From: Dipteris shenzhenensis
Taxonomy: Eukaryota
Strand: one strand, 5' to 3'
Length of the DNA stretch: 64,000 nt
Assembly: GCA_047967505.1 (NCBI GenBank)
Contig: CM106538.1
Shown: one piece after another, positions 1 through 64,000 of the stretch
How positions within the stretch are numbered: the first letter of the stretch is position 1
How the letters are laid out: each line of letters begins with the position of its first letter
The notes under the pieces: model-generated
The model's database searches: none
Seen by the model: the letters and a program-made list of their open reading frames with translations, nothing else
What the model was told of the DNA's origin: nothing
Program-made: the position numbers and the translations under genes

Positions 1-296
1 AATGGGGGAATACACACAAAGGTGGAGGCTGAAAATAGTTTTCCTCTTCTTAATTGTGTAAGCCAAAAGAACTCTAGTACAAAGAAATAGAAGAACCCTA
101 TATGTGGGTCTCAAACCAAACTCAACTCACTAAGGTGGCATACTAACTGAGCCACAAACTAGAGTAGATAAGGATAGCTGTCATCCAGTTATTATTCATG
201 GGCGGTGTACCAACCGCATCTCCAGCTAACAGGTTGGTGACATAAATGCACAACAGTCACCCTGGCATATCGCGAGTGGAGCTCGATATCTCAACA
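1..296 (-). repeat. 3' LTR of copia element 1 (partial)
   Basis: Matches 5221-5516 with 10 substitutions in 296 nt by my count. Ends in TCAACA next to the PPT. Confidence 0.96.
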
Positions 297-3200
297 CTCC
301 CCCTCGAGCTCAATCCCAATTCCTGCACACCAAGCAGGTCTCTGAACTTGCGCAGCTTCTCTGCGCCCAATGCTTTCGTGAAGATGTCAGCTACCTGATC
401 CTCTGTGCTGACATAAACTAGATCAATGAGACCTAGTAAAACCTTCTCCCGCACATAGTGATAATGCACCTCAATGTGCTTTGTTTTGGCATGAAAGACT
501 GGGTTCTTTGCCAAATGTATACTACTCATGTTGTCACAATAAATGACAACTGGCCCATCTGTAGACTGATGCATATCATAGAGTAGCTTATGCAACCAAG
601 CTACCTCACATGCAGCCATTGCTGCACCCCTGTACTCAGCCTCTGTGCTCGACAAGGCAATTGTAGGCTGTTTCTTGCTGCTCCAAGTGACTGCAGCACT
701 CCCAAAAGAGAACACATATCCACTGGTAGATCGTCTATCAGAAATGCTACCAGCCCAATCAGCATCAGTGTATCCATGCAACTGTATCTGAACCCCAGCC
801 TCATAAAATAGTCCATACTGCAATGTGGACTTCACATACCTGAGTATGCGTCTAGCCGCATCCAAATGCGGTTTCCTTGGAGCCTGCATAAACTGACTTA
901 CCAACCCAATAGCATAGCTCAAATCTGGCCTGGTAATAGTCATGTAAATCAAACTTCCTACTATGCGTCTGTACATAGTAGGGTCTTCCAGAAGCTCACC
1001 TGCATCTGTGCTTAGCTTCACATTCTGCTCCAAAGGAACTGAAATGGGCTTACAGCCTGTCATCCCATATTTGGACAGCATGTCCAATCCATACTGCCTC
1101 TGCAAGAGCTGTATCCCACTTGGTGATCTAATCACCTCAATGCCCAAGAAATAACGCAGCTCTCCCAAATCCTTCATCTCAAACTTCTGCCTCAATAGCA
1201 TTTTCACATGAAGGATATCTTCATCACTATCACCTGTGATGATCAAATCATCAACATAAATGACCAGCAGCATAATCCCTTTCTCTGTTTTTCTCACATA
1301 GAGTGAGAAATCTGCCTTGGAAATCTGAAAGCCAATAGTGACAAGATACTGTCCTATCTTGTCAGACCATGCTCTAGGTGCTTGCTTCAAGCCATACAAG
1401 GCTTTCTTCAACCTGCAAACAAACTCAGGATGAATAGCATGAACATAACCTGCTGGCTGCTCCATAAAGACCTCTTCTTGCAAATCACCATGCAAGAAGG
1501 CATTCTTTACATCCATCTGATGTAAAGACCATCCCTTTGATGCAGCCATAGCAATGGCTGCTCTTACGGTTGCCATCCTTGCAACCAAGCTGAAAGTTTC
1601 TTCATAATCAATGCCATATGTCTGTGCATACCCCTTGACAACTAATCTTGCCTTGTATCTATTCACAGAACCATCTGCATTGTGCTTGATCTTATAAACC
1701 CACTTACAGCCAATTGCATTCTTGCCTTTAGGCAAAGTCTCCAATTCCCATGTAGCATTAGCATCCAAGGCATCCATTTCTTCATCCATGGCTTTCTCCC
1801 ATTTTTCATTTCCCATGGCTTGCTCAAAAGAAGTGGGTTCTGGTTCCTGTATGACTTTGACCATATAGGCATAGTGAATGGTTGTAAATCCATCATATTT
1901 CAGCCTATCCACAGGATACCTAACCTTGGTAGACCTGCGCAAAATAGGCTCACTTCCAGGTGCTCTCAAAACATCCCTGGTCTTCCTTAGTCCAGGTGTA
2001 ACAACAGAAGGAATACCCAACTCATCATCAATGCTCTGTTCTGAGCCACTGGATTCACCATCCACACAAGAGTGACCTGCATTCACATCAAACATGGGCT
2101 GATCTACCTTCTCTTTTCCTTTTCGTGATACCTGCATACCACTCTCTGCATTGCTTTGTGGGGATTCTCCTGATCTCAATCTACCTGTCCATGGCGAAGC
2201 ATGTGAACCACTGGTAGAGGACACTCCAGGTCCACTGATATTTTGTGATTGATGCTGTGCATTCTGTGCAGCATTACCATTTTGTGCATCTACATCAATC
2301 ATCACATTTACTGGTTTATACCAGCTGCTCATCTCATCAAAAACAACATCTCTGCTCACTGTGAACTTACTTGTAGAAGGGTTATAGCATGTATACCCTT
2401 TCTGCTGCAGAGAATAACCAATAAAGACGCACTTCTCAGCTTTTGGATCCAACTTGGACCTCAACTCATCTGGCACATGGACATAAGCAATGCAACCAAA
2501 AATCTTCAAATGAGAAATATCTGGTTTCCTACTAGTATACATCTCCTCTGGCGTCATGCCATGTATTGCTACAGTGGGAGTCCTGTTCATTATATAGACT
2601 GCTGTAGCAACTGCTTCAGCCCAATAATAATCTGGTAGATCTTTTTCATTTAGCATAGCCCGAGACACCTCTCCAATATGCCTGTTTTTTCTTTCTGCAA
2701 TTCCATTTTGCTGTGGGGTATGACTGCATGAATATTGCTGCTTTATACCATGCTCCTGCAAGAACCTTGCAAACTCATTTGAGAGGTACTCTCCCCCTCC
2801 ATCTGACCTTAGGCATTTTATTTGTAGGCCTGTTTCTTTTTCATCCATAGCTTTGAAAGCTTTGAAGTGCCCAAACACTTCACTTTTCTTTTTCATAAAA
2901 TACACCCACAATTTTCTGCTGAAGTCATCAATAAATGTGACAAAATAGTGACAGCCTCCAATAGATGCAGCTTTTGTAGTCCACACATCAGAGTGGATTA
3001 ATTCCAATGGTTTTTTACTCTCTTGAACATGCCTAGGAAAAGGTTTCCTTGCCTGTTTCCCAAATTGACAGGCTTCACAAATCTTGTGCATTTCTGCAAC
3101 CTTGAATTTTGGCAATCCTGCAACAATATTTTGGGCTTGCATTGATTTAAGTCGCTGTATATTAACATGACCAATGCGTTTGTGCCAGATATCAATATCT

Positions 3201-4636
3201 GCAACTACACCGGTCCCATGTGCAAACATTGCTGCACTCAATTCAGGCATGTCTGCATCCAACGTAAACATCCTGCCCTTCTTCTTTCCTTTTGCTATGA
3301 AGCGACCATTATTTTTCATATCCTCAACAAAGCATCCATGAGGATTAAATCTGACCTGCAAGCCCTGCTCAACCATCTGACCAATAGAAACCAGGTTCTT
3401 GGTGATGTTCGGGACATGAAATACATCAGACAAGTATTTCTTTTTCCCATCCTGCATAGACAAAGGAATTTTGCCAATCTGCACAATAGGATGTGCAGTA
3501 TCATCACCAATCTCCACAAATCCTGGTTTTTCCATTTTTCTTGCATCCTGCATCCATTCAACGTGACCTGTCATGTGGTTTGACGCACCCGAGTCAACAT
3601 ACCATACATCATTGCTTTCTTCTGCACTTGTTACAGAATTTGTCATATGCTGCACCATAAACAAATGCTCATTTCTGTCATCACCCTGTCTACTAGAGGA
3701 TGCATAATTGCCTTGCTGCAATTTTCCATTCATAATGTCATTCTGCTTTTTATAGCAGTCCTTAGCCATATGACCCATTTTGCCACAATAGTAGCATTCA
3801 ATATTGCTGTTTGCATTTTGGCCTCTCTGCCATCCACCACGGCCTCTTTGGCTCCCCCTGCCTCTAGAGTTCCCACGTCCTCCTGCATAGGACTGGTTTT
3901 CTTGCGTTTGCTGCATATTCTGATTTTTACCACGGCCTGCAGATCGGCCTCCTCTACCTCTGCCTCTACCTCTGCCAGCATTTGAGTAGAAGACAGTTTC
4001 TTTTGAAGTTCCTGCTGAAGAAGATGCACCCCCATTTCTCTGCTCTTCAGAAATTAGAAGAGCAATCAACTCCTCAAAATCAGGAAAGTTTTCACGGACG
4101 GCAATGGATGTCCGGAACTGTGCATAATCCTTTCCTAGACCATTCAAGGTCACAGAAACCAAATCGTCATCATCCACTGGTGACCCAATGGAAGCAAGTG
4201 CATCTGCAATTTTCTTCACTTTCATGTGGTAGTCATTTATGCTCAAATTTTCTCTCTGCACATTGTGCAACTCCTGTTTGAGTTGCATTTTCCTGGCTTG
4301 CATATTTGTGCTATACATTTTTGCCAAAGTATCCCATGCCTCCTTTGGCGTATTTGCATCCTGAATATGCACAATCATGGAGTCCGAAATACTGATAGAC
4401 AGCCAGTACATAACTTTCCTGGCTCTCTCATGCCATCCTTTGAATTCCTGCATTTCCTGTTGACTGGGAACATTAGGAAGAACAGGTTCTTCTTCATTTC
4501 CTATAATGAATTCCCAATAGCCTTTTCCCATCAAGAAATTCGTCATTCTAAACTTCCATGCCTGGAAGTTGTTCTTGTCAAGCTTTTCAGTGACAATCTG
4601 TGAAAGAGAATCAGATGCCATTACAGAACACTGCAA
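257..4636 (-). CDS. Copia gag-pol polyprotein, 1459 aa, uninterrupted (gag, CCHC knuckle, protease, integrase, RT, RNase H)
   Basis: Motifs in copia order PR-IN-RT-RH: CYYCGKMGHMAKDC knuckle; WYVDSGAS protease; WHKRIGH/CEAC zinc site; HSDVW, RSDGGGEY and AERKNR integrase DDE; QMDVKNAFL and YVDD RT; TDADWA, TEAEY, CDN and ADIFTK RNase H. The stop codon lies inside the 3' LTR. Confidence 0.97.
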   Translation of the reverse strand: MQCSVMASDSLSQIVTEKLDKNNFQAWKFRMTNFLMGKGYWEFIIGNEEEPVLPNVPSQQEMQEFKGWHERARKVMYWLSISISDSMIVHIQDANTPKEAWDTLAKMYSTNMQARKMQLKQELHNVQRENLSINDYHMKVKKIADALASIGSPVDDDDLVSVTLNGLGKDYAQFRTSIAVRENFPDFEELIALLISEEQRNGGASSSAGTSKETVFYSNAGRGRGRGRGGRSAGRGKNQNMQQTQENQSYAGGRGNSRGRGSQRGRGGWQRGQNANSNIECYYCGKMGHMAKDCYKKQNDIMNGKLQQGNYASSSRQGDDRNEHLFMVQHMTNSVTSAEESNDVWYVDSGASNHMTGHVEWMQDARKMEKPGFVEIGDDTAHPIVQIGKIPLSMQDGKKKYLSDVFHVPNITKNLVSIGQMVEQGLQVRFNPHGCFVEDMKNNGRFIAKGKKKGRMFTLDADMPELSAAMFAHGTGVVADIDIWHKRIGHVNIQRLKSMQAQNIVAGLPKFKVAEMHKICEACQFGKQARKPFPRHVQESKKPLELIHSDVWTTKAASIGGCHYFVTFIDDFSRKLWVYFMKKKSEVFGHFKAFKAMDEKETGLQIKCLRSDGGGEYLSNEFARFLQEHGIKQQYSCSHTPQQNGIAERKNRHIGEVSRAMLNEKDLPDYYWAEAVATAVYIMNRTPTVAIHGMTPEEMYTSRKPDISHLKIFGCIAYVHVPDELRSKLDPKAEKCVFIGYSLQQKGYTCYNPSTSKFTVSRDVVFDEMSSWYKPVNVMIDVDAQNGNAAQNAQHQSQNISGPGVSSTSGSHASPWTGRLRSGESPQSNAESGMQVSRKGKEKVDQPMFDVNAGHSCVDGESSGSEQSIDDELGIPSVVTPGLRKTRDVLRAPGSEPILRRSTKVRYPVDRLKYDGFTTIHYAYMVKVIQEPEPTSFEQAMGNEKWEKAMDEEMDALDANATWELETLPKGKNAIGCKWVYKIKHNADGSVNRYKARLVVKGYAQTYGIDYEETFSLVARMATVRAAIAMAASKGWSLHQMDVKNAFLHGDLQEEVFMEQPAGYVHAIHPEFVCRLKKALYGLKQAPRAWSDKIGQYLVTIGFQISKADFSLYVRKTEKGIMLLVIYVDDLIITGDSDEDILHVKMLLRQKFEMKDLGELRYFLGIEVIRSPSGIQLLQRQYGLDMLSKYGMTGCKPISVPLEQNVKLSTDAGELLEDPTMYRRIVGSLIYMTITRPDLSYAIGLVSQFMQAPRKPHLDAARRILRYVKSTLQYGLFYEAGVQIQLHGYTDADWAGSISDRRSTSGYVFSFGSAAVTWSSKKQPTIALSSTEAEYRGAAMAACEVAWLHKLLYDMHQSTDGPVVIYCDNMSSIHLAKNPVFHAKTKHIEVHYHYVREKVLLGLIDLVYVSTEDQVADIFTKALGAEKLRKFRDLLGVQELGLSSRGSVEISSSTRDMPG

Positions 4637-5165
4637 AATATTCTGTCACTGCAAAAAACACAGCTTTTGCCTCACACGGGCAGATCTGCAAAACTGACGA
4701 AAGTGGTATTTCACCACACAGTCACTTCCTAGTGACGATTTTGCATCAACAGGCAACAGGCATGAATCTGCAACTCCCAATATCTCTGCACACAGGCATA
4801 CGATGCAATTTCTGCGGCACCTTTCCACCGACTAGCCGCGCATTGGTCGCACAGCAAAAAACAGGGCCTTTTTCTGAGTGCCTGCGAAGAACTTCCGCCT
4901 TCAAAACGGGCCCCAAAACGGCCTCAAATCAGAAAAATAAAGTCACTGAGGGCTTTGCCCATGTCCGCAACATATACTGTACTCTCGCCACACCGCGAAG
5001 GGCGTCTCAATTTGAAACAGTGCACTCCTGCACTTCTGGCTGTGCTACTTGCAGAGATTTGCTCCCAAACTCGAAATAGGAAAGCAACACTTGTCCTCTT
5101 ACCAGGACACCACAAACTTGGCTTGCTTTCTTGAGCTCCTTACCACGAACAAGGCTCTGATACCA

Positions 5166-5516
5166 TGTGAAGATTGTGGAGAGAGGGAAGGAGTCTCACT
5201 TGCAGCTTTCTCACATGCACAATGGGGGAATACACACAAAGGTGGAGGCTGAAAACAGTTTTCCTCTTCTTAGTTGTGTAAGCCAAAAGAACTCTAGTAC
5301 AAAGAAATAGAAGAACCCTATATGTGGGTCTCAAACCAAACTCAACTAACTAAGGTGGCATACTAACAGAGCCACAAACTAGAGTAGATAAGGATAGCTG
5401 TCATCCAGCTATTGTTCGTGGGCGGTATACCAACCGCATCTCCAGCTAACAGGTCGGTGACATAAATGCACAACAGTCACCCTGGCATATCGTGAGTGGA
5501 GCTCGATATCTCAACA
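5166..5516 (-). repeat. 5' LTR of copia element 1 (351 bp)
   Basis: TGTGAAG...TCAACA, directly adjacent to the iMet PBS at 5154-5165. Confidence 0.96.
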
Positions 5517-6932
5517 ATTCGTTCCGATCTTGTAGAAAACATTAGAAATGAACTTGAACATGATGTTTTTTATGCACCTATTCTTCAAAAGATTAAGGAA
5601 AGTTTCATTTGTTGAATGGTAATTTATATTGCCGTGATAGACTTTGTGTACCATGTGATTCACCTTTGAGATGGAAAATCTTGTATGATTGTCATGATGC
5701 TCCATTTTCGGGACATGTTGGATATAACAAAACATACAGCAAGGTTCAAAAATCATTTTATTGGCCTACACGAAAGCGTGATGTTTGTCGCTATGTCCAA
5801 GAATGCTTACAATGTCAACAAGTGAAGGTGGAACAACATAAGATGCCTGGTAAGATGCAACCTTTGGATATACCTTTTAGGAAGTGGGAATCAATATCCA
5901 TGGATTTAATTACTAAACTACCTACAGCTCGAGGGGGATATGGTACCATTTTTGTCATCGTTGATCGTCTTACCAAAATGGCACATTTCTTTCCTATGAA
6001 AAAGACTGATGGTGCTCGAGGTAGCTAAGTTGTTTGTGAAAGAAATTTTCCGATTGCATGGGATGCCTAAAAGAATTGTGTTAGATAGGGATTCCAAATT
6101 TACTTCTAATTTTTGGAAGGTCACATTCAAAGCAATTGGGACGGAGCTTAAGATGAGTACAGCTTTTCACCCATAGACAGATGGAGAAACTGAAAGGGTT
6201 AATCACGTACTTGAGGATATGCTTCGAATGTATGTTAATGAGAAGCAAACAAATTGGACTGAATTCCTATCCTTAGCCGAGTTTGCTTATAATAGTTCAT
6301 GGCATAGCTCCATTCAAATGACTCCATTTGAAGCCATGTATGGTCAGAATTGCCACACTCCTCTGAATTTTGCGGATCCTTAAAATAGAGTCAAAGTGTC
6401 TAGACAAATTCTTGAGAGGATGGATGAGGAAGTGAAACTGATTCGGAAGAGCATTCAAAGAGCATAAGACAGGCAAAAGCATTACTATGATAAGAAGCGG
6501 TCTTTCTGTGAATTTCAGATTGGGGAGATGGTATTTCTGAAAGTAATACCTAAACGCAGTAATCTAATCCTTGGGCAGGATAGAAGACTCTCACCTCATT
6601 TCACAGGACCTTTTAAAATCTTAAAGAGGGTGGGAATGCTTGCATATCAACTTGAACTACCTGAGAACATAAAAGTGCATCCTGTTTTCCATGTCTGTCT
6701 ATAGAAATCTTATGTTGCCAACCCAACTCATATTTTGCAAGACAAATCTAGGATCAAGGAGGATGGGACTTTGAAAATCGAACCTGAATATATATTGGAT
6801 AGGAACACGAAGCGGCTTAGGAATAGAACAATAGAAGAAGTTTTGGTTAAGTGGGATGCTTATCCTGTAGAAGATGCTTCATGGGTAGACTTAGATACCT
6901 TACTTACTGAGTTTCCTTCATTTAAACTATGA
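5517..6932 (+). pseudogene. Decayed Ty3/gypsy (chromovirus) integrase plus chromodomain
   Basis: Integrase HHCC (CHDAPFSGH...CLQCQ), WESISMDLIT, VIVDRLTKMAHF, a DGETER-type motif, a GPF module with VHPVFHV, and chromodomain VLVKWDAYPVEDASW. Frameshifts and stops are present, and it is cut on the left by the copia insertion. Confidence 0.93.
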
Positions 6933-6959
6933 GTACAGAGTTCCTGAAGAGGGAACGGA

Positions 6960-8956
6960 TGTGACCCTCCAATTTCGTATATGAAATATTTTGGAATATA
7001 TATCATAGATAGTGTTCAAAAAGGATGGTTTTGATGTTTTGAAGGTTTTGGGAAAGTTTGGTGTTGGTCGAAAAATTTTGGTTTTTGTCCATTATGGTGT
7101 CGGCTGGATTTTGAGTTGATTAGAGAAATAATTTGAAGAAACTCTGTATGAGAAAGTTTTAGATCTTGTTGAGTAGAAAAACTTTGTCCTAGTGAAAAAT
7201 TTGTGGTTCACTCGTTTGCATGCCTGTATGGAGGTCAGAAGTTGCTAACAAAGTGGTTTTGAGCTAAAAGTGCATCTAGATTTCCGTGTCGAGTTGTAGG
7301 CATTAGACGGAGGTCAAGATGGAAGAGTTAGCCATGAAAGGTCAAATGCAAAGGGAAAGAAGAGGGTCCGATCTTCGAGATGAGCTATTGAGCTTGTCCA
7401 TTGGATCTACGAGGCAGGCGTGGTGATGCTTCGAACAGGGAAGTTTTCATGCCTTTTATTAAAAAAAAAAAAAAGAGATGAGATTCCGGACGCGTTTGCT
7501 ATCAAAAGCGCACGCTGAAAGAAGGTGAAAAGCACATGCACGCTTTTCGAGAAAAGCTGTTTTTGGCCGAATTTGGGGGCATTTGGCCGTCTTTTTTTCG
7601 AGTCGTGAAAGGCTATAAAAGAAGAGGAGATCACGAGAAGAAGAACACACAATCCAACGCACGCATATCGAGGCTGAGCGAAAGAGAAGAGAAGGCACGC
7701 ATCTCGAGGTTGCTCGAGCAAAGAGAAGGCACGCATATCGAGGCACTACGAAAGTGACAATTAGTGCATGCGAATCGAGGCAGTGCAAAGAAGAAGATAA
7801 GATCAAGAGTGAGAGTGAGAGTGTGATTAAGATTCGATCATTTGATCATCTGATTTGAACATCTTCGTGTGAGTGAGTGAGAGTGAGATAGCTCGGGGGT
7901 GGACAGGTGGTTCGAGCTCCTTCACGGAGTGATTCTTCTCCAAAATTATTGTGAAGACTCATCAGTTTGATTCATATTGCAATCTCTCTTCTTGTTCATT
8001 CGTGATTATTATCTTGCTACAATTTTGATCGTGATTGTGAAAGAACGGTGCGTGACAGAAAAGCTATCTTTTAAGGTTGGTATGGGAAAGAACACTCTAT
8101 CTCTGTAAAATGTCGCTATAGGAAACTGTCTCAGTGTTGCTATATAACGACCATTCACAAGTCTAATAAGTGTCGCTATATAGCCACGCTCTTTAAACAT
8201 CGCTATATAGCGAAGCTTGCCTAAAGTTGCTATATAGCAACACTTAACGAATCCCGCTTTGATTATCAATGATTAGCGCCCCACGCACGCTATACATGGA
8301 TGCTTAAGCATCGGAATAGGGCCCGTGTGTAGTACTATAGTCTTGTATCCAATAGAATAAAAGATAGTCATCTATCAACATCCATAAGACAAAATAGTCA
8401 TGTGGTTGGTTGGTATAGAATAAAGAGTGAGATGTAGTTCGATATTAAAATCAATATACAATATAGTAAGTTTAATCAATCAACAAAATTAAACATAGAG
8501 TATTAAGACGAAAGATAGTGAGACAAAGTGTAGGTGTGTGCATGCATGTGCACACATCATGCTTGCACGCATGCATGTGTGTGTGTGCATGCGTGCATGC
8601 ATGGGTGTGTGTGTGTGTATGTGCATGCATGTGTGTGCACATGCACACGTGCATGCGTGCATGTGTGTCTGTGTGTGTGTGTGCGCATGCATCCATGCAT
8701 GGGTGCATGCGTGTGTGCGCATGCACATGTATGCGTGCATGTGCATGTGTGTGTGCACATGCACATGCGTGCATGTGTGTGTGTGTGTGTGAGTGCACGT
8801 GCATGCCCTTGCTCGCATGCATGCACTCACACACTCATGCATGCATGCACATTTCTTTTTCAGCTCTCAAGTTTAGGGTTGTGGGTGAGCTTTTCTTTGT
8901 CGATGACAGATTGATTTGAACATGCGTATGCTTCGGGCTAAAACTAAGTCATCACA
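6960..8956 (+). repeat. Putative 3' LTR of the chromovirus (right end uncertain)
   Basis: The purine tract GAAGAGGGAACGGA just after the pol stop is followed by TGTGAC at 6960. A candidate end GTCATCACA lies at 8956. It contains TATAAAA near 7614 and short internal repeats. No second LTR is in the window to confirm the ends. Confidence 0.5.
8531..8850. repeat. Alternating purine-pyrimidine (TG/CA/TGCA) compound microsatellite
   Basis: About 320 bp of GTGTGTGCATGCATGCAC-type sequence, which produces spurious His/Cys-rich ORFs. Confidence 0.95.
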
Positions 8957-11393
8957 ATAGGATTGTCTAGCTATGTGATATTTGTGAATAATTCTCTAAT
9001 GATGAGCTTTATGAATATTTGTGAGTCATTTATACAATTGGTGAGCCTCAAGATTTGATAGCATCTGTTTTCGTTATTAGTGATTGGCCTTTGGTGTTAA
9101 ATTGTGTTCCTCCATAAAGAAAATATAGGAATTGTGTGACAAAAGTATCAAAGTGACAATGTTATCATGGTTCTCTCGATGTAGGACTCACCTGCACAAC
9201 CTTGAGTCATGGTCATGCACACATAGCCTTACAAGTCTTGTCAATGTGTTTGTGGTTTGGTAGTTGTAGACATACACGCTTTGATTTTTATTTTTTTTAA
9301 TGGATCATTGATCTTCTCGTATGTTTTGTGGTACCTTTTAATTTGCCTTTTGGTTTCTTGAGCAATAATGCTTACACAAGCTTAGCTTAGTAGATGAAGA
9401 GGGAGAACTTATGTTTTGCTCATTGGTTATTGGGGCTATAAGGAAGCCAAAATGGCTTATTATCGTAGGTCTCTTGACAAGTAAAAATGTTGGTAAAGGG
9501 TTGTTAGATACTTTGGAAATGCAAGAGTTAAGGCATTGTTGCTTCAGATGTAGTCCATAGCTTTGCAATTGCTTACATAGAAGCATGAGTGTGAAGTATC
9601 ACAAAAGAGAAGACCCAATCCCGCAACATCGTTTGGGAAACTGCATTCAAAGACTAGTTGGTTCTAGATGTCTCGCATCATGTGTTCAATCAGTGAACAT
9701 GGTTCTCAAATATCTCAGGAAACTTTTGGAATGCTGTGGAGATGCAAGAGTTAAGGTGGTGTTATTTCAGATTAGTGCATAGTTTTATGATACCTTATGA
9801 GAAACTGTGAGCATGAAGTGTGGAGATGGGAGGAGGTTTTCTTTTCCAACACCTCAATAAGAGTCATAGTCACTCATAGACATTACTCATCATGATATTC
9901 CTAGGGTGGTATCCCCCTCTAAATATTTGCCAAGGCCAAGTAGTAAATTAGGACAATGAACAAGGCCTAGCATGACACATTGCACAAGATATTAATCATG
10001 GGCCGATTGAAATGTCATGCTCACAGACGTTTGATGTCTAAGTCTAATCTCCTTTTAGAGCTCATATCTAGAGCTGAATGGCTGTGCAGGTTGAAGGCAT
10101 ATGAACCTTGAATGTCATTTGTGACATGTTTCGAATGTACATAACTTTGCGATTGTTCACATTAAAGCATAAGCATGAACATGTACAAAAACTGACATTT
10201 AATAAAATTTCTACATGCTATAATTATGAAATAGCAGTTCAACTAGCCTTTAGGACTAATTTTAGGCAGTTTAGTCTATAAATGGACAAATCACATATTC
10301 TGATTAGATTTTGACCTATTAAAACCGATTATGTGTAATAGTAAACTTTATTCTATCAGGTTAGAAAATGCACTTTAAATTGGTAGCAGTGAGTTGTGCA
10401 TGAAGTGTGGTGAGGGAGTGGAGGGTTGGCACGTGGCTGCATGCTGTGTAGATACGTAAGCACTGAGCAACATTTGAGAGGGCCTCTCCACATCTCGCTG
10501 AGGCTGGGGAGGCTACCCATTCAGCATTGGATGGTTTCAAGGGAAGAACATCCCCGTGTGTCTACCTTGATGAGCTGCAGGTAGGAGCCAACCGGCTGCA
10601 CCTCCTGGAACTTACTTTGTAGGTTTCCAGCACTTGGGCATGAAGGCAGTTCTTGGCAGTTTGAGAGAATCAATACTCCATTCTACCAGTTCAGCTACTC
10701 CTATAGTGGAATGCTAGGCTGGAATCTAGAAAATCTAGGCAGCAAGGGTAGTAGTCTACTGCCAAGAAAGTGGCATCACTCAGCATTTTACAAGCGCGGG
10801 GCTGCTAAAGGTCCTGCTAGTAGGGCTCCCCAAGCACCACTCGCTGGTGCGGGGAGGCCCTCTCAGCCCCATACTTTTATGGTTGTGATGACTCAATTTT
10901 GAAATATTGAAGCATGCGTGGTTTTAAAAAGCCCACGGCTTCCTTCTATGGATCAACTGTGACAACCAGATTGGAATGGTACGGAGCGAATATTTCAAGG
11001 CAAGCCTCATTATTTTAGAGCATGCATTGTCTTTGTCTTTTCTTTTAAAAATGCAGGCAATTCTGGAAGCTTTAACTGCAGGGAAAGAAGGCATCTGTGA
11101 ACTTTGAAGGCTGTTGAATGTTCTGCAGGGAAAGAAGGCATCTGTGAACAGGAGCTCTCATCTTGGGATGAGTTTTACAAATTTACACTATCCGTTTCAG
11201 GGACCTCAACAAAATCTTCAATCAATGTCGCTTCCATTCCACCGCATTTACGAGTTGTCTCATTCCCGTAGCTCTCCCCACGGGTTGATAGACTAAAACA
11301 CAAGGATCCCGTTCGGAGGGACGTTGAAATTAACCAGCTTGTATAACACGACATTAAACAATGGTGTGTGTAGGATTTCTAGTGTTTCACTTT

Positions 11394-14300
11394 ATGGCGT
11401 CCTTCAGCTCCAATTCTTTCGCTTGCAGTCGGCCCGTTTGAATGATCTCCTTCGTCATGATCAGTACCAGTACAATTGTAGTGATTCTTCCACTATCGAC
11501 CTGAGCCTCTTCCCTAGCAGCTTCGTCTTCGGAGCCCAAACTATGGCGGTGAAGGTATCCTTAGTCAGCTCCACTATTAGAATATACCGCTTGCTCCCAC
11601 CCAGAAAGAAGAAGGGAGGAAGCGTGTCCGGCCGTGTGCTATTGTTTGCTTCTCGAGTGAGAAATTGTTTGCACCGGATGTCTGAACGGTCTGGAAATTG
11701 AGTGAAGAGTCGAGAGTCGCACACTTCAACAGTTCTAATGAGTCACCTTCTAACACGAACGAACGGATGCATTAGTTGTTTTAGTTGCATGATTGAAACC
11801 CGGCTGCTTCTGACGGAAGAGTAGTTTCTAAAATTTTGTAGAGCAAGCGTTGTGAATCCACTAGTGCGCCGGGTTGAGTGCTGCATGAGGGAAGAATTGT
11901 TGCTTTGGTTGGACGAGAATTCTCGCAGGGTACTTCCGCAATGAGTCGATTCCAAATTTTCGGAATGAGTATCATAAATATCGTAACAAGTTGACAGATT
12001 ACTAAAGTGGGTTCAGAATTGTTTGAATTGATGCTTATCCATTGTGCACTCGACGCATCGCCTGGTCTGCTAGATGAGTAATGTTGTGAATGAAATCCGG
12101 CGTTAGAAGTCCGCAATCGATGGTTCGTTAGAAAGGCAGTGCTCTCCTTACACTTTCGTAAAAAAGTGTTAGCACTGCCTGCAATTGATGGTTTGTTGGT
12201 TTGTTAGAAGGGCAATGCTCTCCTTACACTTTCGTAAAAAAGTGTCCCTCAATTGTATTGGGCCAAGTCTCCCTTTGTTTCTAAAGTGCTCATGCTGCCT
12301 TCTATTTTTAGCACGACCCCTCAATTTTATTGATGCCCATTGCCCAAGCTACTCGCCTCTCTCTCACTCCCCGCCCCACCATACATATTCCAACGCTGTT
12401 TGTTGAAAGGGTGAATGCGTTACATAGTTGTTTGCACTGACTGCGCTTGTTTGCACCGAGTAATAAATTATGTAATTATACCCCTCTGCGGCTGTTTGAG
12501 ATTGGAATTAATTTGAACTTTTTTTAAAATTTTAAACATGAACGTTCTCGGTCTAGTCCTTAATCACGATTTCTACTTTAATTTTTCCTCCACGTTCCAT
12601 AGCACGAAGGTGCTTCTCCAGCTCCGGGCAAAGGCGACAGTATTTGGACACCTACGCGGCGTCTTCTACCTGTAATTTCTCCTAGCGGTTCCCTCAAATT
12701 GCGATTTTAAGTTTCCATCAGACCATCAGGAGAAGATTACATGATTCTAATTGCGGATGTTTGCGGTTTGCAGCTCCGGTGGCTGACGGTAGCACACCAG
12801 GCAGTGCTGGTGACCATTACCATCGCGGTCGGGTGAGATATTGCTCGCGCACGGCTTCAAGTGCGCCCGACAGATACCGAAGTAATTTTCCTGTAGGAGT
12901 CTACACGGCCTCCATAAAAACTAAATATTCTGGGCGTCCACCTCCTACTTACAGCGCGCCGTTCCTTCAACTCCCTTGTTTCTGTTCAGGAAGATATAGA
13001 ACTCCTGTCCGACATGGGAATGGATGTATATCGATTTTCGATCGCCTGGATAAGGATCTTTCCAAGTTCGTTACGTTACTTTACACAGACTTAATCCATA
13101 GGCTAATCCATTCATGTAAATAGCTGAGACCTACTCCCGAGTCAGGCTCATAATTGATATTCAAAACTATTTACCTGCGCAGATGGATCTGGAGAAATCA
13201 ACTAGGAGGCTGTACAACCCTATATCGATGTCATTGACCTCCTTCTAGACAAAGGTGATCGATTTAGCTAAGCTGAGTGTAGCTTTCGCTATTCACCACG
13301 CACATTTATTTTGAAATTACATCACTCACATATTTGTAACGAGTACAGGTCTCTCGACCATCCGCAGGCTCTCGAGGACTCCTACGGCGGGCTCCTGAGT
13401 CCGTCCTTTATGTAAGATACTGTAATGTCCTGGCCTCTTGACGCAATATTGTCCTCTTGTATCTTCGTGTGTGCTCGTCCTTGGCATTTTCAGTACTGAC
13501 GCTTTTCATGTCTTTGAATTATGTAGAGAAGGTTTCGTTATATACGCCAATGTCTGCTTCAGTTCCTTCGGAGATCGGCTAAAGCTATGGATAACTATGG
13601 ACGAGCCCAATGACTACGCTGTTTTAGCATTTGCTTCTAACCAAGAACCGCCAGGACGGTGCAGTACTTGCACTGCAGGAAACTCATCAACGGAGCCCTA
13701 CATTGTGGGTCATAATGCCCTGCTTGCGCACGCAGCTGTTGTGGAACTATACCGAGCAAAAGACCAGGTGATCGGATCGGAGGTGGTAACTGGTAAAACC
13801 TCCTTGCAAAATCGCATAGTGACATGTCAAAAAACTAACGCGACTGTACTCACACCTGACAGGCTACTCAGCAAGGTCGCATTGGCATAGCATTGTGGTT
13901 CGTATGGTACGAGCCCTTGACTGAGAGTGCACAGCATGTGGCAGCGGCGAGGACGGCGATCGACTTCTTTACTGGGTGGTGAGTATAATATCAAATTGTA
14001 GATCCATGTAATCAATTTAGAAAACCTGAAATCTTTAGTGAAAGCGAAGCTTATGCCGCAGGATGCTTGAAAAACGTTTGTTTTTTGCAACTTTTTGCAT
14101 TCCATATCTCAATTCAACAGCTCGCAAAGGCGCCGCAGGGTGCTTCCAATCCGTTAAGTTTTGGCAGGCTCCGCATTCTGTATTATCAATTCAATGGTTG
14201 CGATGGTGATGAGGCCAGAGATCTAGATGCAGCTGATGAGGTTTTTGCATCCGATAGTGTGGCGATAGCTCCAGAGTCGATGCGGAGCGCGGTGGGCGAG

Positions 14301-16512
14301 CGGCTACCAGAATTCAGAGAAGAAGAGATAGAGAGAGTGCGGTATTCGGTTGATTTTCTGGGACTGAACATCGCCACTGCGGCGTACGCCTACGATGGGA
14401 CGGCCGTGCCGGATGCTAACAGCACGGGATTTTATCAAGACATGCGGGCAAGCTTCACAAGTAGGCTTTCCTATCAACCTCCTTTCATGTTGGACACTCA
14501 CGACCAGCAGGACAGAATCTGCTGGTGGAAATATAAAAATGAAAAATAGTTCCCTGACAAGTTATTTTTGGGAGCATTTGAATTATTTTACAGTTGATGC
14601 CTTATTGGAAGCCCTCGTCCACCAGTACTCTAGAAACTTTTTGCGTCAAGTACTTCCGAAACTTTCTACGGTCTCTCAATAAGCGCAGAGCAATGACTCT
14701 TTCACGCTTATTTGATCTTCTAAAAGAAAAGTGCTAGAAATTGTTAGCAATCACGCTAGGAGTATTTCTCGGGAGTATGTAAATACATATTTATTTTTAT
14801 ATATTTCTCTATCGGTTTAACATGTAAGCTACTTAGCATGTGAAAAGTTCGAAATTTCTTGGGTAGGCATTATTAGACGTTAGAGGGGGCTTTATCATTA
14901 ACTAACTTATGACTATCTAGACTATCATTGAAATAACAATAGATGGAGAATGTAAGTTTTATCAAGCAATTTGTTTTCATATTTGAAAGGCTTTGCTTTC
15001 ACTTTCAAAAAATGTTCATTATTCGTTTATTTTGTTTATTATGTAGATTATCGTGATGGAGAAGCAATTGGAGAATTTCTTGAGGTAAGGCACACACAGC
15101 CTTTGTTAAGATAATGAAAAGACCTGTTACCAAAATTGGTCCATAATTAGGTGGGCAAGCTTCCTTGGACCTACGCTAATTGTGGCTTTGGGTAATTGTA
15201 GGGGTTAACCCTTACTAGTGAGACTAAACACAAAAACCACCACCTCGAGTAGACACTGACTAGTAAGACTAACTCTGGGGGTTAACCCTTACTAGTAAGA
15301 CTAAACACAAAAACCACCACCTCGAGTAGACACCGGCTAATCAGTGGGTTTTTGGCCCTCAGCAACCAACTAAAGTCTCAAAGGTTCACTTTCAAAAAGG
15401 CCCGAATACTGCCTACCCTGTCTCTACCAACACCTTAGACTAGGCTTAGACTCGTGGACTCGAACATTATGAAACTCCCAAATAGCAAGCAAGAAAGCTG
15501 ATTGTAGGAACGGATCACTAAGCAGCTCCCAAAGTTGAAAGGAGTCTAGACACATCTCCCATCAGAGCCAACCACCAATTTGCACCAGTAAAACTTTGCC
15601 ATGATTCCTACTTTCCTAATCGCCACCTCCAAGCCCTTCCGAATTTCCCTTGCAACATGCCGATTCCACATTAGTTTGGAAGAAGTGTGCGGTAGGTATT
15701 GTTGTGCCCTTAACAATAGAATTCATGCTGGTGTGGTAAGTTGCATGTCTTTCCTGAATCTCTTATTAGTAGTGATAGTATGCTTGTAGATATCTATGAA
15801 TCTCTTATTAGTAGTTATGGTATGCTTGTAGACGTCGAATCAAGCTGCAATACCATGGAGTATGCGGAGCATCTTGAATTATGTGACCAAAGAATATTCA
15901 AGCTCCATTTCAATTTATATAATAGAAAATGGTGAGAATTATCATAGTCTTGTACATGTTCTCGTGTGAAATATTCCATGTAGAATAGATGATGGGTACA
16001 ATTCAAAACAATTGTTACATTTTAGCGTAGCGTCATTATGTGAGCATCATCACATGATTATGAATTGTGTATAGGTTCATGCTCATGAATACTCCCAAAA
16101 ACAAGGCTTTGATTTTGTGTATTTGACAAAACTACGCATTTCCATATTGCATGATGGGGATTGGAGAGCAATTCCTTAGAAGACACCTTGAATGATCTGG
16201 AGTGCATTGGATATTTTAATGCTTATCTAACCTGCCTTTTAGAAGGTATAAGGTATATCAAATATCACTTTTTTGTGTTTAAGAAATTGTATAATGTTTC
16301 AAGATCATTAAGTAAAATAATATATTTTAATTACTTTTACTCAATGTAATAATTTCTCTTGTAGGGATGGAGCAAAGGTTGAAGGGTACTTTGCTTGGTC
16401 ATTAATTGATGGGTTTGAGTATGTTTTAGGCCAATCAATACGATTTGGTCTCCATTATGTGGATTCATCATTCAAGAGGTACAAAAGGGCATTATCCTTA
16501 TGGTTTGCATAG
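11394..16512 (+). pseudogene. Glycoside hydrolase family 1 (beta-glucosidase-like) pseudogene, about 13 exons
   Basis: Exons in plant GH1 order: FPSSFVFGAQTMAVK (to 11554); HEGA..GKGDSIW (12603-); DGS..DHYHR; EDIELLSDMGMDVYRFSIAWIRIFP; GSGEIN*; LDHPQALEDSYGGLLS; FGDRLKLWITMDEP...PPGRCS...EPYIVGHNALLAHA; QQGRIGI..WYEPL; PESMRSAVGERLPEF..DFLGLN; RDGEAIG; IYIIENG (E at 15925); [36 protein letters not shown]. Lesions: TAG at 13203, frameshifts near 11490, 12648 and 14146, and loss of the GIxPxVTL segment. Confidence 0.93.
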
Positions 16513-17149
16513 GGTATAACAAAAAGGAAATACCAGTAAAAAGTTAACTAATGACACCACTTATCACTATATACAATGACCATGATTAGCATCATGCAAT
16601 ATTTATTTGAAGGAGTTTACCTTCATTCATTTTAAATTGTTGATAGGATCCATATAGTATAGGCACCCCTAATATCATTCGCTCTTCTTCACAATGTGCT
16701 ATGCATTTTCTTATCCCCCTTTGCATGCATAAGTTGGTCCATTGGTAATTCAAATTATTCTATTGGGGAATATAGATGAATAGTATTTGGAAATTTTCAT
16801 AGAGCTTATAAATAGAACAAAATTGCTTCTCCTTGCACCAAGTGCAACTATTTAAAATATCTATTACTTTCATTCTCAATATGGATAGCCTATCTCTAAA
16901 GCTTCTCTAAAAGGGTCCACGTTTAAATGTATTCTTTAAGTAAAACATCATACTATAGAAATGATATCATTATTCCCTCAAAGACATCTTGATGTACAAA
17001 ATGTTCCCAATATTAGTTCCTCTCTTTGTCTTTAGGGATTTGCGGCGGTATTAAAACGTTTTGAATGTGGAGTTTTGGGAAAGACAAGAAGCATAAGAAA
17101 GAGGATAAACAAAGCTACAAAGAAATTTGTAAGTTTTGTTGTGGTTCAA

Positions 17150-17760
17150 AGCCACTGTAAATGAAAGACAAAGATTGATGTTGTACTTCCTCAACCACGA
17201 GAGATTGTTGGGCTTATTCTGAAACCACCAACTTGCTGAACATCCACTAGAGTTTTTGCAACTTGGCAAAACACGTTTCGGAACAAACTATATAATATTG
17301 GATCGTTTGCTCAAGCTACAAAGAGTTGTAATGGAGACATTATTCAGTGTAGAAGCTAACGAGTGGATAGCTAAGTCAATGTCACAAAATGCCCGTAACG
17401 AAATCAAAGAGATGAAGCAAATCGCTCACAGTGTTGGCTTTTAGAAGAGAATAGTTGATGTGGCCAATGCAATGAGGCCGGTATGGTTTACCATTCAAAA
17501 ACTAGACTTGAAAGGTCCAAGTTTGGGCAGTGCTTACATGGCTTGGTGGACTACTAAGTCAGACCTATTGAAGGAAAATAGAAAATTCACATGTGATGGC
17601 ATTGGCTATAGCACCAATCGTCGTGCCACTTTGTAGAAGATGTTTTGAAAGAGATGAAATCATGCTCACAATGACCTTCACTATGTTGTTCATATTTTAA
17701 ATCCTCAATGGTTGGAGTATCGTTTGAAAATATTAGAACACTTTGGCATAATCTCTTGGG
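17150..17760 (+). mobile_element. hAT-superfamily transposase remnant (plant DUF659-type)
   Basis: LLQLGKTRFGTNYIILDRLL, then F*KRIVDVANAMRPV...LD...SLGSAY and KR*NHAHNDLHYVVHILNP. These match the TRF.T..l.rl, P+...D and LH..a..LNP motifs. Stops are present and no TIRs were identified. Confidence 0.75.
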
Positions 17761-17832
17761 ATGATTTTTTGAGGATACCGATGAATATGCTATGCTGCTG
17801 TTGTCAGGGATTTATCCACTTTTTGAAATAGG

Positions 17833-20130
17833 TGTTGAGAGAGAAGAAGAAGAGATGATAGACACACCAAATAGACTCACAAAGATTGATTCATATTGAT
17901 CACTAGTTACATATATATAGGTGAGACCTAGTTCAAGTTAAGGCAAGCTATATATAGCTCTAACACCCCCGCTCAAACAAAGGTCTCTAGCTACGAATGA
18001 AAAAAACCCTTGGGGAGCACAAGGGAAAACCCGAGCTCCTATATACAAGTATACAAGTTGATCATTTGTACAATTATTTACAAGACTTATGTAATGCAGA
18101 TGTGCATTTATATACAAAAGGTCACCCATGGATGTGTTAATCTTGGAGGAGAGAAGCTACAAGAACTCCAAGTTCTGATCATAGCACTGTGAAGCGTGCC
18201 TCACTAAGTCCTTTAGTGAGAATATCTGCAATCATTTGAGAAGTGGGACAATGTTCAATCATTATCATCTTTTTCTTCACTTCATGTCTGACATAATGGT
18301 AATGAACAACAATATGTTTGGATTTGTTATGCTGAACATAGTCTTTAGCCAGACTTATGCCACTTTGATTATCACATCTAAGAGGAGTACTAGATGATGG
18401 AGGATGACCAATATCTACAATCAATTGTCGTAGCCAAACCAATTCTCGAGCTGCTAGAGAAGACACTACATACTCAGATTCTATGGTAGAAACAACAACA
18501 CAATGTTGCTTCTTACTTGCCCAAGAGACCAAGCAAACATTGATAAAGAAGCAATTACCACTTGTAGACCGCATAGAGAAGTGAGAGCTTGCCAAATCTA
18601 CACCTGTATATCCCAAAAGATCAAGAGACATCACAGAAGATGATTTTGTATGACGTCGATAAACTAATCCAAAATCAGAAGTTCCTTTCAAATACTTTAG
18701 AACAAGTTTTGCTGCAGATCAATGTTGCATTGAGGGAGCAGCCAGATATTGACCTAGAAAATTGGTAGTAAAAAGAATATCTGGTCAAGTATTCAAACCG
18801 ACAAACTGTAGGCAACCAACACGATTGTCATAAGGTTGATGTGAAACCTCAACATCATGAGTCAATCGAGTATTTTTGACAGAGCTCACAAGACAAGGAG
18901 TGGTCGCAGAGTGAGCATTCGTCAAGCCAAACTTTTGAACTGCATCTTGAATGAATTTTGTTTGTCAAAGTAGTAGAATTTCCTTATGACGAAATCGCTG
19001 AACTTGAATGCCAAGACATAAATGAATGTCACCAAGATCAACCATATCAAATGCTGAGGATAAGATTTTCTTGACATGTTGCAAGAAATTGAGATTGTTG
19101 GAAACAAGTATGGTGTCATCCACATAAAGAGCAAGAATGACAAAAAGAGCACCATCACATTTGGCATATAAGTTGGGATCAGAGAAACAAGAGTTGAAAC
19201 CTTGAGATGTTAGAAACTGATCAATTTTCATGTACCAAGTACGAGAAGCTTGTTTTAGACCATAAAGAGCACGATGAAGGCGACAAACAAGATGGTCCTG
19301 ACCACGTATTATGAACCCTTCTGGTTGCTCCATATAAATCTCCTCTTTAAGATCTCCATTAAGAAAAGCAGTTTTCACATCCATTTGATGAATCTCCAAA
19401 TCAAATTGAGTAGCAAAAGCCAAGAGTACCCAAATACTTGTGCTACGAACAACGGGTGGAAAAGTAGCATGATAATCAACTCCTGCAATTTGTGAGTATC
19501 CTTTTGTAACCAGACGAGCTTTAAACTTACCAAAAGGACCATCAGCTTTAGTTTTGGTTTTATAAACCCACTTGCATTTGATAGGAGAGTGACTAGGAGG
19601 TAGTTCCAATAAGAACCCATGTACCTTTAGAGATCAAAGAATCATATTCAGCTTCCATTGCCTCTTGCCATTGACTCTTTTGTGCAGAAGAGATAGCTTC
19701 TGTATAAGTAGTAGGGTCTTCATGAGCAGCCATTGCATGATCAATGATTTCAAAGTCATCAACACAATCATGAGTAGCTCCATGTTCAAAATCAATAGGC
19801 AGATCAACATATATATCAACACTATCATCAGAGGCCTGTGTATGTGCAAGATCCAAATCAATATTGTCAACACATTGCTCTGCAGATGGAGTAGCAGTGA
19901 TGCCATCAGATGAATGAGTAGTAATGACATCAGAAGTGGAATCATTATCAAATAGAAAAGAAAAGGTAGACAGTAAGGACTCAGTGTCCTCTGCATCCTC
20001 GGTAGATGTCTCACTAGAAGTGGACTCTCACAAAGAACACTCAAGAGAACTCTCAATCGCTCAATCTCTCACACTCTCTCATATGGATCACAATGCCTCA
20101 GCAGAAGGCAAGGGAGCTTTCATACAATGA
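17833..20130 (-). mobile_element. Decayed Ty1/copia element 2 (3' LTR, PPT, RNase H, RT; 5' part missing)
   Basis: RT motifs CKWVYK, KARLV, QMDVKTAFLNG, LYGLKQA and YVDD (18965-19609). RNase H motifs SWASKKQ, ESEY, CDNQS and ADILTK (18179-18691). PPT GAGCGGGGG on minus at 17966-17974. A short candidate LTR TGTTG...TAACA spans 17833-17965. Confidence 0.88.
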
Positions 20131-22169
20131 CAAAATATGAACAGGGGAGAGGAGAAGAGTGGAGATGAGGAGAGAGGGCACAGCTAGAAAGCACACCACA
20201 AATGACTATTTGTACACTAGATATAGTTGAAAAAATAGAATATATACAAACCCATTTAGGGTTAGGGTTAGGGGATCTAACCCTTTCCTTTATAGCACTC
20301 TATAAGGTTAGTGCTATGCACATATGATCACATGATGGTGCTATGCACACGTGATCACATGATGTTGAGCATGAACTCTCAACATCTTGTCTTGAGATTT
20401 CATGCGGCACAGTTGAAGTCCAAAGGAAGCAAAAAGAGGAGAAGAAAATTATAGTCACTTCCTATGTGACGTTGTGGATTTCAGTAGTATCCACAGCCAA
20501 AACCACGTTGATTAAGGCAAGTCAAAGCACACAGGTTATAGAAGAAGCTTCCTCACATTTTGGTAGATTTTAAAGAAAAGCCGCTGAAGGGAATACCACA
20601 GACATGCAAGCTATTAACATGTTTGGAGCAAGAAATAATGAGAAGAGCAGCTACAAACGTTGAGGTAAGTAAGAGATCATTTGGGAGGCCTGAGCCTAAT
20701 GGTAAGGCTAAATTATCTTAGCAAAGAACATAGAGAAAAGCAAAGTGCAAGCTTCCAAGTTTCACTAGAGCTTTTCATAGCTGGCTATGGCGAAAAGCAC
20801 CATTTTCCTCAGTAGAGCGCTTTTTCAATTCTTCCTTGATTTAAATAGTCACTATCTTCAGCCACAAAAGCTAACTCATTAGGAACTCATCACGTTAAAA
20901 AGGGTCATTTCTACAAGCGTTAGAGCAATTGACTTTGGTCCGGCTTCATCTTCTAATCACAAATCACGTTAAAAAGGTCATTTGAAAGCTGCTTATAATC
21001 CCTTGGCCAGACACTTGAGGGAAAGGAGCAGACCATTAGTGGTTGCTCACAGAATACATTTGGCCCTACAACAACAAGAATGGTTCAAGGACTTGTAGCT
21101 TTGGAACTGAGGTGAAGCTATTCTCAGCCAAACTATTGCATTGGTCCTCTCTTCAAGAATCCAAACTCCCTTGGGTTCACCATCTCAGATTTTATACGTG
21201 TGCTTTCCCTACCACTGACATTATTCCTCGACGACATCACCAAGAAAAACAGTTCCAAGTTTGTGAGTTGAATACGTAATCGTCTCTTTGCAAAAAAAAA
21301 AAAAAAAACTCTTGAATGCAAGTGTAGAGATTCGAGTATGAGATGCACGCATGATATTTCAATGAACCCACAATGATCCCACAAACATGCAAAACACTGT
21401 ATACATGACACACAAAGCAAGTCACAACAAGCATCTGTGAGACGGCTCTAGTTAGTTTGACCAAACTCAACTAACCTACGCTAGGTCAATCTAACTACAC
21501 CTAACGTAATCTAACTAAACTCTAGTTAGGTTCTTGAGGTTTAGTTTTCTAGGACTAAAGATCCTTCACACCTAAACACTAAAGTCCATTTACACATAAA
21601 ATTAAAAGAGGCCTAAATTTCAACCTAAATTTGAGGTACAATAATCCAATCATTTGGCGATCAAATTGGACCCTGTTTGAACCATGGTTTCACACACAAA
21701 AATAGCACGCTACGATGCATTTTTCCAACCCATTGCACACCATTTTGGCATCCCTAGCACTCGCACATTTGTGCCCTCATGTGGGCCTCATTTCGTACTA
21801 ATTCGCTCAAATCTTTCACTATGACCTCTGATTGACAATCCGTTTGCACCGGCACATTTTGCTACACACATGGGACAATCTTAGGCACATTATTAATACA
21901 ACAGTCCCTACAACACTAACACATTGCTAAACCTCCTAACACAACTACATTAACACCCGCACTTGCGATAGAGACACCCTTTGCAACTCTCACCCAATAT
22001 GCATGCAGCTACGCTCCGACCAATGCTTTTGACTCCAATGCTCGCCAAATTTGCATACAACTCTACTACAACCACCGCCTTTGACAATCATATACCATGA
22101 TTCCCCCCATGCAATTCAAGAAATCCCTTTGACTCCTCCATGCCACAACATGGCTGGATGTCGTCGCGA

Positions 22170-25100
22170 TGATGATGACCTCGATGCAGAGGCTAACAAT
22201 TTCTTTAATCACAGAAATAATAACAATCAAGGCAGGCACCTCCTAGAAAAACTGAAGCTTCCCAAATATAATGGTAGGGGAGATCCACCCCGTTTCCTCT
22301 AGCATTTTGATGCCCCATTCCGAGCAGGTGGAGATCATTCCCATGAAACCAAGGTGGCCTGGTTTCCCATGGCCTTAACTAATGAAGCATCTGAATGGTA
22401 CCTAGACCTTCTAGTGGAAGAGCAAGCCACGTGGGACCTACTTTAATAGAATTCAAAAGGCACTTTCAAACGGAGAGGCTACAAGATGATCCCGCTCTCC
22501 AATTAAGCAAGATTGAACAAGGCCGTCGAGAAGACGTATACACGTACTTGGGCAAGATGAAAAGATTAATCGCCAAATGTGACCCATGCCCCGATGCAAA
22601 GTATCTCAAGGCCTGGTTCATTGCGGGACTAAGGAAGAAAATCTGGAAGGATATGAAAAAGATTAGCAGCTATGAAATGTTCAGTGTTGCTCATGCGGTA
22701 GCCATTGACATCGAGGATGGCATGACCGACTCTGACACTAGCAGTGATGATGGCAAATCCAATGCACGAGATAAGTGCTCTAAAAAGGGCAAATCCAAGT
22801 CCACTGCCAAAACATCAAATGAAGATCACCTAGAGACCATGACCATGAAGCTAAAAGAAGACATGATGCAGGACATGGAACAAAAGCTTCACTTGTCTCA
22901 ACTGCCACCTCAGACTTATCCACGGTGAGAAAATGTTTGGTGTCCACACTGCATGACCAATCATATAGCAAATGAGTGCCCGATCCTAAGAGCCAGGATC
23001 ACTGCACAAGCAAATCCACCACTAAGGTTGTGGTGCCATATCTGCGTCATTGGTGGCCATGATGAAAACAATTGCATCTTCAACTTCGCGACAACCCGCC
23101 TTGACCTCAACAATACCAACCAGCACCCATGCTAGTGTACAAGCAACCAGCACTTGCACAAGTGCCCCCAACTTTGAGGCTAAATCCTGTTCCTATTGGG
23201 ACACAAGTCGCACAATTACTCAAGAATCTGAATCCACAACCATATCCAAGAGTGCCAATTCTAGCTCCTCAGGAAGTTCCAATACATCAATTGCAAGCCG
23301 AGGAAGTAGACTCGCCATTTGAGTATGAAGCAGAGTACCTAGTGTACTATGTAGAAGGCACAGAGGGACTAATACCAGTCTATGCAAATCAAGTACATCC
23401 CAACACATATCGAGCACCAATCAAGTGCTACAGTTGTGGAGAAAATCACTAGATCGCAGAGTGCCCTCATCGTGGTAGCCCCACTACTTTCCAACCACTC
23501 TGTAGAGATTATGGCATAGGACATGCCTGAATGGATTGTCCCATGAAAAATAATGTCCCATAACAAACAGAGGTTAAGCCTGACATCCTAATCGGCATCA
23601 TTGGGGTGTACCATCAAAGTCAAAGGCTGGCAAGTATAATATCACAACCTGTGAATGTAATTACACACCAGCAGAAAGAGGCCACCAAGGACCCTAGAAT
23701 TCCAATCCAGCCAAAGCGACTTCTTAAAAAAGAAAGCACAAGTGCCTGCACCTCTGCCAAGCAATGAGCAGCCAAGCTCATCCACATCATCCCCGAGCCT
23801 CAAATAAAAGATGTTCCATACCCAAATGTAGAGGTGGATAAGGCTCGTTTTTAGGCACTTCAACAATGGGTATAAAAGGAACAAGCTCAATTTGAGGCTG
23901 AGAAACAAGCTCAAGACCCAATCCAGTGACTTGGCCCCACAAAGTATTGATATTGTACTCGAGCCTCTGTTCCAACAACAGACTCCACAACATAATGTAC
24001 CGCCATGTCAACTTGAAGGAGCCGCAATCTCTAGCATCCTGAGTTGCCCTGTGTCAATTCCCATCGGAATCCTCCTACGGAAGTGTCCCAAACTCTGGGA
24101 GAGTTTCAAAGGCTAGATTGAACTCGCAAATCCCCCTCCACCTATGGACGACATCGAAGATATCCCTGTGTGGATGGGTGAGAGAGATGACATACGCAAC
24201 ATTACTATGCCTTTGATCCACAAGGCATATAATGAAGTCCAAGCCATAGTGGATGGTGGAGCAGGTGTAAATGTCCTATCAAAGAAGCTCTACGATGAAT
24301 GGGATCTCCCACCAATGCAAAAGGCTAATTTTAACATACACCTTGCCGATGATTCACGGGCTAAACCCTTGGGAATAGTGAATGGCGTGTCCACAAAAGT
24401 CACAAGAGTCTGTTTTTCCCTTCAATTCACAATCTTGGATCTTCCCAAAAAATCCTATCAAATATTACTGGGACGTCCTTGGTTACGGGAAGCATCAGCC
24501 CTCCATGACTGGGGAAGTGATAGACTAACAATCCAAAATTGTGACACCGTAGTCAGGGTGAATGTGGGGACAGGAGCTATTAAACCAATTGTTCCTAAAG
24601 CGTTGGATGACATGTCTTCAACGACAATCTCAAGAAATCAACTCCCCTGCAATAGCATGCCATAGCAGGCGATTCACAAAGCAATGTCAATAACTGGATA
24701 CAAACATCGGCAACCATCGACAACTACCATTCATTAGACCCCATCTTCTCACAAATAGGTGCTATGGTGCTATAGGTAGATCCTCCACTCACACATGAAG
24801 AACCAATTGATCTAGAGGTGCCATTCTTTATTGGCTGACCTCGAGTGGGATAATGAACATAAAGAAGGTACCCATTCCAATGATGACTCAGATTTTCCTT
24901 GGGACCTTGAAACTGAGGTGGAGAATGCTAAAATTGAAGATCAAATCTTTGATAATGACTTAGTCATTTTGCATGCCCTAATGGTGGTCGAGCTCCCAAA
25001 AGTTGAGCCTCCAAAGTTGAATAATAGCAAAAGATCCCGCAAGAAAGCTGAAGGAGGAAATCGCAGAAAAGCCAAGGCTGAACACTTCAATGAATTTGAA

Positions 25101-25436
25101 CGAGTCTGTTGAATTGTATCTTGCAAAGCTAGCTCCCTCAAAATCAGAACCACTGCCTCTTGAATGGTCCCCTGAGGGACTGGAAGGAGTATGCACAGCA
25201 AATGAAGCCCTACTTGGGAACACCTTACCAGTGGAAAAGTTACTCCACAGTTCCCAACATAAGAAGTTTCAAAAATATAAGCCACATGTGCAGGTGAAGC
25301 TCGATCAAGAGACTTTAGAGAAAGAAAGTCAAAAAGAGCCTAACAAATTGGTAAATGAAACTATGCCACCTAGTACACATGGCGCATGTCAGGCTAGTTC
25401 AACACCATCAGAGGCTGATCTTCAAGAAGTGTCGGA
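22170..25436 (+). pseudogene. Decayed Ty3/gypsy gag plus aspartic protease
   Basis: Gag LPKYNGRGDP...ASEWY...FIAGLR, four CCHC-type knuckles at 22940-23540, and protease AIVDGGAGVN...ILLGRPWL (24144-24665). Many stops and frameshifts; interrupted at 25437 by a copia LTR. Confidence 0.85.
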
Positions 25437-26445
25437 TGTGAAGAGAGTGGGAGAGAAGGAAGGAGTCTCACTTGCAGCTTTCTCACATACACAATGGGGG
25501 AATATACACAAAGGTGGAGGTTGAAAACAGTTTTCCTCTTCTTAGTTGTGAAAGCCAAAAGAACTCTAAGTACAAAAGAATATGTGAACCCTATATGTGG
25601 GTCTCAAACCAAAATCAGCTAACTAAGGTGGCATACTAACTGAGCCACTAACTAGAGTACATAAAGATAGCTATCATCCAGCTATTATTCATGGCCGGTG
25701 TACCAACCGCATCTGCAGCTAACAAGTCGGTGACATAAATGCACAACAATCACCCTGGCATATCACGAGTGGAGCTTGATATCTCAACACTCCCCCTTGA
25801 GCTCAATCCCAATTCTTGCACACCAAGCAGGTCTCTAAACTTGCACAGCTTCTCTACACCCAATGCCTTCGTGAATATGTCAGCTAGCTAATCCTCTGTG
25901 CTGATATAAACTAGATCAATAAACCTACTAGAACCTTCTCCTACACATAGTGATAATGCACCTCAATGTGCTTTGTTCTAGCATGATAGACTGGGTTATT
26001 TGCCAAGTGTATACTGCTCATGTTGTCACAATAAATGACAACTGGCCCATCTGTAGAATGATGCATATCATAAAGTAGCTTATGTAACCTAGCTACCTCA
26101 CATGCAACCATTGCTGCACCCCTGTACTTAGCCTCTATGCTCGACAAGGCAACTGTAGGATGTTTCTTGCTGCTCCAAGTGACTGCAGCACTCCCAAAAG
26201 AGAACATATATCCACTTGTATATTGTCTATCAGAAATACTACCAGCCCAATCAGCATCAGTGTATCCATGCAACTGTATTTGAACCCCAGTCTCATAAAA
26301 TAGTCCATACTGCAATGTGGACTTCACATACCTCAGTATGCGTCGAGACACATCCAAATGCGGTTTCCTTGGAGCCTGCATAAGCTGACTTACCAACCCA
26401 ACAACATAGCTCAAATCTAGCCTGGTAATAGTCATATAAATCAAA
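25437..26445 (-). mobile_element. 5'-truncated sibling of copia element 1 (3' LTR 25437-25789, PPT, RNase H, end of RT)
   Basis: The LTR aligns to 5166-5516 and the internal part aligns to 297-~955. Homology stops abruptly near 26445, and stop codons are present. Confidence 0.95.
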
Positions 26446-27701
26446 TTAACTGTGCCAGCTTGGTGGCCACAGACGTGGCTGATGAGAGCCACCACCACCA
26501 GGCAATAATTACCACAAAAGTAAATCATGAAGACTAATCACTCATTACCATGCACTCTAGTACTCTATTGAGCATGCAAGCCCAGTGATTGGCAATTAGC
26601 CGTGCATGCAAGCCCAGTGGTGGTAACTAAAAGGTGAGTAATTGCAGGCCTATGGTGGCTTGTAATTAACTTCCATCCTGGTAGAATCTTAGATGCCACC
26701 ATAGACATGGTTGGTAATCTTAGATGCCACCTTCAACCTTCATGCCAAAATTTGCTCAATTTGCCTTGGCAAGAGACGTCTTGAATAGTTTGTTCTTCTT
26801 CCACTCCTTACTCTGTCTAGTCCTTAGCATCATATCTGGTTTCAAAACTCTTACTCTATTCCTTGGCATCATATCTTCCTCTCTCCAATCCTTGGTATTG
26901 TATTTGGTTTGGAAGTTCTTATTTTTCCCACATTCTTCTCAAGTTTGAGTATACTCAAGATTCATTAAATGTATGGATTTCATGACTCTAGTCATCTAAC
27001 CTTACAATACATTTATCTCTCTCTTTTTGATATCATTGCTTTCTTAGTCTTAACATTAATTTCAAGTTGATTGGCACTACTTGCTCCGATTTTGCTTCAT
27101 TGACATAGCTATCATAGACCATTCCCTAGTAGAATTGCCAAAAATGTTGGTGGTCTTTTTTTCCTTCTTGATTGACTAGAATTTAGATGCTTAGATTGTG
27201 CATGCTCTCATCAAGATGCCCTCTCTTGAACTCCTTTATTGGCCCAATGTAGTGCTTAGTTGCAGGGGAAATGAGCATCTACTAAAACCCAGGTTACTAT
27301 AATGTGGATAGAGCCAGATGGAGATGGGTAAAATGACCATGTGACAAAATCCAAAGGGAGAGAGAGTAGGTGGAAACACAAACTTGTATTATTCAAGAGG
27401 GTTATTATAGCCCATTACAACAATTTTTATCTATGTGTTAAGATATGTGTACAATAGTGCTTTGTGTATACAAGTGGTAAAAGTGCTCACTAACTCTCAC
27501 TCTCACCTTGGCTCTAGTCCCACAACATAAGTTAAAGTACATAGTTTTAGCATTGGCAACAATAGCACAATAATAGTATCAACATCTTGTTCCTCATCAA
27601 TGTTGTGCCTTATTTAGGAGAAGTGTGTGGGTCCATCAATTTAGTTGCATGTGCACACTACCACTTTGTGATCTCCTTGGTGCACTTTACCATACAACAA
27701 C

Positions 27702-30700
27702 TGTTGTCTCTGTGCCAACATGGACTTAGGTAGTACAGAATGTGTGTGTAAAGTAGCCGGCAAAGCTTTGCTTATACTTGCATAAGGCTAGAAATAATCC
27801 CTCTTAGAAATCCAACTTGCATGTTCTACATGCAAGTTCTACATATGATTCCTACATGCAACTCCTACATGCGAGTTCTACATGCAACTCCTACATGTGA
27901 GTTCTACGTGCAACTCCTACATGTGAGTTCTACATGAAAGTTCTACATGCATGTTCTACATCCAACTCCTACATGCAACTCCTATATGTGAGTTCTACAT
28001 GCATTTTCTACATGCAACTCCTACATGCGAGTTTTACATGCAACTCCTACATGCAACTTGCAACTTCTACATGCAACTTCCATATGCAAGTTCTACATGT
28101 AGAGAGAGAATTTCTTACAATTCCTACATGCAGAGAGAGAAGCTCTCCAACTTGTATAAATACCCCATAATGGAATGAAGCCCACACTCTTTGGGGAATT
28201 GTCTCAAGTGTCCATGCTTCCTTGCACTCCACGTCCAAAAGCATGTCCTAACCTTGCAGTTTCTCCTCCCCTCTCCTCAACCTTGCAACCCATCCTCTCC
28301 CTCTCCTCCTCCCTTCTCCTCCTCCCTCCTCCTCCTCCTCCTCCTCCTCCTCCTCCTCCTCCTCCTCTCTCCTCCTCCCTTCTCCTCATCCCTCCTCCTC
28401 CTCCTCCTCCCTCTTCTTTCCCCCTGCTCTTACACCTTCTTCCTCTCCCACTCCTATGCTCCCCCTAAAGCCTTAGCTCCTCAACCCTTAACCTCCATGA
28501 TCTACAAGGGAGACGATGTTGAGAGTTGTGGTGCCATGAGCACATGTAGAGCAAAGGTTATCTCAAGATTCTCTTTATGAGTCCGAGATAATATATCTTG
28601 GAACCTAATTGACTTGAGGTACATGTCATGAGCACTCTCTTCATCATGTTTCCACATAGGTTCCATCCACCTTAGGGTGCTCCATAGATCCTGAGGCACA
28701 CATGTTTTGTCATGGTATTAGAGCTTAGGTTTAGTCTCCTAGATTAGTTGTGGGCTTGCCTTAGAAGCACATGTTTTCTCCTAGGTTAGTTTTAGTTTTT
28801 AGTTTTCTAGATTGAAAGAATTCCCTCCATGAAAATTTGAGATATTTCTGTTCTTGTGAGAGAGAGAGAGAGAGAGAGAGAGAAAGATTCATGTTCATGC
28901 CTCTTGAGTGATTGTTCATGTTAGAGATTTGCTAAGAGATCCTTGTGTTTGAGAGAGATTTGAGAGAAAAGCTTTCGACAGGGAGAGAGAGCCCGAAGCT
29001 CTACCAAACCCCACACATCCAAGCTTTTCCTACATGCAACCTCAGCCGAAATGCAAGCAAAGAGCTCTTGCAACTCTCTCCAACAACAGTGGGCAACAGA
29101 TGACTAGCAGACACAATGCTCCACCCAAGCCAACATTTAACTCCTAAGCAGCTATGAGCTCCTCAGCCAAACTCTGCAAATGCACCTCGGCTGCATATAG
29201 CCAGCAAAGCATATCCCTTCACGTGGCTAAATCTCCAACAGCGCCTCCAACATCGGTTGCACACAACAACGGATCTCCAGTGCCTTAAGCCCTTCTCAAA
29301 GGCCAGAGAGATCGGAAGCACTTCACACAGCCCACAACTCTGCAGCTCTTCCATTAGCTATGAATGCTTGAGATAGCAGTGCCGCCTTGCTCTCCCTAGC
29401 CTCCAGTCTCCTCAGCAAGTTACTCCAGAAGCTTCTGAGCCAGTCGCCAGTCAACAGTACCTCCTCGAGCAGCCACCACGGGCTTCATATCCAAGATGGG
29501 CTTTCTCAACACACAGCCCTTCTGTAGCTCTAGGCTTCAAGACTGACTCCCTATTGACAATGCGTGTCACAAGGTGATGCCTCTGCTTCATCGACGACTC
29601 CACCTCATTGAGCGCAGAGCACCTCTTCAATGAGGGACTTTCAATAGCCGCCTATCGACCACTTGCACAAGCCACAACTCCACTTCTCCAAACGAGGCGA
29701 CGGCTCTGCGATCCTCCATCGTTGTCCGCATCGTCGACATTGAGAGAAGCTTCAAATCTTTTCTCTGTTTTCTCCCTAAGGTTAGACCTTTGGAAAATGA
29801 CACATGGCACATTTGGAACCAAACCTACGTTAGCTGCCATGTCACCTAACCACAGGGTGTACCCTAGGCCAAGAAATAGCCACGTGGCAGATAGATTTGA
29901 GCTCTAGTCAAGTTACAACCATGGTTAGGTTTAAGGTTAGTTATGACACATGGCATAGTTCTACCTAAGCACAGAGTCCCTTGCTAAGCACAGTATGGAA
30001 TTCAACATGTGAATCCCTGTGCCACATCATCAAGACCCCTCTTCTTCACAAAAACTTTGACAAGCTGTAACTTGTAATCCAGGAAGAATTTGCACACGCT
30101 CCAAAAAGGAAAAGTGATCGTCTTTTTGAGCTCTATGCACCTATCAGATCAGAATGATTGTTAGCAATTAGACACTACCATTGAAGCAAAATAAAGCTCA
30201 TGGTAAGACCTTTGTAACAAATGAGAAATCAACGCATGAATGCACAAGGCATGCAGAAAGCACAAGTGCATGAGATGACCATAGCATGAAGCATGGCATC
30301 CACACATAAAGCATCAAGGCACATGGAAGAACAAATCATCATGCATGAAGCTACACCAAGCAAAGAAGCAAATGCCATCGTCATCAAGCCATGAGCAGAA
30401 TGATAGGAACAACATGTATTGAGAAACAAAAACCTTGCCAACCTTGCCTATGTTTTGTAAATCAAGCCTGACCACCTGAGAGTAGCTATGAAAGCACCCA
30501 GGGGAGGTATCGACATGTAGAAACCACACTTGACCACCTTAAGTAGCAATACATGCACTAAGGGGAGGTGATGGATTTGTAACTCACTTCTGACCCCCTT
30601 GCAGTAGCCAAAGGATCATGGCACCAAGGGGAGGTGTTGAAAGTTGTGGTGCCATGAGCACATGTACAACAAAGGTATGAATAAAGGGCAAGCTGCCACA

Positions 30701-31421
30701 TGGCATGAAGGAGATATCCCACATGTGAGCAAGCATATGGATGTAAGTACCCTCACCTATAAAAGGGAGGTTCATTTGAAGTAATATCAATCAAGCACTT
30801 TGCACTATCTCAAGATTCTCTTTATAAGTCCAAGCTAATCTATGTTGGAACCTAATTGACTTGAGGTACATGTCATGAGCACTCTTTTCATCATGTTTCC
30901 ACATAGGTTCCATCCACCTTAGAGTGCTCCATAGATCCTGAGGCACACATGTTTTGTCAGATGAGTTCTCCACCATGTCCTCTACCCTGAACCTTGGATC
31001 CTCCTTCTACCCCTGGAATCTCTTCTAAACTCTGGACCTCTTTCTAAACCTTGGAATATCCCTCTAAGTGTTGAGCCTCCTTCTAAGCCTTGAACCTCCT
31101 TTTAAACCTTGGAATCTCCTTCTGAACCTTGGAACCCCCTTCTAACCCTTAAACTCCTCCTAAACCCTACAACCCCCAATGAAGGCGAAAGCCTTCATTA
31201 CCTCAACCATAATGATACACGTTTCTTTTACACATGCATGCAGTATGTTTGCTTACCACACTTAAGCCTACGTCTCTCACCGAAATACAACTTGAGGTCC
31301 TAAGCTACACGTATACTACAAACAACAACCCCGATATATCTGTAGGTGACAAAAAGCCTTGGAACCCTGCATACTAAGAATACCCTACTCTTCCTGCGGA
31401 AGCTGTGGGAAAGAGCCAACA
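27702..31421 (+). repeat. 5' LTR (~1.28 kb without the nested insert) of an Athila/Tat-like gypsy element
   Basis: TGTTGTC...GCCAACA. It is the reverse complement of 41044-42359 once 28517-30964 is removed. It contains CTACATG repeats, TATAAATA and a CCT tract, and is followed by a PBS. Confidence 0.88.
28517..30959 (+). mobile_element. Non-autonomous LTR element (large TRIM/LARD-like, 2.44 kb) nested in the Athila-like LTR
   Basis: LTRs at 28517-28712 (internally deleted) and 30635-30959. PBS TGGTATTAGAGC at 28713, PPT AAGGGGAGG at 30626-30634, and TSD GACGA (28512-28516) / GATGA (30960-30964). No recognisable gag or pol motifs inside. Confidence 0.92.
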
Positions 31422-31423
31422 TT

Positions 31424-31441
31424 TGGTGCCGCTGTCGGGGA
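31424..31441 (+). other. Primer-binding site, tRNA-Asp (Athila) type
   Basis: TGGTGCCGCTGTCGGGGA sits 2 nt after the LTR end and differs by three transitions from the Athila consensus TGGCGCCGTTGCCGGGGA. Confidence 0.75.
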
Positions 31442-32059
31442 GACTAGTGCCTCAAGAAACGAGTAAACATATGTAGGTATGTGTAAAAGAAAAACTACTA
31501 CGAATTTTCATGCACTCAAGGGCAAGGAGAGTAAAATTTTTTCCAACTCTAGCCAAACATATCAACCCCAAGCATCAACCTTAGATTACTACCTTAAGAA
31601 ATTTTCTTTAAAAGAAGCCGCTTGATAAACAAATCAGGCTAGGTGGTTGATACGAATGCGTAGTGCTTGCAATTTTGATCGTTTCACCTTTTTGCAGAAG
31701 AGCAAACTGAGCTAATCATGAAAAGTTATGACTCGGGAAGAGTTTAGGGTTCAAGCCTAAACCTACACCCATTTCCTATAAAAACCCACTCCACCCCCTC
31801 ATTCTTCATCTTTCACATCTTGCCTCCATCCTCTTCCCCATTCCGAGCCCTATGCAAGACACTCCTCCCTCTCCATTGATGACCACCCTACTCCCATCCT
31901 CACATGATGAGTTACTTGGAGCCCATCTCGCAGTGATAACCTAGCCATCCACCCACCATCCATTGGTCCTCAACAATCATGTTACATCGAGAAAGACTTG
32001 GAGAGCGTTCAGGTAACCATCTCTTCCTCCCTTTGGATTTTCGTCAAAGTTTTTCGTCC

Positions 32060-32319
32060 GTCAAGTTTTTTTTTTCTTTTTTCCCCCTCCCCCTCCCCCT
32101 CCACCATTCCCTCCTCCACCACCCTCCCCTCCATCTCCACCACCCCCTCCCCCCCCCCCCCTCCCTCCATTCCCCCCCCCCCCCCCTCCACCACCACCCC
32201 CCCTCTCCACCACCCTCCCCTCCATCTCCAACACCCCCTTCCATCTCCACCACCCCTCCCCCCCCCTCCCTCCATCCCCCCCCCTCTCTCTTTCTCTCTC
32301 TCTTTACCCTGCTCCCTCT

Positions 32320-32381
<62 letters not shown>

Positions 32382-32455
32382 CCCCCCTTCCCTCCTTTCT
32401 CTCTCTCTCTTTTCCCCCCTCCCTCCTTTCTCTCTCTCTCTCTCTACCCCCCTCC

Positions 32456-32490
<35 letters not shown>

Positions 32491-33140
32491 ACCCCCTCAC
32501 TTACCTCCCTCTTCTCTCTTTCTCTTTCTCTCTCTCTCTCTACACCCCCCTCACTCACCGTCCTCTTCTCTCTCTCTCACTTTCTCTCTCTCTCACTTCT
32601 CTCTCTTCTTTCCCCCCCTCTCTCTCTCTCTCTCTCTTCTTCCCCTCTCTCTCTTCTCCCCCCCCCCTCTCTCTCTCTCCCTCTTTCTGTCTCTTTCGCC
32701 CCCCCCCCCTCACCGGCCGCTCCACTCCCTACCCTAAGGGCATAAAAGCCCCTATTGAAAACTAAGGGCTAAAGCCCTTAGTAAGGGCTTTAAATCCTTG
32801 CCTAAGGCACAGCGACCCTGTGCAACACCTGCCCGCGACAACACAGCCAGTGATGGCGCACGCAGAGCCGCTCGTGGTGGCACAGTCAATGGTGCTGCCT
32901 GCCTCCACCATGCATGCCTCCGCCTTTGAACCCCCTCTGCCTCTGCCATGCCCGCCTCCGCCTCCGACCCCCCTCCGCCTCCGACCGCCTCCAACCCCCC
33001 CTCCTCCACCCTTCACCCCCCCTCGACCACCACCCTTCCCCCCCATCCCCCCGACCCTCCCCTCCTCCATTTGCCCCCTCTATCCCCTCAGACCACCGCT
33101 TACTGCCGTGCGATGCCCCCCCCCTTTACCCAAAAAAAAA
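32060..33140. repeat. C/CT-rich low-complexity tract
   Basis: Poly-C, (CT)n and CCA/CCT runs. Confidence 0.95.
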
Positions 33141-33145
33141 AAAAC

Positions 33146-33480
33146 CTAACCTAAACCTAGGACTAACCCTGGTTAGGTTACATTGACCTAGGTTAGGTTA
33201 GCTTTAACCTAGGTTAGTTAGGTTAACTTTAGGTTAGTTACATGCAGTTAGGTTAGTTTAACTATTGGTTAGTTACACTAACTGGATAGCTAGGTTAGTT
33301 TGATTGTACTAGGTTAGTTCAACTAATTGTGGTTAGTTTAGTTAGCTACAGTTTGTTTAACCATAACTAGGTTAGGTTAGACTAACTGTTAGGCATCTAA
33401 CTAGATAGTTAGGTTAGTTAGACTAACTAAGCCAGTTAGATCAATTGAGCTAGGTCAATTACTACCCCTCAGTTAGACTT
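33146..33480. repeat. Degenerate GGTTA/GTTA minisatellite-like tract
   Basis: Repeated taggttagtta / ttaact units. Confidence 0.8.
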
Positions 33481-33899
33481 AAAGCCCATTCACACCAAAC
33501 CTTAAGACCAAGCCCCTCCCCCCCTCAATATGTGTTTTTTTAAAAGTTATACCTTGAGAGAGATTGAAAGGGAGTGCAAAAATTGATTCCTTCTTCTATC
33601 AACACTACTTCAAGTCTACGCATCAATGGATCATTATTAACTTTAACTTCTCAAACCGCTAACAAAGAAGGAGAGGGTGTGTTGTCTCTTAACTAGCTTG
33701 CAATTTCCAGGCTCCTACTAGGATCAACTACCCCACACATATTCAGAATTCATGCAAGTTATAGATTTATATACCATTCTTTTCTTCTTTTTCCTAAGAC
33801 TAGGCACTTGAATTGGAGTCCCATCTTTGATATCCTTCTCTTGTTCTAGAGAATAGCTTCTACCTTAGATTTGGCATTTGAAAGATAAAGGATAGGTCC

Positions 33900-35000
33900 T
33901 CCTCAAAGACTTGATCGTTAGAACATTGCCTAAGAATCTCATGTATCCTAGTATTAGCAACTAGGTGAGGATTTCAAGGGCCTTCCTTCATCAATTTCCC
34001 CTTTAGTTATTGGCTTAGCTGACTCAGGAAGTTGGTAGCCAACTCTTCCAGGTTTATGTCCTTGGTAAGCAGAAGTGTCTCCTTGGCTTCAATACCACTT
34101 GTTATTTTAGTAGTTTGGGACATGTCTAATGAAGCCACTTGGGTCTTATATCCTTGAGTTTTCTCCTTCATATTATCCCCTAGGCATATAGTGGTCTTCC
34201 TACATAGCTCAAACCATCCTTTCATGTGGATTGCACCATGAATTTAGGTGCTTAACCTAGGTGATGTAGTCGCAAAGGTACTCTGTCTCCTTTTGCTTAA
34301 CTTTGTACAATTGGTTAATAGGGATGAATGGCTTCCTTGGCATGTCCCAATCGAAATTTTCCTTAGGATTCAAATCCCTATACAACGACTTGCCTTGCCA
34401 TCTAGGCTTAGTCCAAAGTAATTGACCTTGTCCAAGTCATTCAATGTCCCTAAATGTCTCTATGTGGTACATTGGATCTCCTTCATCCAGGAATTCGGTT
34501 ATGAGATTGGATATCGTGTTTGGTTTTCTCCTAGACGAGTTGGTATCCCTTCTAGTTAAGGTTTGTGCCATGTAACCCCTTCCTAGTTCTTGCACTAGGA
34601 TCCTCATGGCTTCATTAGTAATAAGCACCGTTTGTGGTGCAAGAGGATTTACTAATAGGGAGGGAACTGTACCATAGCTAGGCTACACTAGGGGTGGATT
34701 ATAGGATGTTGTTGGCTGGACAAAGGTATGATTGGACGTCCTTAACCCAGTGAACCCTCATTCAAGGTGGGCTTGGCCTTACTAGTTGCACTGGTGTGAT
34801 GGCCTAGGCATAGTCACACTTATATTGGGCATTGGTCTATAGGGGTAGGGAGTGCCTTTTGAGCCTCCTCCCTAGCTTGGATATAGAGGGGGGCAAGAAG
34901 CTATGGTTTGTGGTAATGTGTCCCCCTTGTGTCTGATTCAACTAGATTTGGAAGCCATAGAGGCTCTGAGGTTTGGATTCTCACCCATTTTCCTTCAAAG
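33900..35000 (-). pseudogene. Heavily decayed gag-like remnant
   Basis: EFLDEGDPMYHIETF resembles the F.G..DP..Hl..F gag motif and follows a Pro-rich stretch. No continuous frame. Confidence 0.4.
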
Positions 35001-37599
35001 ATCATGGAATCCTCAAAGTTTATAATATCAGCTTGGGGAGGCCTGTGTATAGAGTGCAAGCTCAGGGTTCAGACGGAGATGATTCTAAGGTGGGTATTGG
35101 CTGGATAAGATGTTATTAGAAGTGCTATCCCTTGGTTCCAATTCAAATGCAAGAACCCTTATGACCCTCAAGTGCATGTACGTGAGGCAACTGGTTAGTC
35201 CAGATGTCCACACAAGGGCCCAATAGGCCACATTTCTTGGATGCTATGTTATGGTCAATACGTTAGCAATACATTAAGGCTAATGCTACAAAATTGCAAT
35301 GTACATACGGGCTAAGACGATGTAGGTACTGGCTAGCGATGCAAGTATTGGATGCAATGCAAGTACTAGCTATGATAAGTACTGGCTAGGTGATGCATTA
35401 AGGTTATCTCTCCATGCATAGCGTTATGTGGCTAACTTGCCTACATTGCACTAGGTATGATGCAAGTACTCGCTAGATGATGCATTGCTTAAGGCTATCT
35501 CTCCATGCATAGCATTATGTGGCTAACTTGCCTACATTGCACTAGGTGCATCCCACCATATGCTACATTTTGGCCATCTCCCCATGCGCTACATTATCTA
35601 ATGCTAACGGGTGCTATGTTGATAATATTGCAGTGTCTAAGTTGACTTTTCTAATGCAATGTGGGTAGGTGGCTAATAGCATTAAATGCCAATTGGCAAT
35701 GTTAGAGTTAGATCATTAAGGATTATTGCAATGTCTTCTTTGCACACAGTTCACTAATGGGAGTTTGATGATTTTTTTGATGACTTTGAGTTTTTGTGCA
35801 GGGTTTTTGAGCTTCCAAGAGTCTAGGCTACCTATTATACCTATTGAAAATTGAAAACAACATCAAAAAACACATTCATGGGGAAAAAATGGGAATCTTT
35901 CCATGGTGACAGGTTTGGCCTTCCCAAGAACTCAAAATTCATGAAAAATCTTAATTTCATTGAGTTTTTTTTGGGATTTGATTGTACAAACATCTTAGCA
36001 ATCTCCTAAGCTATCTTGTACTAAGTTTAACAACCACAAACACCAAAAAACAACTCACAATCACCCTAAATGCTTCAAAAATAGGAAAAGACACCTTTCT
36101 TCTTTCTTCTTCTTTACAACCAACTTCTATTATCCAAAACCAACACTCCTTAGTTAAGCTAGAAAGCATTGGGAAATGAGTAGATAATGGAAGAAGATAA
36201 GACACAATGCAAAAGATTACCTGGATTTCCCTAAAATTGCTACAAAAAATGTGTGATCTTGGCTACTGTGACTCAGATTTGCAAGGTTGTTGCCAATATG
36301 CTGATGATGTCCACTCTACTCTACTACAAGTAGGGAGAAATGCAAGTGATGGTCAACCATTTAGTGTCACTCTAACAGCTATCGACAATGATTCTACAAG
36401 AGGGGGGGGGATGGAAATGAGGAGAGAGAGAGGGGGAGGGAGTGGGGAGAAGGAAAGAGAGAGAGGAGAGTGGCATTGACAAAGGCACAACATGGAAACA
36501 AGAGCATCCTTCACAACTCATAGAGAGAAAGAGAGCCTGTATTCCAAAAGTGCAACACAACAAGTGAAGACCAAAGTCAAGCTTTTGGTCATATGTATAT
36601 CTCACCTTTTTAAGGGAGGGACAACCCTTTTCATCCTTGCACCCCCTCGATTCTCTCTCTTTACAATTTGCTTGCGCCTATCCGGCTCCCAGGCATGATG
36701 TTACTCTCTTTCTTTTGTCTTGGGCTTCCTGTAGCTTTGCTTTCATTGTTGCTTTCCCAAAGTATTGTAAATGTCACCTGTGTTACCCAATTATGACCAG
36801 GCAGGATAATAATGGCTTATGCCATGCTATACCTTCTTGTAGTATGCCCAAGATCATGAATTGCTAGTCGTGGGCAAGTACCACAAATGGCACTTGTGTT
36901 ATCCTGTGACTTGGGTAGCTAGACCTCGGAAGCTATTTTGAAAGTACATGTTTTTTTTTGAGAAAGCCCATGTAGTTGACAATGAGGCTATTAGCAATGA
37001 GTGACTTGTTATTTCCTTTGGATGTAGTGGACCTAGGAAACTATTTCAATATTGCATGTTTGGTTTAAAAGAACCTAAAAAATGGGCACCTTTGTTAGCC
37101 AATGTGACTCTATTAACCCATGCAGTTAACATAATTTTTGAGGGACTAAAATTGGTCCACATTAAGACCCTTCCAAAGTATCATATTCATTAGAGATAAA
37201 CACATAGGATCAACTTGGACCCAGATGCATATTTTTCAAACTTATGCATGGTGACTTATAAAGAAGGAAAAATGCATGCCCAACCTTAAAAATGGATGCA
37301 TATGTTACTTTGCACGGCCAATAAAGTGGGTAAGATTGAGTCCCTTTTAAAGTATCATATCCATAGGAGATAAACATGTACGATAGAATTACCCCAATGC
37401 ATATTTTTTTCAAACTCACACATGATGGATGGTGAGAAACCAAAAAAATGTATGCCCAACCATGCAAATGATATCTGAAGGGTATTATACTTTTCACATG
37501 CCTAAAAATGGGTAGCATTAATGCTTGTGCAAAATTTCTTACCCATTAGAGACACACAAATGTGATAGAAGCATCCCGATGCATATTTTTTGACACTTT

Positions 37600-39720
37600 T
37601 GCATGAGGCATGGCCACTATAGTCCCAATACTTGTATGAAATCTTGTCCTATAAATAGGTCTATACATGCAGTTTTTTGTAAAATGTCTTATTTGCATGC
37701 ACTAGGACATGTTTGGGTCTACAACATCGGTATTTCATACCCATGTTGGGCATTGATGGTCAAAACAAGACCAAATTTGTTAAACCTATAAATAATGATG
37801 ATATAAAGATTCATGCTAGGTGTTATTGCATTTGGAGTATGAGGCCTGTGTCAAGGTGTGTATCCATTTTTTACCACACCTTGAGTTGATAAATTTTCAA
37901 TAGGATAATTTTGAATCCATGTCTCTATGTCTCATAATGGGACCAGACTTTAGTATGGCTTCCATGTCTCTATGTCTCATAATGGGACCAGACTTTAGTA
38001 TGGCTCTAGGTCACTATGGTCCCAAGCACTGTACCAAACCATATCCCATAAATAGGTGTATACATGCACTTTAAAACAAAAACCCTAGTTGCATGCAATA
38101 GGATATGTGTGGGTCTATGACATTGGTTTTTCATGCCCATGATGGGAATTGATGGTCGAAACAAAACTAAATTTGTTAGGCCTCTAAATCATGATGGCAT
38201 AAAGAGTCATGATAGGTGTTATTGCATTTGGAGTAGAATTGAGGCCTTGTTTTAGGGTGCATATGCCTTTGTTTACCTCACCTTTAGCTGATAAGGTTTT
38301 GATAGGGTAAGTTTAAAACCATGTCTCTATGTCTTGTAATGGGATAAGACTTGGTATGCCTGTATCTCAATATGGGCCCATCAATCCTACCAAATATTGT
38401 CCCATAAATAGCTCTATATACACACCATTTTGGAAAAGCCCTAGTTGCACTAGGACATGTGTGTTCAATGTTGGTTTTTCATCTCCATGTTGGGAATAAA
38501 TGGTGGAAACAAGACCAAAATTGGTAGGCCTGTAAATATGATGGCATAAAGATCTCATAAAGATTCTTTCTAGTTGTTATTTCATTTAAAGTAGCATGAG
38601 GCCTTGTTTTAGGGTTTGTATCCCTTTTTACTGCTCCTTTTTTATAGACAAGGTCAAATCCATGGCTCTATGTCTCGTGATGGGACAAGACTTGATAATC
38701 CTCTAGTTCACTATGAGCCCAAGCATTATACCAAATTCTTGTCCCATAAATATTTCTATACATGAATTTTGAAAAACCTAATTGCATTCACTAGGACATG
38801 TCTAGGTCTGCGACATGGATTCTTCATATGCATGCTAGGTATCGATGGTTAAAAACAAGACTAAAATTGGTAGGCCTCTAAATAATGATGGCATAAAGAT
38901 TCATGCCAAGTGTTATTGCATTTGGAAGAGCATGAGGTCTATTTCAAGGTACATAGCCCTTTTTTCACCGTACCTTGAGATGATGCATTTTTGATATGGT
39001 AAGGTCAAATCCATGGCTCTATGTCTTGTAATGGTACAATATTTGTTATTCCTCTAGGTGACTATAGGCTCAAGCACCATACTAAATCTTGTCCCATAAA
39101 TAGCTTCATATATGCACTTTTTATTGAAAAACATGTGTGGGTCTGTGACATTAGTTTTCCATACCCATGTTGGGCCTCAATTGTTGAAACAAGACCACCA
39201 TTGGTCGTTCTCTAAATAACAAATCATGCTAGGTATTATTGCATTTGGAGCAGCATGAGTCCTTGTTTAGGATGCATAGCCCTTGTTATTTTATTGTAGG
39301 ATAAGTTGATATTATTTTTATAAGGTAAGGTAAATTCCAAGGCTCTATATCTCATAATGAGATAAGACTTGGTATGACTCTAGAGCACTATGGTCCCAAG
39401 AACTGTATCAAATCTTGTCTTTTAAATAGATCCATACATGTACTTTTGTTTGAAAATCCCTAGTTGCATGTACTAGAGCATTTGTGGTTCTACAACATTA
39501 GTTTTTCATAGCCATATTGCTAGTATTACATTTGGAGTAGTTTAAGGCCATTTTTAGGGTTCATATCCCCTTTTATACCCCACCTTGAGTTGGGAAAATT
39601 TTTGAAAGGGTAAGTTCAAATCCATGGCTCCATGTCTCATAATTGGACAACTGCCTCTAGGTCACTATGGTCCCAAGCTTGCTTTGTACCAAATATTATC
39701 CCATAAATAGGTCTATAAAT
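37600..39720. repeat. Degenerate tandem array, ~350-bp unit, about 6 copies
   Basis: The marker CACTATGGTCCCAAG...CCCATAAATAG recurs near 37615, 38012, 38369, 38709, 39060, 39386 and 39663. GTGTTATTGCATTTGGAGTAG recurs in step. Confidence 0.9.
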
Positions 39721-41043
39721 TTATTTTTATGGAATGATGTGACCACCCAAACATTCTTGGTTCCAAATTCAATAGGTTATAGAGCTAGTAGTACTTGGGG
39801 GCAAGCCCCCTCAAAGTTCTAGCTACTACTATTACAATCCCTAGGCACCTCCCTTGCATGCACCTCGCTTGCACTCACTCAAAGCTCTACCTACTACTAT
39901 TGCACTCCCTAGGCCCCCTCAAAGTTCTACCTACTACTATTACAATCCCTAGGCCCCTCCCTTGCACAATCTTGAGGTGGGAGAGATTGACTATAGGTTA
40001 CAAAACCTTAGCATTGGAAATAGGGACCACCTTTTGTACATGCGTGCACCAACCACCAGCTCACATGATCCCCTTCAACTAGCTATTGATTGAGGTCAAC
40101 TCGTACAATCATAAGAACAATGAGTATGATTTGGCAGTCAAGGTCAAAGGAGGGTCAAAGCCAAGTAGGAGTAGGAGCAATATAAGGCCAAGAGTTGGGT
40201 TGTCATGGGAGAAGACTATAGCTCTACCATGCCAACCACCAAGACTATAACCTCCTACTTCACTTGCTTCAAATGATATGTGAAGAAACTCATTGTTGTC
40301 ATGGGAGAAGACTATACCTCTACCACGCCAACCACCAAGACTATAACCTCCTACTTCACTTGCTTCAAATGATATGTGAAGAAACTCATTGTTGTCACCA
40401 TGATGAGGCTACTTCCATATGGCTCACTCTCTTGGAGGTTCTTAAGGGAGCGATTGCTAAATGGATGAAGGGTAATATTTCCCATAAACACTACAAGGAT
40501 ATGTTTTCAACCTTGGCATCATCATCTAATCTGAGGTGGTGTATGTCAGATAACAATGGAAGGAAGAGTGGTGACTCTACCCTGACAAAGTCTTGGTTGG
40601 CATTAATGCCTTAAATTTGTGGCCATACAAGGTCACCTCAGATGGATCAAATCCCATCACACCCTATATATTGTATGATCCTGACAAGACACTAGGGGGT
40701 ATACCCTATTCCACTCCACTGACATTTCACACCCATGATCCCTTTCAAACAATGCATTGCAAGATAAATGCCAATGAAGCTTAGTAATGTGCCAACATCC
40801 ACCCCTTGGGTGGCCCTCAAGACCCTAGTTTCAAAGCATAACTTGTACATGTTAATTCTTAAACTCAATCTCCTTTTGTTTAACTGCTGCAAGGACTCAA
40901 TCAAAGCTAGGTCTAGGTGGCATGTAAAGCCTTGAAGGCCATAAGCACCAAGGAATAGTTGAGTAGCTGGGTGGGTGTGGAGAAGATCATAGAGTGGAGA
41001 CATCAAAGTGTTAGGTGGGTTTGTGTTGTCTCTGTGTCAAAAA

Positions 41044-42359
41044 TGTTGGCTCTTTCCCACATCTTCTGTAGGAAGAGTAAGGTATTCTCAGTATGCAGGG
41101 TTTTGAGGCTTTTTGTCACATACAGATATATCGGGGTTGTCGTTTGTAGTATACTTGTAGCTTAGGACCTCGAGTTGTATTCTGGTGAGAGAAATAGGCT
41201 TAAGTGTGGTAAGCAAACACAGTGCATGCATGTGTAAAAGGAATGTGTATCATCATGGTTGAGGTAATGAAGGCTTTCGCCTTCATTGGGGGTTGCAGGT
41301 TTTAGGAGGAGTTTAAGGGTTAGAAGGGGGTTCCAAGGTTCAGAAGGAGGTTCCAAGGTTTAGAAGGAGGTTCAAGGCTTAGAAGGAGGTTCAAGGCTTA
41401 GAGGGAGATTCCAAGGTTTAGAAAGAGGTTCCAGAGTTTAGAAGAGGTTCCAGGGTTAGAAGGAGAATCCAAGGTTCAGGGTAGAACACATGGTGGAGAA
41501 CTTGTCTCCCTCGTAGATCATGGAGGTTAATGGTTGAGGAACTAAGGGTTCAGGGGGAGCATACGAGTGGGAGAGGAAGAAGGTGTAAGAGCATGGGGGA
41601 AAGAAGAGGGAGGAGGAGGAGGAGGAGGGAGGAGGAGAAGGGAGGAGGAAGGAGGAGGAGGAGGGAGGAGGAGAAGGGAGGAGGGGGAGGGAGGAGGAGA
41701 GGGAGAGGATGGATTGCAAGGTTGGAGGGGAGGGGAGGAGGAGTTACAAGGTTAGGACATGCTTTTGGACGTGGAGTGCAAGGAAGCATGGACACTTGAG
41801 ACAATTGCTTGGAATACCAAAGTAGAACTCAACACAATGCCCCAAAGAGTGTGGGCTTCATTCCATTATGGGGTATTTATACAAGTTGGAGAGCTTCTCT
41901 CTCTGCATGTAGGAATTGTAAGACATTCTCTCTTTGCATGTAGAACTTGCATATAGAAGTAGCATGTAGAAGTTGCAAGTTACATGTAGGAGTTGCATGT
42001 AGAACATGCATGTAGGAGTTGCATGTAGAACATGCATGTAGAACTCACATGTAGGAGTTGCATGTAGGAGTTGCATGTAGAACATGCATGTAGAACTCGC
42101 ATGTAGGAGTTGCATGTAGAACACGCATATAGGACTTGCATGTAGAACTCGCATGTAGGAGTTGCATGTAGAACTCGCATGTGGGAGTTGCATGTAGAAC
42201 TTGCATGTAGGAATCATATGTAGAACTTGCATGTAGAACATGCAAGTTGGATTTCTAAGAGGGATTATTTCTAGCCTTATGCAAGTACAAGCGGAGCTTT
42301 GCTGCTACTCTATACACAGATTCTATACTACCTAAGTCCATGTTGACACAGAGACAACA
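41044..42359 (-). repeat. Inverted copy of the Athila-like LTR, without the nested insertion
   Basis: Colinear reverse complement of 27702-28516 plus 30965-31421. The empty site reads GGGAGACAAGTTCTCC on minus near 41495-41510. Confidence 0.92.
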
Positions 42360-42666
42360 TACTCCCGGATTCATTTTATTACCCGTCCTCGGGTTATGGC
42401 TTATTGCGAGCACGTAGCTAGATTGCCATGCCTTTTGTCCAGTGGCTGTGAAACTTGTGTCATGCCAGTCGATCCTACTATAAAGCCTTGGCACCATATA
42501 CAGTGGTTGCCTCTACTACTGGTCCCTCTGCAGGGGGTACTCCTCCTAATGCCTCATCTTCTAGCACTCCTGCTGCTACTCTTCCAACTCAGGAACAGTC
42601 AAGATGGGATGCAAGAGATGCAAATGCACATTCACGATCTGACCCAACTGTGACTATGGCAGGCAA

Positions 42667-43654
42667 TGTTCACTGCAAAAACAGCAAATCTGGCAAAAGC
42701 CCCAAATTTAATGAGGGTAAATAGGCCAAAAAGAAGGCAAATGCAGAAAAGCCCCAAATTTTGCTGAAATTTTTGCAAATGTCTGAAATTTTTGCAAATG
42801 TGACCCAATGTATGATAATCTGACCCAATGTATAGCCTCAAGGCTTGAAAATGCAAAAATATGAGTTACTGTCCCAAACACCAATTGAAATTGAGCTCCC
42901 AACACAAAAGCCCCAAATTTTGTTGACCTAAGTGATGACGTGGCACAATGTGACAGTCCTGAACCTGAAATTAACTGAAAACTTCAATTTTTGGAAGGAT
43001 TTCAGTTGTCAACCTTGTCCAAAGTATTGTATTGATAGGTTGAAGGTCCAGATGTCAAAAGCCCTAAATTTTTTTGTTGGAAATTAGGGTTTGACAGAAA
43101 AAACTGTCAAAAACAGTAAAATACTGCAAATGTTGCTTGTGAATCAGCTTCTGGTCCTTTGAGATTAGGACTGAGGCTCAAAAGGCCTCTGTAGGTAGAG
43201 TATAACCAACCACGAAGGTGCTGCAGTAGGTTGAAGTGCAAAAGACAGCTGGAGCGTAGCTGGAACAGCCCTTAGACACCTCGAACTTAGTGCGTGGCTG
43301 GTAGTATCTCCTTTGGAGGGCTCTGAACAGGTCGCGATAGCAGAACGTCTTCAGCAGATGACTGTGGAGAGGTCACGGGAGCTAGGCGCTTGGATCTGGG
43401 TCTGGTTAACATCACGGGAGCTAGGCGTCTGGAACAACAGTACAAAGGTGACAACAGATGGTCACGGGTACTGTGGAGGACCTCGAAAATGCTGCAGCTG
43501 AAGCCTACAAGCAGTCACCTCAGTTTGGGAACAACAATGAGGCACTTTGTGGCGACGAAAAAACACTAGAAGCCTTGGACAATAGCTGGAGGAAACGTAC
43601 GGGATCTATACGTATTTGTACGGACAGTACGGAAAAGAGGTGTATGAAGCAACA
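42667..43654. mobile_element. Possible LTR or retroelement fragment abutting the satellite
   Basis: TGTT...CAACA ends and four AAAAGCCC(C/T)AAATTT repeats. It joins the satellite mid-monomer. No matching TSD. Confidence 0.3.
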
Positions 43655-46600
43655 TTAAATACTATTTTTGCTCTAGTGTCATGCACATCTGTAAAAAAAA
43701 CACGCTGCTAGGTATGTTATCCGATCAAGCACTTATGGGATGGGTGTGCCACTTTTCATGTAAGTCAATTCCACCTAGTTGAAGGCGTGTGCAAAGTATT
43801 GTGCCCATCGGATATGCTTTGCATTGTCGATCAAGCATAAAACACCGTTTTTGCCTTTGTGTCATGCACAACCATGAAAAAACACGGTCCTAACTTGAGA
43901 TGGGTGCAAAGTATTATCACCATCGGATATGCTCTACATGGTCGATTATGCATTATACAACGTTTTTCCCGTAGTGATATGCACATCTGCAAAAAAACAT
44001 GCCCTTAGGTATGTTATCTGACCAAGTACTTATAGGATCAGTGTGCCTCTTTGAGAACATTTCAATACCACCTAGGTTAAGGTGTAGGAAAAGTATTGTG
44101 CCCATCGGATATGCTTTGCATGGTTGATCGAGCATTAAATACCATTTTTTCCTTAGTGTCATGCACATCCGTTAAAAAACACGTTGCTAGGTGTGTTATC
44201 CGATCAAGTACTTATGCGATGGGAATGCCACTTTGCATGTAAGTCAATTCCACCTAGTTGAAGGTGTGTGCAAAGTATTGTGCCCATCGGATATGCTTTG
44301 CATTGTCGATCAAGCATAAAACACCGTTTTTGCCTTAGTGTCATGGACAACCATATAAAAACACAGCCGTAGGTGTGTTATTCAAACAAGTACTTATTGG
44401 ATGGGGGCTCCACTTTGCACGCAAGTCCGTTTCAACTACGTTGAGGTGCGTGCAAAGTATTGTCACCATCGGATATGCTTTGCATGGTCGATCACGCATT
44501 ATACACCATTTTTTCCCTAGTGATACGCACATCCGCAAAAAAACACGCCCTTAGCTGTGTTATCTAAGCAAGTACTTATCGGATGGGTGTGCCTCTTTGA
44601 GAACATTTCAATAACACCTAGGTTGTAGTGTAGGAAAAGTGTTGTGCCCATCGGATATCCTTTGCATGGTCGATCGAGCATTAAATACTATTTTTGCTCT
44701 AGTGTCATGCACATCCGTAAAAAAACATGCTGCTAGGTATATTATCTGATCAAGCACTTATGGGATGGGCGTGCCACTTTGGATGTAAGTCAATTCCACC
44801 TAGTTGAAGCTGTGTGCAAAGTATTGTGCCCATCCGATATGCTTTGCATTGTTGATCAAGCATAAAACACCGTTTTTGCCTTAGTGTCATGCACAACCAT
44901 GAAAAAACACAGTCCTAGGTGTGTTATTCAAACAAGTACTTATCGGATGGGGGCTCCACTTTGCACGCAAGTCCGTTTCAACTACGTTGAGGTGCGTGCA
45001 AAGTATTGTCACCATCGAATATGCTTTGCATGGTCGATCACGCATTATACACCATTTTTTCCCAGGTGATATGCACATCCGTAAAAAATCACGCCCTTAG
45101 GTGTCTTTTTTGACCAAGTACTTATCGGATACGTGTGCCTCTTTGAGAACATTCCAATACCACCTAGGTTGACATGTATAAAAAGTGTTGTGCCCATCGG
45201 ATATCCTTTGCATGATCGATCGAGCAATAAATACTATTTTTGCTCTAGTGTCATGCACATCCGTAAAAAAACACGCTGCTAGGTATGTTATTCGATCAAA
45301 AACTTATGGGATGGGAGTGCTACTTTGCATGTAAGTCAATTTCACCTAGTTGAAGGTGTGTGCAAAGTATTGTGCCCATCAGATATGCTTTTCATTGTTG
45401 ATCAAGCAAAAAACAACGTTTTTGCCTTAGTGTCATGCACAACCATGAAAAAACATGGTCCTAGGTGTGTTAATCAAACAAGTACTTATCGGATGAAGGC
45501 TCCACATTGTACGCAATTCTGTTTCAACTACATTGAGGTGCGTGCAAAGTATTGTCACCATTGGATATGATTTGCATGGTCGATCACGCATTATACACCG
45601 TTTTTTCCCTAGTGATATGCACATCCACAAAAAAACACGCCCTTAGGTGTGTTATCTGAGCAAGTACTTATCGGATGGGTGTGCCTCTTTGAGAACATTT
45701 CAATACCACCTAGGTTTCAGTGTAGGAAAGGTGTTGTGCCCATCGGATATCCTTTGCATGGTCGATCGAGCATTAAATACTATTTTTGCTCTAGTGTCAT
45801 GCACATTCATAAAAAAAACACGCTGCTAGGTATGTTATCCGATCAAGCACTTATGGGATGGGTGTGCCACTTTGCATGTAAGTCAAATCCACCTATTTAA
45901 AGGTGTGTGCAAAGTAGTGTGCCCATCGGATATGATTTGCATTGTCGATCAAGCATAAAACACTGTTTCTGCCTTAGTGTCATGCATAACCATGAAAAAA
46001 CACGGTCCTAAGTGTGTTAATCAAACAAGTACTTATCGGATGCGGGCTCCAGTTTGCACGCAAGTCTATTTCAACTAGGTTGAGATGTGTGCAAAGTATT
46101 GTCACCATCGGATATGCTCTGCATGGTCGATTACGCATTATACAACGTTTTTCCCGTAGTGATATGCACATCCGCAAAGAAACACACCCTTAGGTATGTT
46201 ATCTAACCAAGTACTTATCGGATGGGTGTGCCTCTTTGAGAACATTTCAATACCACCTAGGTTAAGGCATAGGAAAATTATTGTGCCCATCGGATATGCT
46301 TTGCATGGTCGATCGAGCATTAAATACCATTTTTTCCTTTTAAATACCATTTTTTCCTTAGTGTCATGCACATCCATAAAAAAACACGCTGCTAGGTGTG
46401 TTATCTGATCAAGTACTTATGCCATGGGAATGCCACTTTGCATGTAAGTGAATTCCACCTAGTTGAAGGTGTGTGCAAGGTATTGTTCCCATCGGATATG
46501 CTTTGCATCGTCGATCAAGCATAAAACACCGTTTTTGCCTTAGTGTCATGCAGAACCATACAAAAACACGGCCGTAGGTGTGTTATTCAAACAAGTACTT

Positions 46601-49600
46601 ATCGGATGGGGGATCCACTTTGCACGCAAGTCTATTTCAACTATGTTGAGGTGTGTGCAAAGTATTGTCACCATTGGATATGGTTTGCATGGTCGATCAC
46701 GCATTATACACTATCTTTTCCCGAGTGATATGCACATCCGCAAAAAAACATGCCCTTAGGTGTGTTATCTGACCATGTACTTATCCGATGGGTGTGCCTC
46801 TTTGAGAACATTCCGATAGCACCTAGGTTGAGGCGTACGAAAAGTGTTGTGCCCATCGGATATCCTTTGCATGATCAATCGAGCATTAAATACTATTTTT
46901 GCTCTAGTGTCATGCACATCCTTAAAAAAATGCACTACTAGGTATGTTATCCGATCAAGCACTTATGGGATGGGAGTGCCACTTTGCATGTAAGTCAATT
47001 CCACCTAGTTGAAGATGTGTGAAAAGTATTGTGCCCATCGGATATGCTTTGCATTGTCGATCAAGCATAAAACAAGGTTTTTGCCTTAGTGCCATGCACA
47101 ACCATGAAAAAACACGGTCCTAGGTGTGTTAATCAAACAAGTACTTATCGGATGGGGGCTCCACTTCGCATGCAAGTCCGTTTGAACTACGTTGAGGTGC
47201 TCGCAAAGTATTGTCACCATCGGATATGATTTGCATGGTCGATCATGCATTATACACCGTTTTTTCCCTAGTGGTATGCACATCCACAAAAAAACATGCC
47301 CTTAGGTGTGTTATCTGACCAAGTACTTATCGGATGGGTGTGCATCTTTGAGAAAATTTCAATACCGCCTATGTTGCGATGTAGGAAAATTATTGTTCCC
47401 ATCAGATATCCTTTGCATGGTCGATCGAGCATTAAATACTATTTTTGCTCTAGTGTCATGCACATCCGTAAAAAAACACGCTGCTAGGTATGTCAATCGA
47501 TCAAGCACTTATGGGATGGTTGTGCCACTTTGCATGTAAGTCAATTCCACCTAGTTGAAGGTGTGTGCAAAGTATTGTGCCCATCAGATATGCTTTGCAT
47601 TGTCGATCAAGCATAAAACACTGTTTTTGCCTTAGTGTCATGCACAACCATGAAAAAACACGGTTCTAAGTGTGTTAATCAAACAAGTACTTATCGGATG
47701 GGGGATCCAGTTTGCACACAAGTCCGTTTCAACTAGGTTGAGATGCATGCAAAGTAATTTCACCATCGAATATGCTCTGCATGGTCGATTATGCATTATA
47801 CAAAGTTTTTCCCGTAGTGATATGCACATCCGCAAAAAAACACGCCCTTAGGTATGTTATCTGACCAAGTACTTATCGGATGGGTGTGCCTCTTTGAGAA
47901 CATTTCAATACCACCTAGGTTAAGGTTTAGGAAAATTATTATGCCCATCGGATATGCTTTGCATGGTGTATCGAGCATTAAATACCATTTTTACCTTAGT
48001 GTCATGCACATCCGTAAAAAAAACACGCTGCTAGGTGTGTTATCCGATCAAGTACTTAAGCGATGGGAATGCCACTTTGCATGTAAGTCAATTCCACCTA
48101 GTTGAAGGTGTGTGCAAAGTATTGTGCCCATCGGATATGCTTTTCATTGTCGATCAAGCAGAAAACACCGTTTTTGCCTTAGTGTCATGCACAACCATAT
48201 AAAAACACGGCCGTAGGTGTGTTATTCAAACAAGTACTTATTGGATGGGGGCTCCACTTTGCACACAAGTCCATTTCAACTATGTTGAGGTGCATGCAAA
48301 GTATTGTCACCATCGGATATGCTTTGCATGGTCGATCACGCATTATACACCGTTTTTCCCTAGTGATATGCACATCTGCAAAAAAACACGCCCTTAGGTG
48401 TGTTATCTGAGCAAGTACTTATCGGATGGGTGTGCCTCTTTGAGAACATTTCAATAACACCTAGGTTGCGGTGTAGGAAAAGTATTGTGCCCATCGGATA
48501 TCCTTTGCATGGTCGATCGAGCATTAAATACTATTTTTGCTCTAGTGTCATGCACATCCGTAAAAAAACACGCTGCTAGGTATATTATCTGATCAAGCAT
48601 CTGATCAAGCACTTATGGGATGGGCGTGCCACTTTGCATGTAATTCAATTCCACCTAGTTGAAGGTTTGTGCAAAGTATTGTGCCCATCGGATATGCTTT
48701 GCATTGTTGATCAAGCATAAAACACCGTTTTTGCCTTAGTGTCAAGCACATTTGTAAAAAAACACGGTCCTATGTGTGGTATCGGATCAAGTACTTATCT
48801 AACCGACAAGCCACTTTTCATGCAACTCAATAACACCTAGGTTGAGGTGGGTGCAAAGTATTGTGCCCATCGGATGTACTTTGCATGATATATCACGTAT
48901 TAAACTCTGTTTGTGCCTCAATGTCATGCACAACCATAAAAAAACACGCTTTTAGGTGTGTTATCCGACCAACTGCTTATCAGATGGGTGTACCACTTTG
49001 CATGCAATGCAATATCACAATTGTTGAGACTCATGCAAAGTATTGTGCCCATCAGATATGCTTTGCATTGTCGAACAAGCATTAAACACTATTTTGGCCT
49101 TAGTGTCATGCACAACCATCAAAAAACAAGGTCCTAGATGTGTTATTCGACTAAGTACTTACGGGATGGGCACGCCACTTTGCATGTAAGTCAATAATAC
49201 CTAGGTTGAGATGTGTGCAAAGTATTGTGATGATCGCATATGCGTTGCATTGTCGATTAAGCATAAATCAACGTTTTTGCCTTAGTGTCATGGACAACAA
49301 CCAATAAAAAATATGGTCCTAGGTGTGATATTCTAAAAAGTGCTTGTCACATTGGGGAGCCACTTTGCAAGAAAGTAATTTTAACTAGGTTGATGTGCGT
49401 GCACAGTATTGTGTCTATCGGTTATGCTTTGCATGGGGGATCACACATTATACACCATTTTTCCCCTAGTGTTATGCACATCCATCAAAGAACACGCTCT
49501 TAATAGGTATATTATCATACCAAGTACTTATTGAATGGGCGTTCCACTTTGCATGGAATACCATACCACTGCTTTTGAGGCACATGCAAAGTATTGTGCC

Positions 49601-49975
49601 CATCGGATATGCTTTACATGGTAGATTGAGTATTAAATACCATTTTTGGCCTTGGTGTCATGTACAACCGTCAAAAAACACGATCGTAGGTGTATTTTTC
49701 AAACAAGTACTTATCAGATGGGGATGCCACTTTGCACACAAGTCAATACTACCTAGGTTGAGGAATGTGCAAAGTCTTGTGTCCATTGGATATGCTTTGC
49801 ATAGTCGATCGCACATTATACACCATTTTGTTCCTAGTGTTATGCACAATCATCATAAAATACATTTGGAGGTGTGTTATCCGAACAAGTACTTATGGGA
49901 TGGGTGCACCACTTTGTATGCAAGTCAATACGACCTAGGTTGAGGCGTGTACAAAGTTTTGTGCCCATCGGAGAA
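43655..49975. repeat. Tandem satellite-like array: ~182-bp monomers organised as ~546-bp ABC trimers
   Basis: Trimer starts (TAGTGTCATGCACATC) near 43675, 44155, 44700, 45246, 45792, 46358, 46906, 47451, 47997 and 48543. Monomers share AAGTACTTAT and CCATCGGATATGCTTTGCAT. More diverged monomers follow after ~48730. Confidence 0.96.
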
Positions 49976-50269
49976 ATGTAGATGCGATAATATTAGAAAA
50001 TTCTCGGTATGTGTATATGTATCTGTGTGTGGCAAACAATTTTGATACAACAAAGTAAACACCTAGTGCACAAATTATGCACTTCAGACCTTGAGTAAAT
50101 AAGCTTGTTGATGAGGATAAATACGCCCTTGAATAAAAGCACAGTTGTTGTATGACCACAATAGGATCGCTTTGACACCTGTGATCTTGCCCACATGTAA
50201 GTTTCCAAATAGTATAAAAAATCATATAATAATATATTAATAGTTTGCAAATGTGTATAGCAAGTGAGT

Positions 50270-52361
50270 AATGGGAAGTGGAAGTGGGAGTGAGGAGGGA
50301 GGAGTGGAATGGGAGAGGGAAGTAATAAAGGTGTATGATAATAAGTATAAAAATAGTATAATAATATATTAATAGTTTTCAAATGGCAAGTGAGTAATGG
50401 GAAGTGGAAGTGAGAGGGGGGAGGGAAGAATGGAATGGGAGAGGGGAAGGTAATAGGGGAGTAGGATAATAAGGGAGTGAAATGAGTGAGGGGAGTTAAT
50501 AGGGGATGAAAAAGAGGAGGGGGAAATATGGAATTTTGGGAAATGGGAGGAGTATGGGACGTGGTGGAAATGTGGGATGGGAGTGGTGGCAATGGGGGAG
50601 GAAGAAGAAATGGATGGGGGGAGGGCTAATGGAAGATTGGGATGAGGGATGGGGGTCCAATGGGAGAGGGGGAGTAATGGGAGCCAATGGGAGAGGGGAT
50701 AAATGAAAAGCCAATAGGAGAGAGGGGAGGAATGGAAAGCCAATAGGAGAGGAGGAGGAAAACCTAATTTTTCTTATATATAGTCTTCCTTCTTCATTCA
50801 TTCTCCCCTCATTTCATTCATTGAAGCAAGAAAGCGAGGATGATCAAGAAACCAAGGAAGAGCAAGAAAGAGCAAACTTACAAACTTTTTCCAAGTACTT
50901 GCAAATTTTTTTGATTAATTCTTTATCTAGATTTTTTTTTTAAAATTTGAAGAGAGAGGAACTAGAGAGAGAGAGGTTCCTGGCGGCCCCTAGGAGGGGA
51001 GGAGAAGGAGAGGATGGAGGGGGGGAGGGGAGGGAGGGAGAGGGGAGGGAGAGGCGGGGGCGGGGTCGAGGGGGGGAGGGGGGGGAGGGGAGCCGGGGAG
51101 GGAGGGGGGGAGGGAGGGGCAGGGGCGAGGGCAGGAGAGGGAGGGAGGGAGCGGGGGGGTTCTAGCAGGGTCGAGGGAGGTAGGAAGGAGGGGGGGAGGG
51201 AAGGGCGGGGGCAGGGGGGGAGGGAGGGGGGAAGGGGGGAAGGGAGGGAGGGGGTGGAGCCGGGTGGGGGAGGGAGGGGGGGCTTTGGCGGCCGCGGCCG
51301 CCAGAACCCCTTGAAGGGGGGAGGGGAGGGAGGGGGGGTCTGGCGACTGCGGCCGCCACGACCCCGGGGGGGGGAGGGGAGGGAGGGGAGGGGGGAGGGG
51401 TCGAGGGAGGGAAGGGGGGGGGTCTGGCGGCCGCGGCCACCAGGACCCCCTGGAGGGGGGGAAGGGGGGCGGAAGGGGGGGTCTTGCGGCCGCGGTCGCT
51501 AGAACCCCTTGGAGGGGGGGAGGGGAGCCGGGTGTGGGGGTTAAAGGTCACTGTGTGGGAGCCAGGGTTGAGAGGAGGGGGGCGAGGTTGAGAGGGGGGC
51601 GACGGGGTCAAGAGGGGGGGCGGCCACCAGGACGGGGGGGAGGGGGGGTCCTGGCAGCCGCAACCACCAAGACTGGAGGGAGGGGGGAGGGAGCGAGGGA
51701 AGTGGGGTCGAGAGGAGGGGGGGTGGGGTCAAGAGGAGGGAGGGCGGCATCAAGAGGAGGGGGCGGGGTCGAGAGGGGGGGCAGCGGGGTCGAGAGGAGG
51801 GGGTGGGGTCAAGAGGGGGGGCGGCAGGGTTAAGAGGCGGGGGCGGCGGGGTTGAGAGAGAGAGGAGGGAGGGGAGGAACGGGAGGGAGGGAGAGGGGGG
51901 GCCTGGCGGCCGCGGCCACCAGGACAGGAGGGAGGGGGGTCCTGGTAGCCACAGCTGCCTGGACTGGAGGGAGGGGGGTCCAGGTGGTTGCGACTGCCAG
52001 GACAGGAGGGAGGGGAGGGAGGTAGGAGGGAGGGAGAGAGAGAGGAGGGAGGGGAGGGAGGGGAGGGAGGAGGGAGGGGAGGCAGGGGGTCTTGGCGACC
52101 GCAGCCGCTAGGGTGAGAGGGAGGGGAGGAGGGAGGGGAGGGAGAGAGAGGGGAGAGGAGGGAGGGGAGGGAGAGAGAGAGAGAGGGGGGGTTCCTGGTG
52201 GCCGCAGCCATTGGGTGAGAGGGAGGGGAGGTGAGAGGGAGGGGAGGGAGAGTGAAAGCGAGAGAGAGAGTGAGGGGGGGGGTCCTGGTGGCCGCGGCCG
52301 CTAGGGTGAGAGGGAGGGGAGAGGAGGGAGGGGAGGGAGAGAGAGGGGAGAGAAGGGAGGG

Positions 52362-52396
<35 letters not shown>

Positions 52397-53839
52397 TCCT
52401 GGCAGCCATGGCCATCGGGTGAGAGGGAGGGGAGGGAGAGAGAGAGAGAGAGGGGGGGTCCTGGTGGCCATGGATGCCAGGGTGAGAGGGAGGGGAGGGA
52501 GAGAGAGAGAGAGAGGGGGGGTGAGAGGAGTGAGGAGAGGGAGGAGAGGGAGAGAGAGAGAGAGGGGGGTCCTGGCGGCTGCGGCCCCAGGGTGACAGGA
52601 GTGAGGAAAAGGGAGGGGATAGAGAGAGAGGAGTGAGGAGAGGGAGGGGAGGGAGAGAGAGAGAGAGAGAGAGGGGAGGGGAGGAGAGAGAGAGAAGGAA
52701 GAGAGAGAGAGAGAGGACTCCTGGGGGCCGTGGTCCCCAGGGATGAGAGGAGAGTTAGAGGAGTAATGGAGGGAGAGGAGTGAGGGAGGGAGAGGGGTGA
52801 GAAGACGTGATGGAGAGGGAAACACTAGGAGAGAGAGAAGAGAGATGAGAAGACTTTAGGGAGAGGGGAAGGTAAGTGACTAGAGAGAGGAGAGATGAGA
52901 AGACTTGAGGGAGAGAGGAAGGTTGGGAAGGTATGGGACTAGAGAGAGAGAGAGATATGCGACTAGAGAGGGAGCTCCATCGCATAGAGAGGGAGCTCCA
53001 TTAGAGAGAGAGAGAGAGCCCACTACATAGAGAAGAGGAGAGGAGTAGAGAGAGAGAGGTCGAATTCTTACAAGAGCAACAAATAAGATTTGACTTAGGA
53101 AAAGAATGAAAGGGACTTACGAGAAGAAAGTATCAAGAAGAATGTTGAACACAAATTTGAATTCTTACAACTAAGAGTAGAACTATCACGAGCAAGAGCG
53201 ACAAATAAGATTTGACTTATGAGAAGAATGAAAGGGACTTACGAGAAGAAAGTATCAAGAAGAATGTTGAACACAAATTTGAATTCAAAAGGAACGTACG
53301 AGAAGAAAGTATCAAGAAGAATGTTGAACACAAATTTGAATTCAAATTTCCCTCTCTTTTTTAAAAATTCAAATTTATGCGTGGGAGGAGTGGGCTAGTT
53401 TTTCTTATCTATACTCTTCTTTCCATTCATTCATTCTCATTCTCTCCTCATTTCATTGAAGCAACCAAGAGCGGAAGAGAAAGGATAACCGGAGCCTTAC
53501 TTTTTTCACTTTTTCCAGGTACTTGCATTCTTTTTCATTCGTCTTGTAATTCTTTTTCTTTACTTACAATTCTTTTCAATTAGTTTCTTGTTAAAGTTTT
53601 TGAGTTTTATTTCTTAAAATTCATCTTGTAATTCTTTTTCTTTACTTACAATTCTTTTTCAATTAGTTTCTTGTTAAAGTTTTTGAGCTCTATTTCAATT
53701 AATTTTTTATTGAAATTTGTGGAGAATTTGTGTTCTAAATTTGAAAAGAGAGATAGAGAGAAAGAGAGAGCTAGAGAGAGAGAGTGTGAGAGAGATAGCA
53801 CAAGATTAAGAGAGAAAAGAAAGGAGGGAGAGAAAGTAG

Positions 53840-53923
<84 letters not shown>

Positions 53924-54927
53924 GACAGAAAGAGAGTGAGAGATTAAGAGAGAGAAGAGGGGCGGAGGGAGAGAAAGAAAACTCTTGGTGGCCGTGGCAG
54001 CTAGAGGAGGGGGGTTTTTTAGAAGGCATTACAATTCTTTTTAAATTAGTTTCTTATTTGAGTTTTTGAGTTCTATTTTAATGAGTTTCTTATTTATATT
54101 TGAGTTTGTAAATTTGAGAAATGAAAGAGAATAGGGAGGGAGAGAAAGAGAGAGGAGAGAGGAAAAGAGAGAAATTAAGAGATCGAAGAGGGGCTCTTGG
54201 TGGCCGTGGCCGCCAAAGGGAGAGAGAGAATGAGAAATGAGAGAGGAGCTACTGAGCTTCAAAGCATTCACGCACGCTCAGCTAGATCACCCGGGCTCTA
54301 ATACCAGTTGAGAGTGCTCTCAACGGAAGCAAGAACGAAAGAAGGAGAGAGAGAGAGATAGAGAGCCACACAAGTTTGGTGGGTGCAGAACCACCCTAAT
54401 CTTCTTTTTCATTCATTTATATATGTGTTTGAGTATTGTACATAACCGGGGTTAAGGCACAGTGACCTTTAACCCCCACATAGGGAGGGAAAGAAAGAGA
54501 GAGCTGAGAGAGGGAGAGAGTCTCCTGGCGGTAATGAGAGAGAAGAGTAGGGAGGGAAAGAAAGAGAGAGCTGAGAGAGGGAGAGAGAGATTAAGAGAGA
54601 GAAGAGAGTCTCCTGGCAGCCGTGGCTGCTAGAGGGAGGGAGAGAGTAGGGAGGGAGAGGGAGAGAGAGAAAGAGAAGAGAGGAGGGAGACTTAGGGAGA
54701 GAGAAAGAGAGAGAGGGAGAGAGAGGGAATGAAACTTCTGTGCTAGAGGGAGGGAGAGAGTAGGGAGGGAGAGGGAGAGAGAGAGAGAGAAGAGAGGAGG
54801 GAGACTTAGGGAGAGAGAAAGAGAGAGAGGTAGAGAGAGGAGGAGAGAGAGAAAGAGAGAGAGGGAGAGAGAGGGAATGAAACTTCTGGCAGCCGTGGCC
54901 GCCAGAGGGAGGGAGAGAGTAGGGAGG

Positions 54928-54988
<61 letters not shown>

Positions 54989-55014
54989 GAGAGAAGAGAG
55001 GAGGGAGACTTAGG

Positions 55015-55057
<43 letters not shown>

Positions 55058-55401
55058 GGAGAGAGAATGAAACTTCTAGCGGCCGTGGCCACCAAGAGAG
55101 GGAGGTAGAGAGAGAGAGAGAGAGAATGAGACTTCTCACGGCCGTGGCCGCCAAGGGAGGGAGGGAGGGAGGGAGAGAGAGAGAGAGAGAATGAGAAATG
55201 AGAGAGAAGAGGGGAGGGAGAGAAAGAGAGATTAAGAGTGAGAAGAGGGACAGAGGAGAGAGAGAAAGGGAGAGAGGGAGGGAGGGAGGGAGGGAGGCTG
55301 GGAGAGATTAAGAGAGAGAATTCAGAGAGAGAGAGACATAGAGAGAGAAAGAATGACAAATCGTAGTGGCCAAGAGGATAGAGGTAGGGAGGTAGAGAGG
55401 C

Positions 55402-55454
<53 letters not shown>

Positions 55455-55654
55455 GAGAAGAGGAGAGAGAGAGAGGAGAGAGGTGGAGAGAGAGAGAGAG
55501 AGAAATAATTACAAATCCTAGGGAGAGAGAGAGAGGTGAAGAGAGAGAATGATAAATCGTAGCCGCCATGGGAGGGAGAGAAAGAGAGACTTGAGATAAA
55601 CTAAGAGAGAGAATGAGTGGGATGAGGATAGAGAGGAAAACACATAAGAGTTGT

Positions 55655-55693
<39 letters not shown>

Positions 55694-55750
55694 AGAGAGA
55701 GAATGAGGTGTCTTGACTATGGCTATAGAGAGAATTAGGAGTCGAGAGAG
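50270..55750 (+). repeat. Strand-biased G/GA-rich low-complexity region with a recurring CTGGCGGCCGCGGCC motif
   Basis: G-runs and (GA)n on the + strand, interrupted by AT-rich blocks at about 50760-50950 and 53060-53750. Confidence 0.93.
54245..54480 (-). mobile_element. Short LTR (54309-54480, 172 bp) with an iMet PBS; fragment of a small LTR element
   Basis: The minus strand reads TGTGGGGG...CTCTCA-AC-TGGTATTAGAGC (PBS at 54295-54306). It is embedded in the GA tract and has no second LTR. Confidence 0.65.
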
Positions 55751-58700
55751 AGAAAGTTCAAAGGAAAGAGAGAGTTTTATATATTTACATGTTTTATATT
55801 ATACTTTTAAAAAATTATAAAAGAGTGAATTTATGGTTTGTTTTGAAGGTGAGATAATATTTTTATATATATTCATCTTTTAAATTGAAAAATGTTAACT
55901 TTTCTTTAGATACTTGTCCTTTATTTCTCTCACATGCAGGTTTAGCCTCTACATCAAAACCCCTTCTTTTGCATATTTAAGCCTCTTAAACCCCAGCACA
56001 TTAAAATGAACACAGAAAAAGAAATTATTTATTGCTTTTCTTCGCTTTGACGGTTGGTTTAGCATAGATTATATTGCCTTAGAGGAGAGACAATTGTCCA
56101 AGTTGCCAATCGAAGCCATGCTTAAATTTTTCTAACTAGTTCCTAATCGTTGTCAGTTCCTTCGCTCACATGCGGTTTAACACTCATAACATGTTATTAA
56201 ATAATACCTTTTACCATTTACCAAGAAGTCTATCAGTGGGCAGATTGAGATAGCAGATATCAGTGGACAGATTACATATATCAGTGGACAGATTACATGT
56301 CATGGGACATATTGGAGCTTGATGATTATTGGTTATTTTTATTGCATTTGTATAAATATTTAAGCTCATTTATTGTCATAAAAAACCTTGTAAAGCCTTT
56401 TAGGCTATTTTTTACATTTATTGCCATATGAAGCACCTTGTAATAAACCCGACCATCCTGACCATTCACTATTTAACGAGTATTAGTGGGCTGCATAAGT
56501 GGATATCAGTGGAACAGTTTTTAGTGGGTAGATTGCGTTAGTTGGGTATCAGTGCGGAGATATCAATGGATGGACAGATTACATGTCATCACGAAGATTG
56601 AAGCTTTATCACTAGAGGGCAAGTCAATGGATGGACAGATTACATGTCTTCACGAAGATTGAAGCTTTATCACTAGAGGACATTTTATTTCATTGTAAAG
56701 CTTTATTGGCTAATTTTTTTAGATTTATACAAATATTTAAGCCTTGTAAAGCCTTTTAGGCTATTTCCCACATTTATTGCTATAAAATACTTTGTAAAGC
56801 CCTCTCCACTATTGGTCACATTTATTGCCATATGAAGCCTTGTAAAGCCTTTTGGGCTATTTCCCACATTTATTGTATCGAGCGTTGTATATTGTACTTT
56901 ACTTGTATGTATCTAAATTCTTCATTATCTTTTCTTGTAGGATTATGGAGCAATCAACTAATGTGGGGGCTATCCTAAATGACTCTGAGATTAGAGCATG
57001 GGTCTCTGATGTCACTTTGAATTTGAAAGGAAAGGAATATAGCCCCAATGGCTTTGGTAGGTGGACTCGATATCACATGGGAAGAAGAGCTTGGTTTCTT
57101 CATCAAAAGGAAAAGAGACTCTTTCTACTTATGTCAAAAAGGGAGTTCAATGATGTTGAAGATCCATGGGATGCTACTTTCTTCAAAAAAGATATGACTT
57201 CAAGCCTTGTAGTAGGCATAATGATAGAGCCAAAAGAGACTTTTATGAATATTTTCACAAAGAGTTCAGATCCTGAAGTTGGCGGTCTTCATTTTGTTGT
57301 GTCAAGGAGAGACTCAAAGACCTTTGTGATGCCTCCTCCTCAATGATCAAAGTTTCCAGAGCTGCAAAGTGCATTGGAGGCTCTTGCATATACTTGGGAG
57401 CAATTTCCTAGTGTGGTGGCAAAAAGGATGCATGCATAGATAATGTTTGAGTGCTTTCAAGATGCATAATATGCTCTTCATTTTCAAGGATCGTCACAGG
57501 AAGGAGATCAAGCTCAGACTTCAATGTAGGGACAAGAAGAACATGCACACTGTCACAAATGTGTAGAACATGAGTGCAAACTTCTAGAGCAAGAAATGGT
57601 GGATGTAATTAAGGATGATGAAACACAAGCCTTGAGTGCATGGGAATTAAAAAAAATTGAAGAAGATCAAGGTCGATCCACTTCAGTTATGCTAGAAGCT
57701 CTTGCTAGCAAACCACGACGTGAAATGCAAAAGGCTAGTACTGCAAGAGCCACGGTTCCAAGTAGTAAAAAAAGGCATCGTCCCACTGTAGAGAAAGATC
57801 ATGTGGATGAAAAACGGTTAAAAGAAGAGAAAGATGAAGAAGACTCAGAACCCGAGGCTAAAGATGATCAGGATGAACTCACATCAATCAAAAATCTTAA
57901 TCTGCATCTTAATGAAGCAGTAACAGATGATGATGTGGGATATATCTAGGGTCAAAGGACGTGGTTTGTGAATGCCAAAGATGTGGAAGCTGCAGCTGTC
58001 TTTACTAATAGCCGAAGCCTTGATATATCCTATGCACTGCAAATATACGAGGCTTTGAGAGATGGAAAGAAACCTGTGGCAAGCAATGTGGTCCTGTGCC
58101 CAATAATGTTCTGTCCAATTAAAAATAGCTTTCTGGATCAAATAACATTTACAGGGCCTACACATTTCGAGGAAACCTTCAGTCAATTCCTTAAAGACAC
58201 TCTTAGAAATATTCCACATGAACAAGGCGAAGAGGCACAAGGTGAGAATATGCTAAAGGAAGCAAAGAAGGAATTCCTCCTTCATTGCAGATTCCAGCCC
58301 ATCGATGGTCAACATTGGGCTTATGCTTGTAATCAGATCGCAAAAGAAGCAAAGGAGGTCAAAAGACTCATTTCAGAACAATTTGCAAAGATAAGTTCAT
58401 TCCATTATTATCCTACAACAATCTGTTTATTCAAGCATGAGATCAAGTATTTGATTGAGTTCGAAAGACTTAATCATTATGTCCATGGAAAGCGTAAGAT
58501 ATCCTCAACATCAGGGGTCTTACAGAAGGCAAGGGTTATATGGACAACATTTGGTTCTCCAAATCTTGATTTGAAGCGAAAGGTCACAAAAGCAGACGCC
58601 GACACACTCACAAACTTCTATACTTCTTTGAGTGCAGTTGTGCCAAGGGGAACTCAAGAGCGAGAAGAAGATATGACAAGCCTCAAGGTGGTGAGGAACA

Positions 58701-60243
58701 GATATGCCGACTACACTTCTATGATATTTTGTCCTGTTGAAGTGTTCAATGAGATGCTTGAAACGTGCATTGCTTGTGAGCGTGGACAATTGACCTATGA
58801 AGCTCCTTTGTTTATCTCCGGAAAGTCAAAGGTAATGGATAAGAAGGAGTTGACGGCAAGGATGTGGAGGCCTATAAAGTACTTACCTGACAAGTATGCA
58901 TCCATGGCAGCACAAAAACTTTTAAAGAAAGAATGGTTTTTTGGAAAGAAAGACAAAGACCACTGCATGGAAGAATGCATCAATGTACAGGTGAGGCATG
59001 ATGCAGTGCATAGTGCCATTAAGTATTTGCTGTCAGAGAAACAAATTCCACTTACTCATTGTAACATTGACTATAATGTGGTCAAGCATATAGCTTCTTT
59101 GTCAACACCCAAGGTAAAGCTATGGGCAAACAGGTGGATTAAAAAGGATGAAGATGGGTCAGAAATAGTAACCTCTTACATGAGAAAAGAAATCCCACAA
59201 CAACTGGTTGCATATGTGGAAAGATTAATCAGCGAGATAAGGATGCCGACAGATATGCACCAAAGCTTTCAATTCAATGTAGAGGTTACATCAGAGTCTG
59301 GAAAGCTTGTGAACTTCAAGGGAGTTTCAGAAAATGACTTCATCAAGAATGAGTCAGCATGGAATAAGCCACAACTGTTCTTTATCAATGAAGTTTCTAG
59401 CGATGATATCCATAACTTCATTGATAGAATAATATATACCACCATTAGCAAAGTGGCAACTTGCAACATTGTCATTTTTGTTGATAAAAAAGAAAAAGAA
59501 GCCATGCAGGTTACTCTAGAGCGAGCATATTCATAAGATTTGAAGATGATCTATAGTGGTGTTTATGTAGCAAAGAGAGGCAAGAGAGAGTGTGGCATAG
59601 CGATTCAATCTCTTGAATCATTCTTCTTGTGTATGTGGAGTCCCAACCCTGATCACTTCTTACAAAAGAACATAAGAGGGAATTCAAATAATTTGAGATT
59701 GATGCTAGAAGAGCAAGATATTCCCAGCTCCATACATTATCAAAAAAACAACTATGGAAGTCCTGCAAAAAGTGGGAGTCTCTTGCTTAACATGATGGAG
59801 AATTTGCTACCGGCAGGTTGGGAGGTCACCTTGTGCAAGATGGGATATTTATTTGAGGATCTCCTTAGAAAAGGCAACTCCACAAATATTATTGAAAACA
59901 AGCATTTCATGGCTTATTTTTAGCTTCAAGCAGATCTAACCACAGGCTATGAAAAAGAGATAGAGCACAAGGACACTAATGACATGGATGATTACCTTGA
60001 AGATCATAATGTCCCAGTTGATGATGATGAAAAGATTGACTTACATGACCCATTCAGAGAGAGGTTGGTGGATGAAGAGAAAGATGATGATGTCTTTGAT
60101 AATTATGGCTCGCAGGGTTATGTAAAAAGGCCACTACGACAATACTTAGCGGTATGAACTCTCTATTTCTCAACTAAATACAATTTTTTAAATAAGATTT
60201 AAATTTAAAGATAATGAATCTAATCTCTCATATTTGTTTACAG

Positions 60244-61392
60244 GCAATAGAGGGAGAAGAAATGGATGAAGTCAATATGGAGGCACTCCCTTCTACTTCA
60301 GCAATGCAACCACCTCTAAATTTGATTGAAGAATCCCATGAGCACAAGAGCTTTAAAGACAACATGGAAAAGCAGAATGACCGCAAACATAGAATACAAG
60401 CTATCACAAAGACCCATTCTGCAAATTTAGCTGCATTGGATAAAATGGAGAGCTCATTTGAAGTTAGGATCGTTTTGAAACGAGAACCTCAGTATTTGAG
60501 CTTTGGTAGAGAGGAGGTTTCAATCCTCTCCAATCCTTTAAAAGAGGTTAATGACAATGTTATCCTGGCCATTCTCAGGTAACGTTTGTTTATTTGTTGC
60601 TACTTCAATGAGCTAACATTTGTTTATTTGTTTACAGTGTAGTTATATATCAGTTTCCTAGTGCAGAATGCAAATCAATTCTATGAGCTAACGTTTGTTT
60701 ATTTCTTGGTGCAATGTAGTTATTTCTCAGGTTCCTAGTGCAGTAGTGTAGAATCGTGTCTACATGCTCGTCGATGCTCTCCTTTCTTCTATTTTTAGCT
60801 CTCCTCAAAAGAATATAGAAGACGTTTGTACCTCGTTAAGCCCTTTGAATTTAGATGGGGTGCGAGTCATCTTTATGCCTTATCATGAGGAGTAAGTATC
60901 AACTCCAACCTTATTTTTACTATTTCTTTGGCAAGTTTGTGTAAAACAACAATCATTTTTATTCTGGTCATGTAGCTCACATTGGAGTCTGATCGCTTGG
61001 GACCTTGAAGTCAACCATTTGTGGTTTGTGAATTCAATGGAAGGGAAGGCTATCATGCCAACTCCCCAAGGTAATTATTCTCTTAATATTTTTGTTACTT
61101 TCTTATTTTGTATCTTATGATCATGACATATTAATATATTTAATATGTCATGATGGACAGTGCTACATATCGGCTAGTATCTGCTATCAGAACAACCACA
61201 GAGCAACAAGACCAAGTAGAATTCAAACGACGTCTACCAGTGGAGCAAAAAGATGGGCATAGTTGTGGGTGGAGAGTTGCCTACAACTGCATGTTGTTTC
61301 TTAGAGAGATTTTTGATTTGGAGTTACCATTCAAAATGGAATTGTATACAGAAGCCGATCTACTAGCATTTCGGGCTGAGAGTATTGCCTAA
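60244..61392 (+). pseudogene. Ulp1/C48-like protease domain, repeat 1
   Basis: Exons EVNDNVILAILR | RVYML...VRVIFMPYHE | SHWSLIAWD...FVNSM | QKDGHSCGWRVAYNC with GT-AG boundaries. Confidence 0.85.
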
Positions 61393-61821
61393 TTGCTACC
61401 ATTGGGAAATAACTTGAAAAATATGACTACATTGCAGCATGTATAAAACCTTATCTTTATACTTGTATGCTTGTTCAAGCCTTTAATTGGGATGCGTAAA
61501 TCTCATAACTTTTTTATATTTTCCTCCAAGAGGAGAAGAGACTGAGTCTAATGAAAGCATGCTATCTTTATACTTCTATGATTATTTAAACATTTATTTT
61601 TATTTGGGATATGTAAATCTCATAACTTTTTAAAATTTTCCTCCAAGAGGAGGAGAGACTCACTCTAATGAAAGCATGTATGAAACCTTACTTTTTAAAT
61701 TTTTGCTCCAAGAGGAGGAGAGACTCACTCTAATGAAAGCATATATGAAACCTTATCTGCTTATTTAAGCCTTTATTTGGGATGTGTACATCGCATAACT
61801 TTTTTATATTTTTATAACAAA

Positions 61822-62830
61822 AGGAGGATGTAGAAGACATAGCAAGTGAAGAAGAATATGATGTAGACTACTCTCTCAATAAGATGAGTCATGAAAATAT
61901 GACTCTATTGTAGCAGATTGGAAGTTCATTCACCGCTATGTTGTTAATTCGACAACAACCTCATTTTTTTGAATTTGGTGAAGAAGAGATTTTAATTCTC
62001 TTGAATCCTAAGAAAGAGGTTAATGTCAAAGTCATTACAACCATCCTCAGGTTTGATGCAGCCTTTTCCTTGGCTTTATACTTTGCTTATTTTGATTAAA
62101 CCCAAGAAGCTAATACTTTTTTTAAAAAAAAAGTAATGTTATAGCAAATTTTCCTCAAAATATACAAAGTGTTTCATATATGCCCGATCCTCTTATTTCG
62201 GAAGTGCTTAGCAACAAAGAAGAAACCATAGAGGATGTTTGCAAGTGGTTAAAGCACGTTCCTATGAATGAGGCACGAGTTATCTTTACAGCATATTATG
62301 AGAAGTAAGCATCAAACCCTACTTGTTTTTTCTATTGCATTGCTAGAATTGTCTCAAACACAGTAATTATTCTTTATTGATAATGCAGCTCACATTAGAG
62401 TTTGGTAGTCGTGGACATCTTTGCTAAGAAGTGCTTCTTTGCCAACTCAATGACATCCGTCCATGGCACTGTGTTAGAGTAAGTATAGACCACTTGTTGT
62501 CACTTCTTGACATGTAGATTGATATGCAATGCACATATTCACTGTTGTTATATGTTTTGATGTGTGGATCAGCTCGAAAGTTAGTAGGTGCTATCGACAC
62601 AATAATGCAGCAATGTGACTTGGCACAACAAATAGAGTATATAACATGTCGGGTATCACATCAAGAGGATAGCCACATCTATAATTGTGGATGGAGGGTG
62701 GGCTACAATTGCTTTTTGGTACTTGGTGAAATTTTTGAGATACAAAATGACACCACACTGTCAACATATACGGATTTGCATCTCTATGCATTTATAACAT
62801 GTACCATTCGAGCAATCATTAAGGGCGACA
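61822..62830 (+). pseudogene. Ulp1/C48-like protease domain, repeat 2
   Basis: EVNVKVITTILR | ARVIFTAYYE | SH*SLVVVD...FANSM | QEDSHIYNCGWRVGYNC, with the same intron positions as repeat 1. Confidence 0.82.
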
Positions 62831-63931
62831 TTATGGACCCTCCCACAAGGCAAATAGATAATGGCTCAGAGGAGTGCGAATTAAATGCCGTCAAAGAGTC
62901 AAAGGGGATAGAAGACCTCAACTCTACAAACATGGCTTCATTGGAAGAATTGGGAAGCTCTTTTAATGTTAGGGTTATGATTCAACATAGACCTCAGTAT
63001 CTTGAATTTGGGGGAGAGGAGATTTCAATCCTCTCTAGAGCTTCAAATGAGGTCAATAACAATGTTATGATGGCCATTCTCAGGTTTGATACAAACTTTT
63101 TCTCTGCTTGATAATTCAATATTTTGATTAAATCTAATAAGCTAATATTCATTTATTTGTTGGTGCAGTATAGTTATCTCACGATTTTGTAGAGCCGTAC
63201 AAAACCGTGTGTATATGTTGGACTCCCTCCTTTCTCCTATACTTAGCGATAGCAGAAAGACGATAGCCGATGTTTGTAAATGGTTACAGCCTTTACATTT
63301 ACATGGCGTGTGAGTCCTATTTATGGCATATCACGAGATGTAAGTATCATGGCAACCTTTATTTTCATCTTATACAGGCAACATTGTGTTAAATAATAAT
63401 GGTTCTTGATTATTCGTGTAGGGAACATTGGAGTTTGGTGGTTTGGGACCTTGGAGACAACTATTGTTGGTTTATCAACTCGATTGCAGGCTTTCATGGC
63501 TCAGTGCAAACGTAAGTATTCTATTAATCTGTTGTTACTTCTATATTATGTACCTTATGTAATAGACACACTAAGTTTTTTTAATATGTCATGATGAGCA
63601 GGTCGATTGAGAAGTTGGTATCTGCTATCAGAGAAACAGGACAGTACAAAGACTCGCTAGACTTCTAAAAGCGTTTAGTAGTAGAGCAGGAAGATGGGCT
63701 TAGTTGTGGGTGGAGAGTTGCCTATAACTGCATGTTGATTTTCAAAGAAATTTTCTCATTTAAGCCACAGGTCTCATCGGAAGACTCTTTGGAGCTCAAA
63801 TATTCAGAGGAGGATATACAATTGTTTAGGGCTGAAATCATTTGAGACCTAATTGCTGCCATTAGAATACAACGTGCAACTGAAGCAATATCAGAGCTTG
63901 CATTTAAGGAAGAGGATACTGAGTCTACTTG
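62831..63931 (+). pseudogene. Ulp1/C48-like protease domain, repeat 3
   Basis: EVNNNVMMAILR | RVYMLDSLL...VLFMAYHE | EHWSLVVWD...FINSI | QEDGLSCGWRVAYNC, with the same intron positions. Confidence 0.85.
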
Positions 63932-64000
63932 AAAGCACTGCACACTATAGAATTAGAGACTCAGTGTACACCTACAACACCACAGCCTCCACTGGAAGCA

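Follow-up and report, generated by a model that had tools for sequence, protein, structure and literature searches.

Organisation of the locus

The window, i.e., the whole stretch of 64,000 nucleotides that was analysed, carries near its end a long open frame that is preceded by short direct repeats and followed by three tandem protease-like repeats, which align with one another across exons and introns. The features are listed below.

56230..56890, +, short direct-repeat arrays just upstream of the ATG (16-nt ×5, 48-nt ×4-6, 61-nt ×2)
56945..60151, +, long exon, with in-frame stops at 57344 (TGA), 57437 (TAG), 57467 (TAA), 57527 (TAG), 57947 (TAG), 59534 (TAA), and 59921 (TAG)
57326..57529, +, candidate phase-0 intron of 204 nt, GTGATG...TGTAG (GT at 57326, AG at 57529)
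57890..58750, +, sole part conserved with relatives: TNxR box, PI strand, and DGQH (codons 58304-58315)
59357..59923, +, region called methyltransferase-like in the first-pass annotation; matches no family or profile
59924..60151, +, long-exon acidic tail, ending at the donor
60152..60243, +, phase-0 GT-AG intron of 92 nt whose AG is preceded by a pyrimidine tract
60244..60450, +, linker within exon 2; an in-frame 87-nt deletion at 60334-60422 is found in other copies
60451..61389, +, C48/Ulp1-like repeat 1 (exons 60451-60578, 60715-60891, 60976-61070, 61161-61389)
61390..61916, +, decayed inter-repeat stretch with a 65-nt tandem duplication (61625-61755)
61917..62802, +, C48/Ulp1-like repeat 2 (exons 61917-62050, 62134-62304, 62389-62478, 62573-62802)
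62803..62934, +, linker from repeat 2 to repeat 3, in frame, free of introns and stops; other copies have a net 51-nt in-frame deletion
62935..63842, +, C48/Ulp1-like repeat 3 (exons 62935-63083, 63169-63339, 63422-63511, 63602-63842)
63843..63931, +, tail past repeat 3, with TGA at 63843 where repeat 2 has CGA; 63931 is where the first-pass annotation ended the gene

The long exon reads in a single frame for 1069 codons with seven in-frame stops and no frameshift, as had been noted before; its same-frame ORF pieces of at least 50 aa number five (166, 139, 528, 128, and 77 aa) rather than the four given in the first-pass annotation. By arithmetic estimate, a random run of 1069 codons at 40% G+C would contain about 60-70 stops; the frame is thus much more open than expected by chance. 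Four of the seven stops cluster within 57344-57529, and splicing out the candidate intron at 57326..57529 would take out these four. Translation from 56945 to 60157 gives 1071 codons with the seven internal stops and then TGA at 60155, which is where the frame stops if the intron at 60152..60243 is left unspliced. A Pfam search with pieces of the long exon returned no family match.

The three repeats are C48/Ulp1-like

The repeats hold nine introns of 82-136 nt with a GT donor in 9/9 and an AG acceptor in 8/9 cases. All three are damaged: repeat 1 contains a TAG (60749) and an insertion of 5 nt near 61040, and AA stands in place of AG at its first acceptor; repeat 2 has a TAG at 62396, where the His box would have its Trp, and has lost 4 nt where exon 4 starts; and repeat 3 has a TGA at 63311 and a TAA at 63666.

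For a profile comparison with hhalign, the exons of the three repeats were joined by coordinate and set against a C48 reference profile built from 15 bacterial sequences above the PF02902 cut-off, found in 7 of 401 genomes. This gave a match of 86.7% (E 4.4e-6) over 105 columns, while none of five unrelated alignments exceeded 0.3% and none of 30 column shuffles exceeded 0.5%, and the C48 HMM scored the repeats at 4.7-5.7 bits where 600 shuffles peaked at 4.0. All four boxes (His, Asp position, Gln, and Cys) line up with the bacterial profile, with H(W)SL, Q.D, and CGW boxes in all three repeats aligned to its HW, Q, and CG; in repeat 2, the stop codon directly follows the His. The assignment to Ulp1/C48-like proteases that had been made from the letters alone thus holds up, and the repeats share with cellular Ulp1/SENP proteases (PF02902) the order and spacing of the four boxes. 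They differ in being triplicated in tandem, in having diverged too far for Pfam to score single exons (no family at E <= 1; a profile of exon 4 likewise found no match in the PDB at E <= 10), and in the residue at the position of the catalytic Asp, about 17 residues past the His, which is Asn (F.NS) in 3/3 repeats where the profile has DS. Owing to this replacement in the triad, protease activity is uncertain. Going by sequence, the repeats belong with the C48/Ulp1 proteases, and isopeptidase activity on SUMO or ubiquitin-like proteins is a prediction.

Junction between the long exon and the repeats

The last base of the long exon is 60151, followed by the donor GTATGA at 60152; the acceptor ...TTTGTTTACAG ends at 60243, and exon 2 starts at 60244. 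An in-phase splice of the long exon to the protease repeats, as proposed in the first-pass annotation, is therefore possible from the sequence (GT/AG, 92 nt, phase 0), and one contig from run X2 bridges the long-exon tail and exon 2 in another copy. I infer that the long exon and the protease array may form one transcript.

It is somewhat unlikely that the splice is coincidental and that two adjacent genes lie in the same repeated unit, one of ~1070 codons that ends at TGA 60155 and one for the triple protease, with its start at an ATG within 60214-60264. Such an arrangement would account for the stop two codons after the donor, for the acidic tail that ends the long exon and is of a type often seen at protein C-termini, and for the in-frame ATGs that open the downstream frame. 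However, the stop would be only about 60-110 nt away from those ATGs, the intron is in phase and, at 92 nt, falls into the size class of the nine repeat introns, and the two parts remain adjacent in other copies. In addition, the Streptophyta representative of a language-model cluster related to the relative P0007 measures 1673 aa, which is a lead only.

Relatives of the long-exon protein and the ParB-methyltransferase reading

A phmmer search among 1.84 billion representatives yielded seven related proteins, and a further search added two; the conserved part is shared with P0001-P0007, P0010, and P0011. One relative is a hypothetical protein of the lycophyte Diphasiastrum complanatum, and homology to the 1097-aa P0007 spans only about 217 aa, at 25% identity and E 1e-13. 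At the window stop at 57947, the relatives have Tyr and other copies Trp. The long-exon family is sparsely sampled, eukaryotic, and almost absent from protein databases. DGQH is present in 5/7 rows of the family alignment that cover the position, i.e., leaving out P0006, which ends before it; P0001 reads YGQH and P0002 DSQH. The following residue is W, F, or I, and never R.

The first-pass annotation had read a ParB/DGQHR-like domain and a methyltransferase-like fold into the long exon, and neither gained alignment support. The reference families are PF02195 and TIGR03187 for ParB N-terminal/DGQHR, with the ParB/Srx fold, and PF01555 for N6_N4_Mtase, the beta-class DNA methyltransferases. Pfam, NCBIfam, and PHROGs gave no family match for the window pieces or eight relatives, and a PDB profile search with the long-exon family found nothing at E <= 10. 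In hhalign, the family alignment, which is shallow (8 rows, Neff 2.5), reached 0.5% with 24 DGQHR proteins, 0.1% with 21 ParB_N proteins, and 1.8% with 31 ParB-methyltransferase fusions, the last in the wrong region. For the methyltransferase reading, which had no Pfam match, P0012 reached 0.1% and P0007 0.4% against 31 ParB-methyltransferase fusions, at low sensitivity because both queries are single sequences. Positive controls in the same run gave 96.9% for ParB_N, 99.9% for methyltransferase, and 21.7% for DGQHR. Beta-class methyltransferases are marked by motif IV, (D/S)PP(Y/F), and motif I, FxGxG; neither was seen on reading the window ORF. An AlphaFold2 model of the DGQH domain was poor (mean pLDDT 45.9, pTM 0.36), and an HMM-versus-shuffle test did not discriminate, as the methyltransferase negative control was also 'significant'.

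Tentatively, and with appreciable yet minority weight, the long exon can still be read as a true, highly diverged ParB/DGQHR plus beta-class N6/N4 methyltransferase fold fused to three Ulp1 domains, the fold being probably catalytically dead and a land-plant descendant of ParB-methyltransferase accessory genes of algal giant transposons. Here, the TNxR ... PI ... DGQH boxes are collinear with QR ... DGQHR of the DGQHR family, and the sole hhalign segment against that family pairs the TNQR box with its QR box. Beyond two Streptophyta clusters (0.96), the language-model neighbours of P0007 are all phage ParB_N and/or N6_N4_Mtase clusters, at scores of 0.77-0.78 that are leads only, as are all below 0.9; they agree with the independent guess made in the first-pass annotation. 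The strand and helix order near DGQH fits the fold in the low-confidence AlphaFold model, and sizes are similar, with 1097 aa for P0007 and 1069 codons for the window exon compared to the 1104 aa given for Sola1-1_Ec32 in the available part of its description (PMC12477816). These likenesses stand against the failure of every family search, hhalign values of at most 1.8% while the positive controls worked, the replacement of the Arg of DGxHR by W, I, or F, and the absence of both methyltransferase motifs from the window ORF as read. What remains as hints of a possible descent of the N-terminal half from a ParB-methyltransferase module are the DGQH motif without its Arg, the sub-threshold neighbours, and the published algal accessory genes.

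Copies and decay

Contigs of four DNA runs match the 7 kb stretch (127, 62, 16, and 19 per run) and cover 30, 30, 27, and 26 of 30 bins at 80-99% identity, mostly 90-99%; contig counts do not translate into copy numbers, and the DNA of these runs may be that of relatives and not of the same genome. Run X1 places its 127 contigs on 7 kb although all its contigs total 1.95 Mb. The stretch is a member of a multi-copy family with many diverged copies, and, together with the stops and frameshifts of the window copy, this bears out the earlier description as a decayed copy of a repeated-family gene.

Differences between copies were tallied from 12 listed small indels and two skip joints shared by all four runs. 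Among these, 6/8 exonic indels were multiples of three (3, 3, 87, 3, 3, and net 51 nt), while the other two, 5 nt near 61039 and 2 nt at 61386, appear to coincide with frameshifts specific to the window copy; the six outside exons measured 1, 1, 1, 1, 2, and 1 nt. The stop TAG at 57947 is TGG (Trp) in all four runs. Among 39 listed between-copy substitutions, 14 were synonymous where 27% would be expected without constraint (p = 0.14), so that purifying selection is not clear.

An ordinary, non-mobile host gene turned pseudogene, with the related contigs being orthologues or alleles of other individuals or species, is highly improbable. It would fit the 95-99% identity of most contigs, as in alleles or close species, and the lack of a transposase or termini in what was seen, but not the 127 contigs of X1 on 7 kb with identities from below 90% to above 99%, nor the stacking of several contigs at some places. 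The surroundings (retrotransposons, satellite, and low-complexity DNA) and a CpG observed/expected ratio of 0.30 also speak against it.

Surroundings

The first-pass annotation had found no transposase in the window, and this was confirmed for the nine gene pieces, which matched no transposase Pfam family (MULE, CACTA/TNP2, hAT, PIF, KDZ, and others), and for 60 non-low-complexity ORFs of at least 85 aa between 4.7 and 56.8 kb, which gave only retrotransposon pieces and a GH1 fragment. Terminal inverted repeats and target site duplications were not found within the window. The 16-nt motif of the upstream arrays had seven matches at up to three mismatches compared to 0.84 expected, 5/7 of them in 56230..56890, and a 25-nt core had three matches compared to 0 expected, all within the array. 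All repeat matches are on the plus strand. The arrays may be a candidate binding-site array or subterminal repeats.

Interpretation

The locus is probably a dead copy of an accessory (non-transposase) gene of a repeated, probably mobile element, combining a long, Pfam-less N-terminal part with three C48/Ulp1-type domains; the host genome is non-seed-plant-like. An intact version would encode a protein of about 1,800-1,900 aa. In its N-terminal part, a single conserved domain (TNxR ... PI ... DGQH; about 220 aa) would be followed by a middle with little conservation and by the acidic tail; three C48/Ulp1-type cysteine-protease domains in tandem, all with a His-Asn-Gln-Cys set, would make up the C-terminal part. 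The N-terminal domain may target DNA or chromatin, with the upstream arrays of short repeats as possible sites, and the protease array may strip SUMO or another ubiquitin-like modifier at the targeted site, which would help the element to resist silencing. Such a role would parallel that of VANC-Ulp1 (KIU) proteins of VANDAL MULEs, as far as these are described in the available text.

The VANC-Ulp1 (KAONASHI) gene of VANDAL transposons is the closest known analogue. In the part of the source available, KAONASHI/KIU is a VANC protein fused to a transduplicated Ulp1 in non-TIR MULEs (VANDAL) of Arabidopsis and other angiosperms, i.e., a TE-encoded DNA-binding anti-silencing protein joined to Ulp1, and the sites recognised by VANC are short motifs in the non-coding sequence of the element that encodes it (PMC13317346). 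Judging by that text, both are non-transposase TE genes in which a C48/Ulp1 domain is attached to a large part that is not enzymatic and presumably targets DNA, and the short motifs bound by VANC have a counterpart in the arrays directly upstream of the window gene. The window gene differs in having three tandem protease domains instead of the one described, Asn at the catalytic Asp position, no MULE transposase nearby, and as relatives one lycophyte protein and metagenome proteins rather than angiosperm proteins. Since the window pieces had no Pfam match at all at E <= 1, they are also without a match to the VANC-type domain, which I take to be DUF1985.

Two algal proteins invite comparison with the N-terminal part, both as given in partial descriptions: Sola1-1_Ec32 of an Ectocarpus giant DNA transposon, a ParB-like plus DNA methyltransferase accessory protein (PMC12477816), and PAG3 of Bostrychia Plavaka elements, a ParB-2OG-oxygenase with adjoining tandem repeat arrays (bioRxiv 10.1101/2025.02.11.637652). 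So far as described, these resemble the window family, with its DGQH-type motif, in being accessory proteins of transposons with a length near 1,100 aa, and PAG3 also in the arrays adjoining the gene. They were annotated from detectable domains, whereas the window protein passes no ParB or methyltransferase profile test, and the available descriptions mention no Ulp1 domain. The remark in the first-pass annotation that it knew of no description of this combination of ParB, methyltransferase, and Ulp1 in plants has to be qualified: on the available text, Ulp1 fused to a TE anti-silencing protein (PMC13317346) and ParB-methyltransferase accessory genes in algal transposons (PMC12477816) were each known already.

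It is unlikely that all of these strands meet in a single giant land-plant transposon accessory protein, in which a dead, extremely diverged ParB-N6/N4-methyltransferase module like those of algal giant transposons is fused to a triple Ulp1 (His-Asn-Cys), and which would bind the arrays beside its own gene and strip SUMO from the chromatin at that place. If true, algal accessory genes and angiosperm VANC-Ulp1 factors would be instances of one recurring strategy.

Most known cases of Ulp1 capture by plant transposons come from MULE and CACTA elements of angiosperms, and to my knowledge the VANC-Ulp1 anti-silencing proteins are the sole functional clue to the role of the captured domains. The locus adds a gene of a different repeat family, in which a tandem triple Ulp1 array is paired with a ~1070-codon protein of a nearly unsampled family. 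As the window copy is dead, its value lies in pointing to the family: whether the algal ParB-methyltransferase module reached land plants could be addressed once genomic copies allow deeper alignments, and intact copies, if they exist, would offer an independent case on why transposons recruit deSUMOylases.

A long reading frame and its candidate splice junction

Positions 56945-60157 on the + strand translate in a single frame of 1071 codons, with seven internal stops (57344, 57437, 57467, 57527, 57947, 59534, and 59921) and a TGA at 60155. By my arithmetic, ~60-70 stops would be expected by chance over such a length at 40 % G+C, and the longest stop-free piece extends over 528 codons, which together mark the frame as real and recently open. 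The first-pass annotation had described four ORF fragments lying in one frame from the ATG at 56945; the single frame with its seven stops was recovered, but the fragment count was not, as there are five pieces of at least 50 aa.

Four of the seven stops cluster within 186 nt (57344-57529), where a candidate 204-nt phase-0 intron could run from GT at 57326 to AG at 57529; if this intron is genuine, only three stops break the long coding sequence. The stop at 57947 falls in a conserved stretch, and since relatives carry Tyr and contigs of all four DNA sequencing runs examined carry TGG at this position, the break is specific to the window copy or its lineage. The final base of the long exon is 60151, followed by a GTATGA donor. 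The predicted intron of 92 nt has a pyrimidine-rich acceptor ending at 60243, is in phase 0, and leads into a downstream frame that is open from 60244, so the proposed in-frame connection to a set of proteases agrees with the sequence geometry.

Three tandem C48/Ulp1-like repeats

Protease-like repeats downstream of the long exon
60451-61389, repeat 1
61917-62802, repeat 2
62935-63842, repeat 3

The three repeats can be aligned with one another across exons and introns with a mean column identity of 74 %. Each has four exons, mapped by coordinate, that are separated by three introns of 82-136 nt; donors read GT at 9/9 sites and acceptors AG at 8/9. Joined, the exons encode 209, 209, and 217 aa (with X at breaks) at pairwise identities of 41-57 %. 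None of the single exons matched a Pfam family at E <= 1, and a profile of exon 4 retrieved nothing from the PDB at E <= 10. The joined repeats were then compared with 15 bacterial sequences that scored above the curated PF02902 cut-off and came from 7 of the 401 genomes searched. Here, hhalign returned a probability of 86.7 % (E 4.4e-6, 105 columns), pairing H-W-S-L with the HW box, F-x-N-S with DS, and Q-x-D...C-G-W with Q...CG of the PF02902 set. Five unrelated alignments did not exceed 0.3 %, and none of 30 column-shuffled versions exceeded 0.5 %. Scored with an HMM built from the bacterial sequences, the repeats obtained 4.7-5.7 bits, and the best of 600 shuffles obtained 4.0. The profile match, the HMM scores, and the low values of the negative controls thus bear out the suspected kinship of all three units with C48/Ulp1 proteases. 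All three repeats have Asn at the position of the catalytic Asp, which makes their protease activity uncertain.

Every repeat is damaged in the window copy. Repeat 1 carries a TAG at 60749, has gained 5 nt near 61040, and has one acceptor that reads AA; repeat 2 has lost 4 nt and carries a TAG at 62396 in place of the His-box Trp; repeat 3 carries a TGA at 63311 and a TAA at 63666. The linker between repeats 2 and 3 is open and in frame, and the TGA after repeat 3 corresponds to a CGA in repeat 2, so the ancestral gene probably ran through all three protease domains. A 65-nt unit at 61625-61755 is tandemly duplicated at 95 % identity and resembles the tail after repeat 3, a likeness that marks the decayed junction of repeats 1 and 2.

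A decayed copy of a repeated gene

A search for matching sequencing runs listed six of DNA and none of RNA. Contigs of four DNA runs were aligned to the 7 kb gene stretch at >=80 % identity, and covered 30, 30, 27, and 26 of 30 bins with 127, 62, 16, and 19 contigs, respectively. In the run designated X1 (1.95 Mb of contigs in total), 15 contigs were at least 99 % identical to the window, 78 at 95-99 %, 32 at 90-95 %, and 2 below 90 %; this number and spread of identities fits a multi-copy repeat rather than a single locus, with the reservation that contig counts are not copy numbers. Together with the stops and frameshifts, this upholds the earlier reading as a decayed copy: the window gene belongs to a repeat family, carries a triplet of C48 domains, and is dead in the window copy.

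Indels between copies were tallied from the small indels listed and two skip joints common to all four runs (ten more rows were not displayed). Among those listed, exon indels were multiples of three (3, 3, 87, 3, 3, net 51) with two exceptions, 5 nt near 61039 and 2 nt at 61386, both at inferred window-specific frameshifts, while those in introns or between repeats measured 1, 1, 1, 1, 2, and 1 nt. Such a distribution speaks for the exon model and for a coding past. Of 39 displayed substitutions in the long frame, 14 were synonymous and 25 non-synonymous; as 27 % would be synonymous without constraint (p = 0.14), recent divergence looks near neutral. CpG is depleted, with an observed/expected ratio of 0.30.

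The end of the long exon and the protease part also adjoin in other copies, as one contig spans 60038-60528 and lacks 87 nt in frame. This conserved adjacency, the match of the in-phase 92-nt intron to the size class of the nine others, and the short gap (60-110 nt) before the next ATGs suggest that the long exon and the protease array once formed one transcript.

Relatives of the long-exon protein

No piece of the long exon matched a Pfam family, and hits were sub-threshold only (E 0.067-0.32). When the 528-aa piece was run with phmmer against the full set of 1.84 billion representatives, seven proteins were recovered (E 9.8e-19 to 5.2e-4). Six were fragments of 99-252 aa, among them a hypothetical protein from Diphasiastrum complanatum, a lycophyte. 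P0007, the seventh, is a 1097-aa protein from an ENA metagenome contig, and two further proteins were found as its relatives. A word-index search with the same 528-aa ORF gave none among longer proteins (4486 candidates) or those of similar length (7710 candidates), scanning metagenome and viral contigs with this ORF and P0007 gave zero relatives, and tblastn against phages gave a single match at chance level (E 0.9).

The region common to the window and its relatives spans ~220 aa, over which P0007 is 25 % identical (E 1e-13), and contains the conserved boxes TNxR-L, L-x-PI, and (E/Q)P(V/I)DGQH followed by AC. The relatives P0007, P0010, and P0011, all from ENA metagenome contigs, have G+C-rich, apparently intron-less genes encoding 683-1097 aa, and their similarity to the window is confined to the TNQR...DGQH domain. 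At the N-terminus, P0010 and P0011 have ~340 additional residues that are absent from the gene model of P0007.

Is the long exon a ParB-methyltransferase module?

The long exon had been read as ParB plus METHYLTRANSFERASE, and this was put to family, profile, motif, and model tests. Window pieces and eight relatives had no match in Pfam, NCBIfam, or PHROGs, a profile of the conserved domain retrieved zero PDB chains at E <= 10, and the AlphaFold2 model of this domain was of low confidence (pLDDT 45.9). The Arg of DGxHR is absent throughout the family alignment, and neither of the methyltransferase motifs (D/S)PP(Y/F) and FxGxG was seen by eye in the window ORF.

Comparison alignments were built from sequences selected by the family models themselves, and comprised 24 DGQHR proteins, 21 plasmid ParB_N proteins (with a seed from the E. 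coli O157 chromosome and pO157), and 8 N6_N4 methyltransferases. In direct hhalign comparisons the window family scored 0.5 % against DGQHR and 0.1 % against ParB_N, a round that was uninformative because its positive control, DGQHR against ParB_N, itself scored only 1.9 %. It was therefore repeated with an alignment of 31 ParB_N-N6_N4_Mtase fusion proteins (Pfam-confirmed seed, relatives in 73/401 genomes), against which the controls behaved as expected (ParB_N 96.9 %, methyltransferase 99.9 %, DGQHR 21.7 %, C48 0.0 %). The window family reached 1.8 %, but the aligned region was the wrong one; the window protein read through its stops scored 0.1 % and P0007 0.4 %. Rank tests of HMMs versus shuffles gave small p-values for DGQHR, yet also for the methyltransferase negative control, and were rejected as non-specific.

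The ParB/DGQHR-like and methyltransferase-like domains of the first-pass annotation thus found no alignment support, with working controls. This negative result is not strong, because the query profiles were shallow (Neff 2.5, or single sequences). In favour of a ParB relationship, the family boxes are collinear with those of DGQHR, and the sole hhalign segment pairs TNQR with the QR box. In the protein atlas, the top neighbours of P0007 are two unnamed clusters from Streptophyta (0.96), whose representatives have 813 and 1673 aa, and all remaining ones are phage ParB_N and/or N6_N4_Mtase clusters (0.77-0.78), a result that the tool itself grades as a lead only. Published sources report ~1100-aa ParB-like-methyltransferase proteins among the accessory genes of transposons in brown, green, and red algae (PMC12477816), and ParB-linked methyltransferases in chlorophytes (PMC4738411). 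In red algae, Plavaka elements have a ParB-2OG-oxygenase accessory gene adjoining arrays of inverted repeats (bioRxiv 10.1101/2025.02.11.637652). I consider it possible, if somewhat doubtful, that the N-terminal half truly derives from a ParB-methyltransferase module.

A possible role and its closest analogue

Ordered direct-repeat arrays with units of 16, 48, and 61 nt occupy 56230-56890 immediately 5' of the ATG. They lie exclusively on the + strand and do not recur elsewhere in the window. They may be subterminal repeats of the element or sites to which the encoded protein binds. No recognisable transposon terminus was found at 55700-56720. The conserved N-terminal domain would bring the protein to DNA or chromatin, perhaps to these arrays, and the protease domains would then strip SUMO-like modifiers at the targeted site. 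The closest analogue in the documented record comes from VANDAL/KAONASHI MULEs: in their VANC-Ulp1 (KIU) gene, the VANC part binds to short motifs of the element that carries it and causes loss of methylation (PMC13317346).

A literature search returned no description of the window family or a triple Ulp1 array, nor of a Ulp1 fusion to a ParB-like or methyltransferase-like protein in a eukaryotic transposon; supplementary annotations may hold such cases. The suggestion that the combination is undescribed in plants needs qualifying, as both ingredients are of known kinds: plant transposons with Ulp1 as cargo, and accessory proteins that are large and target DNA.

Surroundings of the gene

The window ends 69 bases past the gene. 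As stated previously, it shows no transposase: no such domain was present in 60 non-low-complexity ORFs of at least 85 aa at 4.7-56.8 kb, whose domain content was limited to pieces of Copia and other retroelements and a GH1 fragment.

Other features of the window
257-4645, - strand, Copia-type polyprotein ORF of 1462 aa, uninterrupted (gag, zinc knuckle, integrase, RVT_2; E down to 5e-76)
5597-6025 (+), 18968-19633 (-), and 22395-24662 (+), retroelement fragments (Integrase_H2C2, a second RVT_2, gag and aspartyl-protease pieces)
13426-13887, + strand, glycosyl hydrolase family 1 fragment (E 3e-15)
48000-49972, 182-bp satellite (10.7 copies, 73 % matches)
50600-55700, ~5 kb of purine-rich low-complexity DNA (GGGA, GA, and related 20-180-bp units; GC skew ~+0.6)

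The ORF at 257-4645 may be part of a young, intact retrotransposon, and the fragment at 13426-13887 probably represents an exon from a beta-glucosidase gene or pseudogene of the host. The purine-rich DNA yields long spurious ORFs on both strands.
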